DNA of 64,000 nucleotides from Phycisphaerae bacterium (GTDB taxonomy: Bacteria > Planctomycetota > Phycisphaerae > JAAYCJ01). The notes beneath the pieces are model-generated. The model worked only from the letters and a program-made list of their open reading frames with translations. It was not told the DNA's origin and did no database searches. The stretch is taken from the NCBI GenBank assembly GCA_012729815.1, contig JAAYCJ010000014.1, positions 1,043-65,042 on the forward strand. The letters are read 5' to 3'. Below, one piece after another: positions 1 through 64,000 of this stretch. How positions within the stretch are numbered: position 1 is the stretch's first letter; each line of letters begins with the position of its first letter. The translations under genes and the position numbers were made by a program.

Positions 1-651
1 CATCGTCTCGGCTGCCACGGACCCATCAAAACCCCTGATGCGTTTCCCGATGACGCTTCGAAATTGGCCTATTGGGTCAATGCGCATAACGCAGTGGCTT
101 TGCTGGCTGCGGTGCGAAAGTACCCGGCCAAGCGCCTCAAGCCGCCGTTCGGGGATTTTGCCCAGACGACCACCGCCTGGATCGACGGCCGCCATCTGAG
201 CCTTGCCCAGATTGCCCAGTTTGCCCGGTCGGCCAGACCCGACGATCCGCGGGTGGATCTGGCCCTGGCCTATCCGACCAAGGGCGGCGGTTCGCGGTTC
301 GGTTTTGTCCTCAAGCCGCGGGAGGACCTGGTGCAACAGTTGCACAGTTTATTCGTCCGTTCGCTGGACGATTCGGCCGCCATCAACATCGACCACGCCC
401 GCTGGACGCTGTGGCTGGGCCGGCCGATCTGGGACAATCGCGACCGGTATCTCGCGCAATACCGCGACCAATACGGCACAGCGGCGGGCAACATCGTCAA
501 CGCCCTGGCGGACCTGGCCAATCCCAGCCAGCGCCGCCGGCTCAACACCGCCATCGGCTACAAGATCAAACCCCAGTCCTACGACTGGTCGCTCAATGCG
601 TCTGAACCCTACAAGTGCTCTCTTTCTGAATCAACGGAGGTTGTTCGATGA
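1..651 (+). CDS. DUF547-like protein; 5' end runs off the window (listed ORF start 64 is internal)
   Basis: The frame stays open back to nt 1. The motif AYWVNAHNAVALLAAV resembles the DUF547 FWINxYNALV signature. It overlaps the next gene by 4 bp (ATGA). Confidence 0.5.
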   Translation, partial: HRLGCHGPIKTPDAFPDDASKLAYWVNAHNAVALLAAVRKYPAKRLKPPFGDFAQTTTAWIDGRHLSLAQIAQFARSARPDDPRVDLALAYPTKGGGSRFGFVLKPREDLVQQLHSLFVRSLDDSAAINIDHARWTLWLGRPIWDNRDRYLAQYRDQYGTAAGNIVNALADLANPSQRRRLNTAIGYKIKPQSYDWSLNASEPYKCSLSESTEVVR

Positions 652-2369
652 CATCGGCCCAGGACCTCGAGGCCTACAGACAATTCATCCGGGAACGTGC
701 CCAAAGCAAGGAATACGCCGACTTTATGAAGGACCTGACCTGTCGGCTGGTGGAAATAGAAAACACGCCCACCCAGCCGCTCGATCAGATCGCCCGCAAC
801 GAAAAGCAGGTCTTCGACCTGATTGAAGAGGCCCTGCGGGCCTTCGCCGACGGCCGCATCGCGATCGAGCGCCAGCCGATCAACCCGGGCATCGCCCACC
901 ATCCCTATTTCTCCCGGCTTTACTACACCGCCGACGAGCGGCACCCTGAGGGTCGCGACGTCGAAACCACCTACAAGGACCGGTGCAACATGCTGGTGCT
1001 GGTCGACGCCGGTCAGAGCAAAAGCCAGGGCCGGCCGGCCATCCTCAACGCCCACATCGACACCGTCGCCCCGTTCCTTCCCTGCCGCCTCGACGGCCAG
1101 CAGATCCACGGGCGAGGCACGGTCGACGACAAGGGCCTGGTCGTCATGCTCGTCGCCAGTCTCAAGCTGCTCAAGGAGGCCGAGGCGAAATTCGGCCCCG
1201 TCATCGGCCAGCCGCTGGTCTACCAGTTCGTGATCGAGGAGGAAACCGGCGGCAACGGCTCGCTCTCGGCCTCGCTCGACGAGCGGTTCCGGGGCTACGA
1301 GGCGATCATCTGCGAAGCCACCGAGCTGCGCCCGCATCCGGCCAACCGTGGGGCCATGTGGTTCAAACTCGATTTCACCAGCAAGGGCAGCGGCTTCGAC
1401 ACCGCTGAGATTCTGCCCTTCATCCTTGTCGAACTGGCCACCGAGGGCCAAAAGCTCCGCCAGGAGAGCAACGAGCCCCTGTTTCCCCGCGACTACGTCC
1501 AGGTCAACCTCGGCGCCCTCGATCACTTCGGCAAGCACCCAGCCACCATCAACGACTACGTCGCCTTCGAACTGGGCCTCGACTACAAGGGCCCGGAGGG
1601 CGAGCGGGTCGCCTCGCGCCTCATCAACATCATCGAGGCCGGCGTCAAGCAGTACTGCGTTCAGTATCCCGACCGCACCGCCGAAGTCGATCCGGAGACC
1701 GGCAAGCCCAAGCTCAACGCCCACTACAAGCTGACCACGATGGACCGCGGCAACCACGACCGCCGCTACAAGCTGGAGGTCTTCGGCCTCGGCGGCCACA
1801 TGAGCACGCTGACCCTCCGCGACAACGCGATGATCAAGGCGGGTTACCTGCTCAAAGGGTTGGTCTGCTCGTACAAGAACCTGCCGGGCCTGGCCTTGCG
1901 GGTCCGTGTCCTCGACGACGCCGACGGCGACCGCTGCACGATCACCGGCGGCGTGGGCTTTACGCCGGCCCACCGCATGGCCGCCCTCCAGGACCGCCTC
2001 AAGGGCGCCGTGGCCCAGGGATTCCAGCTTTTTAACCGCTGCGCCCAGGGCAGTGTGGCCGCCGACAGCTTCGCGATGACCTTCGACATGCTCCACAACG
2101 AGGCTTACGTCTCGCCGGTCGACTGCCCAGCCATGAAGGCGTTCAAGTGGGCCTTCGACGCCCGGGAAATGCCCTGGCCGACCCCGCTGGCCTTCCGGGC
2201 CAGTTGCGACGCCCGGATCTTCGGCAACAGCGGCCACAACACCGTCACCTTCGGCCCCGGACAGCTCTCGCAGGCCCACGGCGACCACGAGAAAATCTCC
2301 CTCCAGGAGTTGCAGGCCGGGCTGGAAGTGGTTACCTTGGCTACCCTTGCCCTGACCACCGGTCAGTAG
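648..2369 (+). CDS. M20 family metallopeptidase (ArgE/DapE/carboxypeptidase G2-like)
   Basis: Motifs ILNAHIDTVAPF and GRGTVDDKG match the M20 metal-binding signatures. The composition is natural, unlike the long antisense ORF 609..3716. Confidence 0.7.
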   Translation: MTSAQDLEAYRQFIRERAQSKEYADFMKDLTCRLVEIENTPTQPLDQIARNEKQVFDLIEEALRAFADGRIAIERQPINPGIAHHPYFSRLYYTADERHPEGRDVETTYKDRCNMLVLVDAGQSKSQGRPAILNAHIDTVAPFLPCRLDGQQIHGRGTVDDKGLVVMLVASLKLLKEAEAKFGPVIGQPLVYQFVIEEETGGNGSLSASLDERFRGYEAIICEATELRPHPANRGAMWFKLDFTSKGSGFDTAEILPFILVELATEGQKLRQESNEPLFPRDYVQVNLGALDHFGKHPATINDYVAFELGLDYKGPEGERVASRLINIIEAGVKQYCVQYPDRTAEVDPETGKPKLNAHYKLTTMDRGNHDRRYKLEVFGLGGHMSTLTLRDNAMIKAGYLLKGLVCSYKNLPGLALRVRVLDDADGDRCTITGGVGFTPAHRMAALQDRLKGAVAQGFQLFNRCAQGSVAADSFAMTFDMLHNEAYVSPVDCPAMKAFKWAFDAREMPWPTPLAFRASCDARIFGNSGHNTVTFGPGQLSQAHGDHEKISLQELQAGLEVVTLATLALTTGQ

Positions 2370-2432
2370 GGCGGTTCGAGGCCCGCCGCCCCGGCTGCAC
2401 CCTGGACCCACAGTGAAAGACAGGAATCCGTA

Positions 2433-3611
2433 ATGACTTCGCAATCGAAACTCCGGATCGGCGTCGTCGGCCTCGGCCGGTACGTCGAGATCGCCCACAT
2501 GCCCACCTACTTCGAGAGTCGCTACGCGTCCGCCATCGAGGTTGCCGCCCTCTGCGACGTCAGCGAGGAACGCCTCAAGGAGTGGCGGCAGCGCTACGGC
2601 GTGAAGTCCGGCTATACCGACTACCGTAAGATGCTCGCCGACCAAAAGCTGGATGCCGTGGTCGTGGTCACGCCGGACCACCTGCACACCGAGGTGACGT
2701 GCCAGGCCCTCGAAGCCGGCTGCGACGTGCTGGTCGAAAAGCCCCTGGCCACCGATATCGGCGAGTGCCACAAGATCATCCAGACCGCCCGTCGGCAGAA
2801 GCGCCGCGTCATCACCGACTTCCACAAGCGCCACGACCCAGCCCACCAGGAGGGGCGGGCCCGGATCACCACCGACAGGAAGTACGGCCAGGTCCAATTC
2901 GGCTACGTCTGGATGCTCGATACCATCAACGTCCCAGCCCCGGGCTTCTTCAAGTCCAACTTCGCCGAAAAAAGCTCCCCGGTCTGGTTCCTCGGCGTCC
3001 ACTTCTTCGATCTGATCCGCTTCATGACGGACCTGAACCCCATCGAAGTCCGCGCCACCGGCTATAAGCAGGTCCTCAAGGCGATGGGCATCAACACCTT
3101 CGACGCGGTCAAGAGCGACATGGTCTTCGATAACGGGGCCGCGATCAGCTTCTACCTGTCCTGGAACCTGCCCGAAGGCGCCCCCTCGTTCACCACCCAA
3201 GGCCTGTATCTCCAGTTCGAAAAGGGAGATATGAAAATCGACACCCGCGACCGGGGCATGACCGAGCTCAGCGGGGCCGGCTACAAGACGGTCAACCCGA
3301 TGTACACCCGCCGGACCGACCGCGGGTATGCCGGGTATGCCCACGAGAGCATCGGCGATGCCCTCATCGAGTTTCTCGAACTCAAGCAGAACGGCCGGCG
3401 AACCTACGACGACCTGGAAAAGGCTGACCCCTCCGGGATGGGCGGCTTCTATTCGACCCTCATGGCCCAGATGACCCACGAGAGCCTGGCCCGCGGCAGG
3501 AGCCTCTCCGGCGGCCAGGTCGCCCTGGGCGGTGCGATGGACGTCAACGAATACATCAAAGAAAAACTCGGCCCGGATGCCGATGATTATCTGGTACAAT
3601 ACCCGTCGTAG
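2433..3611 (+). CDS. Gfo/Idh/MocA family NAD(P)-dependent oxidoreductase
   Basis: N-terminal Rossmann motif IGVVGLGRY; the family signature VLVEKPLA is present; there is an AGGAA RBS upstream. Confidence 0.75.
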   Translation: MTSQSKLRIGVVGLGRYVEIAHMPTYFESRYASAIEVAALCDVSEERLKEWRQRYGVKSGYTDYRKMLADQKLDAVVVVTPDHLHTEVTCQALEAGCDVLVEKPLATDIGECHKIIQTARRQKRRVITDFHKRHDPAHQEGRARITTDRKYGQVQFGYVWMLDTINVPAPGFFKSNFAEKSSPVWFLGVHFFDLIRFMTDLNPIEVRATGYKQVLKAMGINTFDAVKSDMVFDNGAAISFYLSWNLPEGAPSFTTQGLYLQFEKGDMKIDTRDRGMTELSGAGYKTVNPMYTRRTDRGYAGYAHESIGDALIEFLELKQNGRRTYDDLEKADPSGMGGFYSTLMAQMTHESLARGRSLSGGQVALGGAMDVNEYIKEKLGPDADDYLVQYPS

Positions 3612-3617
3612 GCGTCT

Positions 3618-4739
3618 ATGCCCGAACCGGTAAGCCCACAACACGGCAACCACCGTTCGCCCAGAAAGGCGGCCGAACTGGCTGCGCACCTGGAGGCCCA
3701 CGGCCTGCGGGTCCATCTGGCGGGCGATCCGGACCTGGTGATCCGCGACGTGGCCACCATCGAGGAGGCCGGACCCGGCGACATCACCTTCCTGGCCAAT
3801 CGCAAGTACATCCGGCAGATCAACGAGACCAAGGCCTCAGCCATCATCCTTCCTGAAGCGGTCTCGGGACCGGAGTACTTAACGCAACTGAAGGTTGATG
3901 ACTCTTACTACGCATTCATGCTCATCATGGTCCTGTTCTACGGCCATCGGACGGCGCCGTTCGAGGGCGTCGATCCGACCGCTCGGATCGCCGAGACCGC
4001 CCGGATCGGGGCTAACCCGCGGATCGGCGGCCAGGTGACCATCGCCGCCCACGCGGCCATCGGTGATGGGGCCGTGATCTATCCCGGCTGCTTCATCGGT
4101 CCCGGGTGCCGGATCGGTGATAACGTGACGCTCTATCCCAACGTCACGCTCTACAACGACACCCACGTCGGCCATAACGTAATCATCCAAGCCGGGGCGG
4201 TGATCGGCCAGGACGGCTACGGCTTTGCCACCCACAAGGGCATCCACCACAAGATCCCCCAGGTCGGCAACGTGGTCATCGAGGACGACGTCGAGATTGG
4301 GGCCAATTGCGCGATTGAGCGGGCCACCATGGGCAGCACGGTCATCGGGAGGGGCTCGAAGCTCTGCGACCTGATCGCCATCGGCCACGGCACCCGCATC
4401 GGTCCGCACTGCCTGCTGGTCGCCCAGGTGGGCATCGCCGGGTCGGCCAAGCTCGGCCATCACGTGACCCTCGGCGGCCAGGTCGCGGTCAACGGCCACA
4501 TCACGATCGGCGACTGCGTCACCGTCGGGGCCAAGGCTGGGGTGGTCAACAACGTTGAGGACAACGAGACGCTGCTCGGCCAGCCCGCTGTGCCCATCCA
4601 GGACGCCAAACGCCGCATCCTCATGCTGGCCAAGTTGCCGGAGATGCGCGACCAGCTCAAACGGCTCCAGAAGCGCATCGAGCAGCTTGAGCATGGGACC
4701 GGCGGACGGATGGCCAGAAAAGACTCTGCTGAATCGTAA
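3618..4739 (+). CDS. lpxD: UDP-3-O-acylglucosamine N-acyltransferase LpxD
   Basis: The LpxD N-terminal domain is recognisable (EEAGPGDITFLANRKY, then ASAII). This is followed by a long run of left-handed beta-helix hexapeptide repeats (IGANPRIGGQVTI, IGDGAVIYPGCFIGPGCRIGDNV and so on). Confidence 0.85.
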   Translation: MPEPVSPQHGNHRSPRKAAELAAHLEAHGLRVHLAGDPDLVIRDVATIEEAGPGDITFLANRKYIRQINETKASAIILPEAVSGPEYLTQLKVDDSYYAFMLIMVLFYGHRTAPFEGVDPTARIAETARIGANPRIGGQVTIAAHAAIGDGAVIYPGCFIGPGCRIGDNVTLYPNVTLYNDTHVGHNVIIQAGAVIGQDGYGFATHKGIHHKIPQVGNVVIEDDVEIGANCAIERATMGSTVIGRGSKLCDLIAIGHGTRIGPHCLLVAQVGIAGSAKLGHHVTLGGQVAVNGHITIGDCVTVGAKAGVVNNVEDNETLLGQPAVPIQDAKRRILMLAKLPEMRDQLKRLQKRIEQLEHGTGGRMARKDSAES

Positions 4740-4794
4740 CTGCGCCTCATGCCGGCCGACTTTTTCTTGCCCGGATGCAACCGCTGGAGTACTA

Positions 4795-4823
4795 TTGAGG
4801 TACAAATTGTTTAATGGTATCAT
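4795..4823 (+). promoter_or_regulatory. Putative sigma70-like promoter for the TPR gene (TTGAGG, 17-nt spacer, TATCAT)
   Basis: The hexamers were found by eye in the AT-richer spacer after the lpxD stop; the predicted start site is about 50 nt upstream of the GTG start at 4881. Confidence 0.25.
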
Positions 4824-4880
4824 AAACTCCGGTAAGAAAATGCCTCAGCCGGGCGAACCGGTGAGGCGGGTCAGGCAGAG

Positions 4881-6341
4881 GTGAGCTACAACCCCCCACA
4901 CATTACGGACGAAGCCAAGAAAACGGCTGCCAAGTTCTTCCAGCATGCTCAGACCGCAGCCGATTCGCGGAGCTTCGACTACGCCATCGAGCTTTATGTC
5001 CAGGGCTTGGCCAAAGACCCTGAGGCGGTCGAGAAGGGGCACATGGCCCTGCGCGAGGTCGGCATCCGGCGGACCAACAGCGGCGGCAAGAAGCCCGGCC
5101 TGATGGAATCGCTGAAGATTTCCAAGTCCAAGAAAGACCCGATCGGGGCGATGCTCGCCGCTGAGATGATGCTGGCCAAGGACCCGCTGAACCTCAAGTA
5201 CGCGGAGGAAATGGTCAAGGCGGCCGACAAGTCCGAATTGCCCGAGACCCTCCGCTGGGCCCTGCAGGTCTACTTTGAGCTCTGCCCGCAGGAGAAGAAG
5301 ATCAGCGTCCAGCGGCTGCTGCTGATCAAGAACCTCTACGAGAAACTGGGCGATTACTATCAGAAACAGGACCGGCTCGATCAGACTCTCGAGGCCTACG
5401 AGAAGGGCATCGGGGCGATGAACTACGCCGTCCAGTCGGGCCAGGGCGGCAGCCTCGATCTCCAGAGCGAGCTGAAGAATCTGGCCACCAAACACGCCAT
5501 CCTCCGCGGCAGGTACGAGCGGGGCGACTTCCGCGATTCGATCAAGGACGCCGACGCCCAGAAGCTCCTGCAGGACAAGTCCCGCCAGGTCAAGGGCGAG
5601 GAACTGCTGACCCAGTTGATCGAGAAGGCCCGGGCCGAAGCGGATGCGAACCCGTCGGTGGGGGCCAAGGTGTTTGCCCTGATCGACCTGCTGACCCAGC
5701 GGGGCAAGCCCGAGGACGAGAAGGAGGCGATCAAGATCCTCGACGACGCCCACCAGCGGACCGGACAGTACAGCTTCAAGATGCGGGCCGACGACCTGCG
5801 AATCCGCCATCAGCGCCGGGCGGTCAAACGCATCGAGGCCAAGGTCAAAGCCGAGGCGACGCCCGATCCGACGCTCCAGCAGCAGCTCGCCGACGCCCGC
5901 CAGCAGCAGGCGGAGCGAGAACTGGCCATCTTCAAGGAGCGGATCGAGCAGTATCCGACGGACACGCGGCTGAAGTTCGAATACGGCCGGCGGCTCTACG
6001 AGTCCAAACGCTACGACGAAGCCATCCCGGTGTTCCAGGAGGCGGTCGGCGATCCCCGCCACGCCGTCCGCGCCCGCTACTACATCGGCACCTGCTTTTT
6101 CCAGAAGGGGTGGCACTCGCAGGCCATCGACATTCTCAACGAAGCCGTCGAGCGCTACGAGACCCTCGGCGACGCCCTCTCCAAGGAAATCTTCTACGTC
6201 CTGGGGCGTTCGCACGAGGAGCTGGAGCAGATCGATCAGGCCCTGAAGATCTACAGCCGCCTGATCCAGTGGGACTTCAACTACCGCGACGTCCGCCACC
6301 GGATCGACAAGCTCCAGGCCAAGAAGAAGATCAATTCCTGA
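4881..6341 (+). CDS. Tetratricopeptide-repeat / coiled-coil protein (GTG start)
   Basis: The K/E-rich, lower-GC composition and helical repeat pattern look natural. The antisense ORF 4845..6299 has typical GC-artefact composition (L/V/G/A/D-rich). Confidence 0.6.
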   Translation: MSYNPPHITDEAKKTAAKFFQHAQTAADSRSFDYAIELYVQGLAKDPEAVEKGHMALREVGIRRTNSGGKKPGLMESLKISKSKKDPIGAMLAAEMMLAKDPLNLKYAEEMVKAADKSELPETLRWALQVYFELCPQEKKISVQRLLLIKNLYEKLGDYYQKQDRLDQTLEAYEKGIGAMNYAVQSGQGGSLDLQSELKNLATKHAILRGRYERGDFRDSIKDADAQKLLQDKSRQVKGEELLTQLIEKARAEADANPSVGAKVFALIDLLTQRGKPEDEKEAIKILDDAHQRTGQYSFKMRADDLRIRHQRRAVKRIEAKVKAEATPDPTLQQQLADARQQQAERELAIFKERIEQYPTDTRLKFEYGRRLYESKRYDEAIPVFQEAVGDPRHAVRARYYIGTCFFQKGWHSQAIDILNEAVERYETLGDALSKEIFYVLGRSHEELEQIDQALKIYSRLIQWDFNYRDVRHRIDKLQAKKKINS

Positions 6342-6454
6342 CCCCTTTCATCCTCTCGAAACGTCCTCCCGGCGAGCCGCTGGTATTGTCGCGGGTGCTT
6401 CTGGTAAACGAATAGGGATCGCTCTACAATGCCACCGATGCAGGAGGCTTTCTG

Positions 6455-7903
6455 ATGCCACAGACAGCAGACGGCAGTAGTTGCATGAATTCGTTGTTCT
6501 TCTTCGACGACTGGCTGCTGTTCGCCCGCGAGGGGCTGGACCGCCGGCAGGGCCGGCCGGAGCGGATTGGCCAGTTCGCTCTGGACCCCCAGGCCGATCC
6601 GGACCTCGAGTCGATCCGGGGTCTGGGCATCGTCCACGACCCGATCGGCGGCGGCTATGAGATGGTGGTGGACTGTCAGTCAAGGTCCGGCATGCGGTTC
6701 TTCACCCGCCTGCGGTCGGACGATCCGTACCGCTGGCCCACGCAGGAATGGAAGAGCGGCTCGGGACCGCTCTGGACCCGGGCGGACAACGTCTACCTCG
6801 ACCAGCACGGTCGGCCTTTGGACTGCTTCAATACCCTGTGCCTCGCGGGCACTCCATTGGCCCAGAAGGGCTACGTCGCCACGTTCTTCGACTATGCCCG
6901 CACGCACCGCGGCGACGCCCACCATTCCCCGCAGCCCAGCGCCGCCATCGGATTCTCCAGAGACGGTCTGCACTTCGAGGTGGAGGCTGGCAACTGCTAT
7001 ATTCCGCATCACAGCGACACCAGCAACCCGCCCATCTACAACCCGTGGACGGGCGAGTTTCTGATCTACTGCCGGCCGGAGCAGTCGGATCGCCGGATTG
7101 GCGTGGTGACGACGAGGGACTTCCGGACGTTCAGCCCCTACGAGACCATCCTGCAGCCCGATCCGCTGGACCCGGTCGGTCGCGAGTTCTACGGTCTGAC
7201 CCCGTGGCTTCAGGACGACCTGTTCGTCGGCACGCTGAGCATCTACGACACCGAACCGACCGAGAAGGCTCACGTCCGGATGCAGGGGATCAACGAGATG
7301 CAGCTTGCCTACAGCTATAACGGCAAGAACTGGTACCGGGCGTCCCGCGAGATGTTCCTGGAGCGGGGCGAACCGGGCACGGACTCCGGCGGCAGCATCT
7401 ATGCGGGCATGCCCGTCCGGACGCCCGCCAATCGGCTGCTCTTTGGGACGATGGTCTCGTGGACCGAGCACGGCATGGACATCGAGCACTGCCCGGAGGA
7501 GTGGAGACGGACTCCCTACCGCAGCTACCTCTACGAGATGCGGCCCGACGGCTTTGTGTTCCTGCGGACCTCGGCCCGGTGCGGACGGCTCCGCACCAAG
7601 GCGATCGTGCCGCAGGGCGGCGAGTTGACCATCAACGCCCTGACCACCCCCAGCGGCCACGTCAAAGCGGTCATGCTCGACGCTCAGACGTTCGAGCCGA
7701 TCCCGAACTACACCCTCGACGAGGCGGTCCCGCTGGTCGGCGATGAACTGGCGGGCGTGCTCCGCTGGCGTGAACGGAAGAACCTGAATGAGCTCAAGGA
7801 CCGCCGTGTGATGCTCGAGTTGCACGTTCGCGAGGCGGACCTCTACGCCCTGCGTTTCCCGTATCGCGTCCACCTGGGCGAATACATCCGCGACCGCGTC
7901 TGA
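6455..7903 (+). CDS. Hypothetical protein, possibly a beta-propeller glycosidase (GH43/GH32/GH130-like)
   Basis: AGGAGG RBS sits 7 nt upstream. Composition is natural. The motif FSRDGLHFE and W/Y-rich blades suggest a 5-bladed propeller, but the family is not verified. Confidence 0.5.
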   Translation: MPQTADGSSCMNSLFFFDDWLLFAREGLDRRQGRPERIGQFALDPQADPDLESIRGLGIVHDPIGGGYEMVVDCQSRSGMRFFTRLRSDDPYRWPTQEWKSGSGPLWTRADNVYLDQHGRPLDCFNTLCLAGTPLAQKGYVATFFDYARTHRGDAHHSPQPSAAIGFSRDGLHFEVEAGNCYIPHHSDTSNPPIYNPWTGEFLIYCRPEQSDRRIGVVTTRDFRTFSPYETILQPDPLDPVGREFYGLTPWLQDDLFVGTLSIYDTEPTEKAHVRMQGINEMQLAYSYNGKNWYRASREMFLERGEPGTDSGGSIYAGMPVRTPANRLLFGTMVSWTEHGMDIEHCPEEWRRTPYRSYLYEMRPDGFVFLRTSARCGRLRTKAIVPQGGELTINALTTPSGHVKAVMLDAQTFEPIPNYTLDEAVPLVGDELAGVLRWRERKNLNELKDRRVMLELHVREADLYALRFPYRVHLGEYIRDRV

Positions 7904-7941
7904 GTCGCGTTCTGGCAACCCGTTCTTCAAGGAGGCATCCC

Positions 7942-8856
7942 ATGCCAAGTCGGCCCCTGCGATTGCTCATGGTCGGTTCGCATCCCGCCGATACGTTCGA
8001 TCAGGCGGGAGGGACGTTGGCCCATCACGCAGCCCAGGGCGATCAGGTCACCGCGGTAACCCTGACGACCGGCGCGCGTTCCCACCATTGGCAGCTCATC
8101 GATCAGAAGCGAAAGCTCCAGGAGGAACTCGACGTCGAGGGACTGCTCGAACAGGCGGTCAAGGAGAAGATGGACGAGGTCCGCAAGGCCGCTGCGATTC
8201 TGGGGCTTCACGACGTCCGGACGCTCGGGTTCGAGGACGACGAGATCCTGCTGACCCGCGAGATGGTCGAGGCGGTCGCCGACGTGATTCGCGAGGTCAG
8301 GCCCGACATCATGATCACGCATCATCCTTACGAACTGGGCGGACTGAAGCTGCACGCCACCACCGGCCAGGCTGCGATCTACGCGTTTCAGCAGGCGATG
8401 GGGGCCGGGCGCGGCCGCAAGCCCACCCACTACGTCTCTAAGATATTCTTCATGAACCCGATGGGTTACATGGGCCACAACACCCTGGCCTACGCCTCCA
8501 CCGCCCACATTACGACTATCATCGACATCACCGACGTGATCGACAAGAAGGTGCTTGCGATGGATATGATATCGAGCCAGTACTACGGCGGGGCGTACTC
8601 GCGGAAGTGTCACGAGATCAGCGACGGCCACACCGGCGGGCTAGCGTATGTCGCCTACGGCGAGGCGTTCCAGGCATTCTTTCCCGAGTGCGGATATACG
8701 CTGCCCTTCTCCGAGGCCGACATCCGTAAGGCGGAAGGACTCAGCGAAGAGGGGATGGCGCGGCGCAGCGAGATCGTCGCCGCCCGGATGCCGCTGCCCG
8801 AAGGCATGGGTTTCAGTTCGGAACACCGAATTGCACCGGAGCAGTACCGGACCTGA
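7942..8856 (+). CDS. PIG-L/LmbE family deacetylase
   Basis: The N-terminal segment LMVGSHPADTFDQAGGTLAHH resembles the PIG-L signature AHPDDE..GGTLA. A second His-rich metal motif HHPYE follows. Confidence 0.5.
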   Translation: MPSRPLRLLMVGSHPADTFDQAGGTLAHHAAQGDQVTAVTLTTGARSHHWQLIDQKRKLQEELDVEGLLEQAVKEKMDEVRKAAAILGLHDVRTLGFEDDEILLTREMVEAVADVIREVRPDIMITHHPYELGGLKLHATTGQAAIYAFQQAMGAGRGRKPTHYVSKIFFMNPMGYMGHNTLAYASTAHITTIIDITDVIDKKVLAMDMISSQYYGGAYSRKCHEISDGHTGGLAYVAYGEAFQAFFPECGYTLPFSEADIRKAEGLSEEGMARRSEIVAARMPLPEGMGFSSEHRIAPEQYRT

Positions 8857-8907
8857 CGTTCGTGGAAGGGAAAGAACACCCCGCCTGCCGGTGGGCCGAG
8901 ACAGGAC

Positions 8908-11232
8908 CTATCGGGCCTGACGGTGTGCTACGCCCGCGAGTTTCTTCTGCAGGCTGTCCAACTGGTCCGCCAGGATACTTCGCTCCTCCGGGGCCAGTTT
9001 TGCTTCGCCGAACCGCATCCGCAGATAGGCCCGCGTCAGGTCCACCATCTCCGGGTGGACGTCGGCCCGGATCAGGCGAAGGTCCTCGGTGAATTCCCAC
9101 GCCGTCCGCGTGACCGGTTTGGTGATCCCTCGCTTGGCCAGCGTCACCAGCGCGCCGCGGTAGAAGTCGATCGGGCAGGTCCAGACGTTGCCGTACTTGC
9201 GCTCCCAGCGTTTGGCCAGGTAACGGCGGAACCGCCGCAACCCCTTGGTCGAGACCAGCACCGAGATCCGCACGATCAGGTAGGCGAACGCGATCAGCAG
9301 CACGACCACGATCCAGTGCAGCACCTGGTGCCAGCGCGACTGGTAGTCCTCGCCCCGCAGCATGTCGATGAACCGCGTGATGACTCGCTTGATCGTCCAG
9401 GTCTGGCCCGCCTCGCCGGTCTCGTCGCCCAGGATCTGCTTGCGCAGGCCCTCGATGAACTCGCGCCGCTCGCTCTCGTCGTAGTTGGCCAGGTGCGAGA
9501 GCCACGTGAACCGCAGCAGGTCCACCGCGTCCCAGAACATCCGCACCAGCTTGCTCTCGACCGGTCGGATCGCCTCGTCCCGCGCCGCCGGCGTCGGGTC
9601 GAAGGTCGTCCAGCCCTTCCCGTCGAGGTACACCTCAGCCCACGCGTGGGCATCGCAATTGCGGATCGTGTAGTAGCCGCCGAACGCGTTGTAGTTGTAG
9701 CCGCCGTTCTTGAACCCGGTCACGATGCGGGCCTCCAGGCCCAGCGACCGGCACAGCAGCACGAACGCCGAGGCGAAGTACTCGCAGTGGCCGTGCTTGC
9801 GCCGCGTCAGGAAGTCGAACACCGGGTCGATCTGCGGCAGGACGTCGCGATTGTCCAGGTCGTACCGGAACTCGCCGCTGGTCCGCAGCCACATCTCCAG
9901 CTTGCGGGCCTGTTCCAGCGGCGAAAGCTCGCGCGCCTCCTTCGCGAGCACCTCCTGGGCCTTCTCCTGATAGCGATCCAGGTCCGCTTCGCCGCCGACC
10001 CGGTGACGCTGATGCGCCCGGAACCGCGCGATCATCGGCAGGGTCTCCCGCCGCACCGTCCGCTCCACGTCGCCGGCGGTGGGGGCCTTCGGCCAGATGT
10101 TCTGCGCCGGCGCCTCGTGCGAGGTCAGCAGCTTGTAGCAGAAGCCCTTCTTGGGATACTGCGAGGCCCGCAGGGTGTTGGTCTGCGGACAGTAGGTCAG
10201 CCGCATCTCCCGGTTTGTGGCGATCGCGGTGGGCGTGTCGATCACAAACAGGTTGGACGAAATCTCATCGTCGTAGTAGATGCGCCAGAAGATCTGCTTG
10301 GCCACCGCCTCCTTCGACAGCATCGCCGCGTCCTGGATCGGCACGGGGGTGTCCAGGCTGCGGGTCTGAACCACCCGCTCCTCGCCTTCCTTTTGCTCCT
10401 CCAGCCACTTCCAGAACTGCCCGTGGCGGGAATACTGCGTCTTGACCGACCCGCGCAGGTACATCAGCGGGGCCACGCCGCTCTTGCTGTCGCTGAGCAC
10501 CTTGACCCGCAGCACCGGGTCGTCATCCTCCATCAGGATGGTCATTTCGCCCAGGGTCAACTGCTCGCCGAAACCCGTCCGTGTGCTCTGGCGAGTCAGC
10601 GTGTTGCCCAGAAGCTGCATCGCCGGCGAGCCGCGCGGGATCAGCACGAAGATGGCCAGCGAGATGCTGCACGTCAGCACCGCCGTCACGAAGTAGCCGC
10701 TGATCCACGTGCGCCGGCGGACCTGCACCGCGATGCCGCGGCCCGCCGCCCCTTCGAACTGGCGGTGCGCCATCGCCTCGACCACCAGGTGGGTCTTGTA
10801 CAGCCAGTAGCCGGCCAGGGCCACGTAGGCCACCAGCACCACCGCGAATTCGGTGGTCGGAGTGACCGCGCCGGCGGCCAGCATCGCCATGACCGAGAGG
10901 ATCATCAGCTCCGAGAAATCGCTGACCTTGCCGATGCTGAAGCTCTTGATCAGGATCGCCGCGGTCAGAAAGTAGGCCAGGGCCTTGCCCGGTTCGAGTC
11001 GCAGCAGCAGGATGGACATCGCCAGCATGCCGATGCCGACCAGCACGATGAAGATCGAGACGAATCGCGGAACCCGGACGGGCCGGCCGATCCGCCGGTA
11101 CGCCACCAGCAGCACGATGCACGAGAAGACCATGATCCCGGTCGAGTGGTCCAGGTAGACCCGCGCCATCTCCCAGGTCGCCAGCGCGACGCTCAGGAAA
11201 CCCAGCGGCAGCAGTTCACGGGGTCTGACCAT
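8908..11232 (-). CDS. Transglutaminase-like membrane protein (TgpA-like: TM region, transglutaminase core, C-terminal TM/DUF4129-like)
   Basis: The Cys-His-Asp core is present (HGHCEYFASAFVLLCRSLGLEARIVTGF ... DAHAWAEVYLDGKGWTTFDPT). I re-called the start to the ATG of MVRPRELL, which sits 2 nt after the DUF58 TAA stop. The ORF track extends 267 codons further upstream with no stop, and that extension is spurious. Confidence 0.8.
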   Translation of the reverse strand: MVRPRELLPLGFLSVALATWEMARVYLDHSTGIMVFSCIVLLVAYRRIGRPVRVPRFVSIFIVLVGIGMLAMSILLLRLEPGKALAYFLTAAILIKSFSIGKVSDFSELMILSVMAMLAAGAVTPTTEFAVVLVAYVALAGYWLYKTHLVVEAMAHRQFEGAAGRGIAVQVRRRTWISGYFVTAVLTCSISLAIFVLIPRGSPAMQLLGNTLTRQSTRTGFGEQLTLGEMTILMEDDDPVLRVKVLSDSKSGVAPLMYLRGSVKTQYSRHGQFWKWLEEQKEGEERVVQTRSLDTPVPIQDAAMLSKEAVAKQIFWRIYYDDEISSNLFVIDTPTAIATNREMRLTYCPQTNTLRASQYPKKGFCYKLLTSHEAPAQNIWPKAPTAGDVERTVRRETLPMIARFRAHQRHRVGGEADLDRYQEKAQEVLAKEARELSPLEQARKLEMWLRTSGEFRYDLDNRDVLPQIDPVFDFLTRRKHGHCEYFASAFVLLCRSLGLEARIVTGFKNGGYNYNAFGGYYTIRNCDAHAWAEVYLDGKGWTTFDPTPAARDEAIRPVESKLVRMFWDAVDLLRFTWLSHLANYDESERREFIEGLRKQILGDETGEAGQTWTIKRVITRFIDMLRGEDYQSRWHQVLHWIVVVLLIAFAYLIVRISVLVSTKGLRRFRRYLAKRWERKYGNVWTCPIDFYRGALVTLAKRGITKPVTRTAWEFTEDLRLIRADVHPEMVDLTRAYLRMRFGEAKLAPEERSILADQLDSLQKKLAGVAHRQAR

Positions 11233-11234
11233 GG

Positions 11235-12521
11235 TTAGACCATCTCCTCCGGGCACGGCTGCGACGACGGGATGAAGATCCGCCGCCAGTCCGAACCGCC
11301 CACCAGCAGCATCTGTGTCGGGCCGATCGCCCCGGAGAGCCGCTCCAGCATGCTCGCGCTGCTCTCGCTGACGCTGACCAGCAGGCAGCGGCCTCGCCAC
11401 CGGGCCGTCCACCGCCACGTCTGCATCATGTCCGACAGCGACGCCACCGACTGCGGCTCGACCATGCTCAGCGTCCGCAATATCCGGTGCTGGGCCTCGC
11501 GGCCGGCCAGCGGCGGGATCAGCACCGGCGGATCGCTCGCGCAGACCAGCGCCACCCGATAGCCCAGCTCCAGCGACTCGCACAGGAAGGTCGCCGAGAA
11601 ACTGACCGCCTCCTCGAACCGGCGCCGGTTCCTGGCCGTCAGGTCCGGCACGTGCGTGTCCAGGATCACGGTCAGGCGGTGGGGGGCGAACTGGGCCATT
11701 TCGCGGACCAGCAGTTGGCCCATCTTGGCCGAGCGCTTCCAGTGGATCAGCTTGGGATTGTCGCCCCGGCGATACTCCCGCAATGCATAGAACTCGTCGC
11801 TGTTGCCGTGGAACTGCGACTGGGTCACGCCCAGGTGCACGTCGATCCGGCGCTGTCCCGGCAGGAAGCGGTGGTCCAGCTTGCCCAAGGCCGGATAGAT
11901 GGTCACCTTCTGGCTGTTGATGACGGTCAGGAACCGCGTCAGCAGGCCGAACGGGTAGCGGCTGGCCACCCGCGTGCCGCGAAGCTCCATCTGGCCCCGC
12001 AGGGTCGGCGTGATGAAAATCTGGAAACTGCACGTCTGGCCCGGCCCGATGTACGGGACGTAGACCCGCGGCGCCCCGGTCGACTGGCCGCGGCCCACAA
12101 TTTCCACCAGGCGAAGGGAATAGACGCCGAAGTATCGGCGGGTGTTGCGGATTTCATATTTGACCGGCATCGGCTGGGAGACCACGCCGTTGTCCGGCAG
12201 GATCCGGGTGATCTCGATCGGATGGACCATGCGGCTGGGGATCAGGACCGACATCATCAGGATGGCCGCCGCCAGCGAGGCCGACCAGAACAGGAGATTG
12301 AGCTGCGAGACGAACGCGATCGCGGCCAGCACGGCGATCGCGACCAGGAGCATCAGGACGGACCAGCCGACGTAGACCCCGTACTGGGGATGCCAGGTGG
12401 TTGGAGTCTGCCGAAGCACCTTGACCGGGTTCTTTACCGTCAGCTTCGGCTTTTCTTCCGATGGCTTCAGGAGGACAGGATCGGGTTCGGCCCGGCGTTT
12501 TTTAAACCGCAGTTGCACCAA
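11235..12521 (-). CDS. DUF58 domain protein (partner of the MoxR ATPase)
   Basis: The DUF58 signature EFYALREYRRGDNPKLIHWKRSAK is present. It has a TTG/GTG start with a GGAGATGG RBS, 15 nt after the MoxR stop. Confidence 0.8.
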   Translation of the reverse strand: MVQLRFKKRRAEPDPVLLKPSEEKPKLTVKNPVKVLRQTPTTWHPQYGVYVGWSVLMLLVAIAVLAAIAFVSQLNLLFWSASLAAAILMMSVLIPSRMVHPIEITRILPDNGVVSQPMPVKYEIRNTRRYFGVYSLRLVEIVGRGQSTGAPRVYVPYIGPGQTCSFQIFITPTLRGQMELRGTRVASRYPFGLLTRFLTVINSQKVTIYPALGKLDHRFLPGQRRIDVHLGVTQSQFHGNSDEFYALREYRRGDNPKLIHWKRSAKMGQLLVREMAQFAPHRLTVILDTHVPDLTARNRRRFEEAVSFSATFLCESLELGYRVALVCASDPPVLIPPLAGREAQHRILRTLSMVEPQSVASLSDMMQTWRWTARWRGRCLLVSVSESSASMLERLSGAIGPTQMLLVGGSDWRRIFIPSSQPCPEEMV

Positions 12522-12538
12522 AGGAAATCCATCTCCGC

Positions 12539-13486
12539 TTATACGGGCACCACGATCTCCTCAATGATCTGCGAGATGATATGGGAGGTGGAACTCGATT
12601 GGCTGTCGTCCAGATAACTCTTGCTTAGGACGCGGTGGGCGCAGACCGGAACGGCCAGCGACTTGATGTCGTCCGGCAGCACGTAGTCCCGCTCCTCCAG
12701 CAGCGCCATCGCCTGGGCCGTTCGCACCAGGGCCTGCGAGCCGCGCGGCGAGACGCCCAGATCCAGGTGCCGGTGCTGGCGGGTTGCCTCGACGAACCGC
12801 AGCACGTAGTCCATCACCGAACCATCCACCTTCACGTCATCGACCGCTTCCTGGATGCGGCAAACCTCTTCGCCGTCCATTACCGCTGAGATCTTCTCGA
12901 TCGACTTGCGGGCCGGCTGCTCCTGGATGATCCGGGCCTCCTGCTCCGCTGAGGGATACCCGATCGAAATCCGGAGGGTGAACCGGTCCAACTGGTTTTC
13001 CGGCAGGAAGTAGGTCCCCTCGAACTCGAAGGGGTTCTGCGTCGCAATGACCATGAACGGGCGGCCCAGGGTCATGCTCTGGCCGTCCATCGTCACCTGG
13101 CCCTCGTTCATGGCCTCCAGCAGGGCCGACTGGGTCCGCGGGGTCGTCCGGTTGATCTCGTCGGCCAGGACGATGTTGGCGAACACCGGACCCCGGTTGA
13201 ACTCGAACTCGCGCGTCCGGTCGTTGAAGATCGAAACGCCCAGCAGGTCGCTGGGCAGCAGGTCGGGCGTGAGCTGAATCCGCGAAAAACTGCAGCTTAC
13301 GCTCTTGGCCAGCGCCCGGGCCAGAATGGTCTTGCCCACGCCCGGCACGTCCTCGATCAGCACGTGTCCGCCGCTGATCAGGCCCACGATCAACTGGTCG
13401 ACGACCAACGGCCGGCCCAGGAACACCTGCGAAACGTTATCCCGCAGCGACTGGAGAGATGCACCTATTCCACGATTGGTATGCAT
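12539..13486 (-). CDS. MoxR family AAA+ ATPase
   Basis: Walker A GHVLIEDVPGVGKT, Walker B VLADEINR, and the MoxR-specific segment TPRTQSALLEAMNEGQVT are all present. Confidence 0.9.
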   Translation of the reverse strand: MHTNRGIGASLQSLRDNVSQVFLGRPLVVDQLIVGLISGGHVLIEDVPGVGKTILARALAKSVSCSFSRIQLTPDLLPSDLLGVSIFNDRTREFEFNRGPVFANIVLADEINRTTPRTQSALLEAMNEGQVTMDGQSMTLGRPFMVIATQNPFEFEGTYFLPENQLDRFTLRISIGYPSAEQEARIIQEQPARKSIEKISAVMDGEEVCRIQEAVDDVKVDGSVMDYVLRFVEATRQHRHLDLGVSPRGSQALVRTAQAMALLEERDYVLPDDIKSLAVPVCAHRVLSKSYLDDSQSSSTSHIISQIIEEIVVPV

Positions 13487-13640
13487 AGCCCACCATTATA
13501 CCATTAATAAAACTTCGCCTGGGTATAAAACTGCCGCACGTTCTGGAATGTATACCCGCTTGGAACGGGTTCGTCAATCCGGTTGCTTTTTTCCCTGAAG
13601 AATCTACAATTTCACCTTTTGCCGCCATACGGCTGGAGCC

Positions 13641-14426
13641 ATGACTGTTATCCAACTAACTAACATTACGTTCATCCGGTCCGATCGGATCATTCTGGAT
13701 CGGATTTCCTGGACCATTGGCCGCGGACAGCACTGGGCCCTGCTGGGCGCCAACGGTTCCGGGAAAACTTCGCTCCTGAAAATCATTGCCGGTTACGAGT
13801 GGCCCAGCGACGGGTCGGTCCACGTCCTGGGCCGGCACTTCGGCGACTGCTATCTGCCCGAGCTCCGCAAGACCATCGGGTGGGTCAGCGCCGCGGTCGA
13901 GCACCGCCTGCCGGAAGATGACACCGCCCTCGAGATCGCCGCCTCCGGGTTCGACGCCTCGCTGGGGCTTTACCGGCCGCTCCGTCGCGACGAGACCGAG
14001 CAGACCCGGTCCGCCCTCGCCGCCCTTGGGATCGAGGGGCTGGCCGATCAGCCGTACCAGGTCCTCTCGCAGGGCGAGAAGCAGCGGGTTCTGATCGCCC
14101 GGGCGCTGGTCAACCGTCCGGCTTTGCTGATTCTCGACGAGCCCTGCGCCGGCCTGGATCCGGTATCGCGGGAGCGGTTCCTCGACGATCTGGGCCGGCT
14201 GGCCGAGACGCCGGAGAGTCCGACCATCCTTCTGGTCACCCATCACGTCGAGGAGATCCGCCCGTGGATCGACAACCTCTTGGTGCTCAAGGAGGGTCGG
14301 GTGCTGGCCGCCGGTTCCACGGCGGCGACGCTGACCGCCGCGAATATGGGCGATGCCTTCGGGCATCCTTGCCGGATCGGCAACACGCGCGGCCGATACC
14401 GCCTCGACCTGAACCCGCGGGATTAG
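13641..14426 (+). CDS. ABC transporter ATP-binding protein (single NBD, no adjacent permease)
   Basis: Walker A GANGSGKTSLLK, ABC signature LSQGEKQRV, Walker B LILDEP. It is transcribed divergently from the MoxR operon. Confidence 0.8.
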   Translation: MTVIQLTNITFIRSDRIILDRISWTIGRGQHWALLGANGSGKTSLLKIIAGYEWPSDGSVHVLGRHFGDCYLPELRKTIGWVSAAVEHRLPEDDTALEIAASGFDASLGLYRPLRRDETEQTRSALAALGIEGLADQPYQVLSQGEKQRVLIARALVNRPALLILDEPCAGLDPVSRERFLDDLGRLAETPESPTILLVTHHVEEIRPWIDNLLVLKEGRVLAAGSTAATLTAANMGDAFGHPCRIGNTRGRYRLDLNPRD

Positions 14427-14572
14427 CGTGCTTCCGCCGAACCTGCGTTTTTGGTTGCAGCCGCCTGTGAACTGCTTTATAATCCGTCTTACTTCTGTGC
14501 CTCGTGGGGGTCTGCCAAATGAGGTCGTGGGGCGGGCGATGTCCCGTCGCTGTGCTTGCTGAGGAGAGAGCC

Positions 14573-16849
14573 ATGAAACCGTCAATAATGCTGCCGGCTG
14601 CGTTTCTGTCCGTTTTCTGCTGGGCCAATGCCGCCACCGTCAATGTCTGGCTCGAAATCGACGCTTCGGCCAACGAGTACCGCGTGCTGGCCGAGTGCGT
14701 CGACGACGTCGCTGGGACCTGCGCCGGACTGGCCCTCTACAACGTCACGCTGAGCAACGTGGCGGAGTTGTACAACGACGGTCCGATGGCCTATGACGAG
14801 GCGGGCGAGACCACCACGCCGCTGGCCGGTTTCGTTTTGTTCCGCAGCGACAGCGGGGCCGGCGTCACCACGTTGGGCGCCGCCCAGAATACGTTTGATC
14901 CCAACGGAGCCCAGATCGTGTACGACATCGGCGACCAGGCGGTCGATCTGACCGCGCTCGTTTCAGCCGATGTCTACGTGCCCGCCGACGGTCAGGTCGC
15001 CGTGCCCGTTCAACTGGGCCACGGCACGTTCACCGGCGATCCGCCGAGCATCACCAACGCGACCTTCAATGTCTTTGATCCCGCCCGCGACGGCACCACT
15101 CAGCCGCCCGATACCGTCGCGATTCTCGATCCGGACATCGTCGGCGTCGAATACACCCTGACCGTCAGCGTCCAGGGCCAAGGCACGACCACGCCCGCCG
15201 CGGGCGATCATACGTATGACGAAGGCGTCCAAGTGGCGATCTTGGCCGCCGCCGCCGACGGTTGGCACTTCGTTCGCTGGCAGGGCGACGTGTCGGCCAC
15301 CAGCGCCGCCGCCTCGGTGACCATGAACGCCGACAAGGCCGTCACCGCCGTTTTTGAAGAGGATGCCGCCCAGTATGCCCTGACAGTGCAGGTCCAGGGC
15401 CAGGGGACGACCACGCCGGCCGCCGGCCAGCACACGTATGACGATGGGACGGTCGTTCCTCTCTCAGCCGCCGCCGCCGACGGCTGGCATTTCGTCCGTT
15501 GGCAGGGCGACGTCGCCGGAACCAGTCCCTCCTCCTCCATCACGATCAGCAGCAACAAATCGGTGACCGCCGTCTTCGAGCAGGACGCCGCCCAGTACAC
15601 GCTGACCGTCAACGTCCAAGGTCAGGGCGCGACCACGCCCGCCGCCGGTCAGCACACCTATGATGAAGGGGCCGCCGTCCCGCTGACCGCCACGCCCGCC
15701 GGCGGCTGGCACTTCGTCCGGTGGGAAGGCGACGCCTCCGGCGCCCAGGAGTCCACCCAGGTTACCATGGACAGCGCGATGACCGTCACCGCCGTCTTCG
15801 AGCGAGACACCGCCCAATACGCGCTGACCGTCAACGTCCAGGGCCAGGGCACAACGACGCCCGCCGCCGGTCAGCACACCTACGATCAGGGCGCCCAGGT
15901 AAACCTCGGCGCCACGCCCGCACAAGGTTGGCACTTTGTCCGGTGGGAGGGCGACGTGTCCGGCGTCAATCCGAACGTTGGGGTCACCATGGACTCCAGC
16001 AAGTCCGTCACCGCGGTCTTTGAGCAGGACGCGGCCCAGTACACGCTAACCGTCAACGTCCAGGGCGACGGGACCACCGATCCCAATGCCGGTCAGCACA
16101 GCTACGATGCAAACGCCGCGGTCGAGGTTGCCGCTACCGCCGCCGACGGCTGGCATTTCGTCCGCTGGCAGGGCGATGCGACCGGAACCGCGCCAACCCT
16201 GACCGTCACCATGGACCGCGGCAAGAGCGTCACCGCCGTCTTTGAGCAGGACGCCGCCGAATACGTCCTGACCGTCAACGTCCAGGGCAGCGGCTCGACC
16301 AATCCGGTTCCCGGCCAGCACAGCTACGCGGACGGAACCGAGGTAATCGTCGCGGCCACACCCGTCGAGGGCTGGCACTTTGTCCGGTGGGAGGGCGATT
16401 TGACGGGCGCCACCGCCACGGCATCGCTGACGATGGACGCCAGCCAGTCGATCACCGCGGTCTTCGAGCAGGACGCGGCCCAGTACACGCTGACCGTCAA
16501 CGTCCAGGGCCAGGGCACGACGGCGCCCGCTGCCGGCCAGCATGCCTACGACAGCGGAACCGAGGTCGCCCTCTCGGCTGCCCCGGCCGAAGACTGGGAG
16601 TTCATCCGCTGGGAGGGTGACATCTCCGCGACCGACCCGAACACCACCGTGACCATGAACGCGGGCAAGTCGGTCACCGCCGTTTTCCAAGCCGAGGCGG
16701 TTGATCCCAATGATCCCAACCAGCCGTCCGACCCCAACGAAACCAACGGCGACGTTCCTCCCATCGGCGGATGCCTCATGACCGCCATGGTCGTCGGACT
16801 GGCTGTGGCCTTCGGATTCGCCATGCTCGGACTATATCGGGAGTCGTAG
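14573..16849 (+). CDS. Secreted repeat protein with 7 tandem InlB-B-type (Listeria-Bacteroides repeat, TIGR02543-like) domains and a C-terminal TM anchor
   Basis: Start re-called to MKPSIMLPAAFLSVFCWANA (signal peptide), which has a GGAGAG RBS; the listed ORF start at 14504 is upstream. It contains seven ~74-aa repeats of the form YTLTVNVQGQGTTTPAAGQHTYD...GWHFVRWEGD...SVTAVFEQDAAQ. The C-terminus (VPPIGG, hydrophobic helix, YRES) may be a degenerate PEP-CTERM-like anchor. Confidence 0.75.
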   Translation: MKPSIMLPAAFLSVFCWANAATVNVWLEIDASANEYRVLAECVDDVAGTCAGLALYNVTLSNVAELYNDGPMAYDEAGETTTPLAGFVLFRSDSGAGVTTLGAAQNTFDPNGAQIVYDIGDQAVDLTALVSADVYVPADGQVAVPVQLGHGTFTGDPPSITNATFNVFDPARDGTTQPPDTVAILDPDIVGVEYTLTVSVQGQGTTTPAAGDHTYDEGVQVAILAAAADGWHFVRWQGDVSATSAAASVTMNADKAVTAVFEEDAAQYALTVQVQGQGTTTPAAGQHTYDDGTVVPLSAAAADGWHFVRWQGDVAGTSPSSSITISSNKSVTAVFEQDAAQYTLTVNVQGQGATTPAAGQHTYDEGAAVPLTATPAGGWHFVRWEGDASGAQESTQVTMDSAMTVTAVFERDTAQYALTVNVQGQGTTTPAAGQHTYDQGAQVNLGATPAQGWHFVRWEGDVSGVNPNVGVTMDSSKSVTAVFEQDAAQYTLTVNVQGDGTTDPNAGQHSYDANAAVEVAATAADGWHFVRWQGDATGTAPTLTVTMDRGKSVTAVFEQDAAEYVLTVNVQGSGSTNPVPGQHSYADGTEVIVAATPVEGWHFVRWEGDLTGATATASLTMDASQSITAVFEQDAAQYTLTVNVQGQGTTAPAAGQHAYDSGTEVALSAAPAEDWEFIRWEGDISATDPNTTVTMNAGKSVTAVFQAEAVDPNDPNQPSDPNETNGDVPPIGGCLMTAMVVGLAVAFGFAMLGLYRES
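15152..16695 (+). repeat. Intragenic tandem DNA repeat, 7 copies of ~222 bp at high identity
   Basis: Near-identical nucleotide blocks recur in frame (for example gccgtcttcgagcaggacgccgcccagtacacgctgaccgtcaacgtccagggccagggc). These encode the InlB-B repeats; it is not a CRISPR array. Confidence 0.8.
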
Positions 16850-16874
16850 TCCTTCCAATGGACCAGTAACTTCT

Positions 16875-16910
16875 GACCCGGTCGCCAGTTCGCGGCCGGG
16901 TCTTTCTATG
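16875..16910 (+). terminator. Putative intrinsic terminator downstream of the repeat-protein gene
   Basis: A GC-rich hairpin GACCCGG...CCGGGTC is followed by TTTCT. Confidence 0.35.
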
Positions 16911-16971
16911 GCGGCGGCCAATACTGAATATTATAATCAAGCATTATGATTGATAGGTGGTGGCCTGATCA

Positions 16972-17000
16972 TTGATCTGGGCTCGGCAATCGCATATACT
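16972..17000 (+). promoter_or_regulatory. Putative sigma70-like promoter (TTGATC, 17-nt spacer, TATACT) for the 17045 gene
   Basis: The hexamers sit in the AT-richer intergenic region about 45 nt upstream of the ATG, which has a GGAGAA RBS. Confidence 0.35.
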
Positions 17001-17044
17001 GCAATGACCGACAAGCCCTTTGGAGACCAAGGAGAAACCCGAGT

Positions 17045-18970
17045 ATGCGGCGATTCCCTTCGGCGGCGATCTGCCTGATTACTGTGTCCGCGGCGGCGTT
17101 CCTGGGGGCCTGCAACGGTCCCGTCAACAACCTGGCCAAGAATCAGGAGTATCTCCTGACGGTCAGCGTCGAGGGCCATGGCACGGTCAGCCCGGACACC
17201 CTCACCTACAACGCCGGGACTTCCGTGGTCCTCGTGGCGGAGCCCGCCGCCGGCTGGCACTTCGTCCGATGGGAAGGCTCCGGTCAGGGCACCGGCGATA
17301 CGCTGCAACTGGTCATGGACCGCGATCGCGCGGTCACCGCGGTTTTTGAGGAGGGTGTGCTTCAATACACCTTGACCGTGGAAGTCGAGGGCCAGGGCAG
17401 CGTTAACCCTTCATCCGGCGCGCATGGGTACGATCCGAATTCCATCGTTAACCTCACCGCCACCGCCGCCGACGGCTGGCGCTTCGTCGAGTGGCAGGGC
17501 TTCGCCGGCGGGACCGACCCTGCGACCACCGTTACCATGACCGGCAACAAGACGGTCAAAGCCGTCTTCGAGGAGGATACGTCGCAGACGCTGACCATCG
17601 CGGTTCAGGGCCAGGGTACGGTCGATCCGGCGGTCGGTCAGCACGAGTATGAGAGGGACACGCAGGTGAGCGTGAAGGCCGCCGCCGCCGACGGCTGGCA
17701 CTTCGTTCGATGGGAAGGGGACGCCGCCGGCAACACACCCAGCGCGACCGTCTCCATGGACGCCGACAAGACGGTCACCGCCGTCTTTGAAGAGGACAGC
17801 GACGCATACAACCTGACCATCGCCGTCAGCGGCCAGGGGACCACCGATCCCGCCGCCGGGACTCACAGCTATCCTGCCGACGGATCGGTCAGCCTGACCG
17901 CCGCCGCCGCCGCCGGCTGGCATTTCGTCCGCTGGCAGGGCGACGCCCAGGGCACCTCGCCGACGGTCGAATTGACGATGGGTTCGGCCAAGACGGTCAC
18001 CGCGATCTTCGAGGAGGACGCGGCCGAATATACCCTCACCGTCTCGGCCATCGGCCAGGGCACCGTGGATCCGGCCGTCGGAGGCTACAGCTACGCCGAC
18101 GGCCAGCAGGTCACGCTGACCGCCACGGCGGGCGAGAGCTGGCGGTTCGACCGCTGGCAGGGCGACGTGACCGGGACGGACAACCCCGTCACGGTGACCA
18201 TGTCCGCCACCCGCAGCGTGACCGCCGTCTTCGTCCGCCAGTATCGCCTGAGCGTGGCCGCGACCGGCCAGGGAACCACCAGCCCGGCCGTTGGCGATCA
18301 TTTCTACGACGTCGGCCAGACCGTGACCGTCTCAGCCACGCCCGCCAACGGCTGGCGATTCCTCGATTGGACCGGCGACCTGTCCTCGTCCAACCAGAGC
18401 GCCGATCTGGTCATGGACGACGACAAGGCCATCACCGCCTCCTTCGGCGGCGCGGGCGTCCAGGTCATGATCGAAACCTCCAAAGGCAATATTCTCGTCG
18501 AACTGGACGATGAGCTGGCGCCGGTCACCGTCGAAAACTTCCTCAGTTACGTCGATGAGGGGTTCTACGACGGGACCGACGGCAAAGAGGCCACCATCTT
18601 CCACCGCGTGATTCCCGATTTCATGGTTCAGTGCGGCGGCTTCACCGAAGAGCTGGAAGAGAAGGAGACGCACGACCCGATCGTCCTCGAGTCGGACAAC
18701 GGCTTGAGGAACGTGCGGGGCACGATCGCGATGGCCCGCACCACCGAACCCGACAGCGCCACCTCGCAGTTTTTCATCAACGTGGTGGACAACGATTTCC
18801 TCAACTACGCGAGCGAAGCGAAGCCCGGCTACGCCGTTTTCGGCCGCGTGCTGGAGGGCATGGACGTCGCCGACGAGATCGTCGCCGTCGAGACCGCCTC
18901 CGTCGGTCCGCACGACGACGTGCCGGTGGAGGCCATCTTCATTACCTCCGTGTATCGCGTTGAGGAATGA
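17045..18970 (+). CDS. Lipoprotein with six InlB-B-type repeats fused to a C-terminal cyclophilin-type peptidyl-prolyl isomerase domain
   Basis: The signal peptide carries a lipobox (FLGAC). Six GWHFVRWEGD-type repeats follow. The C-terminal 170 aa (VMIETSKGNILVELDDELAPVTVENF...[15 protein letters not shown]...ARTTEPDSATSQFFINV) is a clear cyclophilin. Confidence 0.8.
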   Translation: MRRFPSAAICLITVSAAAFLGACNGPVNNLAKNQEYLLTVSVEGHGTVSPDTLTYNAGTSVVLVAEPAAGWHFVRWEGSGQGTGDTLQLVMDRDRAVTAVFEEGVLQYTLTVEVEGQGSVNPSSGAHGYDPNSIVNLTATAADGWRFVEWQGFAGGTDPATTVTMTGNKTVKAVFEEDTSQTLTIAVQGQGTVDPAVGQHEYERDTQVSVKAAAADGWHFVRWEGDAAGNTPSATVSMDADKTVTAVFEEDSDAYNLTIAVSGQGTTDPAAGTHSYPADGSVSLTAAAAAGWHFVRWQGDAQGTSPTVELTMGSAKTVTAIFEEDAAEYTLTVSAIGQGTVDPAVGGYSYADGQQVTLTATAGESWRFDRWQGDVTGTDNPVTVTMSATRSVTAVFVRQYRLSVAATGQGTTSPAVGDHFYDVGQTVTVSATPANGWRFLDWTGDLSSSNQSADLVMDDDKAITASFGGAGVQVMIETSKGNILVELDDELAPVTVENFLSYVDEGFYDGTDGKEATIFHRVIPDFMVQCGGFTEELEEKETHDPIVLESDNGLRNVRGTIAMARTTEPDSATSQFFINVVDNDFLNYASEAKPGYAVFGRVLEGMDVADEIVAVETASVGPHDDVPVEAIFITSVYRVEE

Positions 18971-19073
18971 TGTCTGTGAGACATGGGGACGGTGGCGCCG
19001 GCTGAGGGCGGTTTGACCGACCATCGTAAAAGGGCGCCATCGCTCCGCAGCCATCCATTCGAGGAACAGCGTC

Positions 19074-19876
19074 ATGACCGATCAGGTGCAGTTCGACGCC
19101 GCACGGCTCTTCGACCTGTCCGGCCGGGTCGCCATCGTCACCGGCGCCGCCCGCGGCAACGGACGGGCCATTGCCGAAGGCTTGGCTGCGGTCGGCGCGC
19201 CGTGGTGCTTGCCGATGTCCTGGCGGACGAACTGCAAAGCGTTGAGCAGGCCGTCGCCGAGCGCGGCGGCCGAGCCCTGGCTGTGCCCACCGACCTGCGC
19301 AACAATGACGATCTTATCTCGCTGGTCGAAAAGGCGGCAGGGGAGTTCGGGCGGATCGATGTTCTCGTCAACTGCGCCGGGGTCAGCGTTGGCGGGCCGT
19401 CGCACGAGTATGCCGAAACCGACTGGCGGTTCACCTTCGACGTCAACGTCGACGCCGCCTTCAAACTCGCCAAGCTCGTCGCCGTCCACATGATCCCGCA
19501 GCGGTCCGGCTCGATCATCAATATCACCAGCATCGGCGCCGCCCAGGGCTTTCCCAACAACCCAGCGTACCAGGCCTCGAAGGGCGCCCTTCAGCAGCTC
19601 ACGCGAGCCTTGGCCACCGATTGGGCCAGATACAACATCCGCGTCAATAACCTCTGTCCCGGTTACTTTATGACCGCGATGACCCGCAAGAGCTGGTCCA
19701 ATCCGCAGATCGCCTCCCGCCGCGCCGCCCGCTGCATGCTCAACCGCTGGGGCGAACCGCGCGAACTGGTCGGGCCGGTGATCTTCCTGGCCTCCGAAGC
19801 TTCCAGCTACATGACCGGCAACGACCTCTTCATCGACGGCGGATTCAACAAGACGGGAATCCTGGAAGGGCAGTAG
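19074..19876 (+). pseudogene. Short-chain dehydrogenase/reductase (SDR) gene disrupted by a 1-nt deletion near 19199-19202
   Basis: The N-terminus LSGRVAIVTGAARGNGRAIAEGLAAVGA is in frame 0. The continuation VVLADVLADELQ...NCAGV...YQASKGAL (SDR catalytic YxxxK) is in frame 2 as ORF 18983..19876. Only 2 nt separate the frame-0 and frame-2 codons, where the intact gene needs 3. Confidence 0.65.
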
Positions 19877-19981
19877 CCGTTCGCCGCAAGCGGTTCCTTT
19901 CTGGTCCGCCTGTTCGCCTCTCGCTATAATGCTCTCTGGCCTGTTTGCGCGGCTTGACACCATCGAACCGGGAGAACCTCT

Positions 19982-20935
19982 GTGGACTGGATATTCGATC
20001 GTCGAAGTGGAGCGCGTGTATCCGACCGGCTCGAGCTCGCCGGCGGACCGGTGGTCGTTCTGGAAAACGAGCGTCTCCGCGCGGTCTGCCTGGCCGGCAA
20101 GGGGGCGGACATCGTCTCGCTGTTCAACAAGGACGCGGCCTGCGAATGCCTCAGCCAGCCGTATCCCACCTTTCCCTTCCGGCCCGGCGAGGCGCCCGCT
20201 CTCGGCCGCGAATTCGGCAAGTACATGACCGTCTGGCCCGAGATGTTTCCCGTGGCCAGCGCCTGGGGCGATTACTTCGGCCAGGCCCAGCCGTTCCACG
20301 GTGAGGCCCGCCTGCTCGCCTGGCGGCACGAGATCATCGAGGACTCCCCCCAACGCGTCTCGGTCCGGCTGTCGGCCCGGATGCAGCTCAGCCCGTTCCG
20401 GCTGACCCGCACCATGACCCTCGATGCCGACTCGCCCGTCCTGGCCCTCGACGAGCGCGTCGAGAATCTCGCCAACCAGCCGCTGCCGGTCCTTTGGGGC
20501 CACCATCCGACCTTTGGACCGCCGTTCCTCGACGAGACCTGCCGCGTCCAACTGCCCGGCGGCGACTACATCGACGGCGACGACTCGATGCTCCAACTCG
20601 CTCCGCCCGGCTCCGGCGTCCACAACATGTTCTATCGCCTCAACCTCTCATCCGGCCGGTGTGGCCTGTTCAGCCACAAACGCGGCTTCGGTGTCGGTCT
20701 GCGATTCGATCACCAGCTCTTTCGCGTCATCTGGATTTGGCAGGGCCTCAACCAAAACAGCGGCGCGCCAAACTTCGACACCCGCTACGCCTGCGCGGTC
20801 GAGCCGGTCACCGGCCTGCCCAAACAGCACGCCCAAAGCGACCGGACGCCGCCGATCCTCGTCCATCCCGAAACGCCGCTGACCACCCGCCTCGACGTAT
20901 TCCTCTACACCGACCAAAGGGACCTGGAGGATTGA
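19982..20935 (+). CDS. Hypothetical protein, possibly galactose mutarotase-like (aldose-1-epimerase superfamily, DUF4432-like)
   Basis: GTG start with a GGGAGAA RBS. Composition is natural. The segment WGHHPTFGPPFLDE is mutarotase-like, a weak call. It is tightly coupled to the next gene with a 2-nt gap. Confidence 0.4.
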   Translation: MDWIFDRRSGARVSDRLELAGGPVVVLENERLRAVCLAGKGADIVSLFNKDAACECLSQPYPTFPFRPGEAPALGREFGKYMTVWPEMFPVASAWGDYFGQAQPFHGEARLLAWRHEIIEDSPQRVSVRLSARMQLSPFRLTRTMTLDADSPVLALDERVENLANQPLPVLWGHHPTFGPPFLDETCRVQLPGGDYIDGDDSMLQLAPPGSGVHNMFYRLNLSSGRCGLFSHKRGFGVGLRFDHQLFRVIWIWQGLNQNSGAPNFDTRYACAVEPVTGLPKQHAQSDRTPPILVHPETPLTTRLDVFLYTDQRDLED

Positions 20936-20937
20936 CG

Positions 20938-21501
20938 ATGGGCGAACTTCGACCACCGCCGCCGGCCAAGCTGTTTGTCGCGATGCTCGTCGCGCCGGAC
21001 GTTGCCGGCCGCGTCGACCGGATCGACGGGCGGCTGATCGAGTGTTTCGGCCCCATCGATCTGGTCAGTCCCGATTTCTCCTTCGAGTTCACCGACTACT
21101 ACAAGGCCGAGATGGGCGAGAATCTGGTCCGTCGTATCGTCAGCTTCGAATCCCTCTTCGATCCGGCCGGGCTGCCGGCGGTCAAGCACCGCACCAACGA
21201 CCTGGAAGCCGAGTTGACGGCTGAGCTGCGTAATCCTGAGTCCGGCCGGGCGGTCAACCTTGACGCGGGCTATCTGACCCTCGGCCAACTCGTTCTGGCC
21301 ACCACCAAGAGCCACGCCCACCGTCTCTACCTGCGCGACGGGATATGGGCTGAGGTCACCCTCCGCTATCACAAGGGCGACTACGAAAAATGGCCCTGGA
21401 CCTATCCGGACTATGCCTCCGGACGGTATAATTCGTTCTGGCGACCGATGCGCGACAAACTCAAGCGGCAGATGGAGGAAACGCAAAGCTCCCATGAATG
21501 A
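20938..21501 (+). CDS. Small conserved hypothetical protein (DUF4416-like)
   Basis: Start re-called to the ATG of MGELRPP, which has a GGAGGA RBS; the listed ORF 20494 is an upstream GC extension. The 187-aa protein contains NLDAGYLTLGQLVLATTK..HAHRLYLRDGIWAEVTLRY. Confidence 0.5.
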   Translation: MGELRPPPPAKLFVAMLVAPDVAGRVDRIDGRLIECFGPIDLVSPDFSFEFTDYYKAEMGENLVRRIVSFESLFDPAGLPAVKHRTNDLEAELTAELRNPESGRAVNLDAGYLTLGQLVLATTKSHAHRLYLRDGIWAEVTLRYHKGDYEKWPWTYPDYASGRYNSFWRPMRDKLKRQMEETQSSHE

Positions 21502-22600
21502 CCCTTCCACCGCCACGCTGGCCCGCATGCTCCTGCTGATCGCCGGGCCCTCAGCGGTCGTCAGTTTCGGCCTGTGCTACCTGATGCGGGTGTTGGCCCC
21601 GGCGCTCGGTTATATGGACCGTCCCGGCGGCCGCAAGAGCCACCCGCGCGCCATGCCGATGGGCGGCGGCGTCGCCGTCGTGCTGACGGTGATCGCCTTG
21701 ATCGCGGCGGGGATCGCCGCGGTGCTCTCCGATGTCTACGCCTCGTTTCCCGCGTTCGACTGGCTCGCCGTGCACCGCGAAGGCCTGGCCTTGCGGCTCC
21801 ATCAATTGGCCGGCGTCCTGTTCTGCGGGCTGATCCTCCTCGTTCTGGGCGTCTTCGACGACGTCAAGGATCTCGGCCCCAGGTTCAAACTCCTCGTCCA
21901 GTTCCTTCTGGCCGGTCTGGTGGTCTTCGGGTTCGACGTTCAGGCGACGGTCTTCCTGCCCGCGCCGATCCTCGGTTCGCTGCTGACCGTGCTGTGGATC
22001 GTGGTCATCACCAACGCCTTCAACTTCCTGGACAACGCCGACGGCCTGGCCTCCGGCGTCGCCCTTATCTGCACCGCCGTGCTGATCGCCGTCGCCGTCG
22101 GCTCGGGCCAGATCTTCGTCTCAGCCTATCTGGCCTGCTTCGCCGGGGCGATCATCGGATTCCTGCTTCACAATTTCCCGCCCGCCCGCATCTACCTCGG
22201 CGACGCGGGCAGCCAGCCCATTGGCTTCCTGCTCGCCGTCGGCACCATCCTGACCACCTATTATCAGGAGCAGTCGCCCGATCAGCTCCGCACCGCCGTC
22301 TTTATTCCGCTTATCATCATGGCCATTCCGCTCTACGATTTCTTCTCGGTGATCGTCATCCGGCTGCGGGCGGGCAAGAGCCCGTTCGTCGGCGACCACC
22401 GGCATTTCTCGCACCGCCTGCTGCAGCGCGGCCTGCGGGTGCGCGACGTGGTGCTGACCATCTACCTGGCCTGCGGCGCCACCGCCGTCGGAGCGATCGT
22501 CCTTCAGCAGGTCGCCTGGCCGTACGCGATGCTCATCTTCCTCCAGACCCTCTGCATCGTCGCCATCATCGGCATTCTGGAGTATCAGCCGAAAAAGTGA
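21494..22600 (+). CDS. Polyprenyl-phosphate sugar-1-phosphate transferase (glycosyltransferase family 4, WecA/MraY/TagO-like)
   Basis: Family motifs are present: DRPGGRKSH, VFDDVKDL, NAFNFLDNADGLASG. It has about 10 TM segments. The start (MNDPST) overlaps the upstream gene by 8 bp. Confidence 0.8.
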   Translation: MNDPSTATLARMLLLIAGPSAVVSFGLCYLMRVLAPALGYMDRPGGRKSHPRAMPMGGGVAVVLTVIALIAAGIAAVLSDVYASFPAFDWLAVHREGLALRLHQLAGVLFCGLILLVLGVFDDVKDLGPRFKLLVQFLLAGLVVFGFDVQATVFLPAPILGSLLTVLWIVVITNAFNFLDNADGLASGVALICTAVLIAVAVGSGQIFVSAYLACFAGAIIGFLLHNFPPARIYLGDAGSQPIGFLLAVGTILTTYYQEQSPDQLRTAVFIPLIIMAIPLYDFFSVIVIRLRAGKSPFVGDHRHFSHRLLQRGLRVRDVVLTIYLACGATAVGAIVLQQVAWPYAMLIFLQTLCIVAIIGILEYQPKK

Positions 22601-22601
22601 C

Positions 22602-24914
22602 ATGAACGCCACGGCCCGACCGCACAACCCGGTCCGCGAGAAGCTCTCAGCCGCCCTGTTCGTGATGCTGCTGATCGTGATCGGCGTCGCCTCCATCAGC
22701 CAACTCCGCTGGACCAGCCCTTCCGGCCAGATGGACAGCAGCTTCGGCGGCGGTTACGATCTGACCGCTGCGGCGGTCATGGGTCTGGTGGTCCTGCTGG
22801 TTGGCGCGGCTGCGTGGATCGTCTGCCCGTGTCGGCCGCGACTGAACCTGCTGCTGGCCGCTGAGATCCTCTTCGTCGCCGGCCTGATCGTCTCGACCTG
22901 GTTCGCCGCCGACCATCGCGTTGCCCTCAACTACGCCGCCGGCTTCGTCGTGTGCCTCGTGCTCATGCACGCGACGTTCCGCCTGACCGACCGGCCGTGG
23001 AAGGTGCGGCTCGCCCTGATCGCCCTGGTCGCTCTGGGAACCATCTTCGCCCTCAAGACCTGGAGCCGCGAACTCTACGAGACCGACCAGACCTGGACGC
23101 AGTACCTCGAAACCCGCGAGCAGCTCTGGGCTCGTCAGGGCAAGGCGCTCGACGACCCAGCGGTCAAGCTCTACGAGGCCCGCCTGCTGAGCCGCGACAA
23201 CGGCGGCTTCTTCTTTCACGGCAATCTCGGCGGGGCCTATCTGGCCTTCCTTTTGATGGTCAGCCTCGCCGCCGTCGCCAACCGCCTTCGCGACCGGGCC
23301 GGGCCGTACCAGAAGACCTGGCTGGCGGTCCAGGTGCTGCTGTCGCTGCTGATCGCCTCCGCCCTGGTCATCACCTACAGCAAGGGCGCGATGATGGCTT
23401 TGGGCATTGCGCTGATGGCCTCGATGATCCTGCTGCTCTTTGGGCGGCGGCTGCGGCGGCGGGTCAACCTGGCCGCACTCGTCGCGCTGCTGATCGTGCT
23501 GGCCGGTTTCGCCGCGGTCATCGGCCACGGCCTGGCCCGAAACACGCTGCCGACGCTGTCGATGGCGTTTCGCTGGCAGTACTGGACCGCCGGCTGGCAT
23601 ATGTTCCTCGACCATCCGCTGACCGGCGTCGGGCCCGGCAACTTCGGCTATCACTACATGCGCTACAAACTGCCCGAAGCCGAAGAGGAGGTTCTCTCGC
23701 CGCACAATTTCATCGTGCAGGGCTTCACCGAATTCGGCATCCTCGGCGGCCTCGGCATCGTCCTGCTGCCGCTGGCGATCTTCTACAGCCTTGCCCGCTC
23801 CGCCGCCGCCGATTCGCCGCCGCTGTCCGTTCTCGAATCGCAGCCGCCCCGCGCCGGCCCGCTGATGCTCATCATCCTCGCCGGCATCTACATCTTCGCC
23901 GTCGCGTTCAACCAGACCGGCCTGGACAACCCGCTGATCCTGTTGGCGCTTCACTGGCCCTACATCCTCGGTTTCGCCCTGAGTTTCACCCTCTCGTCGC
24001 TCCGCTTCGACGAACTTGGCGACATCGACGACCGCTTCGGCGGCCGCGGCAAGCTCGTCGATCCGCCGGTGCTGGTCTTCCTCGCTGGCGCGCTGGTGCT
24101 CTTTGTCGCGGGCAACCTGGTCAACTTCTCGTTCTTCGAGCCTTCGAACCAGTTCCTGTTCTTCTTCATAGCGGGCCTGGCGCTCGCCGCGGCGCCCCCG
24201 CAGACATCGCTCACGACGCCCAAGTGCGACCTGGCCAAATCCGCCGGTCTGGCCGTCCTGGCCCTGCTGTTCCTGATCTACGTTGTCGTGCCCGCCGCCC
24301 GCATCGAGACCGCGGTGGCCGACGCCGAAGACTCACCGCCCGCCCGCGATCCCGCCTTCGATCAGCCGTATCAACGCCTGGTCGAGCTTACCGAGCAATA
24401 TCCCTTCGACCCGCACCCGCCCGCCAAGGCCGCTGAGCGGCTGCTGCGACTCGCCCAGCCCGGCGTCGCTCCGGAGCTTCTGATCGCGCAGGCGGTCAAA
24501 CACTTCCAGCAGGCCCGCAGCCGCGCGCCGCAAGTCTACCGTTTCTGGCGGGCTGAGGCCCAGGCATGGCTCCTGCTCGCCGAGACCCGCCCGACCCGCG
24601 CCGATCACGCCTACACCCAGGCCGAAACGCTCCTCGACTGCGCCCTGGAACTGGCCCCGCGCTCTCGTTCGCTCTGGGTCACCGCGGGCCTGACCTCCTA
24701 CCAGCACGCCGTCGCCCTCGAGCCCGCTCAGCCCGACCGCGCCGCCCGCCTCGCCCTCCAGGCCAAAGAGCGTCTTACCACCGCGCTCGAACTCAACGAC
24801 GCCCTTCCCGAAAACTCCCTGCGCCGCTTCCCGCCGTCCCAAATGCGGCAGATCCACAGCGCCCTGGCCTCGCTGGATACCTTCCTCTCCCAGACCACCC
24901 AGCCCGCCCCATAA
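22602..24914 (+). CDS. Wzy_C (O-antigen ligase / O-oligosaccharyltransferase) family membrane protein with a C-terminal TPR-like soluble domain
   Basis: Wzy_C motifs YSKGAMMALG and HPLTGVGPGNFGYHY..PHNFIVQGFTEFGILGG are present. The C-terminal ~230 aa are helical and TPR-like. It starts 1 nt after the upstream stop. Confidence 0.75.
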   Translation: MNATARPHNPVREKLSAALFVMLLIVIGVASISQLRWTSPSGQMDSSFGGGYDLTAAAVMGLVVLLVGAAAWIVCPCRPRLNLLLAAEILFVAGLIVSTWFAADHRVALNYAAGFVVCLVLMHATFRLTDRPWKVRLALIALVALGTIFALKTWSRELYETDQTWTQYLETREQLWARQGKALDDPAVKLYEARLLSRDNGGFFFHGNLGGAYLAFLLMVSLAAVANRLRDRAGPYQKTWLAVQVLLSLLIASALVITYSKGAMMALGIALMASMILLLFGRRLRRRVNLAALVALLIVLAGFAAVIGHGLARNTLPTLSMAFRWQYWTAGWHMFLDHPLTGVGPGNFGYHYMRYKLPEAEEEVLSPHNFIVQGFTEFGILGGLGIVLLPLAIFYSLARSAAADSPPLSVLESQPPRAGPLMLIILAGIYIFAVAFNQTGLDNPLILLALHWPYILGFALSFTLSSLRFDELGDIDDRFGGRGKLVDPPVLVFLAGALVLFVAGNLVNFSFFEPSNQFLFFFIAGLALAAAPPQTSLTTPKCDLAKSAGLAVLALLFLIYVVVPAARIETAVADAEDSPPARDPAFDQPYQRLVELTEQYPFDPHPPAKAAERLLRLAQPGVAPELLIAQAVKHFQQARSRAPQVYRFWRAEAQAWLLLAETRPTRADHAYTQAETLLDCALELAPRSRSLWVTAGLTSYQHAVALEPAQPDRAARLALQAKERLTTALELNDALPENSLRRFPPSQMRQIHSALASLDTFLSQTTQPAP

Positions 24915-24970
24915 AAAAAGAGGCCGCCCAACAGCGACCTCTTCTATTCTGGCTTCTGACTTCCGCCTTC

Positions 24971-25654
24971 TTACTTCTTTTCCGCCTTCTCGATCACCAC
25001 CGGCTCGGCCGGCACATTCTCGTGCGGTCCGACCCTCGTCGTCCGCACCGCGACGATCTTGTCCACCACGTCCATCCCCTCGACCACCTTGCCGAACACC
25101 GCGTAGCCCGGATTCCGCGCCCCGCGATAGTTCAGGAAATCGTTGTTCGCCACGTTGACAAAGAACTGCGCCGTCGCGCTGTCCGGATCGGCGGTCCGCG
25201 CCATCGCGATCGTGCCGCGCAGGTTCTTCAAGCCGTTCGCGGCTTCGTTCTTGATCGGCTTGTGCACCCGCTTCTGCTCCATCCGCGGCGTGAACCCGCC
25301 GCCCTGGATCATGAAGTCCGGGATCACCCGGTGAAAGATCGTCCCGTCGAAATGCCCCTCTTCGACGTACCGCAGGAAGTTCTTCGCTGTGATCGGCGCC
25401 TTCTCTTCATTCAGCTCCAGCACGATCCGGCCCATGCTCGTCTCGAGCACCACCTGCGGCGCCTTCGGCTGGGTGGTCGGCTGAGTCGCCGGCTGCGTCG
25501 AAGCCTGCTCGCTCGGCCTGGTCGTCGGTTTCTGATCCGTCATGGTCGTCTCCTTTGTGGTTCCTTCATCCGCCCGGCTTTCCCAACTGCCGTACCCGAT
25601 CAGCCACGCCAGTCCCGCCGTCAACGCCCCAGCCGCGATCAGTGAACGCTTCAT
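24971..25654 (-). CDS. Secreted cyclophilin-type peptidyl-prolyl cis-trans isomerase
   Basis: A signal peptide and a Thr/Pro/Gln-rich linker precede the cyclophilin core ([15 protein letters not shown]...[17 protein letters not shown]). It is a paralog of the C-terminal domain of 17045..18970. Confidence 0.85.
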
Positions 25655-25787
25655 TGGTCAAGCTCCTGAAAAAAGTCTCCCAATCCTAGCACCCGCCGCC
25701 CGCCCAGACCACCCAAAAACTCCACAAATCCGCCGCCGCGGTGGCCGTCCGAAGGCCGGTGAGAAACGTCTCTGTTCCGGGTCTTGT

Positions 25788-26501
25788 CTATAATCCCAAA
25801 AACTGGATCGCCAGACCCGAACCGCAGATCACCAGCCCCGCCAAAGCGTGAGCGTAGCGTTCCAGCTTGCCCAGCGGCACGAACGACAGGCCCGCCGACG
25901 AGAGCAGCACCACGCCCATCATCGTCGCGATCGTCACCGCCCCGAACACGCCGGCCACCGCCGCCACGCCCCAAAGGCTGTTCTTGATCGCTGGGTACAT
26001 CAGCACCGGGATCAGCGGCTCGCACGGCCCGAACACGAAGATCGTGAACAGAATCCACGGCGTCATGCTCACCGCCGCCTCTTGGCTGTGGACGTGAACG
26101 TGCTCCTGGTGGTGCGTGTGCTCGTGCACGTGCGATTCCTGCTCGCCGTGCTCGTGCCAGTGGCGGTGCGGCTGATTGCGGTACGCCCGCCGCAGACCCC
26201 ACACGAAATACGCGAACCCGAACGCGATCAGCCCCCACGCCGCGATCTGCCCGCGATGCGACTCGATTTCCACCAGACTGTCCACCGCCGCGCCGAGCGC
26301 GATTCCCGCGAACCCCAGCACCACCGAACTGCCGATATGCCCCACTCCGCATGCGAACGTCACTGCAGTCGTCTTCGGCAGCGACCAGCGCCCCGCCTTC
26401 GACATCATGATAAACGGCAGATAATGATCCGGTCCCAGCAGCGTATGGAAAAACCCGATCGACGCCGCCGTCGCCAGCAACAAGCCCATCTCACTGCTCA
26501 T
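25788..26501 (-). CDS. NicO/RcnA-like nickel/cobalt transporter
   Basis: Six TM helices. The TM motif FHTLLGPDH resembles RcnA HAxGPGHGK. There is a His-rich loop HRHWHEHGEQESHVHEHTHHQEHVHVH. Confidence 0.55.
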   Translation of the reverse strand: MSSEMGLLLATAASIGFFHTLLGPDHYLPFIMMSKAGRWSLPKTTAVTFACGVGHIGSSVVLGFAGIALGAAVDSLVEIESHRGQIAAWGLIAFGFAYFVWGLRRAYRNQPHRHWHEHGEQESHVHEHTHHQEHVHVHSQEAAVSMTPWILFTIFVFGPCEPLIPVLMYPAIKNSLWGVAAVAGVFGAVTIATMMGVVLLSSAGLSFVPLGKLERYAHALAGLVICGSGLAIQFLGL

Positions 26502-26639
26502 CGCGAAAATCCTTCACTCAAAGCCTTCGGTGTTAGCGGAGAGTCTACCGATCCGCCTCCGCCCACGCAATGGTAGGGCGGGAGGTTCTCGCCGAAGGCG
26601 AGGTTCACCCGCCATCCGAAAACCAACGACGAAATAAAT

Positions 26640-26692
26640 AACGTAGCTCCGCCGCCCCCGGCGGAGTCTTCCTTCATTCTGACTTCTGACCA
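26640..26692 (-). terminator. Hairpin-repeat element acting as an intrinsic terminator downstream of rnpB (copy 1 of a repeat family)
   Basis: On the minus strand: hairpin GACUCCGCCGGGGGCGGCGGAGC followed by UACGUUAUUUAUUUCG. Related copies lie at 32368 and 33541. Confidence 0.5.
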
Positions 26693-26745
26693 CTGAATTC
26701 TGAGTTCTTTTCCCCATCCCCCCTCCCTCACCCGCCGCGCGCAAA

Positions 26746-27140
26746 AAAAGAGAGCGTTCCATAAGCCGAATTCTGTCTCCCGATCGCTCGGGAGGGCGGC
26801 CATTTATCTGGGCCCGCCGTTGCCGACAGGCTCGTGCGGCCTACCCGGGACTCGAACGAGACGGGCCGCCTCGTCCGGACGCTTCCGCGCCCGGTCGTCC
26901 CCTATTTGGCCTTGCCGGCGGTGGGGTTTGCCGTGCCCCCGACGTCGCCGCCGGGGCGGTGAGCTCTTACCTCGCCTTTTCACCCTTACCCGTCCACGCC
27001 GAAGCGCCGACGGGCGGTATCTTTTCTGTGGCACTTTCCCTGGGGTCACCCCCGGTGGACGTTATCCACCACCGCGCCCGGTCCGGTTCGGACTTTCCTC
27101 CCAGCCAACGGCTGAGCGGCCGCCTGGAACACTCTCTCTA
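26746..27140 (-). ncRNA. rnpB: RNase P RNA (bacterial type A)
   Basis: The reverse complement carries the conserved blocks GGGAGGAAAGUCCG (P4 5' strand), GGGAAAGUGCCACAGAAA, GGGUAAGGGUGAAAAGGCGAGGUAAGAGCUCACC, GGCAAGGCCAAAUAGGGGA, GUCCCGGGUAGGCCGCACGAGCC and ACAGAAUUCGGCUUAUGGAACGCUCUCU, with P1/P2/P4 pairings consistent with E. coli M1 RNA. The ORFs overlapping this locus are spurious. Confidence 0.9.
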
Positions 27141-27144
27141 ATAG

Positions 27145-27173
27145 ATTATACGCATCTCTCGACCCGGCCTCAA
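27145..27173 (-). promoter_or_regulatory. rnpB promoter (TTGAGG, 17-nt spacer, TATAAT on the minus strand)
   Basis: The -10 hexamer ends about 7 nt before the P1 5' strand GAGAGAGUGUUCC. Confidence 0.55.
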
Positions 27174-27476
27174 GGGTTGCCAAACCGACGGGGCGGGAGC
27201 ATGCCCCATCTTGCATCTTGCTGTTTGGTATTTTCATTTTTCATCTCCCCTCCGCCCCCCTGACTTCCCGTCTTCCCGGGCCTACAATACAGGGTCGGGG
27301 TGATTCGCAGCGTGGGGAACTCCTTGCAAACCCTGATGAATTTGGTACGGTATCGGGTGGGAACGAACCGGGTGTGGCAGGTTAGCCGGGGCCTCAAGAC
27401 CGATCAGCGATCAGACGGTGGAGGGTAGGCCGTTGCGCGGGTTGGGCAGCGTCCGCCAACCGGCAAAGGAGCACCG

Positions 27477-30400
27477 ATGACGTCGTCGAAACGAAGGAAA
27501 CCGGACCACAACAAGCCTGATGGCGACCAATCGCCGGCACCGACGCCAGAGCACGATCAGGCCCACGATCAGGCCCAGCAAGAGGCCGCCGACAAGGGCC
27601 GGTCCGAGGCTCCAGACCAGGCGCAAGACTCGGAACGCCAACAGGTTGAGGGCGAAGACGTCCAGCCGACCGACGAATGGCTCAGCCAGGGCCGCCAGGA
27701 TCAATCCAAAAGCCAGGAGACTTCCCAGCCCCCCGAGCAGGCTGACCAAGAGGCCCAACCCCGTCCGGCCCTGTTCGTGGCCGGAGTCGGGGCCTCAGCC
27801 GGAGGGGTCCGGGCCATCGAGGAGTTCTTCTCCGAAATGCCGCAGGGCTCGAAGATCGCCTTCGTCATCCTCCAGCATATGGCGCCGGGCCACCGCAGCG
27901 TCCTGGACGCCCTGATCCGCCGAAAGACCGAAATCACCGTTGAAGAGGCCCAGGAAAAAGCCCGTCTCCAGGCCGATCACGTCTACGTCGTCCAGTCCGG
28001 CAGGGACGTGGACTTCCGCGACGGCTGTTTCCACTTCGAAGCCTCCGGCGAGGAACGCGGCAGCCGCATGCCCATCGACCACCTCTTCCGATCGCTCGCC
28101 GCTGAGTTCGGCGACCGCGCCATCGCCGTCATCCTCTCCGGAGCGGGAAGCGACGGGACGCTGGGCCTCAAGGAGATCAAGGGCGAAGGCGGCGTGGTCA
28201 TGGTCCAGGATCCTGACGAGGCTGAATACGCCAGCATGCCCAGCAGCGCCGTAGCCACCGCGCTGGCCGACATGGTCCTGCCCGTCCGCCGGATGGCCGA
28301 GGAATTGCTCCGCTACGTGGACCACCCAGCCGCCGGCGCCACGCCGGCCGCCGAACGCGAGACCAACGAGCGGAAGTTCGAAAAGAACGTCCAGCGGATC
28401 ATCCAGATCGTCCGGGCCAAGACCGGACACAACTTTGTCCACTACAAACAGAACACCATCCGTCGGCGGATCCAGCGGCGGATCGCCGTCCACCAACTTC
28501 CCGATATCGAGGAGTACGTCAAATTCCTCCGCCAGAACCCCGACGAGGTCCAGGCCCTCTTCCGCGACCTGTTGATCAACGTGACCAGCTTCTTCCGCGA
28601 TCCGGAGGCCTGGGTTGCCCTCCAGGAGGACGTGGTCACGCCCATCGTGCGAGACCGTGACCCGGAAGAACCCATCCGCGTCTGGGTTCCCGGCTGCGCC
28701 ACCGGTGAGGAGGCCTACTCCGTGGCCATCCTCTTCGCCGAGGCCATGGACCGCCTCGAACGCCAGATCCCGATCAAAATCTTCGCCACCGACATCAGCC
28801 CCGAGGGCATCGACGCCGCCCGCGACGGCTGCTACCCGCCCAACATCGCCGCCGACCTGACGCCCGCGCGCCTCAAGGAGTATTTCGTCAAGAAGGAAGA
28901 GCAGTACCGCGTGGTCAACCGAATCCGCGAAATGGTCGTCTTCGCCGTCCACGACCTGACCCGCGACCCGCCGTTCTCCCAACTCGACCTGATCACCTGC
29001 CGTAACCTCCTGATCTACATGGACCAGGACCTCCAGAAAACCATCCTCCCCGTCTTCCACTACAGCCTGGCCCGAGGCGGGTGCCTGTTTCTGGGCACTT
29101 CCGAGGGCGTCGGCGATTTCCTCCAAATGTACGCCCCGGTCGACAAGAGGTGGAAGATCTACCGGGTCGAACCGGTCTCCAGCGAGCGGCACATCGAGGA
29201 ATTCCGCCAGGCCATCCTCGGCCTCGAGCCGCCAAGACTCCGACGCGTGATCGCCATGGCGGACCGCGAGAAACCGCGGGAAAAAGAAACCCGATCCGGT
29301 GATCGCGAGGATCGGCCCGCTCCGCCCGCGCCCGTCGACGCCCGCGAGGTCCTGCGGCGGACCATGATGGACCGCTACGCCCCGCCCGCCGTCCTGCTCG
29401 ACCACGACTTTAACGTCCTCTACTTCCACGGCGAGACCGACAAGTTCCTCCGCCCTCCCCAGGGCGAGCCGGCGTTCAACCTCCTCGCCATGGCCCGCGA
29501 TAGCCTGCTCTACCGCCTCACCGTCGCCCTCCGCGAGGCCCGCAGCGAAGGCAAGCCCGTCCGCTGCGAACAAATCCCGGTCCGTCGCACCGACGGGCGG
29601 TTCTTCAACGCCGACCTGACCATCAGCCCCCTCGAACGCCAGCGCGGCGGCCCGCGGCTCCTTTTGGTCACCTTCGAGGAGCACCCCGGACCTGATGACG
29701 AGGAGGCCCGACAGGCCGACCGCGACCGCGAATCCGACGCCCGTCACCAAGACCTCCAGGACCAGCTCAACTCCACCCGCCAGGACCTCCAGGCCACCAT
29801 CGAGGAACTCGAAACCTCCAACGAGGAACTCAAGAGCGCCAACGAGGAGCTTCAAGCCAACAACGAAGAGCTCCAGAGCGCCAACGAGGAACTCGAGGCC
29901 TCCCGCGAGGAACTCCAGAGCGCCAACGAGGAACTCGAGACGGTCAATACCGAACTCCACCGCCGCAACGAAGCCCTCACCGAGGCCCACGACGACATCA
30001 ACAACTTCTTCGGGGCCACCGACATCGCCACCCTCATCCTCGACACCAGGCTCCGCATCAAGCGATTCACCCCGGCGACCAAGCGGATCTTCAACCTGAT
30101 CGACGCCGACCACGGACGGGTCATCACCGATCTCACCTCGCAGCTCATTGACGTGGACCTGCTGGACCAGGCCCGCGACGTGATCGACACCCTCGACAAA
30201 AAGGAACTCGAGGTCCGGACCCGCGACGGCGGCTGCTACCAGTTGCGAATCCTGCCCTACCGCACCGCCGACAACGTCATCGAGGGCGTCGTCCTGACCT
30301 TCCAGAACATCAGCGAGGTCAAGCGAGTCCAGGAGCGGGCCCGCGACGCCCAGCGTTACGCCGAAAGCGTCATCGCCACCGTCCGCGAGCCTCTGGTCGT

Positions 30401-30716
30401 CCTCGACGACAGCCTGCGGGTGGTCTCAGCCAACAACGCGTTCTTCCGCGAGTTCGGTTTGGACCCTCAGCGAACCTCCGGAAAGCACGTGTATGAACTC
30501 GACGATCGCCAGTGGGCCGGCGATCAACTCCGCCACCTGCTGGAAAAGATCGTTCCCCAAAACGAGGAGTTCAACGACTTCCGCGTTGAACACCGCTTTC
30601 CGGACGGACAGACCAAGATCATGCTCCTGAACGCCCGGCGGATCCAACGCCAGACCGAACGCGGACAACTCATCCTGCTGGCCATCGAAATCGTCCCAAA
30701 GGAGGGACAAGAATGA
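27477..30716 (+). CDS. CheB methylesterase / CheR methyltransferase fusion protein with a coiled-coil and a C-terminal PAS domain
   Basis: CheB block LFVAGVGASAGGVRAIEEF...FVILQHM. CheR block NVTSFFRDPEAW...RVWVPGCATGEEAYSVAILF. A heptad-repeat coiled coil ELETSNEELKSANEELQANNEELQSANEEL and a PAS-like C-terminus follow. AAAGGAG RBS. Confidence 0.85.
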   Translation: MTSSKRRKPDHNKPDGDQSPAPTPEHDQAHDQAQQEAADKGRSEAPDQAQDSERQQVEGEDVQPTDEWLSQGRQDQSKSQETSQPPEQADQEAQPRPALFVAGVGASAGGVRAIEEFFSEMPQGSKIAFVILQHMAPGHRSVLDALIRRKTEITVEEAQEKARLQADHVYVVQSGRDVDFRDGCFHFEASGEERGSRMPIDHLFRSLAAEFGDRAIAVILSGAGSDGTLGLKEIKGEGGVVMVQDPDEAEYASMPSSAVATALADMVLPVRRMAEELLRYVDHPAAGATPAAERETNERKFEKNVQRIIQIVRAKTGHNFVHYKQNTIRRRIQRRIAVHQLPDIEEYVKFLRQNPDEVQALFRDLLINVTSFFRDPEAWVALQEDVVTPIVRDRDPEEPIRVWVPGCATGEEAYSVAILFAEAMDRLERQIPIKIFATDISPEGIDAARDGCYPPNIAADLTPARLKEYFVKKEEQYRVVNRIREMVVFAVHDLTRDPPFSQLDLITCRNLLIYMDQDLQKTILPVFHYSLARGGCLFLGTSEGVGDFLQMYAPVDKRWKIYRVEPVSSERHIEEFRQAILGLEPPRLRRVIAMADREKPREKETRSGDREDRPAPPAPVDAREVLRRTMMDRYAPPAVLLDHDFNVLYFHGETDKFLRPPQGEPAFNLLAMARDSLLYRLTVALREARSEGKPVRCEQIPVRRTDGRFFNADLTISPLERQRGGPRLLLVTFEEHPGPDDEEARQADRDRESDARHQDLQDQLNSTRQDLQATIEELETSNEELKSANEELQANNEELQSANEELEASREELQSANEELETVNTELHRRNEALTEAHDDINNFFGATDIATLILDTRLRIKRFTPATKRIFNLIDADHGRVITDLTSQLIDVDLLDQARDVIDTLDKKELEVRTRDGGCYQLRILPYRTADNVIEGVVLTFQNISEVKRVQERARDAQRYAESVIATVREPLVVLDDSLRVVSANNAFFREFGLDPQRTSGKHVYELDDRQWAGDQLRHLLEKIVPQNEEFNDFRVEHRFPDGQTKIMLLNARRIQRQTERGQLILLAIEIVPKEGQE

Positions 30717-30739
30717 ACCATCCCCCCCGCAAGGGCGGT

Positions 30740-30865
30740 GAAGGCAAAATGCAACATGCAGAAGGCAAAATGCAGAATGAAGAGGCCTGACGACACACCG
30801 GCGGCCCCCATCGCCGGGCACGCCACCTCTTCTCATTTTGCACTTTGCATTTTGCCTTCTGCATT
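30740..30865. other. Imperfect ~120-nt palindrome between the CheB/R fusion gene and the kinase gene
   Basis: gaaggcaaaatgc...(loop)...gcattttgccttc is a perfect 13-bp pair. An outer gaagagg/cctcttc pair flanks it, and ggcaaaatgca direct repeats occur inside. No U-tract follows. Confidence 0.3.
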
Positions 30866-30909
30866 CTCCATTGGCATTTCCTCCTGGCTTCTTCTTCGGA
30901 GCCTTGTCC

Positions 30910-32235
30910 ATGACCGATAACGCCGACCACAACGAGCACAAAACCGACCTCCGTCGGCAGGCCGAGCGGGAACTGGCCGCTCGCGGCGACCGCGTGCCCA
31001 CCGAAACCGAGGAAATCGAACGGGCCCTCCATGAACTGCGGGTCCACCAGATTGAACTGGAAATGCAGAACGAGGAGCTCCGCCGCGCTCACATCGATCT
31101 GGAGACTTCTCAGCGGCGATACTGGGAGCTCTTCGACCTGGCCCCGGTGGCCTACTTCACCCTCCGGCCGAACAACCTGATCGTCGACGCCAACCAGGCC
31201 GCCGCCCGACTCCTCGGCCACGAACGCGCCTTCCTCCGCAGTCGTCCGTTCAGCAACTTCGTCGGGCCCAACGAGATCGAGAGTTTCTACGGCTTCCGCA
31301 ACCGCCTGCTCAAGACCCATCGCCCGTGTTCGTGCGAGCTGACCATGCGTCAGGCCGAGAACGGCAGATTTCTCATCGCCCGCCTCGACGGCCTGGCTCT
31401 GCGCGATGACCAGGATAACATCACCGAACTCCGGCTGGCCGCCACCGACGTCACCGAGCAACGCCAGGCGGAACGAGCCTTACAGGCGGCCCACGACGAT
31501 CTGGAACGCCGCGTCCACCAGCGGACCGCCGAACTGGCCCGGACGGTCGAGGAACTGCGACGTTCCAACGCCGACCTCCAGCAGTTCGCCTACGTGGCCA
31601 GCCACGACCTCCAGGAACCCCTCCGCATGGTCACCAGCTTCGTCCAGCTCCTCAAGATCCGCTGCGGCGATAAACTGCCCGGCGAGTGCTACCACTACAT
31701 CGACGTGGCGGTCGAAGGAGCCCTGCGGATGCAGGCCCTCGTCAAGGACCTGCTCGACTACTCGCGGCTTACCACTCGCGCCCAGGAGCCCCAGCCGATC
31801 GAAGCCGCGGACGTGGTCGCCGCTGTGCTCGAAAATCTGCGTATGACCATCGACGAAACGCACGCCCGCGTCGACGTCGGCGAGCTTCCAGCCGTCCTGG
31901 CCGACCCCACCCATCTCCTCCAGGTTTTTCAGAACCTGATCGAAAACGCCCTCAAGTTCCGCTCTGAAGCCCCGCCGCACATCCGCATCGCCGCCCGCCG
32001 CGCCGACGGCTGGTGGCAATTCGACGTCGCCGACAACGGCATCGGCATGGATCCGCAATACTTCGACAAGATATTTGTCATCTTCCAGCGCCTCCACAAC
32101 CGCCAGAAATACCCCGGCACCGGAATCGGCCTGGCCCTCTGCAAGAAGATCATCGAACGCCACGGCGGAAAAATCTGGGTCGACTCCCAGCCCGGCCAGG
32201 GCACCACCGTCCACTTCACCCTCCCCGCCGCCTGA
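30910..32235 (+). CDS. Sensor histidine kinase (coiled-coil, PAS, HisKA, HATPase_c)
   Basis: H-box VASHDLQEPLRMV. N/G boxes FDVADNGIGMD...GTGIGLALCKKIIERHGGKIWV. Start re-called to MTDNADH; the listed TTG ORF start at 30838 lies inside the palindrome. Confidence 0.8.
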   Translation: MTDNADHNEHKTDLRRQAERELAARGDRVPTETEEIERALHELRVHQIELEMQNEELRRAHIDLETSQRRYWELFDLAPVAYFTLRPNNLIVDANQAAARLLGHERAFLRSRPFSNFVGPNEIESFYGFRNRLLKTHRPCSCELTMRQAENGRFLIARLDGLALRDDQDNITELRLAATDVTEQRQAERALQAAHDDLERRVHQRTAELARTVEELRRSNADLQQFAYVASHDLQEPLRMVTSFVQLLKIRCGDKLPGECYHYIDVAVEGALRMQALVKDLLDYSRLTTRAQEPQPIEAADVVAAVLENLRMTIDETHARVDVGELPAVLADPTHLLQVFQNLIENALKFRSEAPPHIRIAARRADGWWQFDVADNGIGMDPQYFDKIFVIFQRLHNRQKYPGTGIGLALCKKIIERHGGKIWVDSQPGQGTTVHFTLPAA

Positions 32236-32367
32236 CGACCCGCACCCGCCAAAGAGAAACCTCCGCCGTCGATTCCACTTCCCTTTAAGACGGCCCGGAT
32301 CACGCGGAACACGCGGAGGGGATAAAGAAGAAATGAAAATTGAAAATATCAAATACCAAAAATCAAA

Positions 32368-32455
32368 ATGTGGCTCCGCCGCCCTCGGCGGAGTCTTCTC
32401 CTCATTCTGACTTCTGGCTTCTTTCCCTCCGCGCGTTCCGCGTGCTCCGTGCTGA
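32368..32455. repeat. ~90-bp hairpin-repeat element, copy 2 (acts as a minus-strand terminator after the radical SAM pseudogene)
   Basis: tgtggctccgccgccctcggcggagtcttctcctcattctgacttctggcttctttccctccgcgcgttccgcgtgctccg. On the minus strand the hairpin is followed by a long U-rich tract ACAUUUUGAUUUUUGGUAUUUGAUAUUUUC. Confidence 0.6.
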
Positions 32456-32469
32456 TCTTCATGGGTCTT

Positions 32470-33464
32470 CCTCGGTACACGCGAATACCCCCGGCACGCC
32501 GACCCCACGTCCGTGTCCCCATGCACCAGCCGTCTGCCGGCGCGAAATTCCTCGCCGTTAAACGCGTCGAGAAAGCTCTGCCGTTTCAGGTCGCCCCACG
32601 CGAACCGCTGCTCGCCGACCACGCAGCAGGGCAGCAGCGTACCGTCGAAATGGATGACCGGAAAGTCGTACAGGTCCGTGCAGTAGGGCGGCTGCTTCTC
32701 ATCCACCTGGCAGGAGCCCTTGAGGCCATGCTCGTTGTAGACCTGCCCGTCCAGCGCCCCTTCGCCAAGGGCCAGATCGTCCACCTCCAGTTCCGCAGCC
32801 AGCCTGCGGGCCGCTGGTATCTCGTGCAGGTGTGCGGAAAGCACAAAAACCGCCAGACGATCCGCGGCGTCTGGCGACCCAGCGCCCGGCGGACCTCGAC
32901 CATCCGCCGCAGGTTCGCCAACGCCCGCTCGCACGACCCGCCGCGTCAGTACGTCGCGTAGGTCTCCTGCGTCGCCCCGTCAATCGAGCCGACAAGGAAA
33001 TCCAGACCCGACTCCACCAGCCGCTCGGCCAGACCGTCCGGCAGGTGGTTCAAATTGCTGTGAATCTGCGTGCCCACCCCGCGCCCGTGGATCGACGCGA
33101 TGATCTCCGGCAATTCCCGATTCAACAGCGGCTCTCCCCAGTTGAACAGGTTCACCTGCACCAGATGCGGCCAGAGCTCATCGAGAAATCGCTCCGCGTC
33201 CGCCCGCTGCAAAAACCCTCGGGCCAGCGGCTCGGTCCGCGCCCGGCCGGTGCAGCACCGAAGGTTACAGATATTGCCCGGCTCCAGGACGATCCGCCAC
33301 GGATACGCCTCGACCGTCTGGGCTCCGCCCGTCGCCGCCGCGTGCAGCTTCCGCGCATTGGTCAGCTTCGCCTCGCTGCCGTACCGCCGCCAAAGCTCCC
33401 GGCCCACCGTCGAGAGCCGCCGAACGTCGAAGCCCGTTTCCGTCGCCTGCGTCGGCGCCATCAT
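32470..33464 (-). pseudogene. Radical SAM / SPASM-domain enzyme, inactivated
   Basis: The N-terminal ORF 32946..33464 carries the radical SAM core (EPGNICNLRCC, NWGEPLL, VGSIDGATQETYATY) and ends at a TGA. The same frame then continues with conserved sequence RGGSCERALANLRRMVEVRRALGRQTPRIVWRFL. A +1/-1 frame change near 32690 is needed to reach HEIPAARRLAAELEVDDL...C..C...PCC (SPASM-like). No proper stop codon is found; the 3' end runs into repeat copy 2. Confidence 0.65.
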
Positions 33465-33540
33465 CTTGTCTCATCGCGATTCGCGCACAAGGTCTCCACC
33501 ATCTTCATCGGCTCACCTCGCCCCTCCAGTCCACTCAACT

Positions 33541-33630
33541 TGTGGCTCCGCCGCCCCCGGCGGAGTCTTCCTTCTTCATTCTGGCTACTGACTTCTGCCT
33601 TCTCCCCTCCGCGTGCTCCGCGTGATCCGC
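33541..33630. repeat. ~90-bp hairpin-repeat element, copy 3
   Basis: tgtggctccgccgcccccggcggagtcttccttcttcattctggctactgacttctgccttctcccctccgcgtgctccgcgtgatccg. It sits in the divergent intergenic region upstream of the radical SAM pseudogene. Confidence 0.6.
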
Positions 33631-33739
33631 GCCGTGCCTTCTGTTTTGAAGATCCCACCGCGACTTGCTTTTGTGACTCGCCTCATCCGTCGCTCCTCGC
33701 TATCATCAGCCGACAATCCGCCGACCGGACAAAGGAGAG

Positions 33740-36700
33740 TTGCCCATGTCGCTTGACCGCCTGCCCGCCCTCGACCCCGCCATCGACCTGCGCGAGGCCC
33801 TGATCGTCGAAAACGGCCTGACGTCCGATGCCCTGGCCAAACTGACCGACGTGGTCCGCCGAGTCACCGGAGGTGCGCCGGCCACCACCCCGCTGACGCC
33901 CGACCGGATCGCCGAGACGCTGACGACCCGCCACCTGATCGTCCCGGGCTGCCTGAACACCTCGCCAATCGTCGAACACTTCTATTTCCGCGAGCAGGCA
34001 TTCCACGACCGCCTCCATCCCGGTCCAGGCGGCTTGGTGATCCGCACCCTCGTCGCACCCACCGCCGCCCGCAACGTCCTGTTCCTCGGCGCCTCCGACC
34101 CCGCAGGCCAGGTCGCCGCCATCGAACGGCTTGCCCAACTGATCGACCGACACGGCCCGGTTCTGCCCGCTTTGCACGAGACGCAGCGGACCACCGTCCG
34201 GCCCGACCGCGACCCGGACCAGTACCCTCTGGCCTGGCTCTTCGAACCGCTCGACGGCGACCGCCACCGTTTCACCGTCAACCGATTCTCCCAGGCCGCC
34301 CTCCGCTATCTCTACACCGCCGACCAGGACGACGGCCAACGCCTCATCGAAATCGCCCAGGAGATGAGCCGCCGTGACGAGCCCACCGACCTGCGCCTCG
34401 GCACCATCCGCCAGTCCGACCATTACTTCTCGCACCGCATGGTCGTCTACTGGCAACTCGTCGAACCGCTGCCGCTCTTTGCCGAACCGCTTCGCCAAGC
34501 CGTCGTCGAGGCCCTCTTCGACCACCACCACTCCTCGGAATCCGCCGCCTCACTCGACCGCTTCCGCCAACAGATCGGCCTGCCGCCCGACCGCCACGTC
34601 ATGCTCACCGCCCTCAACGCCTGGGTCGAAGCCGAATACTTCAGCCGACGCCTCCCGGACCGCGGCGACTGGCGCACCGTGATCGACGTGGTGACCCGCT
34701 ACTTCGAATCGATCTGGCAAATGAGCAAGGGCGGTTCGGGCCTCATCGAAGGCTACGCCAGCTACCTGACCGTGGCCCTCGAAGCCGCCCTCCTGATGGG
34801 CCGACCCGACGTCATCCGCCAACCGCCGCTGCGGACCTGGTGCCAGCGTCTTTTCGGCGTCATCGGCAACATGGGCGTCATGATGCCGTCCCAACAGACC
34901 GATCCACATCGATGGGCCTCCGACGCCCTTAAGATCGCCGCCTACTTCTTCGACGACGGCCGCTTCGAGTACCTCTGTCGCACCCGCGTTCGCGCCGCTC
35001 GCCTCGGCGTCATCACCGACTCCGACTGGCCGCCGTCGCGGCTCTTTCCCGGACCCGATCCGGTCCTGCCCGCCGAGTATCGCGACCTGAAGGTCATGCC
35101 CCTCGACGAAGTCTTCCGCAAACACTACGCTCCTCACGCCGACCCGGACCGCGCGTTCGACATGATCGTCGGACGCGGCGGCTTCAACTTCGACGACGAA
35201 TACTTCATCGTCCAGAGCGTCCGCAGCGGCTTTAAGTACACGCCCAACGTCGGCGCCCTGACCGGCTATCAGCGGCACGGCTACCAGCTCCTGGCTGACC
35301 TGAGCAACGGCATCTGCCCGGTCCACGGCCAGATCCGCAACGTCAACACCCTCGGCGTCATTCGCGACGGCGCCGGCTGTCCCGTGCCCACCGCCGCCGA
35401 GATCGTCGACGACCGGACCCTCGACGGCGACCGCCAGATCACCCTCCGACTGCCCGACTACAACGGAACCGACTGGTACCGAACCCTCCACTGGCGACGC
35501 GGCCAGTTCCTCCTCGTCCGAGACCTGCTCCACGCCAAACAAGCCGGCCAATTCCGCGTTACCAACTACTGGAACCTCACCGGCGCGCCCGTCGCCGCCG
35601 GCTTTGCCGCCATCTTCCGTCACAACGGCTTCAACCGCGACACCGTCTTCTTCCACGCCCAATGCGCCGGTCATGACCGCGCTGTGCCACAATTCCTCCA
35701 GCCGATTGAGCCAAAAGGACTCTGGCCCTCCGGCGCCATGTCTTCCCTCAGCCCGCTCGGCCTGCCCGAAGGCGAAGCCCGCCCGTGCTGTCTCGAACTG
35801 GACTCCCTGGTGTCCCTGGCCGAAGGACAGATGTGGTCCGCCTGCACGCTGTTCCACGCGACCGTCGAAAACGCCGTCCCGCAGTACCGTCTGCAAAGCG
35901 CATCGCCCGATGAAGCCCGCGTCAACGGCGAAACCATCCGCTTCGCCGCCACGCCCCCGAACCAAGGTCCGGGCACGACGTTCGCCGCCGCCGCTGAGCA
36001 TGGATCGTCGTACCGCCCGCACGTCGCCCAGACCTATCCGGTCGCCCAGCCGCCCGACCTGCTCGCCTGGTCCAGCCCGATCCTCGCCACCGCCACACGC
36101 GACACCATCCGCGTATTCGCTGATGATCGCGATCAGCCGTCCGATATCCATCTGGACTCCAACGTCACCGCCCTCGCCGTCTGCGACCGGTCCGTCGCGA
36201 TCGCCGCCGCCGACGGAACCATCGCTCTCTTCGATGCCGACGGACGGCGGCAGTGGCAGCGGCACTTGACCATCCTCGATCAGATCAAACCCTACTCATG
36301 GTGGGTCTGGCAGACGCCGCTGGCCACCTCGCTGCACCTCGGACCCGTCGGCCCCGACGGCGAGACGCTCCTCGTCGCCGGCTCAGCCTCCTGTGCCATC
36401 GAGGCATGGGACTTGCGCGGCGAACTGCGCTGGCGACAGCACTTCGGCTGGGGATCGGTCGCCCTGATCCAACCCGCGCCGGACCATCCCAGAGCCGCCC
36501 GAGGCCTGCTCGTCGGCCTGAGAGGCTTGTCTTGTCGCGGCGACGCCGACCTGATCGACAGCTCCGGCAAGACCGTCGCGACTTTCCAAAAAGCCCATCC
36601 CGATGAAACCGTCCGCGCCGGAGCCGAAGGATGGGACATCACCGACGCCGTCTTCGCCGAACCGTTCGAATTGGAAGGGCGGCGGTGCCTGCTCGTTGGC

Positions 36701-37075
36701 CGAAGCGGAGCCTTCTGCCACGCCACCGCCTACGACTATGCCGACCAGACCCCGCTCTGGACGACCGACTTTGGCCGCTACATCACCGGCTGCGCCATCC
36801 ATCAGCCGTCGCAACAGATCGCCGTCGGCACCGAACAGGGCCTGCTGGCCGCTTGCGACTGCGCCGGTCGGCGAACCTGGTTCCACTGGCTGCCCGCGCC
36901 GGTTACCGCCGTCGCCGCCGACCGCGATGGCTGGCTCGTCGGCTGCGACCGGCAGGTGATCCACGTCGATGCCCAAGGCCGGTGCTCTGCCCCGCTCGAA
37001 AAACAACTCCTCCTGGCGGCCGGGAACGCAGCCTTCGTGCAAACCCCTCGCGGTCTCGAGCGATGGGAGTTCTGA
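33740..37075 (+). CDS. Large hypothetical protein (1111 aa) with C-terminal PQQ-like beta-propeller repeats
   Basis: Composition is natural; the antisense ORFs are GC artefacts. C-terminal repeats (AVCDRSVAIAAADGTIALFDADGRRQWQ; AIEAWDLRGELRWRQHFG; LWTTDFGRYITGCAI) resemble PQQ/BamB blades. The N-terminal ~700 aa are unassigned. Confidence 0.6.
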   Translation: MPMSLDRLPALDPAIDLREALIVENGLTSDALAKLTDVVRRVTGGAPATTPLTPDRIAETLTTRHLIVPGCLNTSPIVEHFYFREQAFHDRLHPGPGGLVIRTLVAPTAARNVLFLGASDPAGQVAAIERLAQLIDRHGPVLPALHETQRTTVRPDRDPDQYPLAWLFEPLDGDRHRFTVNRFSQAALRYLYTADQDDGQRLIEIAQEMSRRDEPTDLRLGTIRQSDHYFSHRMVVYWQLVEPLPLFAEPLRQAVVEALFDHHHSSESAASLDRFRQQIGLPPDRHVMLTALNAWVEAEYFSRRLPDRGDWRTVIDVVTRYFESIWQMSKGGSGLIEGYASYLTVALEAALLMGRPDVIRQPPLRTWCQRLFGVIGNMGVMMPSQQTDPHRWASDALKIAAYFFDDGRFEYLCRTRVRAARLGVITDSDWPPSRLFPGPDPVLPAEYRDLKVMPLDEVFRKHYAPHADPDRAFDMIVGRGGFNFDDEYFIVQSVRSGFKYTPNVGALTGYQRHGYQLLADLSNGICPVHGQIRNVNTLGVIRDGAGCPVPTAAEIVDDRTLDGDRQITLRLPDYNGTDWYRTLHWRRGQFLLVRDLLHAKQAGQFRVTNYWNLTGAPVAAGFAAIFRHNGFNRDTVFFHAQCAGHDRAVPQFLQPIEPKGLWPSGAMSSLSPLGLPEGEARPCCLELDSLVSLAEGQMWSACTLFHATVENAVPQYRLQSASPDEARVNGETIRFAATPPNQGPGTTFAAAAEHGSSYRPHVAQTYPVAQPPDLLAWSSPILATATRDTIRVFADDRDQPSDIHLDSNVTALAVCDRSVAIAAADGTIALFDADGRRQWQRHLTILDQIKPYSWWVWQTPLATSLHLGPVGPDGETLLVAGSASCAIEAWDLRGELRWRQHFGWGSVALIQPAPDHPRAARGLLVGLRGLSCRGDADLIDSSGKTVATFQKAHPDETVRAGAEGWDITDAVFAEPFELEGRRCLLVGRSGAFCHATAYDYADQTPLWTTDFGRYITGCAIHQPSQQIAVGTEQGLLAACDCAGRRTWFHWLPAPVTAVAADRDGWLVGCDRQVIHVDAQGRCSAPLEKQLLLAAGNAAFVQTPRGLERWEF

Positions 37076-37174
37076 TCCACGACCAGCCGGCCGCCTACGC
37101 CGAATTTCAGTGTCGCCGGCCCCCGCCACCGTCCGATAAGAACACTGGTGGTACAGTCTCAATGCGGATAATCG

Positions 37175-38767
37175 ATGGCAGGTTCCTCCAGGAAAATCAA
37201 GGATCTCGATAGCCTTCTGGCGGCTTTGCGCATCGACCGCGAGGCCGGCAAGACTGTCGTCCAATGCCACGGCTGCTTCGACATCGTCCACCCCGGTCAC
37301 ATCCGCTACCTCGAATTCGCCAAACGACAAGGCGACGTCCTGGTGGTCAGCCTCACCGCCGACTCCGCCTTCACCAAGAACGACGGCCGACCCTGCATCC
37401 CCGACGCCCTCCGGGCTGAGAACCTCGCCGCCCTCGAGTGCGTCGACTACGTGGTCATTGACCCTCACCCGACCGCCAAGGAAATCCTAAGTCAAATCAA
37501 GCCGGACGCTTACGTCAAAGGCCGCGAGTACGAACAGCGGGCCGACCCCCGCTTCCTCGAAGAAAAGCAGGTCGTCGAAAGCTACGGCGGCAAGACCATC
37601 TACTCCAGCGGCGAAGTTGTCTTCTCCTCCACCGCCCTCAAGCTCGCCCACGGCGACTCCATTGATATTGCTGACCAAAAGTTAGAATTATACTGCAAGC
37701 GATATCAGATCAACCGCCGCACCGCCGAGCAGGCCCTCCGCCAGGCCCTCGGCCTGAAGGTTCTGGTCGTCGGCGATCTGGTCGTCGACCGCTACGTCTT
37801 CTGCGACGCCTCCGACGTGGCCAGCGAGGCTCCCGTGATCTCCCTGGCCCAACTCGATCAGCAGGAGTACCTCGGCGGCTCAGCCATCATCGCCCAGCAC
37901 ATCAAATCCCTCGGCGGCGAGCCGTTCCTGATCTCCTCGATCGGACGCGACCTGGCCAGCTACATGGTGCTCGAAGAACTCGACCGACAGGAAATCGAGC
38001 ACTTCATGATCCACAACCGAAGCCGACCGGTCAGCAAGACCCGCTATCTCGTCGAAGAACAGAAAATCGTCAAGGTCGACGACCACCTCGTTCAGCCGAC
38101 CGACACCCAACTCGAAAAACGCATCCTCGACCAGGTCGCCCAACGGGCCGACGAGTTCCAAGCCGTCATCTTCTGCGATTTCGGCTACGGCTTGCTCACC
38201 GCCGGCCTCATCGAAAAACTCACCGCCATGCTCCGCGACCGCGTCGGCTGGATCTCAGCCGACGTCAGCGGAACCCGCGGCAAACTCATGGCCTTCCGCA
38301 ACGTCGATCTGCTGACTCCCACCGAACGCGAAATCCGCGCCGCCATGCACGACTTCGAGCAGGGCCTCTCGCCCCTGGCCCACATGCTCCTGACCCGCAC
38401 CGACAGCCGAAACCTCTTCGTCACCCTCGGCCGCAAGGGACTCGTCATCTTCGACGGCGCCAACCGCACCAGGGACGGCCGGCCCAACCCCGATGCCCGC
38501 CTCCGCAGCGAACATATTCCCACCCTCGCCGCCAGCATCCTCGACCGTCTCGGCTGCGGCGATGCCCTGCTGGCCACGTCCACCATGGTCCTGGCCGCCG
38601 GCGGCACCCTCGAAATGGCCGGCTACCTCGGTTCCCTTGCCGCCGCCATCGAACTTGGCCGACTCGGCAACGTCCCCGTCAGCTACGAAATGATGATGCA
38701 CGCCCTCGACGCCCAGGCCGAACTCCGCTACCTCCGCCAACCGCCCGCCCGCGCCGCCGGGGCCTAG
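37175..38767 (+). CDS. hldE: Bifunctional heptose-7-phosphate kinase / heptose-1-phosphate adenylyltransferase (HldE/RfaE-like) with reversed domain order
   Basis: The N-terminal cytidylyltransferase-like domain (VVQCHGCFDIVHPGHIRYLEFAKRQGDVLVVSL) matches RfaE domain II. The C-terminal PfkB kinase (VLVVGDLVVDRYVFCDASDVASEAPVISL ... GCGDALLA) matches RfaE domain I. Confidence 0.65.
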   Translation: MAGSSRKIKDLDSLLAALRIDREAGKTVVQCHGCFDIVHPGHIRYLEFAKRQGDVLVVSLTADSAFTKNDGRPCIPDALRAENLAALECVDYVVIDPHPTAKEILSQIKPDAYVKGREYEQRADPRFLEEKQVVESYGGKTIYSSGEVVFSSTALKLAHGDSIDIADQKLELYCKRYQINRRTAEQALRQALGLKVLVVGDLVVDRYVFCDASDVASEAPVISLAQLDQQEYLGGSAIIAQHIKSLGGEPFLISSIGRDLASYMVLEELDRQEIEHFMIHNRSRPVSKTRYLVEEQKIVKVDDHLVQPTDTQLEKRILDQVAQRADEFQAVIFCDFGYGLLTAGLIEKLTAMLRDRVGWISADVSGTRGKLMAFRNVDLLTPTEREIRAAMHDFEQGLSPLAHMLLTRTDSRNLFVTLGRKGLVIFDGANRTRDGRPNPDARLRSEHIPTLAASILDRLGCGDALLATSTMVLAAGGTLEMAGYLGSLAAAIELGRLGNVPVSYEMMMHALDAQAELRYLRQPPARAAGA

Positions 38768-38788
38768 CGCTCCAACTCCGCGCAGAAC

Positions 38789-38815
38789 GACGCCCGCCAA
38801 AACTCGACGGGCGTC
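38789..38815. terminator. Perfect 8-bp GC hairpin between convergent genes (possible bidirectional terminator, no U-tract)
   Basis: GACGCCCG (11-nt loop) CGGGCGTC lies between the HldE-like stop and the PEP-CTERM gene stop. Confidence 0.3.
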
Positions 38816-38838
38816 AAATCCTCATGTCGCTCAAATGG

Positions 38839-39585
38839 CTACAGCCGCCGGCGGATCCATCCGACCGCGCCCAACCCGATCATCGCCAGCACGACTGCTC
38901 CGGGCGCCGGCACCGGGAGCGGCGCCGCCAGGATCATGTACCCTTCGCCAAACTGGTCGTTGTTCTCGCTGCTCCTGGCTGTGATCGCCGGAATCGCAAA
39001 GCCGCTGATCCAGAACCCCAACTCGAACCCTTCGCCGGGGTCCACGTTGTTGCCGAACTCAATCGCCAGCGCCGCAAAGTCGATCGTGTCGTTGCCGTCC
39101 TGCCCCAGCACGTGAAGCGAGGCGTCTACCGTTACGTCGCCGTACGGCGTGAACATGATCTCCGCCGCACCCGTGCCGCCCGGCACCACCGGATCGATCA
39201 CGTCGGCAATGGAAATCGGCAGGTTGCCGTTGTTGATTCCCCAGAACTCACCTGGAACCAGCAGCATCGCGAACCCGTGCCACGGCAACGTGCTCTCGTT
39301 GTACGCGCTGAAGTAGGTCAGCACCGGCGGCTCGTAAGGCGGGTATTCGTACGTCCACATGAACAACTCGATCTCCCGGTACCACGCTGCCGCGTCCAGC
39401 GTCCCGGGTCCGCTGTCGATAGGCGTGTGCGAGAACTCCGCATAGACGTCCACCTCCCCGGCGCCCGGCGGTGTCGAGTCCAGCGTCCCGTTGTGCTGGA
39501 CAATCGTGTGGATCACAGCCTGGGCCGGCAACGCGGCCGCCGCCGCGCATACAATTCCCCACAGCAGGACACGTACAGCTTTCAT
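38839..39585 (-). CDS. Secreted PEP-CTERM domain protein
   Basis: Start re-called to MKAVRVLLWGIVCAAAAALPAQA (signal peptide), which has a GGGAGGAG RBS. The C-terminus PLPVPAPGAVVLAMIGLGAVGWIRRRL is a PEP-CTERM sorting signal in its VPAP variant. Confidence 0.75.
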   Translation of the reverse strand: MKAVRVLLWGIVCAAAAALPAQAVIHTIVQHNGTLDSTPPGAGEVDVYAEFSHTPIDSGPGTLDAAAWYREIELFMWTYEYPPYEPPVLTYFSAYNESTLPWHGFAMLLVPGEFWGINNGNLPISIADVIDPVVPGGTGAAEIMFTPYGDVTVDASLHVLGQDGNDTIDFAALAIEFGNNVDPGEGFELGFWISGFAIPAITARSSENNDQFGEGYMILAAPLPVPAPGAVVLAMIGLGAVGWIRRRL

Positions 39586-39644
39586 GGTCTCCTCCCTTCG
39601 AAATGGCTGTGCAACGCAAACCCCGATCCCCGCCAACGGCCCAT

Positions 39645-39673
39645 ATAATAAACCGAGAGGTACGCTGTGTCAA
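39645..39673 (-). promoter_or_regulatory. Near-consensus sigma70-type promoter (TTGACA, 17-nt spacer, TATTAT) for the PEP-CTERM gene
   Basis: On the minus strand the hexamers put the start site about 50 nt upstream of the ATG. The listed TTG start at 39636 lies inside this promoter/UTR. Confidence 0.5.
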
Positions 39674-39954
39674 CAGCAAACCCGCCAGAAAACGCACCGT
39701 CGCGCTCGTGAATCGCTCCACCACGCCCCCGGCCGCCGCCGTCACGAACAATCCGCCATGACGCCCACCGGGTTATGAACGGACAAGAAAGAAAGGGGAC
39801 ATTCTACTTTTCCGGAGTCGCCATCCCATCTGGCGCCCGGTGAGCCAATGCACGGCCAGCACTTCACAACCGATGGCTCGCCGCAGGCGAGTGTCACGCG
39901 CCGTTCCCTTCGAGTACCCGCCGCCTCGATACAGCGTTGTCCGCCCCAGTGGTC

Positions 39955-40110
39955 GGCCGCAACCCAAGCCGCCGGACCAAGCCCCTTCTTGCCTTCCATC
40001 CAATTCTCGCCCCACGCCGCATCCACCTGGATCGGCACGTCCACCGCGATCGCCTTCGGCATCAGGTCGCTGACCTCGGCCTCCATCCACTCGATCCCCG
40101 CCTTCGGCCC
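39955..40110. repeat. Diverged duplicate (~150 bp, ~80-85% identity) of the polA 3' coding end plus its 3' flank
   Basis: 39958-40110 aligns with 42919-43070 (ccgcaac..caagcccct(a/t)cttgccttccatcca(g/a)ttctc..cccacgccgc(g/a)tccacc..gatcggcacgtccacc...). The embedded peptide AIAVDVPIQVDAAWGENWMEGK matches the polA C-terminus AIKVDVPIKVDAAWGENWMEGK. Confidence 0.75.
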
Positions 40111-40533
40111 AGCCGGACTCCGGGCCGAACAGGCATCGTACCTCGCCGCCACCAGCACGCACCGCTCAGCGCCGGCCGACTCGCCCCAGACCGCCCCGGG
40201 TGCCAGCCACAACACGCCGATCACCAGCCCGTACGCCATCCGCATTGCACACCACCTCCGCGTCTGCCACCTTCAGCGGGCAGGCGTCTCCCGCTCCTGA
40301 AAACTGCGAAATCCCCAACCACTATCAAACGTGAAATAAGACTATACCGGCTAACCCCTGGCTGAAGATGCAAAGCTGCTGCTGGACCGACAACAACCAC
40401 ACCATGAATCATAAAAACGACACATAACGCAACTGAAAACCCCTGGCTCCGACGAGCAGAGAACGCAAACACCTTAAACAACCGAAGGCGAACGCCCTGC
40501 GAAACCACCAGTTGTCTCCGTGACGCCGATGGT

Positions 40534-42579
40534 CTACCGCAGCGTCGTCTCGACGTCGAACGGCGGGCTTGGCTCGCAGTCGTTCCACCGGATGGTGCCA
40601 TCCCCCCACGGCCGCGTCTCACCACGAATTGTCCAATTCGTGGCATCGAAAACGAGGTCGGGGAGATCCACCCCCCCACCAAGTCTTCGCTTGGTTTTCG
40701 TGACCTCGCCCGTATGCTTATCGACCTTGGTTTCAGTGTACTCCAAGCTGGTGGTGTCCTGAAAGTTAAGCCAGCCCGAACCTGTTTCCCCGTCGGCAAG
40801 CCCGCCGAATGTGTGAAGGGGATCGCGAGTGATATTCTGGGAATCGCCGCCTTCGTACGTGATGAGAACTTCATCATCCTCATACTTGCCCTTGACCTGC
40901 CAGGTGACGATCGTGGCGCTTTCATCGAGAAATAGCTCGGCCGCTCCGACTCGCTCTTGTCGGAGATACGCGAAAACGGGGTCATGCCACGGAACCATGC
41001 AGCGGACGTAGGCCAGGTACGTGATGGTGTACCCGCCGTCCCCCATGGGGCCGGTAATCACGAACGACGGTTTCCACGCCAGCACGGTGCGACTCGGACC
41101 GCGCCGACCGTCGGGCAGCACCCCGTACATCTCACCAAACGCGCCCGCCGGCATATTGAACGACCAGCCCTCGATCAGCGATGGAAGCGGCACGTGCGGT
41201 CTGCCGGCGGTCGGATGCACGTCGTACGCGCCGATGTTCCCGACGGCCCCTCCGATATGCACCTCGCAATTGTCTTCCAGCAGGCCGTCGACGTACATCC
41301 GGCTGTCGGGGGCAATCCACAATTCGTGGATGTCCGGAACCAGGGCCAGTGTGCTTATCGCGATGTCTGGGTCTTCTTGAAAGAACAGAGTACAGGACTG
41401 CTTCTTGTCCTGGTACGTGCGCATCCTTCCCAGATCGAGAACGTTCCACGCCCAACCGGTGTCCACGGCCCCTCCCGGAGGGACTCTTTTCTTCAGACAC
41501 ACGAACTCGCCCAGCGAGTACTCCAGATTGCTCCCGGTCAGCTCCTGCAGCAGGGTCAGCCCGGCCCGCGCCGCGACAGTCCAAGGCGGCGAACCGACCC
41601 ATCCTATCACATATTCCCCTTTGCATTTCTCATGCAGCAGATTAGCCCACGGGCCTTCTGCATCTGTGTACCCGACAGTGAAAACCGGCGAGCATAGCGA
41701 GTACAGGAATGTCCTGTCCGGAAAATCGCCGGTGGCGTAGTGACGCACGAAGTCGGGTGAAACCGTGAAGTAGTCCCGCCAGACCGGTTTCTTGCCCGCG
41801 ACCTTGCTGATCACCGAGGCCAACGCGAGGCGCTTTTCCAGCAGGTCCTTGGCGTAGGGCCGCAACGATTCGGCGTCGGTGGGCACCGGCGTGGTTGTCG
41901 TCACCCACTTTGTCCCGTTCGGCGTCGTGATCAGGATGATCACCCCGTACTGCGTGAGGCTCTTGAAGAGCTCGACCGTCGCCTCCTTCGGCTTGACGTC
42001 ATACCCGCGGTCCTTGAGCATCTTCTCGAACAGATCCCGGACCTCCTCGCCATAAATCGGGTCAACCACCGTGCTGCTTGTCGCGATCAGGGCCTTGTTG
42101 CTGGCGGGAAACCAAACGCGACTCTCCTGAAAGAGGCGGCCGCCGGTGACGTCATCAACCTCCGCAACCTTGGCCGATGCCTTCGGAACGACCGTCTCCT
42201 CAACAGTCTCGTCGGGAATGGCCAGTTGTTCCGCCTCGTCGATCACCACGAACGCGTGGTTCATCCCCGACTTGAACACCGTCTCAACCCGCCGCCCGTC
42301 GGCATCGAGGGCGGCGCTTTCCACCCGCGGCTCGACCGCCAGCGACTCGACCAGCGACTGCAAAACCGTCTCGACCGCCTCCCCGTCCTCGATCATCGCC
42401 GTCAGCCGCTCTCCCTGGCTGCGAATCACCGACAGGTCCGTTACCACCTTCTCAGCCGCCTCGGCGTTCGGATCCCCGGGTGGATCATCGCCTATGCCGT
42501 CGCACCCAGACCCGATGACCAACCCGCACCCGACTGCCAATGCCACCACCCGTGGGATAAACGTGTTCTGGAAAAACAT
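40534..42579 (-). CDS. Hypothetical lipoprotein (681 aa)
   Basis: Signal peptide with lipobox (LAVGC). Composition is natural (D/E/T/V-rich). No family recognised. It is flanked by the polA-end duplicate on one side and polA on the other. Confidence 0.65.
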   Translation of the reverse strand: MFFQNTFIPRVVALAVGCGLVIGSGCDGIGDDPPGDPNAEAAEKVVTDLSVIRSQGERLTAMIEDGEAVETVLQSLVESLAVEPRVESAALDADGRRVETVFKSGMNHAFVVIDEAEQLAIPDETVEETVVPKASAKVAEVDDVTGGRLFQESRVWFPASNKALIATSSTVVDPIYGEEVRDLFEKMLKDRGYDVKPKEATVELFKSLTQYGVIILITTPNGTKWVTTTTPVPTDAESLRPYAKDLLEKRLALASVISKVAGKKPVWRDYFTVSPDFVRHYATGDFPDRTFLYSLCSPVFTVGYTDAEGPWANLLHEKCKGEYVIGWVGSPPWTVAARAGLTLLQELTGSNLEYSLGEFVCLKKRVPPGGAVDTGWAWNVLDLGRMRTYQDKKQSCTLFFQEDPDIAISTLALVPDIHELWIAPDSRMYVDGLLEDNCEVHIGGAVGNIGAYDVHPTAGRPHVPLPSLIEGWSFNMPAGAFGEMYGVLPDGRRGPSRTVLAWKPSFVITGPMGDGGYTITYLAYVRCMVPWHDPVFAYLRQERVGAAELFLDESATIVTWQVKGKYEDDEVLITYEGGDSQNITRDPLHTFGGLADGETGSGWLNFQDTTSLEYTETKVDKHTGEVTKTKRRLGGGVDLPDLVFDATNWTIRGETRPWGDGTIRWNDCEPSPPFDVETTLR

Positions 42580-42945
42580 ACGCTCACCCTCGAAAAGGCG
42601 TTACTGCATATCGAGAAGAGACCCGCACCTCTACGCGTTGACCGCCCTTTCGTCTGTAAAGTTAGACCTTGCAGTGGTTCAAGAATCAGCCAACGCAACT
42701 CTATTATAGGGCAAAATGAATCGTTACGCAAGCACGAATCGCCGCACTCCCGAACCGCCCGCTATGGACCTGGCAGAGCGATCTGGACACCCAGAGATAT
42801 GCCTCTACTCCGGCTTGCGTTCTCGGTAGGCCCGCTGGTTCTCGCCGACGGCAAAGCTCCTCGTCACTCTCCCGGCCGTCCCCGTCGAAGGGGATACTGT
42901 CTGCCGCTGACAGCCCACCGCAACGGCGGCCGCCGGGCCAAGCCC

Positions 42946-45654
42946 CTACTTGCCTTCCATCCAGTTCTCCCCCCACGCCGCGTCCACCTTGATCGGCACG
43001 TCCACCTTGATCGCGTTCTCCATCAGCTCGCTGACTTCGGCTGCAGTCCGTTCGATCCCGTCTCGTGGGGCCTCGAACACCAGCTCGTCGTGCACCTGCA
43101 CCAGCATCTCCGCCGGCAGTTGTCCCTTGTGCACCTTCTCGTGAATGTCGATCATCGCCACCTTGATCAAATCCGCCGCCGACCCTTGCACCACCGCGTT
43201 AAACGCCGTCCGCTCGCCGAAGTGCCGCAAACCCGGATTACGCGAATGCAGCTCCGGGATCGGCCGCCGCCGACCGAGGATCGTCATCGCGTACCCGCTG
43301 TCCTTGGCCTCGCGCACCACCTTTTCGCGCAACTCCCCAACCGTCGAATACGTCCGGAAATACGCGTCGATGAACTTCTGCGCCTCCGTCCGCGTCACGC
43401 CGATCGTCTGCGCCAGCCCGTGCGCCGTCTGGCCGTACATCAGCCCGAAATTCACCGTCTTGGCCACCCGCCGCTGCTCCGACGTCACCAGGTTAATGTC
43501 CACGCCGAATACCTGCGACGCCACAAACGAATGGATGTCCAGGTCCTCCCGAAACGCCTTGACCAAACTCGGGTCCTTGCTGAAGTGCGCCAACAGCCGA
43601 AGCTCGATCTGCGAATAGTCGCACGTCAACAGCACATTCCGCTGCGGGTCCGCCGGCACGAACGCCGCCCGGATCTGCTGCCCGAGCTCCGACCGGATCG
43701 GAATGTTCTGAAGGTTCGGCTCGCTCGAGCTCAGCCGGCCCGTCGCCGTCACCGTCTGATTGAACGACGCGTGAATCCGCCCCGTCCGCTCGCTGATCAT
43801 CTCCGGCAGCTTGTCGATGTACGTGTTCTTGAGCTTAATGAGCTGGCGATACTCCAGCACCATCTTCGGCACCGGATGCTTCCACGCCAGCGACTCCAGC
43901 ACGTCCCCGTCGGTGCTCCGGCCCGTCTTGGTCAGCCGGCCCACCGGCAGAGACAACGCATCGAACAGCACCTCCGCCAACTGCTTCGGCGAGTCGATGT
44001 TGAACGAACGGCCCACCTGCTGGTGAATCCGCCGCGTCAGATCCAGCAACTGATCGCCTAGCCGGTTCGACAGCTTCGCCAGCTTCTCCGTGTCGATCGT
44101 CACCCCCCGATATTCCATGTCCGCCAGCACCCGCACCAGCGGCATCTCCACCTCCTCGAACAGGTTCGACAGGTGGTTCTCCCGCAACGGCGGCCCGAGC
44201 CGCTCGCAAAGCCGCCACGCCACCCACGCGTCCTCAGCCGAGTACTCCGTCACCGCCTCCGTCGGCACCTGGTCCAGCGTGAGCTGATTCCGACCCTTGC
44301 CGATCAACTCCCCGATCTTGATCGTATCGTACCCCAGAAACTCCTTGGCCAGCAGATCCAGGTTGTGGCCCGCCCGCGACGGGTCCAGCAGGTAGCTCGC
44401 CACCATCGAGTCGAACGCCACGTTCGCCAGCTCGATCCCCGCGTTCCGCAGCACGATCAGATCGTACTTCAGATTCTGCCCCACCTTCCCGACCTTCGCA
44501 TCCTCCAGCAGCGCCTTGAGAATCGCCAGCGCCTTGTCCGCCTCCAGGTGCTGCCCGTCGACCGACCGCAGCGGCACGTAAAACGCCTCCCGATCGTCGG
44601 CACACAACGACACGCCTACCAGCCGCGACGCCATCGGGTCCGTCCCCGTCGTCTCCGTGTCCACGCTGAGACGCTTGCCCGCGCCAAACCGCCGGGCCAG
44701 CGTCTCCAACTCCTCCAGCGAACGAACCTGCCGGAACTGAGGCTTCTCGATCTGCGTATCGACCCGCGCCTGCTCGCGAAGCTCCTGGCTCGCCTCCTCC
44801 AGACCAAACTGCTGAATGAACCGCGTGAACCCCAACTCCGTCAGCAGTGTCGCCAGCCGACCCCGATCCGGTATCTCCGGCCGCCATTGCTCCGGCTCAA
44901 ACCGCAGCGGAACGTCCTTCCGCAGAGTCACCAGCCGCTGCGACAACCGAATCTTTTCCACGTTCCGCGGATCCGAAAAAAACTCCCTCACCTTCGGCGT
45001 CAACTTATCTTTATTTTCTATAACGCCATTCAGGCTCCCGTACTCCTGGATCAGCTTCGCCGCCGTCTTGGGGCCCACCCCAGGAACCCCGGGCACATTG
45101 TCCGTCGTATCCCCCATCAACGCCAGAAAATCGATGATCTGACCCGCGCTCACTCCTTTTTCGGTATCCAATACCTTAGTGTCAATCATCTTTTCTTTGG
45201 TGCTGTCATAGATGACGACATCCCCGTCCAGCAACTGCTGCAGGTCCTTGTCCTTCGAACAAATGACCGTCTTGATCCCCGCCGCCCGGGCCTGCTCAGC
45301 CAGCGTGGCGATCACGTCGTCAGCCTCGTAACCGGGCACCACAATCACCGGCACCCCCATCGCCTCCAGCACCTGGTGGCACCGCCGAATCTGCACCGCC
45401 ATATCCTCCGCCATCGGCGGACGGTTCGCCTTGTACTCCGGATAAAGCTCCGACCGGAACGTCTTGCCCGGCGGGTCAAATACCGCCACCAGGTAGTCCG
45501 GCTTATGCTCCCGCAGAATCTTCAGCAGCACCGACGTCACTCCATACGTTGCGTTGGTCGGCTCGCCCGACGCGCTCGACAGGTTCCGAATCGCAAAATA
45601 TGCGGCATAAAGATGCGAATGCCCGTCGACGATGTATAATTTCCGTTCGGTCAT
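42946..45654 (-). CDS. polA: DNA polymerase I
   Basis: N-terminal 5'-3' exonuclease (LYIVDGHSHLYAAYFA), 3'-5' exonuclease domain, and polymerase motifs (RRVAKTVNFGLMYG; QVHDELVFE). 902 aa. Confidence 0.95.
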   Translation of the reverse strand: MTERKLYIVDGHSHLYAAYFAIRNLSSASGEPTNATYGVTSVLLKILREHKPDYLVAVFDPPGKTFRSELYPEYKANRPPMAEDMAVQIRRCHQVLEAMGVPVIVVPGYEADDVIATLAEQARAAGIKTVICSKDKDLQQLLDGDVVIYDSTKEKMIDTKVLDTEKGVSAGQIIDFLALMGDTTDNVPGVPGVGPKTAAKLIQEYGSLNGVIENKDKLTPKVREFFSDPRNVEKIRLSQRLVTLRKDVPLRFEPEQWRPEIPDRGRLATLLTELGFTRFIQQFGLEEASQELREQARVDTQIEKPQFRQVRSLEELETLARRFGAGKRLSVDTETTGTDPMASRLVGVSLCADDREAFYVPLRSVDGQHLEADKALAILKALLEDAKVGKVGQNLKYDLIVLRNAGIELANVAFDSMVASYLLDPSRAGHNLDLLAKEFLGYDTIKIGELIGKGRNQLTLDQVPTEAVTEYSAEDAWVAWRLCERLGPPLRENHLSNLFEEVEMPLVRVLADMEYRGVTIDTEKLAKLSNRLGDQLLDLTRRIHQQVGRSFNIDSPKQLAEVLFDALSLPVGRLTKTGRSTDGDVLESLAWKHPVPKMVLEYRQLIKLKNTYIDKLPEMISERTGRIHASFNQTVTATGRLSSSEPNLQNIPIRSELGQQIRAAFVPADPQRNVLLTCDYSQIELRLLAHFSKDPSLVKAFREDLDIHSFVASQVFGVDINLVTSEQRRVAKTVNFGLMYGQTAHGLAQTIGVTRTEAQKFIDAYFRTYSTVGELREKVVREAKDSGYAMTILGRRRPIPELHSRNPGLRHFGERTAFNAVVQGSAADLIKVAMIDIHEKVHKGQLPAEMLVQVHDELVFEAPRDGIERTAAEVSELMENAIKVDVPIKVDAAWGENWMEGK

Positions 45655-45831
45655 GACTGGGTCGCCCGTTGATTACTGATGGAATGCTAATTGTGTTGAT
45701 TCTCGACAGCCCGGTCAACTTTTTTGTTGACTGAACCCGAGTTCCGTCTTAAGTTTAATTGTCGCATAGACTTGCTGTTGCATACCGCATGCTTTCCGGC
45801 GGCGTGAAACCGTAGTTTAGGAGCACTCGAC

Positions 45832-47214
45832 ATGGCGGTTCAGCCAAGCAGCCCGCGTTCTGTACCATTATATGTCCTGATCATTTTCATCGTCCTGTTC
45901 CTCGCCTCGGTCACCGGGCTTGTCGTGCTGTTCCTCTACCAGGAAGAGCTGCGCCAGAACGCCGACAAGTGGGAACGCCAGTACAACGAACTCGTCGGCA
46001 GGGGGGCCACCGAAACCAAACTCCGCGAATACGCCGGCGCCGGTCAGGCTCAGCGGACCTCCGCGGTCGGAGCCCTCGTCGCTGAGCGCGACGAACTGGC
46101 CCGCATGCTCACCGGCTCGACCGGGTCATCCGTCAGTCAGGCCCAGGCCCAGGTCGAACAGCTTCTGGCCTCCGTCCCCGATCAACTCGGCGCGGTCAAA
46201 CAGCAAGGCCAGGTGGACATGGTCGCCGCCTTCACCCAGGCCATCGGGACCATTCAGTCGCTCCAACAGCAACTCGCCGCCGCCCAACAGCAACTCACAG
46301 ACGCCCAGAGCCGGGCCGACACCATCGCCGCCCAGTATCAGGACCTGGAGACCAAGTATAAGGAAAGCACTCAGCAGATCACCCAGCAGCTCCAGAACCT
46401 CCAGAAGCAATTCGAACAGTACAAACAGCAGCACGAGCAGCAGTTGGCCAGCATCCAGGAGCAGATCGGCGGCGATCTCAAGCAGCGCATGACCGACGTC
46501 CAGCAGTCCTTCAGCGAAAACGTCGACGAGCTGCGAGACATGGTCCGGCGCAACCTCCAGACCCTCGTTCGCACCATGAAGCAACTCGCTCCCGGCGGCC
46601 AGCGCATGGCGGCGTCGCTGACCGTCGAGAAACTCCTCCAGCAAAACGACGGCCAGGTCCTGACCATCTCCGGCGACGTGATCTACGTCAGTCTCGGAGC
46701 CGACCAGAACGTCCGGCCCGGAGCCCGCTTCTATGTCTACTCCGCGCTTCAGGAAGGCTCAGCCAAACCCGAACCCAAGGCCTACATCGAAATCACCAAG
46801 GTCGGCGACCTGACCAGCGAGGCCACCCTCATCGCCCGACGGCCCGGCCAGCCCGTTCTCGCCAATGACCTGCTCGGTAACCTCGTCTACGACCGCGACC
46901 GCCAACTCACCTTCTTCGTCATGGGACGGTTCGACTTCAACAAGGACAACTATCCCGACCCGAACGGCAAGGAGAGAATCACCGACATCATCCGCGCCTC
47001 CGGCGGCCAGGTGGCCGATCAGCTCTCGCCCAACGTCGATTTTGTCGTCATGGGCGACGCCTCGAAGGCCGCAGCCGAAGGCGAGGAAGCCGACCAGGAC
47101 GAACAGGATCAGTCGTTCGACGAACTGAAGGACCAGGTTCAGGCGATGGCCATTCCGACCGTCGACGCCGATACGTTCATCACCTACACCGGCCACGCAC
47201 AGAACCTCCAATAG
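45832..47214 (+). CDS. Membrane-anchored coiled-coil protein with a C-terminal BRCT-like domain
   Basis: N-terminal TM helix LYVLIIFIVLFLASVTGLVVLFL, then ~200 aa of Q/L-rich coiled coil. The C-terminus TFFVMGRFD...ITDIIRASGGQVADQLSPNVDFVVMGD resembles a BRCT fold. Confidence 0.55.
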   Translation: MAVQPSSPRSVPLYVLIIFIVLFLASVTGLVVLFLYQEELRQNADKWERQYNELVGRGATETKLREYAGAGQAQRTSAVGALVAERDELARMLTGSTGSSVSQAQAQVEQLLASVPDQLGAVKQQGQVDMVAAFTQAIGTIQSLQQQLAAAQQQLTDAQSRADTIAAQYQDLETKYKESTQQITQQLQNLQKQFEQYKQQHEQQLASIQEQIGGDLKQRMTDVQQSFSENVDELRDMVRRNLQTLVRTMKQLAPGGQRMAASLTVEKLLQQNDGQVLTISGDVIYVSLGADQNVRPGARFYVYSALQEGSAKPEPKAYIEITKVGDLTSEATLIARRPGQPVLANDLLGNLVYDRDRQLTFFVMGRFDFNKDNYPDPNGKERITDIIRASGGQVADQLSPNVDFVVMGDASKAAAEGEEADQDEQDQSFDELKDQVQAMAIPTVDADTFITYTGHAQNLQ

Positions 47215-47252
47215 GGTGACCGATCACAAACTCGTTTCAATGCGGACGACCC

Positions 47253-48209
47253 ATGGGTAAGGATAAACCACGTCTGGGACGGGGACTGGCGTCCCTCGTC
47301 AGCCAACTCGCCGAACCAATGCCAGCCGCGGCCGTGTCCGATCCGGAAGTCCACGCCGCCGACCACACCGGCGGCGACGGCCCCGCCTTCGCGCCGCCCG
47401 CCGACGCCGTCCCGGCCCGGCTGCTCGCCCTCGACCTGGTCGATCCCAACCCCTATCAGCCGCGGAGCGACTTCAGCGACGACGGCCTCGAACAACTCGT
47501 CGCCTCCATCCGCGAGCAGGGCGTCGTTCAGCCAATCGTCGTCCGACCGCACGGCCAGCGATTCCAACTCATCGCCGGCCAACGCCGACTCGAAGCCTCG
47601 CGCCGCGCCGAGATGCGCACCATTCCCGCCGTCATCCGGCAGGCCGATGACCGGCAGATGCTCGAAATCGCCCTCGTCGAAAACATCCATCGCGAAGACC
47701 TCAACTGCGTCGACCGGGCTCAGGCCTACCGCCGATACGAGCAGACCTTCGGCTTCGGCGCCGAGCAGATCGCCGAACGACTCGGCCAGGACCGCACCAC
47801 CGTCACCAACTACCTGCGACTGCTCGCCTTGCCCGACGAAGTCCTCCAGCTCCTCCGTCACGACCGCCTCAGCATGGGCCACGCCCGCGCCCTGGCCGGA
47901 CTCGACAACCCCTCGCTCCAGATCAAGCTGGCCGTCAAGATCGTCCAGCAGGGCCTCTCCGTCCGCCAGGCCGAAGCCCTCGTCGCCGAAAGCAAGCAGG
48001 AGCATCCGCCGACCGCCAAAAAACCGCCGGCCAAGCATCCCAACATCCTCGACCTCGAACAGCAGATGACCCGCGCCTTAAGCACCCGCGTCCAGATCAA
48101 CCCCGCCCGCAAAAAAGGCCAGGGAAAAATCATGATCGAGTTCTACAGCTTCGACGACTTTGAAAGGATCATGGACCGGATCTGCGGCGAGCAGCGAGAA
48201 GAACTCTAG
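47253..48209 (+). CDS. parB: ParB/Spo0J chromosome partitioning protein
   Basis: ParB box LDLVDPNPYQPR, the segment QPIVVRP..GQRFQLIAGQRR, and ALVENIHREDLN are present. No parA lies upstream. Confidence 0.9.
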   Translation: MGKDKPRLGRGLASLVSQLAEPMPAAAVSDPEVHAADHTGGDGPAFAPPADAVPARLLALDLVDPNPYQPRSDFSDDGLEQLVASIREQGVVQPIVVRPHGQRFQLIAGQRRLEASRRAEMRTIPAVIRQADDRQMLEIALVENIHREDLNCVDRAQAYRRYEQTFGFGAEQIAERLGQDRTTVTNYLRLLALPDEVLQLLRHDRLSMGHARALAGLDNPSLQIKLAVKIVQQGLSVRQAEALVAESKQEHPPTAKKPPAKHPNILDLEQQMTRALSTRVQINPARKKGQGKIMIEFYSFDDFERIMDRICGEQREEL

Positions 48210-48303
48210 CGCCGCACGCCGCGCGTCGCCGGCGCCCTTCACTTCCACCCGTCAACCCCTTTTCGGAACCGTCATTCTCCGCAATTCACAGGCAGGGCAA
48301 ATC

Positions 48304-50553
48304 ATGACCAAACGACTGGCCGGTCCGCGTGCAAACCATGATCTGGTGCTTCAGGCCCCGATCAATCGCTGGGACGAAGCCGTCCCGCTGGGCAACGGCC
48401 TGACCGGCGCGCTGCTCTGGGGCGCCGGCCGCCAACTCCGGCTCTCCCTCGACCGCGGCGACCTCTGGGACCTGCGGCCCGCGCCCGGCGCCCAGGACCC
48501 GCAGGCCAACTGGGCCACCATGAAACTCCTTGTCGCCGAAAAAGACCTGCCGCGCCTGCACCAGCTCTTCGACGCCATCTACAGCGAATCATCCCATCCG
48601 ACCAAGATTCCCGGCGGCCGCCTGGAACTCGACCTCGGCGCCGGCGGCGACGCCCAAGAGTTCCGGCTTGACCTGCGCCGCGCCCTGGGCCGCGTGCGAC
48701 TCCGCCGCGGAACCGTCGAAGCCTTCTGTCACGCCGACCAGCCCGTCGGGCTGATCCGCGTCGACGGCGTCAAAGCCTCACTCCGGATCGTCCCGCCCGC
48801 CTACGGCCAGACCGTCGCCGACGACGCTGATCTCGTCGTCGGACGCGACCTGCGCACCCTCGGCTATCCCGCCCCGCGGCTTGGCCGCAGCGGAGAGGTC
48901 TCCTGGGCCCTCCAACGCGGAGCCGAAGGCTTCGAATACGCCATCGTCGTCGAACGCCGACGCATCGGTGACCAGACCCTCTTCGCCTTCACCATCACCA
49001 CCAACGCCGACGCCGACGACCCGGTCGCCCTGGGCCGACAGCGCGTTCGCGACGCCCTCGAAGCCGGCTACGACAACGCGCTCAAGCAACACACCCGCTG
49101 GTGGAAGCGCTTCTGGTCCCGCTCCGCCGTCGCTCTGCCCGACCCGCGGATCGAACAGCACTACTACCTGGTCCAATACTTCTACGGCGCCGCCTCGCGC
49201 CGCGGCGCGCCGCCCATTCCCCTCCAGGGCGTCTGGACCGCCGATGAAGGAACCATCCCGCCGTGGAAGGGCGACTACCACAACGACCTGAACACCCAGC
49301 TGACCTACTGGTCCTATCTGGCCGCCGACCACCTCGATGAAGGGGCCTGCTTCCTCGATTTCCTCTGGAACCTGATGCCCGCCGCCCGCCGCTTCGCCCG
49401 TGACTTCTACGACACCCGCGGCGCGTGCTTTCCCGGCGTGATGGGGCTCGACGGCCAGAAACTCGGCGGCTGGCACCAGTACAGCTACTCGCCCACCAAC
49501 AGCGCCTGGCTCGCCCACGCCTTCCACCGCCACTGGCGATACACGATGGACCGCGACTTCCTTCGCGACCGGGCCTACCCGTTCTGCGCCGAGATCGGAC
49601 AGTGCCTCGCCGACCTCCTCGAACAGGGACCGGATGGCCTGCTCCGACTGCCGCTCTCCAGCTCGCCCGAGATGCACGACAACCGCCTCGAAGCCTGGCT
49701 CACGCCCAACACCAACTTCGACCTGAGCCTGCTCCGCTGGCTCTTCGCCGCCCTGATCGAAATGAGCGACGCCCTCGCCCAGGACTCCTCAACGTGGCGC
49801 AGCCTCCTCGACCGCCTGCCGCAGCTCGCCGTCGAAAAGACCGGCGGCGGCGAACCCAACGGCCCGCTGATGATCTGCCCGGACGAATCTCTGCGCGAAT
49901 CCCACCGCCACCACTCGCACCTGATGGGCATCCACCCGCTGGGCATTCTCGACCGCGAATCTGGCCAACGCCAAGCCGACATCATCCGCAACTCGCTCCA
50001 TCAGATCGACTGGCACGGCATGAACAACTGGACCGGCTACAGCTTCTCCTGGATGGCCTGCATCGCCGCCCGCGCCGCCCAACCCGAACGCGCCGCCGCC
50101 ATGCTCGATCTCTTCGTCAAGGGATTCATCGCCCGCAACGGCTTCCATCTCAACGGCGACTTCAAGGAACTCGGCCTCAGCGGCTACCACTACCGGCCCT
50201 TCACCCTCGAAGGCAACTTCGCCGCCGCCGAAGCCGTCCACGAAATGCTCCTCCAGGGCTGGGGCGGCATCCTGCGCATCTTCCCCGCCGTGCCCGACGA
50301 CTGGGCCGACGTCGCCTTCGACGACCTCCGCGCCGAAGGCGCCTTCCGCGTCTCCGCCCGCCGCGCCAACCGCCGAACCACCTGGCTGCGCATCACAGCC
50401 GAAACCGGAGGCCGCCTGACCCTCCGTGACCCCTTCGCCGGCGCCAGACCCCGGTGGAACAAAAAAAACATCCGCCGCCAGGGCGACCTCTGGATCGCCA
50501 CCCTCAAACCCAACGAAACCCTCGAAGCCGAACTACCCGCCGTCGGTAAGTAG
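48304..50553 (+). CDS. Glycoside hydrolase family 95-like protein (putative alpha-L-fucosidase)
   Basis: Start re-called to MTKRLAG (listed ORF 48160 is upstream). The N-terminal motif WDEAVPLGNGLTGALLWGAG..LRLSLDRGDLW matches the GH95 N-terminal signature; its length (749 aa) also fits. Confidence 0.55.
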   Translation: MTKRLAGPRANHDLVLQAPINRWDEAVPLGNGLTGALLWGAGRQLRLSLDRGDLWDLRPAPGAQDPQANWATMKLLVAEKDLPRLHQLFDAIYSESSHPTKIPGGRLELDLGAGGDAQEFRLDLRRALGRVRLRRGTVEAFCHADQPVGLIRVDGVKASLRIVPPAYGQTVADDADLVVGRDLRTLGYPAPRLGRSGEVSWALQRGAEGFEYAIVVERRRIGDQTLFAFTITTNADADDPVALGRQRVRDALEAGYDNALKQHTRWWKRFWSRSAVALPDPRIEQHYYLVQYFYGAASRRGAPPIPLQGVWTADEGTIPPWKGDYHNDLNTQLTYWSYLAADHLDEGACFLDFLWNLMPAARRFARDFYDTRGACFPGVMGLDGQKLGGWHQYSYSPTNSAWLAHAFHRHWRYTMDRDFLRDRAYPFCAEIGQCLADLLEQGPDGLLRLPLSSSPEMHDNRLEAWLTPNTNFDLSLLRWLFAALIEMSDALAQDSSTWRSLLDRLPQLAVEKTGGGEPNGPLMICPDESLRESHRHHSHLMGIHPLGILDRESGQRQADIIRNSLHQIDWHGMNNWTGYSFSWMACIAARAAQPERAAAMLDLFVKGFIARNGFHLNGDFKELGLSGYHYRPFTLEGNFAAAEAVHEMLLQGWGGILRIFPAVPDDWADVAFDDLRAEGAFRVSARRANRRTTWLRITAETGGRLTLRDPFAGARPRWNKKNIRRQGDLWIATLKPNETLEAELPAVGK

Positions 50554-50640
50554 TGTTCAGGCCGTTCATCGATGTAAGATACTGGTGCACCTGTGTTTAC
50601 ACTGGCTGGTGGTGAGTGCGCCATTCGCCCGACAAAGGGC

Positions 50641-50668
50641 TTGACGCAAAGGCCGCATTTGCTACAAT
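50641..50668 (+). promoter_or_regulatory. Sigma70-like promoter TTGACG, 16-nt spacer, TACAAT; the predicted start site is at or next to the LacI ATG (leaderless)
   Basis: ttgacgcaaaggccgcatttgctacaat ends 7 nt before the ATG at 50676. Confidence 0.45.
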
Positions 50669-50675
50669 CAATTCC

Positions 50676-51779
50676 ATGAAACGATTACACGGCCAGCCCG
50701 ACACCTCCACCGCCGCCCCGGCCACCGTCACCTCCGTGGCCCGTCATGCCGGCGTTTCGGTAGGCACCGTCTCCCGGGTGCTCAATAACCACCCGCGCGT
50801 TTCCGCCGCCGCCCGCCAAGCCGTCGAACGCGCGATCCGCGAACTCGACTACCGGCCCGACCCCGTCGCCCGGTCGCTGCGACGCCGCGGAGCCAACGGC
50901 CGCGTCTGGACGGGCAACATCGGCGTCTTCTTTCCCAACACCACCCACGCCATGCTCCAGGTACCGTTCATGTCGCGCATGGTCCAGGGCGTCCAGTCCG
51001 AACTGGCTGACAACGGCTATCATCTGATCATCTCCAACACCACTGACTCCTCAGCCCTGCCCGACGTCGTCCGCGACCGCAAGGTCGAAGGCCTCCTCGT
51101 CCACGGCGACTTGGGCCTCGACCTCTGCTCGCGGCTCACCGCCGCTCTCCCAGCCGTCAGTATGGGCCAGCACGCGACGGGCCTGCCCATCGCCATGGTC
51201 AACGTCGACAACCGCGCCGCCGTCGTCACCGCCGCCACCCGACTCTTCGCCCTCGGCCATCGCCGCATCGGATTCGTCGCCCGCGACCCCGAGCATCGCG
51301 ACTTCGCCGAACGCCGCGACGGCTACCGCCAAGCCGTCCAACTCCTGGACCTCCGTTACGATCCAGCCCTCGAAGCGGTAGGGGGGGCGTCCGACCTTTC
51401 CGGCCCGCGAACTCCGCAGACCGAACCGCCGGACATGAGCGAACCGCTCGCGCGGCTGCTCGATCTGCCCGATCCGCCCACCGCCCTGATCGTGCCCAGC
51501 GACTGGCAGGCCATCGGCGTCTACCGCGCCCTGGCCGCCCGCCGCCGCCGCATTCCCGACGACCTCTGCGTCATCGGCTTCGACAACGACCCAGGCGTCT
51601 GCCATTCGCTCACGCCCGCCCTCTCCAGCATTAACTACCCCTCCGAACAGATCGGCCGCCAAGCCGTCCGCCTCCTCCTGAACCAGATTCGCGAAGGATC
51701 CGCCATGCACCGCCAGACAATCCTCATCAAATCCGAACTGATCGAACGCGCCTCCATCGCCCCGGTGAAACGATCATGA
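50676..51779 (+). CDS. LacI family transcriptional regulator
   Basis: Helix-turn-helix [21 protein letters not shown] followed by a periplasmic-binding-protein-like sugar domain. The stop overlaps the start of the next gene (ATGA). Confidence 0.85.
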
Positions 51780-52504
51780 CGCCCAACCAACCCACATCGC
51801 AGCCCGCCTCCCGATCCGACCGCCAGGCTCGATCGTTCACCCTCATAGAACTCCTGGTCGTCGTCGCGATCATCGCCGTCCTTGTCTCCATCCTGCTGCC
51901 CGCCCTCCAGAACGCTCGCCAGCAGGGCCTCATGGCCTCCTGCGCCGGCGGCCGACTCAAGCAACTGGGCGTCGGCTTCCTGATGTACGCCGATGACAAC
52001 CACGGCTGGTTCCCGATCCAATATCCCGAATACTACAGCTCCTGGCTCTGGCTCGTCGATCCGCCCAACACCGTTACCTCCAGGTACATGACCGATGCCC
52101 TCACCAACGCCGACGAACGCTTCGGCCAAGCTAAGTACGTCCCGCAGGAATGCTTCTACTGCCCAGCCAACCGCGACGTCACCGTCGAAAATAACTGGTG
52201 GGGCTGGTGGAGCGGATACGAATTCGGCAAGATCAGCTACCTCAACTTCTACTACTTCGGCCACATCGCCTACGACACCTACTTCGTCAGCGACGGCTTC
52301 AGCCCGAAAAACACCAACCACCATCGCCTCGCCGAAGGCGTCCTCTTCGCCGACCGCGTCCGATCCGCCTCCGGAACCGCCGCGATCTCCTGGAATCACC
52401 CAGCCGCGGCCAACGTCCTCTTCGCCGACGGCCACGTCCAAGTCAAACCAACCGGCACGTGCCAACTCAAATACCAGATGGCCTCGAACGGATACCTGTG
52501 GTGA
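51776..52504 (+). CDS. DUF1559 protein with a prepilin-type N-terminal cleavage/methylation domain
   Basis: N-terminus [26 protein letters not shown]; C-terminal H-X9-DG motif NVLFADGHV. Confidence 0.85.
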
Positions 52505-52539
52505 CAGCTTTTCACCGTCACGTTCCGCGGGAGCTCTCC

Positions 52540-54963
52540 ATGAATCCGACCCGCCTCCTCATCCTCGCCTCCATCCTGACGGCCGCCTCTTCAACCTGTC
52601 TCGCCCAGACCAGCCGTCCCGTCAGACCCCAACCCAACAGCGTCTTTGGCCTCTGCGACCGCTACGTCAAACCCGCATGGCAAATCGGCGTCTTCAAGTG
52701 GCGGCGGATGGACATCGACTTCCATCCCGAAAACTGGAACGCCGAGACGACCTTCGAAGACACCGTCGCCTATTTCGATCAGGTCCTGGCCTTCTCCGAA
52801 CAGCACGGCGTCTGCGTCATGCCGATCCTCAACCTCCGCCACTTCGGCCATCGCTGGCAGCCCGGCGGCCAAACCGCTGAGCATCCCGACGCCTTCACCC
52901 TCCACCGCTGGACCAACTGGGTCCATCGCGTGGTCGAACGCTACAAGGGCCGCGTGACTTACTGGGAAATCTCCAACGAGCCAGACCTCTCGACCACGCC
53001 GCAGCAGTACGCCGCTCTGGCCAAAGCCGCCTACCTCTCCGCCAAAGCCGCCGATCCGCAATGCCGCCTCGGCGCCTTCGCCACCGCCGGCGTCAACCTG
53101 CCCTTCATCGAACAATGCCTCCAACTCGGCATGGCCGACTACTTCGACTTCGTCACCGTCCATCCCTATCAGTGGTCGCATTCGTTCGACGCCGACCTGC
53201 TGACCGGTTCGCTCGCCGCCCTCGAGCAGCTTCTCGACCGCTACGGTTGCCCTCGGCCGATCTGGATCTCCGAACTCGGCTGGCCCACGCATCCGCAAGG
53301 CGGCTGCTCGCCGCAGGTCCAGGCCCGGATCGTCGCCCAGGCCTATCTGACCCTCGCCGCCCTCGGCCGCTACAAGACCTTCTGGTACACCCTCGGCGAC
53401 TGGCCGGCCGAACCGACCGACGCGGAAGGCTACTTCGGCCTGCTCGACGCCGCCGGCCGCCCCAAACCCTCTTTCCACGCCTACCGCCTCGCCTCCGAAA
53501 CCCTCTCCGACGCCATCGGCCTCGGACAAGCCGACCTGCCCAAAGGCCTGACCGGCTGGCTCTATCGCACCTCCGATGGGCGGCTGGCCATTGGCCTCTG
53601 GCGCAACACGGGTGATCCCTCCACCGCAACGATCGAGTTGCCCGACCTGCGCGATCCAGAGGTCGAGAAACGCGCCATCGATCTTTCCCGCGACATCCTC
53701 ACCGCCCGCGACGACGCCGTCGCGCTGGAAATCGGCCCCGATCCGCTGATCCTCCTGTTTCACAGTGACCGCAAGTACAACCTTCCCGCCCCATCCGCGC
53801 TGGCCGCGCCGCCCGCTAAGAGTCTTCCAATGTACCTGGCCGTTCCGCCCATGCCGTCCGCCTTCACCGGCGGTGCGCTCGAAATCCCCTTCAGCCTCGT
53901 CAATCTCTCCGAAACCGCGTGGACGGGCAGGGTAACCATCGCATCCCATCCGTCCGCCACGACCGAACTGACCGCCCAACCGGGTCAGGAAACCATCGGC
54001 CGCCTCTCCTTCCAGGTGCCCGAAGACGCTTCCAATGGATTGCTTCGCCTGATCCTGCGGGCGCCGGGCCTGGCCGATCTTCCCGTCGAACTCCAGGTCA
54101 CCAGCCCTCTCGCCGTCGAGCTCGATCCGGTGGCCGAGCCGCTTGACTGTCCAAGCATCCCGGTCAACTTCACGCTGACCAACGTCACCGACCATCACTT
54201 GACCGGACAACTGAACCTCGACGCCGCCGACGATCCTGCGATCGCGATCGACCTGCCGCCCGCCGCCTCCACCCGAATCGAACGAACCATCAGCCAAACC
54301 GAGTTCCGCCTCACCGGCAACCTGGCCGGCCGTCCCTTTGCCTTCACCCAGCCGCTCGACAGCATCCGCATCCCTCACGCCGCCAAAATCACCATCGACG
54401 CCGACCTCACCGATTGGCAAACCGTCGCCCCATTCCACCTCGGCCGCCGCCAGCAGGCTCAGCCGCTTCCCAACTGGTGGACCGGCCCAAACGACCTCTC
54501 CGCCAACGTCAAATTCCAGTGGGACCAGACCTGCCTCTACTTCGCCGCCGACGTCACCGACGACGTCCACTGCCAGCGGTCCACCGGCGGCGGCACGTGG
54601 CTCGGCGACGGCTTCCAGATCGCCCTCGAAGCCGACGGCGCCTACGGCTACGAACTGTGCCTCGCCCGCACCATGAGTGGCAGCGAACTCTACCTGCTTC
54701 GGGCCGTCCAAGGCCCGACCGGCCCGGTCCCGGGGGCACTGGTAGCCACCCGCCGCCGCAACGACCACACCCTCTACGAAGCCGCCATCCCCTGGTCGGC
54801 CCTGCCATCGCTGCAACCCCAGTCCGGCCAAACCCTTAAGCTCAACTTCATCCTCAACGAGAGCGACGCCCTCACCCGCGTCGGCTGGCTCGAATGCCGC
54901 CCCGGCATCGGCAGCGGCAAGTCCACCACCACCTGGTACCCCTGGCGATTGGCCGCCCCCTGA
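52540..54963 (+). CDS. Secreted clan GH-A (TIM-barrel, GH5/GH39-like) glycoside hydrolase with a C-terminal CBM9-like domain
   Basis: Start re-called to the signal peptide MNPTRLLILASILTAASSTCLA. Catalytic acid motif WEISNEPD and nucleophile motif WISELGW. The C-terminus DADLTDWQ...FQWDQTCLYFAADVTDD is CBM9-like. Confidence 0.6.
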   Translation: MNPTRLLILASILTAASSTCLAQTSRPVRPQPNSVFGLCDRYVKPAWQIGVFKWRRMDIDFHPENWNAETTFEDTVAYFDQVLAFSEQHGVCVMPILNLRHFGHRWQPGGQTAEHPDAFTLHRWTNWVHRVVERYKGRVTYWEISNEPDLSTTPQQYAALAKAAYLSAKAADPQCRLGAFATAGVNLPFIEQCLQLGMADYFDFVTVHPYQWSHSFDADLLTGSLAALEQLLDRYGCPRPIWISELGWPTHPQGGCSPQVQARIVAQAYLTLAALGRYKTFWYTLGDWPAEPTDAEGYFGLLDAAGRPKPSFHAYRLASETLSDAIGLGQADLPKGLTGWLYRTSDGRLAIGLWRNTGDPSTATIELPDLRDPEVEKRAIDLSRDILTARDDAVALEIGPDPLILLFHSDRKYNLPAPSALAAPPAKSLPMYLAVPPMPSAFTGGALEIPFSLVNLSETAWTGRVTIASHPSATTELTAQPGQETIGRLSFQVPEDASNGLLRLILRAPGLADLPVELQVTSPLAVELDPVAEPLDCPSIPVNFTLTNVTDHHLTGQLNLDAADDPAIAIDLPPAASTRIERTISQTEFRLTGNLAGRPFAFTQPLDSIRIPHAAKITIDADLTDWQTVAPFHLGRRQQAQPLPNWWTGPNDLSANVKFQWDQTCLYFAADVTDDVHCQRSTGGGTWLGDGFQIALEADGAYGYELCLARTMSGSELYLLRAVQGPTGPVPGALVATRRRNDHTLYEAAIPWSALPSLQPQSGQTLKLNFILNESDALTRVGWLECRPGIGSGKSTTTWYPWRLAAP

Positions 54964-55029
54964 AAATGCCCCTTGACACCACAACCGGTTTAGATTACAA
55001 TCAAAACCGGTTGTGGAGGTTAACGTGCA

Positions 55030-56055
55030 ATGGCCGGACCCAGCATCGCCGAAATCGCCCGACGACTGAAGCTCTCCAAGACCACGGTCTCCCGGGTCTT
55101 TAACGACGTGCCCAACTCCGGAATTGCCCCAGCCACCCGGCGGCGGGTGCTCGCCGCGATCCGCGAAATGGGCTACGAACCTAACCTCTCCGCCCGAGCC
55201 CTCGCCCGCGGACGGACCCACGTCATCGGTGCGATGATGATCGACGTGAACAACCCCTTCGCCAGCGGCTACGTCTCAGCCGTCGAGGAACTCGCCGGCG
55301 GCAAGGGCTACGGCGTCCTCCTGTGCAACACCCGCGGCAGCGGCGAAAAGGAACGCGAACAGTGCCGCATGCTCCGCCAGCGAGGCGTCGAAGGCCTCCT
55401 GATCGAACACGTCGGACCGGCCGAAACCCTCCGCGAACTGGTCGACGAGGGCTTCCCCTTCGTCCTCCTGGATCGCTGCCCTCAGTCGCCGCAGTTCGAC
55501 TACGTCACTTTCGACGACGTCGAGGGCGGACGCCTCGCCACCATGGCCCTGATCGACGCCGGCCGGACCAAAGTGGCCCATATCGCCGGGCCGCAAGCCG
55601 TCCTCCCCGCTGAGGACCGGCTCATCGGCTACCGCGAAGCCCTGGACGAAGCCGAACTGCCGTGGCGCGACGACTACGTGGTGTGGGTCGACCGGCATGA
55701 GAATCCGGACGACGGCGAGCACGCGGCCGACCGCCTGCTCGATCTGCCCAGCCCGCCGGACGCGGTCTTCTGTTACAGCGACCACCTGGCCCTGGGCGTT
55801 TTTCGCGCCGCCGCCCGGCGCGGCGTCCGCGTCCCGCACGACCTGGCGGTGATCGGCTGCGACGACCTGCCGTTCTGCCCGTGGACCGCCGTGTCGCTGG
55901 CCTCTGTCCGCCTGAACACCCGGCAACTCGGCCACGAGTCCGCCGGACTGCTCCTCGAAAAAATCGAGCGAGACGACGCCCGCGGGCCCGGCTCGCGCCG
56001 AATCCTCATCAAGCCCGAAGTGGTTCATCGGGAGTCGCTGGGACAGCGGAGGTAA
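55030..56055 (+). CDS. LacI family transcriptional regulator
   Basis: Helix-turn-helix [21 protein letters not shown] with a PBP-like domain. Confidence 0.85.
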
Positions 56056-56059
56056 CGCC

Positions 56060-56836
56060 ATGAACAACATGCGCCGATGCCGGTTCAGACTCTCTGATGC
56101 CTTTACCCTCATCGAACTGCTGGTCGTGGTGGCCATCATCGCCGTACTGGTGGCGATCCTGCTGCCGGCGATGACCGCCGCCCGCGAAGCGGCGCGAAAA
56201 GCCGCCTGCGGTGCCAACCTGCACCAGATGGGAATCGGAGCGGCCCTCTACGCCGCCGACAACGGCGGTTGGGTGCCCAGCGGCTTCGTGGGCTCGAGCA
56301 TCGGATTCACCGTGATTCCCGAATACCCCTGGTTCGTCTCCGTTCCCAAGGGGCCGCCTGCCCCCCTGATCTACCGGCTCTGGAAGGACGGCAGGTTCCC
56401 GCCGCGAATCTTCTACTGCCCGACCGCCACGGCGGCCGGGGCGGTGACGACGTACACTCCCGAAAACTTCGAATGGCGGCTCAGCGGCCATCCCGACAGC
56501 CCCGGATGGACGCTCACCTCCTACGCCGAACGCGTGGAAACCTGCCTCGACGCCGCCGGCAACACCGTCTTCGATCCGGGTCGTGCTCGGGTCGACTTCT
56601 TCAAAGCCGAGTACCTGGCCGACAAGGCCATGATCGCGGATGTCTACTGCGACAACTACGCCTTCAGCGCCCACCCGCGGGCAAGAGAACTGGAGCGGAC
56701 CGGCGGGTGGAACGTCTGCTTCGGCGACGGCAGCGTCAGGTTCAGGCAACTCGACGAGTACCTGTCCGACCCGAGCATCGGTGTCTGGTGGTCGCACTAC
56801 ACCTTCTGGCGCCACTGGGATGTGGTGGGAGAATAG
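56060..56836 (+). CDS. DUF1559 protein with a prepilin-type N-terminal cleavage/methylation domain
   Basis: N-terminus [25 protein letters not shown]; C-terminal motif [18 protein letters not shown]; starts 4 nt after the LacI stop. Confidence 0.85.
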
Positions 56837-56944
56837 AACAACGGTGGAAGGACTTGCATCTTGTTTTCACTCGAGTTGGGTTTGTGTTCTGAACAGGAAA
56901 AGACTCCGAGCCTGCACACGGTAGTATTGAAAGGACACTCATTG

Positions 56945-58666
56945 ATGCGGTACTTGACCATTGCGACGGCTTTAATGATGCTGATGTCGGCTTCCTCGGC
57001 ATGGGCCAAGACGATCTACCGGACCTCCTTCGAAAACGAAACCCTCGCCGGAAACGTCACCACCGAAGCCATGGCCGAAGACCCAGCCCTGCAAAAGGAA
57101 ATGGCCGGCCGCTGGCGGGCCGTGGCCTGGGGCGTGCCCGAGGCCACCACCGACGCCTCCAGCATCGTCGCCGATCCCAGCGCTCCGGACGGCAAGCAGG
57201 TCGTCGAGGTCCACCACCAAATCAACCAGATCAGCGCGGTGGTCATGCAGTTGGACACCAAACAGCTCGTGCCCGGCCGATGGTACCGGGCCGACGGCAA
57301 GATCCGCACCGAAGGCCTTCGGGGCCAGGGCTGCCACCTGAACCTCGAGTACTGGATCGGCGGCAACGGCAGCGGGTCGGTCGACTCCGAACACCTCGTG
57401 GGCGACAACGGCTGGACCGACGCTTCGGCGGTCTTTCAGGCCCCCAACTCGCAGTACAACCTGAACCTGAGCTTCTTCGTCCTCGGCGGGCCGGGCAAAG
57501 CCTGGCTCGACGACGTGCGCGTCCGCCAGATCGAAAAACCCGCCTTCGACCAGTCCAAACGCCGTGTCCTCGACGGGTCGTTCTGGGGCATGTTCACCTG
57601 CTTCCCGATGTACCTCCACCAGTACGGCAAGGACATGAAGGAGGCCGGCGTCTACTGGCAGCGTCAGGGCTCAGCAGCCCTGAACGAGCACCAGCAGGGC
57701 TTGGCCCAGCAACTGGGCATGGCGTTCGAAATGTGCCTCGACGGCACGCCGCCGGCCAGCGACCGCGAAGGCGACGAGCAGAACCTCGAAGCCGGCTGGC
57801 CGGGCTACGAAAAATGGGTGGCCCAATGCCTCGAACAGGCCGGTCCGGCCATCCGGATCATCGAGGTGGCCAACGAGCCCAACACCCACGTTCAATGGAC
57901 GCTGCCGGGCTACGCCGAACTGCTGTGCCGCGTCGGCAAAATGGTCAAGGAGCACAAGTCGCAGATCGCCTTCGCCACCGGCGGGTTCACCTCGCCCCAG
58001 ATCGGCTATACCGAGGCCTGCCTGAAGCGCGGGGCCGACAAGGTGCTCGATATCGTCCTGATCCATCCCTACGCGGTCGATGAGGCCCTCGACAGCCAGC
58101 TCTTCGCCCTTGGCGACGCCTGTGCCCGGGCCGGCCGGCCCGACCTGGCCGTCGCCATCAACGAGACCGGCTTTCCCACCTGGGACCCCGCCACCGGCCA
58201 TCCGGTCAACGCGTGGTTCGTCACCGAGAAGGACCAGGCCGCCAAGGTCGTCAAACTCCACGTCCAGGCCCTCGCTCACCAGTGCAGCTTCGTCACGTAC
58301 CTGGGCTGGAACGACTTCGCCGAACCCAAGTCCGACCAGGCCATGAACATGGGCCTGGTGCGGGTCGACGGTTCGCCCAAGCCGTCATGGCACGCCTACC
58401 GCTTCATGACCGCGACCGTCGCCGACCGCCGCCAGGTCGATTGGTCCTACGCCGACAACGGCGCCCGCGTCTATCGCCTCGCCGGTGAAAAACCGCTCTG
58501 GATCTGCTGGAACGCCCTCCGCGAAAGCGACGTGACGATCGACACCGGCGACGTCCAGGTCTTCCCCTGCGACATCTACGGCGTCAAGCAGACCGTCGAG
58601 CCGGTCGCCGGCAAGGTCACCGTCAAAGCCGCTGACGAACCGATATACCTGGTTCCGGTTCCCTAG
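56945..58666 (+). CDS. Secreted clan GH-A (GH5-like) glycoside hydrolase with an N-terminal CBM4/9-like beta-sandwich
   Basis: Start re-called to the signal peptide MRYLTIATALMMLMSASSAWA. Motifs IIEVANEPN and INETGFPTW. The N-terminal 200 aa are beta-rich and CBM-like. Confidence 0.55.
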   Translation: MRYLTIATALMMLMSASSAWAKTIYRTSFENETLAGNVTTEAMAEDPALQKEMAGRWRAVAWGVPEATTDASSIVADPSAPDGKQVVEVHHQINQISAVVMQLDTKQLVPGRWYRADGKIRTEGLRGQGCHLNLEYWIGGNGSGSVDSEHLVGDNGWTDASAVFQAPNSQYNLNLSFFVLGGPGKAWLDDVRVRQIEKPAFDQSKRRVLDGSFWGMFTCFPMYLHQYGKDMKEAGVYWQRQGSAALNEHQQGLAQQLGMAFEMCLDGTPPASDREGDEQNLEAGWPGYEKWVAQCLEQAGPAIRIIEVANEPNTHVQWTLPGYAELLCRVGKMVKEHKSQIAFATGGFTSPQIGYTEACLKRGADKVLDIVLIHPYAVDEALDSQLFALGDACARAGRPDLAVAINETGFPTWDPATGHPVNAWFVTEKDQAAKVVKLHVQALAHQCSFVTYLGWNDFAEPKSDQAMNMGLVRVDGSPKPSWHAYRFMTATVADRRQVDWSYADNGARVYRLAGEKPLWICWNALRESDVTIDTGDVQVFPCDIYGVKQTVEPVAGKVTVKAADEPIYLVPVP

Positions 58667-58675
58667 AGGTGCACG

Positions 58676-59422
58676 ATGAAAATCGCAAAAACCAGATCGT
58701 TTACGCTCATTGAACTGCTCGTGGTGGTCGCGATCATCGCCGTGCTGGTCTCGCTGCTGCTGCCCGCGCTCTCCGAGGCCCGCGAAATGGCCCGCCGCAC
58801 CGCCTGCGGGTCCAACCTTCACCAGATGGCCGTCGCAACGGTCATGTACGCCGGCGACAGCGACGACGTCATCCCAAGCGGCTTTATCGGCCAGAACATC
58901 GGCCTGTGCGTCGGATCGACCTGGGGCGGCGACGGCATGTTGCCCTACCCGCGCGATTTCGGCTGCCTGATCTACGAGCTCTACACCCGCGAAAAACTCT
59001 CCGCCGCGACCCTCTTTTGCCCCAGCTACGACGGGGCCGACAGGTCGGCCAGCGGCATCGAACAGGGCTTCGCCACGCCCGGCGGTTTCGCCCAGTGCAC
59101 CTATGAGGAACGCATCCCGTACCCGCCCGACGGATCGGGATGGAATATGGCCTCTCCGCCGCGGATTCACACCTTCCGCCTCAGCGACCTGGGCAGCGCC
59201 GCCATCCTCGCCGATGTCTTCTGCTACAGCTACTCGTGGAGCGCCCACCCCCGGACCTCCGCGTTTCCCGCCTTCGGCTACAATCCCGTCGGCGGATGGA
59301 ACGTCGCCTACGCCGACGGCGGCGTGGCCTTCGTGCCCATGGGACCCGAGTGCTCAGCCGGGCCGTACTGGTGGCCGCAGTATTTCTGCTACTGGACCTA
59401 CTTCGACGCAAATCGCCGCTGA
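58676..59422 (+). CDS. DUF1559 protein with a prepilin-type N-terminal cleavage/methylation domain
   Basis: N-terminus [25 protein letters not shown]; C-terminal motif [18 protein letters not shown]. Confidence 0.85.
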
Positions 59423-59491
59423 TTTCCCTTGCCGACCGCGATGGATGAGGGCACAATCCCCGAAAACTCTCCCTCTGGTTCGAGGTAGGCC

Positions 59492-61798
59492 ATGACGGAC
59501 TTTCACTGGATCGACGCAACGTCGGAGCTTGCGATCATCGACCCCAAGCACCCCACCTACCTGCCGCTCTGCGGCAACCGGTGTTGGGCACTCGTTCCCA
59601 CGAGCCTCGATGGCTACGCCTACCTGGTGAACCTCCAGATCTGGATGCGGATCCTCAAGCGGTTCGGGCTCTACCTGGACGCGGGCGGCCGGCGCGGAAG
59701 TCTGCCGGAGGCGCTCGACGATCTGGAGACCTTCTACGGGGCCAACGTCCTTCGCCTGACCGGGCGAACCAATGGCCTGGCCGTCGAGATCAAGGTCTAT
59801 CCCGACGCCGAGGCACCGCTACTCTACCTGACCCTTGAAGCGGCCAACCACACCGGTCAGGAGCGATCGCTGGCTGCGGTCCTGGCCGCGGATTTCGAGT
59901 TCCATCCCGCCCCGTGGGCGGCCAAGGGGTTCACCGAAGACGCCACCAACGACTATTCGGACGCCGGCCGTAAGCTCAATCCGCCGCACGACGACCGCCT
60001 CGACGTCTCGGATGACGGAGCCGTCGTCTGCGTCTCGGATTCGCGAAATCCCGGCCTTGGCTTTCTTGCCGGACCGACGCCCGCCGGTTGGACCCTGGAC
60101 CGGACGAAGTTCAGCTTCGAAACCCCGATCGGCGGTCATCGGCCGCTCCGCGCAGCGGACATGGACAAGAGCTTCGAACTCACCGGCGAGACGCACAGCG
60201 ACGACAGCTTCTGTGCCCTGCGCCATGAGCTGCGGATACCAGCCGGGAGCAAAGCGCGATTGACGTTCGCCTTCGGTCATCAGGAGCAGCGCGACCTCCC
60301 AGCGATCCGGCAAACCCTCGCCGACGCGGACGGAGCGCTCGAACGAACGTCGCGATTCTACGGCGAGTCGCTGGCCAACGGCGTCAAACTCACCACGCCC
60401 GACCCGGTGATCAACGCCCAGTTCAACCTCAACAACGTCTTCATCAAACTCAACGAACACCACTGCGGCGCCAAACGCAGCTTTGTGCCCGCTCCCCATT
60501 ACCACAACTGGCTCTGCGGGGATATGTTCTTCACCGCCATGGGCTACGCCTACGCCAATGACATCGCCGCGTTCCGCGAGGGCATGGACATGTTCCGCCG
60601 ATTCCAGCACGCCGACGGGTTCATCCCCGACCTGCCGCTCTGGACCGAGGGGCCGTCCTGGCGGGAACGACCGGGCCTGGCCATCGGCGGATGCTTCTGC
60701 TACATCACAGCCTACTGCCATCTGCTCAAGCTCACGCAGGACAAGAGCCTGGCCGCCGAGCTGTTCCCCTCGTTCCAGCAGGCACTGAGCGTCTACCGGG
60801 ATCTCGTGCGAGAAGGGCTCGTGGTGCCCGACGGCGATTTCGTCTTCGACTCCCTCGACTGGCCGTGCGGCTTTGGCCACTGCCCGCAGACCTTCATGTC
60901 GCTTCTCGTCTACAAGGCGCTGCTCGACCTGGCCGAGTTGGCCGAATGGCTCGGAAAGGCCGACTGCGCAGCCGAACTGCGGGCCGAAGGCGAGCAGCTC
61001 AAACATGCGATCAACGAGAAGGCGTGGATCGAGGAGCAGGGCCACTATCGAATCGGCTTGGCCACCGAACCGGTCGGCAAGGGCGAGGACGACCGCCAGC
61101 GCTTCACGCAAAAGACGATCTCCTGGAGTACGCTCATGGCGGTGGTCTGGGGCGTGGCCGAGGGGGCGCGAGGCGAAACGGCGCTGAAGACCGTGCGCCA
61201 GCGGCTCCTGACCCCTTACGGCATGAAATTCGCCGATCCGCCGTGGGAACCGGTCTATACCGACGCCAAGGGCGCAGCTACCTACGAGGCCGGCCGGGTC
61301 CAGAACGGAGGATACTGGCAGGCGTGGTGGTCCATCCCCACCTTCGCGGGCGCCCAGATCCTGCTCGGGCAGACCGAGCAGGCCTTCGCCGACTTTCTCG
61401 AAGTCCGCCTCGATCGACTCTACGAACGCTTCACGCTGAGCGAGAAGGGACGCACCTGCCGCTTCCTGACGATCGGCGAGTGGATCGACACGGACCTGAC
61501 CTTCCCGATCACCTCCGTGCCCTACGCGGTGACCTGCGGGCTGCACAACCAGACGCTGATCGAATCCTTCGTGGGCGTCCAGGTCGGCTACGACAGCCTC
61601 ACCATCGACCCGCACCTGCCCGCGGCGTGGGACCGGGTCGACCTGAAGAACCTGCGGGTAGGCGACTCGACCTGGAACATCGAGATTCGCGGGCGCGGCC
61701 GCCTCGCCAGGGTCACCGTCGACGGATCGCAACGGCCGTCCAACCGCATCCCGATCACGCCCGGCGAACACGCGGTGCGGGTGGACCTGGAGCCGTGA
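59492..61798 (+). CDS. Six-hairpin (alpha/alpha)6 glycoside hydrolase, GDE_C / GH63 / GH78-like
   Basis: The segment HNWLCGDMFFTAMGYAYANDIAAFREGMDMFRRFQHADGFIPD resembles the GDE_C/amylo-alpha-1,6-glucosidase family core. 768 aa; family assignment is tentative. Confidence 0.45.
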   Translation: MTDFHWIDATSELAIIDPKHPTYLPLCGNRCWALVPTSLDGYAYLVNLQIWMRILKRFGLYLDAGGRRGSLPEALDDLETFYGANVLRLTGRTNGLAVEIKVYPDAEAPLLYLTLEAANHTGQERSLAAVLAADFEFHPAPWAAKGFTEDATNDYSDAGRKLNPPHDDRLDVSDDGAVVCVSDSRNPGLGFLAGPTPAGWTLDRTKFSFETPIGGHRPLRAADMDKSFELTGETHSDDSFCALRHELRIPAGSKARLTFAFGHQEQRDLPAIRQTLADADGALERTSRFYGESLANGVKLTTPDPVINAQFNLNNVFIKLNEHHCGAKRSFVPAPHYHNWLCGDMFFTAMGYAYANDIAAFREGMDMFRRFQHADGFIPDLPLWTEGPSWRERPGLAIGGCFCYITAYCHLLKLTQDKSLAAELFPSFQQALSVYRDLVREGLVVPDGDFVFDSLDWPCGFGHCPQTFMSLLVYKALLDLAELAEWLGKADCAAELRAEGEQLKHAINEKAWIEEQGHYRIGLATEPVGKGEDDRQRFTQKTISWSTLMAVVWGVAEGARGETALKTVRQRLLTPYGMKFADPPWEPVYTDAKGAATYEAGRVQNGGYWQAWWSIPTFAGAQILLGQTEQAFADFLEVRLDRLYERFTLSEKGRTCRFLTIGEWIDTDLTFPITSVPYAVTCGLHNQTLIESFVGVQVGYDSLTIDPHLPAAWDRVDLKNLRVGDSTWNIEIRGRGRLARVTVDGSQRPSNRIPITPGEHAVRVDLEP

Positions 61799-61959
61799 TC
61801 GGTCCGGGTCTGGTCGGTGTGGGCTATGCAGTTTTCAAACATCCGCAGCGGGAAAAGTCCCACTGCATGATAAAGATACCACAACAATTCGGGGGCGAAA
61901 AAACGGCCCTCCAAGACCGGCAATAGAAACGGCGCAGGAATCCCTGCAGAAATTGCAGG

Positions 61960-62667
61960 TCAATCCTCGGGGTTTCGCGTCATCTGTCCCGGCTGCCAGT
62001 CAACAAACCACCTGGCGTGGCCGTCGCCGAACAGGATATCGTGCCCGTCGCGGTGGGGGCCCTTGGCCGCTGCGTTCTGATAATACCACAGCGCGCCCCG
62101 GCCGTTGGGGTCCCAATCGGCTCCGCCCCATTCGTCCGATGGGTCGATGTCCCTGTACATGCCGTTGCCGGAGGTGGTCTTGATCGGCTGATCGTTGAGC
62201 AACACGAAACGGTCGGTGTAGAGCACCTGGTCCGGCCGCAACACGTTCCGCTCGCCGCCCATGTACGCCACCCCGTCGTTGCCCGCCAGCCAGTTATAGC
62301 AGTAGCTGATATCGCAGTCCAGCCGCACCAGCACCGGACAGTCGTAGACCTCCTTGATGTGGTGGTAGGGCAGCAGGGCGACCGCAAAGCCCAAATCGTC
62401 CCGCAGGGCCATGTTCGGATCGTGCAGGTACTCATCCCAACTCGTCTGCTTGCCCGTCACCGAGATCGGATAAACAACCCACTTCTCAGCGTACATGCCC
62501 AACGCCAGCCCGATCTGCCGCAGATTGCTCAGGCACGCCGATTGCCCCGCGCTCGCCCGGGCCTCGCTCAACGCCGGCAGCAGCAAGGCGGCCAGAATGG
62601 CGATGATCGCCACCACCACGAGAAGTTCAATCAGGGTGAAACCCATTTGCCGACTGATGGTCGTCAC
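61960..62667 (-). CDS. DUF1559 protein with a prepilin-type N-terminal cleavage/methylation domain
   Basis: N-terminus [26 protein letters not shown]; C-terminal motif [10 protein letters not shown]. Confidence 0.85.
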
Positions 62668-62746
62668 GTTCTTGCCTCCCGACGCATCCTTGGCTATCCT
62701 CTCTTACCATCGATACCGTAACGGATTTCGCGAATATTCGAACAGG

Positions 62747-63526
62747 ATGGTCTCGATGCGGATCGAACGGATGACGCACGCCGGATTAGATGGCTTTCCG
62801 GAGGTCCTGCGGGTTGATTACCGCAGCCCGAAGGACGGGTACGCCGACTGGACCCTCGTCCGACCGTCCGAGCGGGCCGAGCTGTGGGTCGTCTGCCTCC
62901 ACGGCCATGGGTCGCACGGCGATCAGCTCTACACCCGGCCCGACATCCGCGACTGGTGGCTAAGCCGGTTTCTCCAACACCGTGTCGGCATCCTCACCCC
63001 CAACCTCCGCGACAACGCCTGGATGGGCCCAGCCGCCGCTGCCGATCTGCACGAACTGCTGGCCTGGACCCGCAACCAGTATCGCGTCAAACGGTTCCTC
63101 TTCTTCAGCGGCTCGATGGGCGGAACCGGCAACCTGATCTACGCCGTCCTGCATCCCGACGACGTGGCCGCAGCGGTTGCATTGGGCGCAGCGTCCGACC
63201 CGGCTTCGTACCGCCGGTGGTGCCGAACCCAGCAGGGCGGCGTCGTTCACGAGATCGCCGACGCCATCGAAGAATCCTACGGCGACCACGCCGACCTCTA
63301 CCACCGCCATTCGCCGCTCAAGCACGCCTCAAAACTGACCATGCCCGTCTACCTGGCCCACGGCGCCGATGACGCGATCATCCCCGTCGATCAGTCCCAG
63401 CGTCTGGCCAACGCGATGGCCGGACGCCCCAACTTCATCTACCGCGAAATCCCTAGCGGCGATCACGACTCGCCCCTGGCCGACGGCGATGCCTTCGACT
63501 GGGCGATAGCGCGGCTGGAGGCCTGA
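62747..63526 (+). CDS. Alpha/beta-hydrolase fold esterase/lipase
   Basis: Nucleophile elbow GSMGG; HGXGSHGD near the N-terminus. Start re-called to MVSMRIERM (listed ORF 62495 is upstream). Confidence 0.65.
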   Translation: MVSMRIERMTHAGLDGFPEVLRVDYRSPKDGYADWTLVRPSERAELWVVCLHGHGSHGDQLYTRPDIRDWWLSRFLQHRVGILTPNLRDNAWMGPAAAADLHELLAWTRNQYRVKRFLFFSGSMGGTGNLIYAVLHPDDVAAAVALGAASDPASYRRWCRTQQGGVVHEIADAIEESYGDHADLYHRHSPLKHASKLTMPVYLAHGADDAIIPVDQSQRLANAMAGRPNFIYREIPSGDHDSPLADGDAFDWAIARLEA

Positions 63527-63538
63527 GCCGCTTCGCCG

Positions 63539-64000
63539 TCAGCGCCGATAAATCCGCCCGACAAACGTCTCCGCCCGCTCCATCGGAATCCGCACCCGGC
63601 CCTCTCGCGAACCGTACGTCTTGTCGCTGAAAAGGTCCGTGACCCGAAACTCAGCCGGAAGGCTGATCGTCTTCTCGCCGGTGGTCTTGGCGTGGATGCC
63701 CACAAAATCGCCGTTGGTGTACAGGCAATCGTCGGTATCGAGAACGGGCCTGATCCCCGCCCACCCGAGGATGCCGCGAAGAACCGGGTCGGGCAGCATC
63801 GGCCCGCACACCACCACGCTCTTCCAGTCGCCAAAGTCCCCCGCCGCCATCGCCGCTTGGCCGGTAGGGCGGTTGACCCCAAGAATCGTCGCCCGCGGAT
63901 CGGTCATGCGAAACTGCGGACAAACCCGCGCCAGATCGCCCTGCGTTCCCGGATCGTCCTGAACCGTCGTCCCGAAATCGCCCAGATCCACGCCGCGCAG
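63539..64000 (-). CDS. Hypothetical protein; 5' end lies beyond the window
   Basis: The frame stays open to the window edge and the composition is natural; no family recognised. Confidence 0.4.
   Translation of the reverse strand: MRGVDLGDFGTTVQDDPGTQGDLARVCPQFRMTDPRATILGVNRPTGQAAMAAGDFGDWKSVVVCGPMLPDPVLRGILGWAGIRPVLDTDDCLYTNGDFVGIHAKTTGEKTISLPAEFRVTDLFSDKTYGSREGRVRIPMERAETFVGRIYRR

Follow-up and report, generated by a model that had tools for sequence, protein, structure and literature searches.

Exported PPIases aid protein folding after translocation, but their positioning in the cell envelope has been little studied beyond a few model bacteria. E. coli PpiA (rotamase A; structures 1clh and 1j2a) is a soluble, single-domain periplasmic cyclophilin with a cleaved signal peptide. 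SlrA of S. pneumoniae is described as a cyclophilin PPIase with a lipoprotein signal which functions as a foldase outside the cytoplasmic membrane (PMC11853100, citing Hermans et al. 2006). S. pyogenes PpiA, another cyclophilin PPIase with a lipoprotein signal, is an extracytoplasmic foldase for secreted proteins (PMC11853100). The Lactococcus lactis PpiA is a membrane-tethered surface cyclophilin, which showed both PPIase and chaperone activity in vitro; its in vivo phenotype was only very mild (PMC3307742).

In the window, which is the whole 64-kb stretch of DNA analyzed here, one gene of an uncultured Phycisphaerae bacterium encodes a lipoprotein-type fusion of six B-repeats and a complete cyclophilin (Table 1), as the initial annotation had proposed. 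The domain order of the mature fusion can be read directly from the sequence. We consider it probable (roughly 0.6), on sequence grounds, that the gene product is an exported, lipid-anchored PPIase of the PpiA kind with the B-repeats as a folded spacer. After Sec export, Cys23 would presumably be modified with diacylglycerol and the leader cut by signal peptidase II, as expected from the lipobox. The mature protein would then consist of the lipid, a short tether, six all-beta modules, and the catalytic cyclophilin at the far tip. Judging from the catalytic residues and the characterized relatives, the cyclophilin would speed up X-Pro cis/trans isomerization on proteins entering the cell envelope and would probably also act as a general chaperone on envelope proteins. 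The B-repeats most likely set the distance between the enzyme and the membrane, as comparison with related proteins suggests.

The fusion is a lineage-specific variation on the tethered and exported foldases already known (SlrA, L. lactis PpiA, and E. coli PpiA), and it reveals no new mechanism or enzyme class. It shares about 59% identity with E. coli PpiA over the domain, and both are extracytoplasmic, but a lipobox, six B-repeats, and a six-residue insert distinguish the fusion. SlrA and S. pyogenes PpiA are Gram-positive proteins without a repeat stalk, and their own insertions differ, comprising 9 residues in the beta4-beta5 loop and 24 in the beta6-beta7 loop (PMC11853100). Their relation to the fusion is best regarded as functional analogy and less as close homology. 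Unlike the fusion, L. lactis PpiA has an N-terminal transmembrane anchor and no repeats; this design of a hydrophobic anchor and a PPIase resembles instead the second cyclophilin of the window. The AquaCyps of marine Alphaproteobacteria carry insertions and extensions in a single domain and have no B-repeats (PMC4898713).

Table 1. Positions of the fusion gene, its parts, and neighboring features in the window
Feature	Position	Strand	Basis
Whole gene: lipobox-bearing B-repeat/cyclophilin fusion, 641 aa	17045..18970, stop codon included	+	ORF finder, Pfam
Signal peptide (aa 1-22) and lipobox Cys23 (L-G-A-C)	17045..17113	+	PS51257-type rule
B-repeat 1 (aa 36-101)	17150..17347	+	Repeat HMM, PF18998
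B-repeat 2 (aa 108-175)	17366..17569	+	Repeat HMM, PF18998
B-repeat 3 (aa 182-248)	17588..17788	+	Repeat HMM, PF18998
B-repeat 4 (aa 255-322)	17807..18010	+	Repeat HMM, PF18998
B-repeat 5 (aa 329-396)	18029..18232	+	Repeat HMM, PF18998
B-repeat 6 (aa 400-467)	18242..18445	+	Repeat HMM, PF18998
Cyclophilin-type PPIase domain (aa 474-636)	18464..18952	+	PF00160 Pro_isomerase, E 7.9e-41; PpiA structure matches; catalytic residues
Six-residue insert DGKEAT (aa 512-517), flanked by 'FYDGT' and 'IFHRV'	18578..18595	+	Cyclophilin-subgroup marker
Sigma-70-like promoter match	16972..17000	+	TTGATC-17-TATACT, 9/12 positions; 45 nt upstream of start codon
Terminator-like hairpin 3' of the upstream repeat-protein gene	16875..16902	+	11-bp stem, 9 G-C pairs; weak consensus match
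Adjacent exported seven-B-repeat protein	14573..16849	+	PF18998 x7, E 2.9e-96; C-terminal 'GGC'-hydrophobic-'YRES' tail
Second exported cyclophilin, 227 aa	24971..25654	-	Pro_isomerase, E 1.1e-47

The stalk of the fusion was analyzed by profile searches and structure prediction. A Pfam search detected six stretches of PF18998 (Flg_new_2, "divergent InlB B-repeat") with an E value of 7.8e-78 and 256.9 bits, and the module boundaries were taken from a repeat HMM built on the window. A 12-residue tether after Cys23 is followed by modules of about 70 aa, which are joined by linkers of 3 to 7 residues, mostly acidic, and about five residues (GGAGV) separate repeat 6 from the cyclophilin. The AlphaFold2 model of repeat 4 alone showed seven strands and no helix, with a pLDDT of 97. 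In the full-length model (mean pLDDT, 82.7), residues 1 to 31 were disordered and were followed by six beta modules and then the cyclophilin; the pTM of 0.40 is expected for such a beads-on-a-string layout. A Foldseek search of the B-repeat against the PDB gave no significant match, the best nonsignificant one being an accessory domain of a sialidase, and a profile search of PDB sequences with the B-repeat found nothing. The fusion repeats scored 26.6 bits against TIGR02543 (cutoff, 20.95), with no single stretch significant alone. The modules had initially been described as beta-sandwich repeats of the InlB-B type. The predicted strands agree with the first part of this description, but the InlB label comes from the Pfam family name alone, because no solved structure, InlB included, matched significantly. 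The PF18998 family, which the six modules match strongly, comprises thousands of exported multi-repeat proteins, most of which, unlike the fusion, carry no enzyme or other enzymes.

Next, the distribution of the fusion was examined. The same combination of B-repeats and cyclophilin was seen again in 16 or more database proteins, which have 1 to about 7 repeats, and relatives from other samples were 41 to 52% identical to the window protein. The initial annotation had called a surface-tethered cyclophilin uncommon; only the repeat stalk is the less common part, and it recurs in these proteins. A search of 1.84 billion representatives yielded about nine that clearly span repeat and cyclophilin, in a list swamped by multi-repeat proteins, so that nine is no reliable total. 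Several fusion-like matches with multiple stretches were rejected as tandem multi-cyclophilin proteins with other Ig-like domains. In the literature library that was searched, no paper named both the InlB B-repeat and cyclophilin, and PF18998 appeared only in passing. In a neighbor-joining tree of cyclophilin domains, the fusions did not form one clade and were scattered on a short backbone without support values; a single origin of the fusion is therefore unproven.

Every fusion examined carried a 'DGxDGxGAT' insert in the cyclophilin, comprising 15 of 15 relatives retrieved and four fused genome loci, the latter having been selected by the insert motif itself. In alignments, the six-residue insert was absent from both the second cyclophilin of the window and E. 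coli PpiA. Species-representative genomes contained 76 insert-bearing cyclophilins, at least 47 of which had a lipobox Cys. In 43 of these 47, the Cys was followed by a spacer, usually low in complexity and rich in D/T/S/G (median, 31 aa over all 47), whereas the remaining four, all from Phycisphaerae, had one to three B-repeats at this position, one of them with an extra acidic linker. Outside Phycisphaerae, the insert-bearing cyclophilins were mostly labeled Myxococcota and had an acidic/Ser/Thr spacer in place of the repeats. Those of them that have a lipobox are uncharacterized database sequences of the same cyclophilin subgroup as the fusion (55 to 63% identity) and share its insert, lipobox Cys, and spacer between anchor and enzyme, but their spacer is a low-complexity, Asp/Thr/Ser/Gly-rich stretch of about 8 to 100 aa and not a series of folded B-repeats. 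Phycisphaerae and Sedimentisphaerales also have lipobox cyclophilins that lack the insert, likewise known as database sequences only. Because the same subgroup has low-complexity acidic/Ser/Thr spacers elsewhere at the position of the repeats, and because the repeat number in Phycisphaerae ranges from 1 to 7, we infer that the repeats most likely serve as a folded spacer. Such a role would also be compatible with ligand binding by the repeats. The family offers a natural series for asking if membrane distance matters to an envelope foldase, in which the catalytic subgroup and the anchor type are shared and the spacers differ (disordered, 8 to about 100 aa, versus 1 to 7 folded repeats). Phycisphaerae (Planctomycetota) have an unusual cell envelope.

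Alternatively, the B-repeats could be a targeting or binding module that docks the PPIase on a glycan or cell-wall target or on other proteins with B-repeats, with the product of the upstream gene 14573..16849 as a candidate client. This upstream protein and the fusion are the only B-repeat proteins of the window, and their genes are adjacent. Repeat 4 is as close to the repeats of the neighbor (47 to 62% identity) as to its sister repeats (39 to 59%), and every repeat has an invariant Pro in a 'G.G...P' motif. B-repeat domains are common in adhesin-like and glycan-active proteins, and PF18998 stands alongside glycan-active enzymes in other proteins (PMC10076258); the nonsignificant match to a sialidase accessory domain points in the same direction. 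However, in five loci of relatives, the gene upstream of the fusion encoded DUF4434, UxaE, or an unannotated product, and no repeat protein was found nearby. In addition, the two genes are set apart in the window by a terminator-like hairpin and a promoter-like site, other lineages place low-complexity linkers incapable of specific binding at the position of the repeats, and fusions may have anything from 1 to 7 repeats. We thus regard a binding module as unlikely and prefer the folded spacer. An operon with the upstream repeat protein was likewise judged unlikely, given the hairpin and promoter-like site between the genes and the nonconserved adjacency. The neighborhood shared by the relatives comprised AnmK, a 4HBT thioesterase, an SDR, UxaE, and DUF4434; the strands of these genes are mixed, their products are mostly cytoplasmic, and the window has kept the SDR alone.

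It seems improbable that the stalk is a specificity device, either as a ruler whose 1 to 7 repeats are tuned to the width of the compartment that the foldase has to bridge in Phycisphaerae or as a recognizer of nascent B-repeat proteins. If the latter were true, folding the abundant B-repeat proteins of the surface would be the dedicated task of the fusion, and the seven-repeat neighbor, with its invariant Pro per repeat, would be one of its clients. Gene calls in other assemblies give the neighbor a length of 753 or 758 aa, and its C-terminal tail matched no NCBIfam sorting-signal model even at an E value of ≤10. PEP-CTERM proteins had been suggested as substrates of the fusion, but in a pattern search of the window ORFs that are 100 aa or longer, none ended in a PEP-CTERM-like tail (a PEP motif with a transmembrane helix and a basic tail), and this suggestion was dropped.

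The leader of the fusion was examined with a strict lipobox rule of the PROSITE PS51257 type: Lys/Arg at one of positions 1 to 7, a hydrophobic stretch without charges, [LIVMFWSTAG]2-[LIVMFYSTAGCQ]-[AGS]-Cys, and the Cys at position 15 to 35. The N terminus MRRFPSAAICLITVSAAAFLGAC matched this rule at Cys23 (FLGAC). A lipobox suggests a protein tethered to a membrane outside the cytoplasm and specifies neither the membrane nor its face; the cell-surface location given in the initial annotation therefore goes further than the lipobox does. All 11 fusion relatives with an N-terminal leader had [G/A/S]-Cys at the leader end, just ahead of repeat 1, and the Cys was also conserved in each of the four fused loci from species-representative genomes, all of them Phycisphaerae MAGs. 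Only 3 of the 11 passed the strict rule; the other eight kept the Cys but had an atypical residue at -3/-2 or a late Lys/Arg. Among the nearest standalone cyclophilins, 60 of 120 matched the strict rule. A tethered cyclophilin is thus not uncommon in this lineage, contrary to what had been stated, and SlrA, S. pyogenes PpiA (PMC11853100), and L. lactis PpiA (PMC3307742) are documented precedents of tethered cyclophilins with PPIase and foldase activity outside the cytoplasm.

The low pass rate among leader-bearing relatives would fit a fusion that escapes lipidation, its leader being either removed by signal peptidase I, which would leave the protein soluble in the periplasm or secreted, or retained uncleaved as a membrane anchor. 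The second cyclophilin of the window (24971..25654), about 6 kb away from the fusion gene, would fit it as well. This protein, whose presence had been noted initially, has a Cys-free hydrophobic leader, a Thr/Pro/Gln-rich spacer of about 40 aa, and a PPIase domain without the insert. Because its leader has no Cys, a lipid anchor is not a requirement for cyclophilin export in this genome. The two proteins are 62% identical and 78% similar over 161 aa, so the 80%-similar core reported for them was a fair description if similarity was meant. However, the window fusion itself passes the strict rule, [G/A/S]-Cys is kept in every leader-bearing fusion across 41 to 52% identity, and half of the nearest standalone relatives have a lipobox. 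A nonlipidated fusion accordingly appears doubtful at best, and a lipid anchor is favored.

The cyclophilin domain scored 140.4 bits against PF00160 (gathering cutoff, 21.7) and covered profile positions 2 to 157 of 159. Its best match among solved structures was E. coli PpiA (1clh/1j2a; E value, 1e-53). The domain contains R521, F526, M527, Q529, Q575, and F577, which we take to be the equivalents of R55, F60, M61, Q63, Q111, and F113 in the catalytic and substrate site of human CypA. In alignments of fusion relatives and reference cyclophilins, R521, F526, Q529, and Q575 were invariant and M527 and F577 nearly so. The Arg, Phe, and Gln named initially as conserved catalytic residues are thus present, but the Trp/His of the eukaryote-type, cyclosporin-sensitive cyclophilins is not; F585 and Y596 occupy the positions of human CypA W121 and H126, and the E. 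coli PpiA sequence in the alignment has the same two substitutions. PpiB of E. coli also shares the catalytic residues of the fusion, including this Phe/Tyr pair. The E. coli enzymes are active with Phe/Tyr, and F585 and Y596 are therefore no argument against catalysis. Against the PpiA equivalog model of NCBIfam (NF008151; cutoff, 308), the fusion scored 212.9 bits and the second cyclophilin 248.9 bits. Since both are below the cutoff, they are PpiA-like proteins and not PpiA orthologues.

A domain layout of anchor, repeat stalk, and tip is also found in bacterial adhesins, and the cyclophilin could in principle serve mainly as a module for proline-peptide binding or adhesion at the end of a surface fibril; its catalysis would then be incidental. 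Position 530, which adjoins the catalytic Q529, is Cys in the fusion and Gly in 14 other hand-aligned cyclophilin domains (QCGG versus QGGG). Furthermore, PpiA-like cyclophilin domains occur in larger exported architectures, as in the fusion, in P0273, P0282, P0286, P0323, and P0328, where Big_5, Big_12, or Big_9 domains, RTX repeats, or tandem cyclophilins take the place of the B-repeats; three of them, P0273, P0282, and P0286, are large proteins that combine several cyclophilin domains with Ig-like, RTX, or FGE-sulfatase domains. However, the complete catalytic set is kept across the family, the nearest characterized relatives are foldases (PMC11853100), and nothing points to a host; related MAGs bear names that suggest metagenomes of the anaerobic-digester type. 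An adhesive tip is highly improbable, and the PpiA-like PPIase remains the preferred reading.

Finally, we examined the gene itself. A single unbroken ORF of 641 aa starts with ATG and has the same coordinates as in the initial annotation, with a GGAG Shine-Dalgarno-like motif about 10 nt 5' of the start codon. The promoter-like match weakly suggests that the fusion gene is its own transcription unit. The identical 641-aa protein was called on at least 24 contigs of separate JGI and ENA assemblies, and no stop codon or frameshift was found at the boundary between repeats and cyclophilin. The DNA copies of the repeats were only 69 to 76% alike, and collapse during assembly is therefore unlikely. 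One assembly with the ORF split into 116 aa and 477 aa and the short NCBI annotation might speak for an artifact of assembly or gene calling, in which a repeat protein and an independent cyclophilin gene had been joined. This explanation was rejected because the ORF is identical across independent samples and assemblers, its repeat DNA has diverged, the same architecture is found in the relatives from other samples, and the split lies within repeat 2 with the junction intact. The public record presents an annotation problem: NCBI record NLX03663.1 starts from an internal Met and cuts the fusion gene down to its last 185 aa.

The ORF finder reproduced the coordinates of the fusion gene in the initial annotation exactly, and a Pfam scan of the product recovered the claimed domain order: PF18998 (Flg_new_2, "divergent InlB B-repeat," E 7.8e-78) matched in six stretches, and a single PF00160 cyclophilin domain lay C-terminal to them at residues 474 to 636 (E 7.9e-41). 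The N terminus MRRFPSAAICLITVSAAAFLGAC contains a lipobox by a PROSITE PS51257-type rule, with Cys23 as its cysteine. An AlphaFold2 model, with a 17-sequence family alignment as input, showed disorder at residues 1 to 31, then six all-beta modules and a cyclophilin fold (mean pLDDT, 82.7; pTM, 0.40), in agreement with the architecture claimed; a pTM of this size would be expected when short linkers join the domains in a string. A lone repeat modeled separately gave seven strands and no helices at a pLDDT of 97. The inter-repeat linkers are 3 to 7 residues long and mostly acidic (e.g., FEEDAAEY), and the junction between repeat 6 and the cyclophilin is about 5 residues (GGAGV). From the leader cysteine and this layout of repeats and linkers, the mature protein would thus consist of a lipid-modified Cys23, a 12-residue tether, six beta modules, and the enzyme at the tip.

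Features of the fusion locus (nucleotide positions in the window; aa, residues of the fusion protein)
Feature	Position	Strand	Description
Neighbor gene	~14573..16849	+	Exported protein, seven B-repeats; immediately 5' of fusion
Terminator-like hairpin	16875-16902		Between neighbor and fusion genes
Promoter-like site	16972-17000		Between neighbor and fusion genes
Fusion gene	17045..18970	+	Single unbroken ATG ORF, 641 aa (ORF finder)
Six repeat modules	aa 36-101, 108-175, 182-248, 255-322, 329-396, 400-467		Defined by an HMM from the window's own repeats
Cys530 codon	18632..18634		In fusion gene
Glycos_transf_4 (WecA/MraY-like) gene, then Wzy_C gene	21494..24914	+	Between the two cyclophilin genes
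Window paralogue	24971..25654	-	Second exported cyclophilin (Pfam), 227 aa
His-rich membrane protein gene	25788..26501	-	Directly upstream of window paralogue, same strand

A GGAG motif precedes the fusion ATG by about 10 nt. At least 24 contigs, drawn from separate assemblies at JGI and ENA, carry a gene call for the identical 641-aa product, and the repeat copies are just 69 to 76% alike at the DNA level, which rules out an assembly artifact as the source of the ORF. In one assembly, the ORF is broken within repeat 2 into products of 116 and 477 aa, and the NCBI record NLX03663.1 ("Phycisphaerae bacterium") contains the last 185 aa alone, starting at an internal Met; the record places the source in an uncultured MAG lineage of Phycisphaerae (Planctomycetota). 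This short record and the two-ORF assembly therefore indicate that public annotation conceals the fusion architecture, and the finding is valuable as an annotation correction.

The closest solved structures to the fusion cyclophilin were those of E. coli PpiA (1clh and 1j2a; E 1e-53) and PpiB. The domain was aligned with E. coli PpiA, human CypA, the window paralogue, and six fusion homologues. R521, F526, M527, Q529, Q575, and F577 are the equivalents of CypA R55, F60, M61, Q63, Q111, and F113, and these six positions are invariant or nearly so in the alignment. The positions of CypA W121 and H126 are F585 and Y596, the same as in the aligned E. coli PpiA. The catalytic residues of the fusion are conserved in this alignment, so the claim is not refuted by their loss, the outcome named at the outset as counting against it, and the domain is complete, as originally described. 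Against the NCBIfam PpiA equivalog, it scored 213 bits with a cutoff of 308 and is therefore PpiA-like rather than a PpiA orthologue. A six-residue insert, DGKEAT (aa 512 to 517), separates FYDGT from IFHRV and is missing in PpiA and in the window paralogue. Residue 530, beside the catalytic Q529, is Cys (QCGG) in the fusion and Gly (QGGG) in 14 other hand-aligned cyclophilin domains; the protein has two further cysteines, C10 within its leader and C23 of the lipobox.

When the full-length fusion was searched against 5.8 billion proteins, the best 120 matches included, besides the fusion itself, 15 further proteins combining PF00160 with PF18998 (41 to 52% identity to the window protein), all with a DGxDGxGAT-type insert. 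Eleven of the 15 have an N-terminal hydrophobic leader, ending in every case in [G/A/S]-Cys right before repeat 1, and just three of these, plus the window protein, passed the strict lipobox rule; the leader cysteine is conserved among the fusions that have a leader. In a search with the cyclophilin domain only, the nearest relatives were standalone proteins of 160 to 230 aa; among the nearest 120, the strict lipobox rule was met by 60 and the insert was present in 8. A lipid anchor is therefore nothing unusual for cyclophilins in this part of the tree, contrary to the earlier view of a tethered cyclophilin as an uncommon architecture. Judging by these sequences, the lineage-specific element is the B-repeat stalk, not the lipid anchor.

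An exhaustive representative search, swamped by multi-repeat proteins, returned about nine representatives, each standing for a 50%-identity cluster, that cover both repeat and cyclophilin. Public databases already contain the architecture, under the JGI labels "cyclophilin family peptidyl-prolyl cis-trans isomerase" and "TIGR02543 repeat protein," and the literature library searched contained no paper tying B-repeats to cyclophilins. A neighbor-joining tree of the cyclophilin domains did not resolve a single origin for the fusion. Two metagenomic proteins (P0065 and P0072) carry the cyclophilin in midprotein, without a lipobox, in the order Kre9/KNH-like Ig domain, B-repeats, cyclophilin, further B-repeats, and CFI-box-CTERM domain (NF041770, E 8e-31). 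Five large exported proteins (P0273, P0282, P0286, P0323, and P0328) have two to five tandem PpiA-like cyclophilin domains, with five in the 2844-aa P0273, and add Big_5, Big_12, or Big_9 Ig-like domains, RTX repeats, or an FGE-sulfatase domain. Cyclophilins on beta-rich scaffolds are thus a wider, uncharacterized phenomenon.

A degenerate DNA pattern for the insert, scanned over one genome per GTDB species, detected 77 loci, with the motif inside an ORF in 76. Just 4 of these 76 ORFs have B-repeats fused to the cyclophilin; all come from Phycisphaerae MAGs, their repeat numbers are 1, 1, 2, and 3, and each has the Cys. The remaining loci are mainly from MAGs labeled Myxococcota. A lipobox-like Cys lies upstream of the cyclophilin in at least 47 of the 76; by eye, many of the other ORFs belong to this type and escaped the regular expression. 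In the 47, the median Cys-to-enzyme gap is 31 aa. This set includes three of the four Phycisphaerae fusions, with repeat-filled gaps of 82, 118, and 224 aa, and gaps in the other members are 8 to about 100 aa and usually low-complexity Asp/Thr/Ser/Gly-rich. As read from these ORFs, the fusion recurs with variable repeat number, and disordered spacers replace the repeats in sister lineages. Six insert-bearing cyclophilins from Desulfobacterales/Desulfococcaceae MAGs (L034, L044, L049, L070, L080, and L084) combine a plain signal peptide with a conserved C-terminal region about 450 aa long, in which a Pfam scan of one member (L034) found no family.

We propose that the fusion would undergo export, acylation at Cys23, and cleavage by signal peptidase II, that its cyclophilin would catalyze prolyl isomerization in envelope or secreted proteins and act on them as a general chaperone, and that the six repeats would serve as a folded spacer keeping the enzyme off its membrane. 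Periplasmic PpiA has the same isomerase and chaperone role. Among tethered cyclophilins, this role on envelope or secreted proteins was shown for S. pyogenes PpiA and, as cited in the same paper, for SlrA (PMC11853100), and an isomerase/chaperone role was shown for L. lactis PpiA (PMC3307742). Of the "cell-surface" isomerase on a repeat stalk first described, the lipobox, repeats, and cyclophilin were recovered; the surface is one possible location, since a lipobox indicates a membrane tether outside the cytoplasm and specifies neither membrane nor face. Beta-sandwich domains of about 70 residues are typically about 3.5 to 4 nm long, and at this length per module, a six-module stalk would measure roughly 20 nm.

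As the main alternative, the repeats would direct the enzyme to a ligand or to clients that carry B-repeats. The neighbor is the only other B-repeat ORF in the window, and its repeats are 47 to 62% identical to fusion repeat 4. However, no repeat protein adjoins the fusion in five relatives' loci (L007, L008, L087, L088, and the P0020 locus). Because this adjacency is not conserved and disordered linkers fill the same job elsewhere, we consider targeting unlikely. The main value of the fusion family is that it offers a natural series of spacer lengths with which to ask whether the position of an envelope foldase matters.

In the neighbor, an N-terminal domain of about 190 aa precedes the repeats, and the C terminus is a "GGC"-hydrophobic-"YRES" tail; its last 50 aa comprise a Pro/Asn/Asp-rich linker and then PPIGGCLMTAMVVGLAVAFGFAMLGLYRES (Gly-Gly-Cys, hydrophobic helix, short polar end). 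This tail resembles a sorting or anchor signal of the C-terminal kind but had no match among the NCBIfam CTERM/sorting-signal models, even at E ≤ 10. No PEP-CTERM-like tails were found in the window, and the suggestion of PEP-CTERM substrates was not borne out.

In the five loci, which belong to distant relatives, combinations of DUF4434, UxaE, SDR, 4HBT thioesterase, and AnmK (anhydro-MurNAc kinase) recur on mixed strands, at most a few genes away from the fusion; the window retains just the SDR, downstream. We read this shared set as conserved synteny between orthologous regions rather than as a functional operon, and no functional connection was apparent. In three of the five loci, a leaderless, apparently cytoplasmic cyclophilin of 174 to 179 aa lies directly 3' of the fusion (L007, 9741-10268; L008, 9694-10218; P0020 locus), and both retrieved sequences contain the DGxDGxG insert. 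For P0134/P0018, the fusion domain and the leaderless cyclophilin are sisters in the neighbor-joining tree, which suggests local duplication. No leaderless copy of this kind was found in the window.

The glycosyltransferase and Wzy_C genes suggest a local cell envelope biogenesis cluster; the Wzy_C product is an O-antigen-ligase-like membrane protein of 770 aa with a long C-terminal extension. The window paralogue, previously noted as "80% similar," shares 62% identity and 78% similarity with the fusion catalytic domain over 161 residues. Its hydrophobic leader lacks Cys and its spacer, about 40 aa long, is rich in Thr, Pro, and Gln, so that it repeats the "anchor, spacer, enzyme" logic of the fusion with different parts. 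The adjacent gene, possibly cotranscribed with it, encodes a multipass membrane protein of 237 aa with a strikingly His-rich loop (HRHWHEHGEQESHVHEHTHHQEHVHVH), which scored 24.2 bits against DsbD_2, below the cutoff of 24.9, and may be a metal transporter.

Follow-up and report, generated by a model that had tools for sequence, protein, structure and literature searches.

Gene arrangement at the locus

Within the window, the whole stretch of 64,000 nt from a Phycisphaerae bacterium that was analysed, we followed four consecutive genes, here called G1 to G4, together with the signals that border them:

19875-19895, plus strand: terminator-like hairpin directly after the stop codon that ends the SDR gene upstream (consensus scan only)
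19925-19930, plus strand: perfect TATAAT hexamer, 52 nt 5' of the G1 start (direct sequence reading)
19982-20935, plus strand: G1 open reading frame, GTG start, 317 aa
20938-21501, plus strand: G2 open reading frame, 187 aa
21494-22600, plus strand: G3 open reading frame, 368 aa; start codon ATG, 8 nt shared with the end of G2
22602-24914, plus strand: G4 open reading frame, 770 aa; begins 1 nt past the G3 stop
24919-24942, no strand assigned: A-run, hairpin and T-rich element in the gap where G4 and the cyclophilin gene converge

The coordinates of the four packed frames, with junctions of 2, -8 and 1 nt for G1/G2, G2/G3 and G3/G4, were as the sequence-only reading had described them, and the translational coupling it had proposed is compatible with these junctions. 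Independent gene callers gave identical models for G2 to G4 in three assemblies of the same organism. Shine-Dalgarno-like sequences were present 7 nt 5' of the G2 start (GGAGG) and 14 nt 5' of the G3 start (GGAGGA), and G2 is probably co-transcribed with G3 and G4 and translationally coupled to them. The hairpin at 19875-19895 likely marks the 5' boundary of the transcription unit. The promoter scan passed over the TATAAT hexamer on account of a poor -35 region, and a role of the hexamer as a -10 element is speculative. On the 3' side, a consensus scan made a terminator-like call on the minus strand (24935-24923) inside the element at 24919-24942, which is likely a bidirectional terminator. 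The convergent gene beyond it codes for a cyclophilin that is secreted and has a linker rich in Thr, Pro and Gln, conceivably the type of sequence that serves as an O-glycosylation substrate and thus a faint point in favor of protein acceptors.

The G3-G4 pair and its variable neighbors

G3 matched Pfam Glycos_transf_4 (PF00953, 2e-32), was 28% identical to E. coli WecA (b3784, E 2e-23) and kept the DD, NxxNxxDxxDGL and GDAGS motifs of PNPT catalysis. These features mark it as a putative WecA-like polyprenyl-phosphate HexNAc-1-phosphate transferase of the PNPT/MraY superfamily. The earlier description of G3 as a "WecA-like GT4" was thus right about the polyprenyl-phosphate transferase, but the label refers to Pfam Glycos_transf_4 (PNPT) and not to CAZy family GT4. 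Two closer assignments were set aside. The match to the WecA model TIGR02380 (112.9 bits) fell far under its equivalog cut-off of 326 and the HIHH motif of WecA reads HFSH in G3, so that we speak of a WecA-like PNPT, orthology not being demonstrated; the match to the mraY model TIGR00445 reached 39 bits for a cut-off of 192. HIHH is linked to UDP-GlcNAc specificity in WecA, and with HFSH in its place the nucleotide-sugar specificity of G3 may differ. G4 matched Pfam Wzy_C (PF04932, 1.5e-22, residues 247-386), a domain present in 29 of 29 members of its family.

Wherever both G3 and G4 were present (14 distinct loci), they were direct neighbors, with G4 identities down to about 24%. In eleven loci the genes overlapped by 4-32 nt; the spacing was +53 nt in locus L077 and +1 nt in the window; the junction in L087 is uninformative, as it stems from a mechanical ORF call. 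A polyprenyl-phosphate sugar-1-phosphate transferase placed directly before a Wzy_C-TPR gene, as pointed out from the sequence, is therefore an arrangement that recurs in Planctomycetota. The conserved core consists of G3 and G4 and not of four genes. The G4 family (~760 aa) is large and unstudied, comprising at least 2,198 clusters at 50% identity (E<=1e-30), and is very widespread in Planctomycetota. Its more distant ~760-aa members stand alone, with no GT4 neighbor, which we counted against the scheme proposed below.

G1, a putative galactose-mutarotase-like protein, matched Pfam DUF4432 (6.5e-13, 48.6 bits, gathering threshold 32.5) over profile positions 122-282 of 304 only, and its match to Aldose_epim (23.3 bits, E 5e-05) stayed below the gathering threshold of 27. 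Among the 92 loci compared, its homologues were confined to assemblies of the same organism and missing from every related locus: G1 is a lineage-specific add-on to the block.

G2, a cytoplasmic protein, matched Pfam DUF4416 (PF14385) over nearly the entire profile (positions 2-161 of 162; 6e-53, 179.5 bits, gathering threshold 27). The family has 25 invariant residues, mostly polar. For the AlphaFold2 model of G2 (pLDDT 95.9), no structure in the PDB matched at E<=1e-3, TM-scores normalised to the model being at most 0.42, and neither profile nor structure searches linked DUF4416 by fold or sequence to any sugar or lipid enzyme. When co-occurrence with GT4/Wzy_C genes was checked, as the sequence-only reading had advised, 9 of the 21 informative loci from Planctomycetota had DUF4416 upstream of GT4 and Wzy_C, compared with none of the 43 from other phyla (Fisher p = 1e-5). 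Outside some Planctomycetota it adjoins YicC/Gmk/SpoU, RadC or other unrelated housekeeping genes with no GT4/Wzy_C nearby. At a single locus its neighbors are PgpA and a CDP-alcohol phosphatidyltransferase, a hint at lipid metabolism. Since the family is widespread (at least 592 species genomes from many phyla) and found among unrelated genes elsewhere, its presence gives no evidence for a glycan enzyme, and the idea of G2 as a glycan-assembly gene was not upheld.

All four genes might nevertheless form one dedicated pathway, with G1 and G2 preparing or altering the sugar or lipid on which G3 and G4 act. The 2 and -8 nt junctions with their internal Shine-Dalgarno-like sites, the Planctomycetota-specific association of DUF4416, its enzyme-like set of invariant polar residues and the single PgpA locus are in line with such a scheme. 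We consider it improbable: G1 is missing from every related locus, some G3-G4 pairs occur without DUF4416, and DUF4416 itself usually resides with housekeeping genes and has no tie to sugar or lipid enzymes. The candidate four-gene glycan-assembly operon suggested earlier thus reduces, as a conserved unit, to the G3-G4 pair, with DUF4416 as a variable partner and DUF4432 found in this lineage only.

Architecture and candidate catalytic residues of G4

The AlphaFold2 model of G4 (pLDDT 89, pTM 0.91) comprised 15 predicted transmembrane (TM) helices followed by an 8-helix tail, with these elements of interest:

23382-23384, plus strand: K261, in the TM7/TM8 turn, kept in at least 90% of members
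23541-23735, plus strand: conserved loop between TM9 and TM10, residues 314-378, predicted periplasmic and catalytic (invariant columns)
23571-23573, plus strand: R324, invariant, inside this loop
23703-23705, plus strand: H368, invariant, inside this loop
24300-24911, plus strand: TPR-like tail, residues 567-770, 8 helices, about 4 repeats (profile and Foldseek; predicted periplasmic side)

The tail helices lie at residues 588-766 of the model. No Pfam family matched the tail at threshold in this protein; syntenic orthologues gave sub-threshold TPR_11/14/16/17 matches. The family profile matched consensus-TPR proteins (E 1.5e-23), and the tail superposed on consensus TPR structures (8cqp_C: TM 0.74, rmsd 2.5 Å, 143 columns), with Foldseek TM-scores of 0.68-0.74 normalised to the TPR target; TPR domains of OGT were among the matches. 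The C-terminal TPR domain attributed to the Wzy_C protein from its sequence was thus borne out by family profile and model, both of which indicate that the last ~200 residues are TPR-like. The parity of 15 helices and the K/R distribution predict a periplasmic tail that shares its side of the membrane with the catalytic loop. WaaL has about 400 aa, 12 TM helices, a cytoplasmic C-terminus and no extra domain, and the three additional helices of G4 would bring its C-terminal TPR into the periplasm.

An hhalign alignment placed R215, R288 and H338 of E. coli WaaL onto K261, R324 and H368 of G4, the first basic residue being Lys and not Arg. With alignments to WaaL this weak (E 0.043 for this one, 4.9e-4 at best), the correspondence of residues is to be taken as provisional. 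The E-value of 4.9e-4 was obtained with a narrower G4 profile against Cupriavidus metallidurans WaaL (7TPG) and covered 86 residues only; 7TPG was not recovered at E<=1 with the broader family profile, and E. coli WaaL (b3622) reached an hhalign probability of 1.2%. Firm clustering with WaaL and absence of synteny elsewhere, which the sequence-only reading had named as grounds for abandoning its proposal, were both not seen, the similarity being marginal and the synteny recurrent.

A His at the H338-type position is a mark of ligases, whereas related inverting polymerase families have Asp or Glu there (PMC10920833). We counted H368, together with K261 and R324, in favor of ligase-type transfer by G4. 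G4 as a Wzy-type polymerase of a G3-primed lipid-PP repeat unit, its periplasmic TPR acting as a scaffold to outer-membrane export, would be compatible with the Pfam Wzy_C family, which takes in polymerases too, with the conserved acidic residues E362 and E363 close to H368, and with the use of TPR domains as polysaccharide-export scaffolds, typical of exopolysaccharide export. The invariant His at the decisive position and the lack of linked Wzx, Wzz/PCP or OPX genes in any context examined (Pfam) make a polymerase very unlikely. The existence of such scaffolds also means that a TPR domain alone does not imply protein substrates.

A proposed glycan pathway and its relation to known systems

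We propose that G3 catalyzes the first step, and G4 the last, of a pathway in which a glycan is carried on polyprenyl diphosphate. On the cytoplasmic face, G3 would load polyprenyl phosphate with HexNAc-1-phosphate, or with a sugar-1-phosphate akin to it, taking a UDP-sugar as the donor. Unlinked glycosyltransferases might then lengthen the resulting lipid-PP-sugar, and an unlinked flippase would flip it. On the periplasmic face, the glycan would be moved en bloc by G4 from its lipid-PP carrier onto a hydroxyl group of the acceptor, with K261 and R324 holding the diphosphate and H368 activating the acceptor as proposed for WaaL. The TPR tail, predicted to sit by the active site, would most likely recruit a protein acceptor, making G4 an O-oligosaccharyltransferase (O-OTase)-like enzyme that may act on LPS as well. 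The general reading, an initiating transferase paired with an Und-PP-glycan:acceptor transferase, appears quite probable to us. The full scheme, with an O-OTase-like G4 and an acceptor-recruiting TPR, is our best explanation and has a chance just short of even. A protein as the acceptor is, taken by itself, a possibility we advance tentatively; LPS or a glycolipid seems somewhat less likely.

Of roughly 15 genomic contexts examined for G4-type genes, none was a cluster for LPS core or O-antigen. PglL genes are likewise located outside LPS loci (PMC3643930), and we counted this similarity in favor of an O-OTase-like G4. Against it, PglL_A (PF15864) and Wzy_C_2 (PF11846), whose position flanking Wzy_C is the criterion for PglL and PglS (PMC3643930, PMC12645811), occurred in 0 of 29 family members among the matches listed at E<=1, which covered the best 25 of 35 families, the remaining ones matching at most one member. 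No flippase or elongating glycosyltransferase was linked to G3 and G4, and a conserved acceptor gene such as a pilin was not found by the pair, the flanks being different in every locus. An acceptor gene next to the OTase is not universal for general O-OTases (PMC12645811). Genes of an S-layer glycan cluster (glycosyltransferases, transporter, target) were absent within +/-10 kb and in related loci.

G4 could alternatively be a planctomycetal O-antigen/core ligase of the WaaL type, or a TacL-like ligase that serves a different lipid, for example a glycolipid; G3 would then be an O-unit-priming WecA, and the TPR would dock G4 to Lpt/export machinery or a chain-length regulator. O-antigen assembly canonically begins with WecA and ends with WaaL, G4 has the Wzy_C domain and candidate WaaL-type residues, and "O-antigen ligase family protein" is the name given in source annotations. 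In four loci the divergent neighbor is a protein-kinase-like gene whose WaaY and Kdo/WaaP matches stay below threshold, which may faintly point the same way. The wide spread of the family, apparently general in Planctomycetota, would be just as expected of a housekeeping function in the envelope, LPS ligation for instance. Wzy_C ligases with non-lipid-A acceptors exist: TacL, the lipoteichoic acid ligase of Streptococcus pneumoniae, transfers a polyprenyl-PP-linked polymer to such an acceptor, the range of acceptors being broad (PMC5727136). The marginal similarity to solved WaaL, an architecture of 15 TM helices and a 200-aa tail, the location outside LPS clusters and the presence of protein-binding repeats, not obviously needed for a lipid acceptor, speak against it, and we regard a lipid-acceptor ligase as the less likely case, though not a negligible one. 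Sequence alone cannot decide between protein and lipopolysaccharide as the destination of the glycan, and WaaL and O-OTase functions are separated only by experiment (PMC3643930, PMC12645811).

Compared with known systems, G3 shares with E. coli WecA (b3784) the conserved motifs and the expected transfer of sugar-1-phosphate to polyprenyl phosphate; it differs in its score (113 vs 326 bits) and in HFSH in place of HIHH. G4 shares with WaaL (7TPG, b3622; CAZy GT121) the Wzy_C domain, a large loop that follows TM9, is predicted to be periplasmic and bears a provisionally aligned Arg and His, a basic residue at the R215 position and a presumed polyprenyl-PP-glycan donor. It differs in its roughly doubled length (770 vs about 400 aa), 15 vs 12 TM helices, the 200-aa tail predicted to be a periplasmic TPR, the Lys replacing the first Arg and its location outside an LPS cluster. 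TacL is Gram-positive and has a glycolipid acceptor; we know of no TPR tail in it. In eukaryotes, TMTC1-4 and OGT are glycosyltransferases fused to TPR arrays that select protein substrates, an analogy to G4 and not a homology, as catalytic folds and donors are unrelated or distantly related.

With PglL, PglS, PilO (TfpO) and TfpM, G4 has in common a Wzy_C core, putatively the same Arg/Arg/His logic, a location outside LPS loci and, as expected chemistry, en bloc transfer from a lipid-PP donor. Its family differs from PglL and PglS in having neither PglL_A nor Wzy_C_2, no pilin or conserved acceptor neighbor and another phylum of origin, and G4 scored 15.8 bits against NCBIfam TfpM (cut-off 600); to our knowledge, PglL_A and Wzy_C_2 are likewise absent from TfpO and TfpM. 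WsfB, the S-layer tyrosine O-OTase of Paenibacillus alvei, has its gene in a cluster for S-layer glycosylation, which also contains glycosyltransferase genes and the S-layer gene; G4 does not lie in such a cluster. At the level of architecture, G4 resembles both WsfB, in which Wzy_C is followed by a C-terminal TPR motif, and PglL, for which such a motif was reported as well (PMC2943079).

Layout of the locus and neighbouring genes

The four plus-strand open reading frames of the block lay exactly where the sequence-only reading had placed them, with junctions of 2 nt (G1/G2), -8 nt (G2/G3) and 1 nt (G3/G4). GGAGG-type Shine-Dalgarno sequences precede the starts of G2 and G3, within the 3' ends of the preceding genes.

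Features of the block in the window
19875-19895, terminator-like hairpin that follows the SDR gene, 5' bound of the block
19925-19930, perfect TATAAT
19982-20935, plus strand, G1, DUF4432 by Pfam
20938-21501, plus strand, G2, DUF4416 by Pfam
21494-22600, plus strand, G3, Glycos_transf_4 by Pfam
22602-24914, plus strand, G4, Wzy_C by Pfam
24919-24942, A-run/hairpin/T-rich element between G4 and the convergent cyclophilin gene, 3' bound of the block

Since the Pfam result for G3 is Glycos_transf_4, "GT4" here means the MraY/WecA PNPT family and not CAZy GT4. The Aldose_epim score of G1 was just under the Pfam cut-off. No second Wzy_C or GT4 gene was found in the 64-kb window. The sequence stems from a Phycisphaerae metagenome-assembled genome; its G2 protein is identical to NCBI "DUF4416 family protein [Phycisphaerae bacterium]", and GCA_036800125.1 as well as JGI and ENA assemblies also carry the locus. 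The window, JGI and ENA sequences all have an intact G1 (317 aa). In the NCBI MAG of the same organism it has a frame break, and a 236-aa gene is called (locus L001, 9012-9998; coordinates of L-numbered related loci are their own).

Several neighbouring genes deserve mention. Upstream of the block, the SDR (adh_short) gene (19074-19876, plus strand) is split over two reading frames: its N-terminal Rossmann motif (MTDQ...TGAARGNG) and the remainder lie in different frames, and a GGCGCGCC run near 19200 contains a 1-nt break. On all three assemblies gene callers recovered only a 224-aa C-terminal part; the split could be genuine, as a pseudogene or frameshift, or an assembly error common to them. 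Further upstream, 14504-16849 and 17045-18970 (plus strand) encode two large secreted or anchored proteins with tandem divergent InlB B-repeat (Flg_new_2) domains in which the motif "GWHFVRWEGD" recurs; the second of them also has a cyclophilin PPIase domain fused at its C-terminus. Another cyclophilin gene (24971-25654, minus strand) is convergent with G4, an adjacency not kept in relatives. Its product starts with a signal or anchor, after which comes a low-complexity linker rich in Thr, Pro and Gln, the sort of segment modified by general O-OTases. At 27477-30716 (plus strand) lies a 1,079-aa CheB-methylesterase/CheR-methyltransferase/PAS fusion that contains a long coiled-coil linker; a PAS histidine kinase gene comes next.

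Gene neighbourhoods and the DUF4416 protein

HMMs for G2, for G3 and for the core and tail of G4 were applied to the neighbourhoods of G2 and G4 homologues and to the loci from a DUF4416 profile scan of 185,579 species genomes. G3 and G4 homologues were adjacent in 14/14 distinct loci holding both, among which the identity of G4 to the window protein drops to about 24%. The two genes overlap by 4-32 nt in 11 of these loci and are separated by 1 nt in the window and by 53 nt in locus L077, the junction in L087 being uninformative owing to a mechanical ORF call. Among 21 informative Planctomycetota loci, 9 have DUF4416 directly upstream of the pair and in the same orientation, versus 0 of 43 loci from other phyla (Fisher p = 1e-5). 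This repeated position of DUF4416 before G3-G4 in Planctomycetota is statistically real, and some G3-G4 pairs occur without it. No G1 homologue was found in related loci, and no conserved fourth gene downstream of G4 among the loci compared. Because G3 and G4 are adjacent in all of these loci, DUF4416 is phylum-limited in this position and G1 lacks homologues there, the proposed four-gene operon has to be redrawn as a conserved two-gene core with an upstream partner and a lineage-specific addition. G1, peculiar to the window lineage, resembles mutarotases and might have a sugar as its substrate.

The genes 3' of G4 orthologues were otherwise unrelated (Asn synthase, ADP-ribosylglycohydrolase, an esterase-like protein). 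Two loci (L007, 10959-12467, and L013, 4258-5751, both plus strand) share a multi-pass membrane protein of about 500 aa, 48% identical and with no Pfam match, encoded closely 3' of the G4 orthologue on the same strand. It overlaps the G4 stop in L007, is absent from the window, and may be a further membrane glycosyltransferase. In L049, a locus binned as Pirellulales that carries DUF4416, G3 and G4 homologues, an asparagine synthase homologue (10051-12081, plus strand) directly follows G4. The S-layer glycosylation cluster of P. alvei also holds such a homologue, WsfA (PMC2943079), a single parallel that is possibly coincidence.

DUF4416 occurs in many phyla (at least 592 species) and elsewhere keeps other company: YicC, Gmk and SpoU in Desulfobacterales, RadC or a LysM-YkuD gene in Anaerolineae, and in further contexts PgpA and PgsA-like genes or a preceding SDR. 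In nine Desulfobacterales loci (L027, L032, L044, L046, L048, L074, L082, L088, L092) yicC directly follows DUF4416; gmk and a SpoU methylase gene come next in 8/9, then a ComF-like phosphoribosyltransferase gene in most. The conserved gene order there is of a housekeeping kind and has no relation to glycans. Neighbourhoods so variable and mostly housekeeping argue against a dedicated glycan role, and DUF4416 should not be taken as a glycan gene. G2 has 25 invariant residues, mostly polar, and no signal peptide or TM segment was detected in DUF4416. Its α/β model was very confident (pLDDT 95.9), yet Foldseek retrieved nothing from the PDB at E<=1e-3, and the profile matched no PDB sequence; only a weak, ferredoxin-like similarity to HPPK and SAM lyase was seen, with TM, normalised to the model, at <=0.42. 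We found no paper mentioning DUF4416, and flag it as a widespread, well-folded family without a structural neighbour in the PDB.

The predicted initiating transferase and the Wzy_C protein

G3 is, as judged from its sequence, probably a WecA-like initiating phosphoglycosyl transferase. It shares 28% identity with E. coli WecA (E 2e-23) and keeps the motifs DD, NxxNxxDxxDGL and GDAGS, with HIHH changed to HFSH, which agrees with the earlier assignment of a polyprenyl-phosphate sugar-1-P transferase next to a Wzy_C-TPR protein. On the WecA equivalog model it scored 113 bits (cut-off 326). MraY was ruled out by score (39 bits, cut-off 192).

The TPR tail claimed for G4 was borne out, even though Pfam called no TPR in it. 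A 29-sequence family profile matched engineered consensus-TPR proteins (E 1.5e-23, profile positions about 620-730), the AlphaFold2 model (pLDDT 89, pTM 0.91) ended in eight antiparallel helices (588-766) that superpose on consensus TPR structures (TM 0.68-0.74 normalised to target), and syntenic orthologues gave sub-threshold TPR_11/14/16/17 matches. The model contains 15 TM helices, with positive charges on the short "inside" loops and a K/R-rich N-terminus taken as cytoplasmic. The conserved loop 314-378, which follows TM9 as in WaaL, would accordingly be periplasmic, and since six further helices follow it, the TPR tail is predicted to be periplasmic too.

R324, H368 and K261 are invariant or nearly so, as are E160, R194 and N208, most of which fall in a family-specific 53-residue loop between TM5 and TM6, presumably periplasmic. 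A weak profile-sequence alignment (E 0.043) places K261, R324 and H368 opposite R215, R288 and H338 of E. coli K-12 WaaL, residues reported to be functionally important (PMC3643930). At the aligned catalytic position His is typical of ligases, and Asp or Glu of related inverting polymerase families (PMC10920833); that G4 is a polymerase appears quite improbable to us.

An exhaustive HMMER search gave at least 2,198 clusters at 50% identity (E<=1e-30), and most of the best 150 matches align end to end (740-830 aa). Where sources supplied a name it was "O-antigen ligase (family protein)"; one such entry came from Planctomycetota. A large, uniform family of about 760 aa is thereby defined, in which a Wzy_C core is extended by three more TM helices and a predicted periplasmic TPR domain, and for which the public label is only "O-antigen ligase family protein". 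G4 belongs to this distinct, putative ligase/OTase family, in a subclade hard-wired to a WecA-like initiator.

Four more distant family members had no GT4 neighbour. Three of them lie divergently adjacent to two conserved genes (L095, 3639-4912; L097, 3428-4838; L098, 3582-4876; all minus strand). One encodes a kinase-like protein of about 260 aa (PDB Ser/Thr kinase 7wj6, E 5e-7; sub-threshold RIO1, WaaY and Kdo matches), the other an acidic protein of about 166 aa with no Pfam match. In L087, which holds DUF4416, G3 and G4 homologues, the kinase-like gene (4772-5569, minus strand) is divergent from DUF4416.

Candidate acceptors and comparison with known systems

Little is understood of the surface glycoconjugates of Planctomycetota, a phylum in which, to our knowledge, neither a ligase nor an oligosaccharyltransferase has been characterised. 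G3-G4 offers a concrete two-gene target for its surface glycosylation, be it of protein, LPS or both. From established knowledge of PNPT and Wzy_C/GT-C enzymes and from the conserved residues, G3 would form a polyprenyl-PP-sugar on the cytoplasmic side, enzymes not linked to the pair may lengthen it and would have to flip it, and G4 would move the glycan en bloc to a periplasmic acceptor.

The observations behind the sequence-only reading were confirmed; its interpretation, a possible protein O-glycosylation module rather than classical LPS ligation, is partly supported. G4 did not cluster firmly with WaaL: the match to 7TPG (E 4.9e-4) spans 86 residues only and was lost altogether with the broader 13-sequence core profile. 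Foldseek with full-length G4 returned TPR proteins only, WaaL not being in the top 50, and since it failed to retrieve WaaL by the membrane core, that core was classified from sequence profiles. This distance, a G4 gene never seen in an LPS cluster in the contexts examined, a predicted periplasmic TPR domain beside the active site, and the precedent of WsfB and PglL with their C-terminal TPR (PMC2943079) speak for a protein acceptor, which we regard as plausible at somewhat less than an even chance. On the other side, the PglL-specific domains PglL_A and Wzy_C_2 occurred in none of the matches listed for 29 family members, an acceptor gene is not linked to the pair, family members are ubiquitous across the phylum, and WecA and WaaL form the canonical first and last pair; we regard an LPS or glycolipid ligase as a little less likely than a protein acceptor, and some other function takes up what is left. 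Dual-function WaaL enzymes occur in Helicobacter pylori and Aggregatibacter actinomycetemcomitans (PMC9553153; bioRxiv 10.1101/2022.10.31.514599), and separating WaaL from O-OTase activity requires experiment (PMC3643930, PMC12645811).

In its most specific form, the protein-acceptor reading makes G3 and G4 a compact, Planctomycetota-specific general O-glycosylation system, with WecA-like priming of a short lipid-linked glycan, a 15-TM Wzy_C oligosaccharyltransferase that picks envelope or surface proteins by its periplasmic TPR, and DUF4416 as an unrecognised cytoplasmic accessory factor there; we consider this whole unlikely. The best NCBIfam matches of G4, IctB (25 bits) and TfpM (16 bits), were both far under their cut-offs. 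If G4 were the planctomycetal WaaL, it would be an unexpected elaboration of that enzyme; if its TPR domain selects protein acceptors, it would represent a fifth bacterial O-OTase class, distinct from PglL, PglS, TfpO and TfpM, and a possible new glycoengineering tool.

Follow-up and report, generated by a model that had tools for sequence, protein, structure and literature searches.

GTAG-tagged REP elements with a RAYT as the probable identity of repeated intergenic hairpins in an uncultured Phycisphaerae bacterium

Why does the same GC-rich hairpin occur at three intergenic sites spanning less than 7 kb in the genome of a Phycisphaerae bacterium? The whole stretch of DNA analysed here (64 kb, the window in what follows) contains the motif CTCCGCCG-N4-CGGCGGAG exactly three times, at 26647-26666, 32374-32393, and 33546-33565, always on the plus strand. 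By chance, 0.28 occurrences are expected, and three or more were reached in none of 100 shuffles of the window. A repeat search of the window gave the same three hairpin sites as the direct-repeat family D16. By reading and aligning the copies, it was found that the unit is 29 nt long and consists of a GT[AG]G head, an 8-bp GC stem, a CCCY loop, and a TCTTC tail (GT[AG]G-CTCCGCCG-CCCY-CGGCGGAG-TCTTC). In the window copies, the 8-bp stem is perfect and closes a 4-nt loop, with a DNA folding energy of -10.9 to -11.5 kcal/mol and a z-score of about -4.5. An unpaired GTAG or GTGG lies directly 5′ of the stem in all three, and TCTTC is followed by a pyrimidine tail with a 7-nt periodicity (CATTCTG ACTTCTG GCTTCTT ...). 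The copies and their appendages are as follows; they are called REP copies in accordance with the reading reached below.

26643-26671, plus strand: REP copy 1, with a GTAG tag, an 8-bp stem, a CCCC loop (26647-26666), and TCTTC; R1 score 57.7 bits; DNA hairpin of -10.9 kcal/mol
26672-26709, plus strand: heptad-periodic pyrimidine tail of copy 1, CTTCATTCTGACTTCTGACCACTGAATTCTGAGTTCTT, without a GC-rich outer arm
32370-32398, plus strand: REP copy 2, with a GTGG tag, a CCCT loop (stem-loop 32374-32393), and TCTTC; R1 score 60.6 bits; tip of a long palindrome
33542-33570, plus strand: REP copy 3, with a GTGG tag, a CCCC loop (stem-loop 33546-33565), and TCTTC; R1 score 58.8 bits
33571-33631, plus strand: tail and arm of copy 3, with heptads at 33571-33605 and the right outer arm CCTCCGCGTGCTCCGCGTGATCC at 33606-33628; a half-element without the mirrored left arm

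R1 is a covariance model built from the alignment of the hairpin family (A2) and run on the whole 64-kb window with the filters off. It scores the three copies at 57.7-60.6 bits and the next best match at 13.7 bits. Thus, the window has three copies and no diverged ones. The three full hairpin copies with a conserved pyrimidine-rich tail, as described in the initial annotation, are confirmed.

Is the hairpin also present beyond the window? According to the initial annotation, a genome-wide scan without further copies would refute the family; further copies did come up. Exact window proteins were found in JGI bioreactor-type metagenomes (Ga0123329, Ga0123332, and Ga0123333), in ENA assemblies, and in NCBI MAGs. 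In the metagenome scan, the hairpin with TCTTC was found at 48 loci, which were de-duplicated to 20 distinct GT[AG]G-tagged copies and four untagged ones; all of these come from loci picked for containing the pattern, and the figures are not a genome-wide count. In other words, the GT[AG]G tag lies directly 5′ of the stem in 20 of the 24 family copies with TCTTC. The metagenome copies occupy at least 17 different loci and are recovered by R1 at 39-63 bits, and most of them lie on contigs with ~64% GC from the same sample series as the window. Since the contigs belong to this organism and a close relative, with at least two closely related strains or species represented, some of the "distinct" copies are orthologous (L017/L039 and L019/L041). 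All three window copies are intergenic, and so are all of the ~25 copies examined, according to gene calls by third-position GC content, a measure by which true and spurious ORFs are cleanly told apart in this genome, although the calls are crude. A hairpin scan of species-representative genomes yielded mostly chance matches within genes, along with one related family in the Phycisphaerales MAG SMAG_U12035 (L008 and L009). By a search with the CheB/CheR fusion protein, no relative above 49% identity was found besides the same organism. The PPIase cluster variants L066 and L067 are 99.97-99.98% identical to the window and thus uninformative for comparison.

What do the hairpins do at these sites? 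They had been considered initially to act as intrinsic terminators when transcribed from the minus strand. The following features surround copy 1 and another hairpin that has to be told apart from the family.

25788-26501, minus strand: gene for a His-rich membrane protein
26747-27135, minus strand: rnpB (bacterial RNase P RNA, class A), found by an Rfam search at 284.6 bits
24920-24970, no strand assigned: bidirectional terminator hairpin between the convergent Wzy_C and PPIase genes, not a REP; A7 upstream, hairpin at 24920-24941, then the heptad tail TTCTATTCTGGCTTCTGACTTCC

Copy 1 separates rnpB, whose 3′ end (minus strand) is ~80 nt upstream of it, from the His-rich membrane protein gene, whose start is 135 nt downstream. 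Copy 2 is placed where two genes converge, with the stop of a histidine kinase gene on one side (32235, plus strand) and that of a radical SAM gene on the other (32586, minus strand). At copy 3, which is also intergenic, two genes diverge: the radical SAM gene starts on one side (33464, minus strand) and a 1111-aa gene on the other (33740, plus strand). Both the window and some assemblies have the radical SAM gene (33464 to 32586, minus strand) in split form, with a 172-aa N-terminal ORF, while it is intact (292 aa) in the JGI contig Ga0123333_10000873.

Could the hairpins be primarily intrinsic (Rho-independent) terminators, which are alike through duplication or convergence of one design and not through mobility? 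Two of the three window copies are indeed located downstream of 3′ ends (of rnpB, and of the convergent histidine kinase and radical SAM genes). A consensus terminator scan flags 33544 and 26652 (partial stem) in the plus orientation, in which the stem runs into the TCTTCCTTC tail. Of the 11 copies in tandem gene pairs, 9 point the same way with respect to transcription by the crude gene calls, a bias that could reflect either selection or strand-biased insertion; lagging-strand targeting was considered as a possible source. However, none of the three copies is flagged in the minus orientation, in which the U-rich stretch begins 5 nt past the stem (CYACAUUU). In an intrinsic terminator, a U tract comes within 0-2 nt of the GC-rich stem. 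Copy 3 and the L020 copy are between divergent genes, and copy 3 can thus terminate neither of its neighbours. Furthermore, termination needs no unpaired GTRG tag, CCCY loop, and TCTTC tail conserved at 20 or more loci and across species, and it leaves unaccounted for a transposase gene (RAYT, described below) that is bracketed by the same hairpin. Thus, termination is very unlikely to be the primary nature of the hairpins, and the initial claim of minus-strand terminators is weak. For copies 1 and 2, the minus-sense RNA folds into a longer hairpin, as the purine-rich tail base-pairs with the U-rich stretch downstream. Termination or RNA 3′-end protection at 26647 and 32374 is plausible as a putative side effect, which does not explain the family.

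The hairpin between the Wzy_C and PPIase genes is a different matter. The segment 24915-24975 had been regarded as a tail-only relic of the family. It does contain TTCTGGC/TTCTGAC heptads as in the REP tails, but its hairpin is another one, a canonical bidirectional terminator, and 24971-24979 is the end of the PPIase coding sequence. The hairpin at 24920-24941 (GAGGcCGC/GCGaCCTC) has an 8-bp stem with one mismatch, an A7 flank, and a T-rich sequence on the other side. On the minus strand, it was flagged by the consensus terminator scan, and it folds there into a 13-bp stem followed by U7, at -27.5 kcal/mol.

A few other structures and repeats were noticed in the window. A U7 run (A7 on the plus strand, 26743-26749) abuts the rnpB 3′ end without a separate hairpin, the first strong downstream hairpin being REP copy 1. 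Between copy 1 and the His-rich membrane protein gene, there is a ~140-nt GC-rich and apparently structured leader (26502-26640, minus strand). For the 5′ leader of the 25788-26501 gene, no Rfam match was obtained even at E = 1, and no riboswitch was found. The CheB/CheR-PAS fusion gene and the histidine kinase gene are separated by a region with a palindrome of ~135 nt (30737-30872), the RNA fold z-score of which is about -5 on both strands. Its arms are heptad-like (GCAGAAG GCAAAAT GCAGAAT / CATTTTG CCTTCTG CATTCTC), and its centre is CCGGCG-N8-CGCCGG. This palindrome was considered as a repeat family and rejected, as no second copy was present among any of the fetched loci. Tandem repeat arrays with a unit of 222 nt (74 aa) inside two large genes (15142-18240) correspond to Flg_new_2 (PF18998) repeat domains.

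Is there a transposase that belongs to the hairpins? By tblastn, no RAYT gene was found within the window. A RAYT gene was found in the metagenome locus L060, as a 167-aa ORF at 10516-11016 on the minus strand, and also in L061 and L065. In L060, three REPs lie within 900 bp around this gene, two in plus orientation before it (10297 and 10436) and one in minus orientation past it (11179), with their GTRG tags facing outward. Besides this pair enclosing the RAYT gene, no inverted REP doublets were found; the R1 matches are singletons or head-to-tail pairs (L057 and L060). The flanking of RAYT genes by inverted REPs is known from the literature (PMC3733652 and PMC2817692); RAYTs have been defined by Nunvar et al. 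2010 (PMC2817692), and RAYT/TnpA-REP has also been described by Messing et al. 2012 (PMC3479197). The RAYT scores 84.6 bits against the equivalog model NF047646 of NCBIfam (REP_Tyr_transpos, REP-associated tyrosine transposase), the cutoff of which is 80. It matches E. coli TnpA-REP (PDB 4ER8) weakly (E 2e-4), with the HUH motif (HVH vs HMH) and the catalytic-Tyr motif (NYIcaNPV vs DYIyiNPV) aligned. Pfam Y1_Tnp (PF01797) gave no match on the L060 RAYT at E 0.001; this domain is present in most of 400 RAYT homologues, and many of the homologues are named "REP element-mobilizing transposase RayT" in their source. RAYTs typically occur once per genome and have no tnpB partner; next to the RAYT gene in L060 and L065, there is likewise no tnpB, but RmuC on one hand and an unrelated gene on the other. 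An exact match of the RAYT is the protein NLX07373.1, whose locus tag is GXY33_19715. Among the window proteins NLX03669.1 and NLX03670.1, the latter is GXY33_00850 and is labelled "Phycisphaerae bacterium". Thus, the common GXY33_ prefix places the RAYT and the window protein in the same MAG.

In summary, I consider the hairpins to be GTAG-tagged REP elements of an uncultured Phycisphaerae bacterium with a RAYT in the same MAG, with a probability of about 0.85. Among the features of GTAG REPs, three are present, namely the short palindrome (20-40 nt in such REPs), the GTRG tag left unpaired, and inverted copies on both sides of a RAYT gene; a high genome-wide copy number is likely and was observed in part. 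The hairpins are a known sort of bacterial repeat and not a new class of terminators. As for the initial suggestion of a "REP- or MITE-like" mobile element, the REP half specifically is supported by the GT[AG]G tag, the extragenic and multi-copy occurrence, and the bracketed RAYT of the same MAG.

Do other Phycisphaerae have similar loci? Two related REP-RAYT loci were found.

L068, Phycisphaerales MAG: REP of the form GTGG-CACAGCCG-CCCY-CGGCTGTG-TCTTC, a dozen copies and variants around a RAYT homologue
L069, Sedimentisphaerales MAG: REP of the form GTAG-CCCAGCCG-CCCC-CGGCTGGG, around a RAYT homologue

Across the window family, L068, and L069, the tag and the loop are conserved, whereas TCTTC is common to the window family and L068 but not L069. 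At four of the eight stem pairs, compensatory changes on both sides were found between the lineages. The L068 and L069 instances were picked with at least 7 of 8 complementary positions. Therefore, the paired percentage is partly by construction, and only the compensatory changes between lineages are informative. With the stem co-varying and the GTRG tag and CCCY loop fixed (and TCTTC in two of the three lineages), the fixed positions are those that the transposase probably reads. The GTRG-tagged REPs form dense clusters at the RAYT genes of L068 (2680-3735) and L069 (2700-3580). In L069, each REP is paired with a second hairpin, GCCTCAGCC-TCGG-CTGAGGC.

How large is the mobile unit? Copy 2 is the tip of a much longer palindrome, which the initial annotation does not mention.

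32293-32452, no strand assigned: composite palindrome around copy 2, ~160 nt, near-perfect; outer arms at 32293-32327 and 32418-32452, 35 nt each and 83% complementary

Inside this palindrome, an A-rich heptad spacer lies to the left of copy 2 and a TTCTGRC heptad tail to the right. RNA folds of 32285-32460 on the two strands have energies of -97.5 and -85.9 kcal/mol and z-scores of -11.2 and -9.1. Of the three occurrences of the outer-arm motif CCTCCGCGTGNTCCGCGTG(A/C)TCC in the window, two flank copy 2 and one is on the right of copy 3; this second conserved module is also absent from the initial annotation. In about 14 copies, a larger unit was recognized, which consists of the REP, TCTTC, two to five heptads (YTTCTGR or CTACTGR), and a GC-rich arm ending in GCTCCGTGC (with TCCGTGC at the end); in L024 and L032, the heptads are CCCnAAn. 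At least five loci (window 32293-32452, L030, L041, L055, and L023) have a second, mirrored arm across the REP. The outer-arm motif nearly always has a REP no more than ~130 nt away and is almost never present elsewhere. One NCBI MAG contig, L014, ends within the 32293-32452 palindrome, which is what assembly-breaking repeats would produce.

Two other explanations come up at this point. One holds that the true mobile unit is the MITE/REPIN-like composite palindrome of ~160 nt (outer arms, heptad spacers, and central hairpin) and that the bare and half copies are its decay products. The closeness of the outer-arm motif to a REP in nearly every case, the mirrored arms at five or more loci, the fold z-score of -11, and strains that differ by the loss or gain of exactly one arm agree with this explanation. 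So do the REPs that are regularly embedded in longer palindromes in a few species, as reported by Di Nocera et al. (PMC3733652). On the other hand, the REPs flanking the RAYT gene have neither a heptad tail nor an outer arm, and in L027, L035, and L043, which are other metagenome contigs with lower GC, the 29-nt core is kept while arms and heptads are absent. Moreover, the single filled-versus-empty junction has no target-site duplication, and a REPIN needs two inverted REPs, while here only one REP is at the tip. The composite palindrome as the true unit is a possibility worth keeping, though doubtful; it is compatible with the REP reading and not exclusive of it. The other explanation regards the repeats as a family of small-RNA genes, each with its own terminator hairpin. 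The folds are stable, but no Rfam family fits: the sole match is a plant miRNA hairpin model on the long palindrome, at 30 bits against a gathering score of 184. In the Rfam search at the gathering and E-value thresholds, only rnpB was matched besides this sub-threshold hit. There is also no conserved promoter, the orientation relative to neighbouring genes is mixed, and the sequence linking core and arm is hypervariable. Thus, small RNAs are an extremely unlikely explanation.

Heptad microsatellites without a REP also occur in intergenic regions of the same organism, at 30834 in the window and at L024 5698-5727, L034 2758-2788, and L057 12336-12375. Their units are AATGAAA-like (L024), ATTGCTG x4 (L034), and CCTAAAG x4 (L057), the last of which adjoins a repeated GTCCGCCAAAGGCGGAC hairpin.

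How fast does the element change? L019 (60-330) and L041 (2955-3300), which are 99.55% identical over 6.7 kb, differ by an indel of 74-78 nt that is exactly the left arm of the composite. Their elements also differ in the fourth loop base (CCCT vs CCCG) and by densely clustered substitutions that do not extend beyond the heptad tail. Between L017 and L039, which are 97% identical, a 28-nt indel adjoins the REP. These differences indicate that the element changes as fast as strains diverge. No target-site duplication was found at the filled-versus-empty junction of L019/L041, the sole one available. Among the strain pairs compared, no clean insertion of a whole copy was captured; the L019/L041 indel hits the arm and spares the REP core. 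I also considered the idea that a single GTRG-tagged REP tip with heptad arms and a GC-rich clamp may represent a distinct, undescribed, REP-derived non-autonomous element of Planctomycetota. Its arms would change by slippage or copy-to-copy conversion at the strain level, and its ~160-nt hairpins would serve as bidirectional insulators between genes. This idea is speculative and rather unlikely to hold as a whole.

For the GTAG-tagged REPs, a mechanism may be proposed by analogy with E. coli TnpA-REP and the IS200/IS605 family. The RAYT would recognize the hairpin and the GTRG tag on single-stranded DNA, and then would cleave and rejoin the single-stranded DNA at the hairpin. Such cleavage and rejoining would spread and maintain the REP copies. 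On transcription, the hairpins may act as pause sites for RNA polymerase or as obstacles to 3′ exonucleases, as a putative secondary effect. With the present family, a REP-RAYT pair is added from Phycisphaerae, a class that has been little studied and is mostly uncultured; the general understanding of REPs is left unchanged. For annotators, the family explains the breaks of MAG contigs of this organism at REP sites and advises caution against calling every such hairpin a terminator. The heptad arms and the strain-level loss of arms could serve as strain markers.

How does the family compare with known systems? In E. coli, REP/BIME sequences are stabilisers of RNA 3′ ends or attenuators. Like these and like intrinsic terminators, the Phycisphaerae hairpins are GC-rich, lie in 3′ intergenic regions, and are partly followed by a U-rich sequence. 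Unlike them, the U tract is set off from the stem in the minus orientation, and one window copy is in a divergent promoter region. From the MITE criteria, TIR-like outer arms are present in ~5 copies, and no duplication was seen at the one junction available. A REPIN is composed of two inverted REPs with a spacer (Bertels & Rainey 2011, PMC3116915). The composite resembles REPINs in being non-autonomous, RAYT-associated, and able to form a long hairpin, and differs in that the palindrome has a single REP as its tip and arms of another sequence. Since inverted REP doublets are limited to the pair around the RAYT gene, it is not a strict REPIN. It is more like the REPs embedded in longer palindromes, in which the REP is central and the palindrome rarely occurs without it, as far as the available part of PMC3733652 goes. 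In contrast to those, the Phycisphaerae arms are set off by variable numbers of heptads, and many copies are one-armed.

The last comparison is with the GTAG REP superfamily itself (Di Nocera, De Gregorio & Rocco 2013, PMC3733652). That paper describes GTRG and GTGG variants, including GTGG-dominated families, as well as families with mostly single units, and already names hosts in the PVC superphylum (O. terrae and R. baltica). In the accessible part of its text, neither the host class Phycisphaerae nor the present stem sequence is named. Further differences are that the Phycisphaerae copies are mostly singletons and not head-to-head dimers, and that many of them have a heptad-microsatellite tail and a conserved GC-rich arm. 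With the superfamily, the Phycisphaerae family shares an 8-bp stem and a 4-nt loop, flanked on one side by an unpaired GT[AG]G and on the other by a short conserved tail. It also shares the extragenic, multi-copy occurrence and a Y1-HUH RAYT gene bracketed by inverted copies.

Follow-up and report, generated by a model that had tools for sequence, protein, structure and literature searches.

A radical SAM/SPASM pseudogene between two elements of a dispersed REP family in an uncultured Phycisphaerae bacterium

Identity and lesions of the radical SAM/SPASM gene

The 64-kb stretch of DNA analysed here (the window) carries on its minus strand a radical SAM/SPASM pseudogene that starts with the ATG at 33464 and extends to about 32459, the conserved protein match stopping near 32470. 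The gene is bracketed by two copies of a repeat, and a third copy lies elsewhere in the window. The minus-strand frame that opens at the ATG consists of 172 codons, ends with ...GATQETYATY and is closed by a TGA at 32948–32946, after which the same frame resumes with RGGSCERALANLRRMVEVRRALGRQTPRIVWRFLCFPHT (also given as RGGSCERALANLRRMVEV...). Domains were scored on a conceptually repaired translation only and not on the raw frame; this translation matches the Pfam families Radical_SAM (PF04055) with 37.3 bits (cut-off 29.5) and SPASM (PF13186) with 30.5 bits (cut-off 21.5). None of the named NCBIfam subfamilies was reached by the repaired translation. The top match, TIGR04317, scored 65.7 bits, far under its cut-off of 380, and thus no named subfamily applies.

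Intact relatives of 329–350 amino acids, with 50–63% identity to the pseudogene, come from Phycisphaerae and Planctomycetota MAGs. In place of the canonical C-x3-C-x2-C cluster motif the pseudogene has CNLRCC (C-x3-C-C). As this variant is also found in the intact proteins P0002, P0003 and P0011, it is a trait of the clade and not a lesion. There is no paralogue of the gene within the window, the protein search returned no homologue between about 99% and 63% identity, and a homologue search with protein alignment across genomes gave only three distant homologues, none of them syntenic. When a syntenic outgroup was sought through the neighbouring 1109-residue protein, a single relative was obtained, which has 45% identity; on its 4.6-kb contig the gene upstream is an unrelated one.

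In an alignment of the repaired pseudogene sequence with ten intact homologues (alignment A2), the in-frame TGA (32946–32948, minus strand, codon 173) is a nonsense allele of the Arg codon CGA at a polymorphic site. Arg173 is invariant in A2, and the Y-R-x-GG motif around it recurs in more distant family members. The second lesion is a 1-bp deletion at 32829–32830 (minus strand), which lies upstream of the SPASM region and leaves CC instead of CCC on the coding strand. With P0002, P0003, P0004 and P0006 as queries, tblastn showed a single frame switch, located between ...CFPHT and LHEI... and with a 1-base overlap; the coding strand reads CAC-ACC-TGC where the relatives encode H-T/N-L-H. One frame switch with a 1-base overlap indicates a single 1-bp deletion, the plus strand having GG at 32829–32830 where GGG is expected. 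Further downstream, a TAT (Tyr) codon at 32485–32487 (minus strand) replaces the last Cys of the SPASM C-x-x-C. This residue, C327, is kept in all ten intact homologues of A2 and the window sequence alone deviates. Two other near-invariant residues of the alignment are altered as well (W273F and A159G). Finally, the SPASM-carrying frame reads ...CRGYSRVPRKTHE and then enters the repeat; its first stop is at 31480, so that it runs through the whole downstream repeat. The pseudogene thus lacks a continuous ORF that encodes all of the SPASM cysteines.

The locus is a non-functional remnant of the gene for an uncharacterised radical SAM/SPASM enzyme of an uncultured Phycisphaerae bacterium from anaerobic bioreactors. 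The original prediction had described a decayed gene of this type, with an in-frame TGA, at least one frameshift before the SPASM region and a 3' end that enters the repeat without a proper stop. This description is borne out and extended by the Tyr codon at the last Cys; the frameshift is where it was placed, and the count is exactly one, as judged by tblastn with four intact homologues.

Selenoproteins occur among radical SAM enzymes, TrsS being one such family. The gene might accordingly be read as functional through recoding, with the TGA specifying selenocysteine and the frameshift bypassed by programmed ribosomal frameshifting. All that speaks for this is the TGA in frame between conserved blocks together with the existence of such selenoproteins, of which TrsS itself gives a weak match far under its cut-off. 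The TGA aligns with an invariant Arg and not with Cys or Sec, and near-identical sister strains have CGA. Folding of the 67 nt from the TGA onwards gave a dG of −28.3 kcal/mol against a mean of −29.3 kcal/mol for shuffled sequences (z +0.38); directly 3' of the TGA there is accordingly no SECIS-like stem-loop by this comparison, and Rfam has no match there. Read from the sequence, CAC-ACC-TGC is not an X-XXY-YYZ slippery heptamer, and both the last SPASM Cys and an in-frame stop are missing. The invariant Arg at the TGA position and the lack of a SECIS-like fold exclude selenocysteine, which the original prediction had already regarded as a misreading and for which it had proposed the SECIS check. 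Both selenocysteine and recoding are effectively refuted and excluded for practical purposes, their probability being negligible.

Distribution of the lesions among assemblies

The window's 172-residue product is NLX03673.1 (GXY33_00875, from a 'Phycisphaerae bacterium' MAG), a protein found on at least 23 contigs that stem from numerous JGI, ENA and NCBI assemblies. With CGA in place of TGA, the gene yields a 292-residue product, P0001, which still enters the frameshifted tail and whose contigs are syntenic with the window. Of the two alleles, TGA was counted on at least 23 contigs and CGA on at least five. At position 32948 the window has A, and loci L001–L004, L042 and L044 from other assemblies have G (CGA). 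Over 20,879 bp the window differs from L001 at two positions only, both within the pseudogene: 32948 (A versus G, which turns CGA into TGA) and 32964 (C versus A, Asp to Glu).

These two differences, the only ones in 20.9 kb, sit 16 nt apart and could resemble a local error, as expected if the lesions were sequencing or assembly errors of one assembly. At least 23 contigs, drawn from numerous JGI, ENA and NCBI assemblies, have the same A/C haplotype, and the frameshift is present in every fetched locus of another assembly that covers it. Since the lesions recur in independent assemblies they are not assembly errors, and we give the artefact explanation next to no weight. A check for assembly error, in which the return of an intact ORF would speak against decay, had been set beforehand; with the frameshift in every covering locus and TGA as a common allele, no intact ORF was restored.

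The 1-bp deletion and both flanking repeats were found in every fetched other-assembly locus that covers them (24 loci, some of which come from one contig, e.g., L029 and L047). Alignment of these loci over as much as 11 kb showed no indels, and this together with the shared deletion indicates that the deletion is fixed in the sampled population. SNPs present in more than one sample are confined to 32806, 32948 and 32964, all inside the pseudogene. Differences private to single loci are those at 32434 (in the downstream repeat copy), 35702 and 37878, together with a cluster at the end of one contig.

The nonsense codon is still segregating and is presumably the younger lesion, and the pattern is as expected under relaxed selection. 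From this distribution we infer an order of events. The 1-bp deletion, now fixed in the sampled population, would have come first and cut off the SPASM domain. The gene would then have drifted, with loss of the universally conserved Cys and of any usable stop, and CGA at Arg173 would last have changed to TGA in part of the population. Gene decay can be followed clearly here at the level of a population, with one inactivating lesion fixed and a second still segregating.

The flanking repeats, their family and its RAYT

The three repeat copies of the window share a 30-nt core at 32369–32398 (copy 1), 33541–33570 (copy 2) and 26642–26671 (copy 3), all on one strand, where zero matches are expected by chance. 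The core contains an 8-bp GC-rich stem, CTCCGCCG/CGGCGGAG, with a 4-nt loop, a combination with three occurrences in the window where chance would give 0.28. Copy 1 is a REP-bearing composite element (32285–32460, minus strand) with the head GTGG at 32370–32373 and the palindrome at 32374–32393. It forms a near-perfect 176-nt hairpin with the REP core at its apex, for which we calculated a dG of −97.5 kcal/mol (z −11.2) on the minus strand and −85.9 kcal/mol on the plus strand. Copy 1 lies between a convergent kinase gene and the pseudogene, whose open frame enters it. Copy 2 is a REP-bearing half element (33535–33635, minus strand; head GTGG at 33542–33545, palindrome at 33546–33565) in the divergent intergenic region 5' of the pseudogene, with a conserved tail that is pyrimidine-rich on the plus strand. 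Copy 3, a REP-bearing element at 26636–26735 (minus strand; head GTAG at 26643–26646, palindrome at 26647–26666), lies directly 3' of the RNase P RNA gene. With regard to MITEs, which are defined by terminal inverted repeats and a target-site duplication, copy 1 has long inverted arms, copies 2 and 3 are without one arm, and there is no recognisable target-site duplication at the ends of copy 1. In the whole window Rfam returned RNase P RNA only at gathering thresholds; at permissive thresholds the repeat region gave weak matches to generic long-hairpin miRNA precursor models only, and the repeats are therefore no known RNA family.

The gene had been predicted to be flanked by two direct copies of a ~90-bp hairpin repeat. 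The same-strand core is indeed present at both sites, but it occurs a third time at 26642–26671, and the ~90-bp hairpin did not hold for either copy: 32368–32455 is the right half of the 176-nt hairpin, and 33541–33635 has no partner arm and no significant long hairpin (z −1.4). The search for the repeat beyond the locus, which had been proposed along with the prediction, showed that it is not specific to the gene. An exact 26-mer scan of metagenome contigs gave 23 loci, which reduce to 20 distinct, apparently intergenic sites including the window. In 18 of the 20 sites the palindrome CTCCGCCG-N4-CGGCGGAG is preceded by GTAG (nine sites) or GTGG (nine sites), and a GT[A/G]G tetranucleotide head is a recognised REP signature (PMC3733652). 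By crude GC3-based gene calls no site lies within a credible gene (0/20), the one overlap being with an over-extended ORF call. A scan for the exact core in one genome per GTDB species found no match; the species or its REP variant is absent from this one-per-species set. Several metagenome assemblies break at these REP elements.

Two of the loci, L026 and L027, contain three REP cores within 900 bp. At L026, positions 10513–11016 of the minus strand encode a 167-residue protein that matches NCBIfam NF047646 (REP-associated tyrosine transposase) with 84.6 bits (cut-off 80), and 'REP element-mobilizing transposase RayT' is a widespread annotation among its relatives. The H-V-H and Y-I-x-x-N-P motifs can be read from its sequence. 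The RAYT gene lies between inverted cores at 10439–10464 (plus) and 11151–11176 (minus), which is the classical REPtron arrangement. The window itself contains no RAYT gene. The protein is NLX07373.1 (GXY33_19715), and the GXY33 prefix is common to the truncated radical SAM product NLX03673.1; MAG binning, as reflected in this shared locus-tag prefix, and the identical REP sequence, rather than a closed genome, place the RAYT in the window's genome. By analogy with studied REP systems, the RAYT would disperse these REPs among intergenic regions in the form of single-stranded DNA. For neither copy 1 nor copy 2 was an empty site detected.

In many copies the core is part of a longer module, which on the minus strand is ordered as follows: tandem nonamers (GCACGGA-GCACGCGGA-ACACGCGGA-GGG), a purine-rich run of heptamers, GAAGAC, the palindrome, and a CYAC end that is the complement of the head. 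The nonamers have the consensus RCACGCGGA and the heptamers, which vary in number, YCAGWAG. At four sites (L009, L012, L025 and copy 1 of the window) a complementary 3' arm is present, giving hairpins of about 170–255 nt, and the remaining tailed sites are half elements like copy 2. The minus-strand type folds more stably at all 20 sites, a comparison in which base composition is a confounding factor. In the four full hairpins G-U pairs are somewhat more frequent on that strand, an asymmetry that is only mild and likewise confounded by base composition. The better folding of one strand at every site and its additional G-U pairs would fit a strand-specific action of the module. It is conceivable, if unlikely, that the ~100-nt module, made up of REP core, heptamer arm and nonamer arm and often closed into a 170–255-nt hairpin with one REP at the apex, is an undescribed RAYT-dependent, non-autonomous element that differs from REPIN doublets and acts strand-specifically as single-stranded DNA or RNA, and that two directly oriented modules might allow the radical SAM segment between them to be excised or mobilised.

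We also considered a role of the repeats as simple terminators and rejected it. Their orientation is mixed, the gene on the 5' side being co-directional at 10 of the 17 sites with a call, and copy 2 sits in a divergent promoter region.

The bracketing of the gene and comparison with known systems

The pseudogene lies between two REP elements of a dispersed family that has its own RAYT, and this bracketing is probably due to chance. The two flanking REPs would have come to occupy adjacent intergenic regions independently of the gene's history. With roughly 40 intergenic regions in the window, it is not improbable that two of the three copies fall in adjacent ones, the chance being roughly 0.15 by a rough estimate. 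Each of copies 1 and 2 has a tail closer to those at other loci (L018, L009, L025, L006 and L008) than to that of its partner, and each copy ranks only sixth among the other's matches. The flanking copies are therefore neither a local duplication nor a matched pair of ends.

The original prediction had seen here a gene on its way to being deleted or a small cassette delimited by the repeats. On such a reading the segment would either have been inserted as a unit, with IS200/IS605-like ends and the RAYT acting in trans, or be about to be lost by recombination between the repeats. The organism does have a RAYT, and both copies lie on the same strand with about 95 nt of similarity, but the longest unbroken identity within these is only about 16 nt, a poor substrate for homologous recombination. 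A shared history would explain why the left arm of copy 1 (32290–32332) and the outer arm of copy 2 (33593–33635) show 88% complementarity. Homologues elsewhere sit in unrelated neighbourhoods, as a mobile cassette would predict; the four loci with intact homologues (L005 and L039–L041) have no neighbouring genes in common with the window. At L005, the only one of these whose flanks were read, no REPs surround the intact homologue. No deletion allele of the pseudogene was seen among the matches listed: of the best 10 of 23 contigs, eight contain the neighbouring kinase gene in identical form and reach beyond it, and all eight keep the pseudogene. An IS200/IS605-like unit is recognised by its presence at more than one locus or by an empty site. 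Neither was found, the window holds no second copy of the gene, the protein search was empty between about 99% and 63% identity, and the next nearest protein, 63% identical, lies in another context. With the repeats belonging to a REP family that is dispersed and has its own RAYT, this part of the original prediction is not upheld, and we regard a cassette or a pending deletion as quite improbable.

Copy 1 might alternatively have inactivated the gene, by inserting at its extreme 3' end and displacing the stop codon, with the other lesions arising later. The conserved arm (GCACGGAG...) begins 10–11 codons after the C-x-x-C, where a stop is expected, given that the ten aligned intact homologues end 9–22 residues after this motif (and the more distant P0011 after 6), and the open frame continues through copy 1. 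At other sites, for instance L006 and L018, the same arm starts a few nt after the stop codon of the upstream gene. The nearest stop to the pseudogene's end, the out-of-frame TGA at 32461–32459, is located 10 nt before the arm, which is the spacing between stop codon and arm at L018. This matching distance suggests that the original stop lies right next to copy 1 and was shifted out of frame by a small indel after ...RVP, which argues against disruption by the insertion. TGA 32461–32459 may thus have been the stop of the gene, displaced by a further small indel. We consider inactivation by the REP very unlikely; owing to the start of the arm at the expected stop and to the complementarity of the arms, respectively, this explanation and the cassette or deletion are kept as minor rivals of a chance bracketing. 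The locus is to be annotated as a pseudogene and neither as a selenoprotein nor as a recoded gene, with the hairpins marked as REP elements.

Among characterised radical SAM proteins, the tungsten cofactor oxidoreductase radical SAM maturases (TIGR04317) have the same Radical_SAM and SPASM architecture, and the intact relatives of the pseudogene resemble such radical SAM/SPASM maturases in their length of ~330 amino acids. They differ in that the closest clade of the pseudogene has C-x3-C-C and not C-x3-C-x2-C, and the window copy is a pseudogene.

To our knowledge, REP biology has been studied almost entirely in Proteobacteria. The family described here resembles the REPtrons of E. coli, Pseudomonas, Stenotrophomonas (SMAG repeats) and Rhodopirellula baltica (PMC3733652, PMC3116915) in its short GC-rich palindrome, headed at one end by GT[A/G]G, in its numerous extragenic copies, and in a RAYT (NF047646) flanked by the same palindromes in inverted orientation. 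GTAG REPs and RAYTs have already been reported in the PVC superphylum, including Planctomycetes and R. baltica itself (PMC3733652). In contrast to those REPtrons, the copies here are mostly singlets and not inverted doublets, many have a ~70-nt conserved tail of short tandem oligomers, some are located at the apex of 170–255-nt hairpins, and the host is an uncultured Phycisphaerae bacterium. REPINs consist of two inverted REP cores that form the arms of a hairpin (Bertels and Rainey 2011, PMC3116915). Like REPINs (PMC3116915), the long elements described here are hairpin-forming, non-autonomous, REP-containing units tied to a RAYT. They contain, however, a single core in the loop end with arms unrelated to it, which is not the REPIN layout, and the doublets that do occur (L024 and L026) are in direct orientation. 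For an uncultured Phycisphaerae lineage of anaerobic bioreactors, our analysis records a REP/RAYT system whose tailed long-hairpin architecture is unusual among such systems.

Alleles and cluster motif of the radical SAM pseudogene

The decayed radical SAM gene carries variable sites at window positions 32806, 32948 and 32964. All four possible combinations of the alleles at 32806 (G/C) and 32948 (A/G) are found among the assemblies, represented by the window and by the corresponding loci L029, L001 and L044, which implies recombination, recurrent mutation, or a chimeric consensus in the metagenome assemblies. The change at 32806 is synonymous when read in the ancestral frame.

The gene encodes the motif CNLRCC (33270-33255, minus strand), and its closest clade, which comprises the window gene and the intact homologs P0002, P0003 and P0011, has C-x3-C-C in place of the canonical C-x3-C-x2-C. 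The homolog P0018 has C-x3-C-x-C, and the canonical motif is kept in more distant members of the family. As a cluster-binding motif C-x3-C-C is unusual, and it occurs in genes that are apparently intact.

Protein genes of the window

Divergent from the pseudogene lies a gene for a 1109-aa protein (33746-37075, plus strand), for which a search of 5.8 billion proteins returned only the protein itself and one relative with 45% identity; its sole domain match is a sub-threshold PQQ_2 beta-propeller. Two adjacent plus-strand genes (14504-16849 and 17045-18970) contain 222-bp tandem repeats (15142-18240) that code for "divergent InlB B-repeat" (Flg_new_2) domains, six to seven per protein, and the second protein also has a cyclophilin-type peptidyl-prolyl isomerase domain at its C-terminal end. 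Within the gene for a 1079-aa CheB-CheR-PAS fusion protein, a 21-nt periodic repeat (29743-29973, plus strand) codes for a heptad-like EELxxxN coiled-coil segment. The plus strand also harbors paralogous genes at 51831, 56097 and 58695 that combine a prepilin-type N-terminal methylation motif with DUF1559, a pairing typical of Planctomycetota genomes; among these paralogs the Pfam scan covered the gene at 56060-56836 only.

REP elements and a second type of hairpin

Contigs of several independent metagenome and MAG assemblies end within or beside REP copy 1 (32285-32460), with ends at window positions 32421, 32343 and 32233 in loci L003, L036, L049 and L050. In GCA_036800125.1 the locus is split between two contigs that break at this copy. 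The third REP copy of the window (26636-26735) lies directly 3' of a full-length bacterial class A RNase P RNA gene (26747-27135, minus strand, 284.6 bits).

Beside the RAYT gene of L026, a REP-core unit of ~139 bp is directly duplicated in tandem (10230-10510), with cores at 10300 and 10439. The arms around the core in L010/L019 and L013 are unlike those of other family members, one side consisting of tandem CTCCGCCGCCAATG(C/T)A units and the other of telomere-like CCCCAA/CCCTAA/CCCCGA repeats.

A long intergenic hairpin (30740-30880; z = -4.35) is flanked by a CheB/CheR fusion gene and a histidine kinase gene; its apical stem is rich in GC, and tandem GCAAAATGCA-like units form its arms. It resembles the REP modules in that the arms of both are built from short tandem oligomers, but it differs from them in sequence and lacks the GT[A/G]G core.
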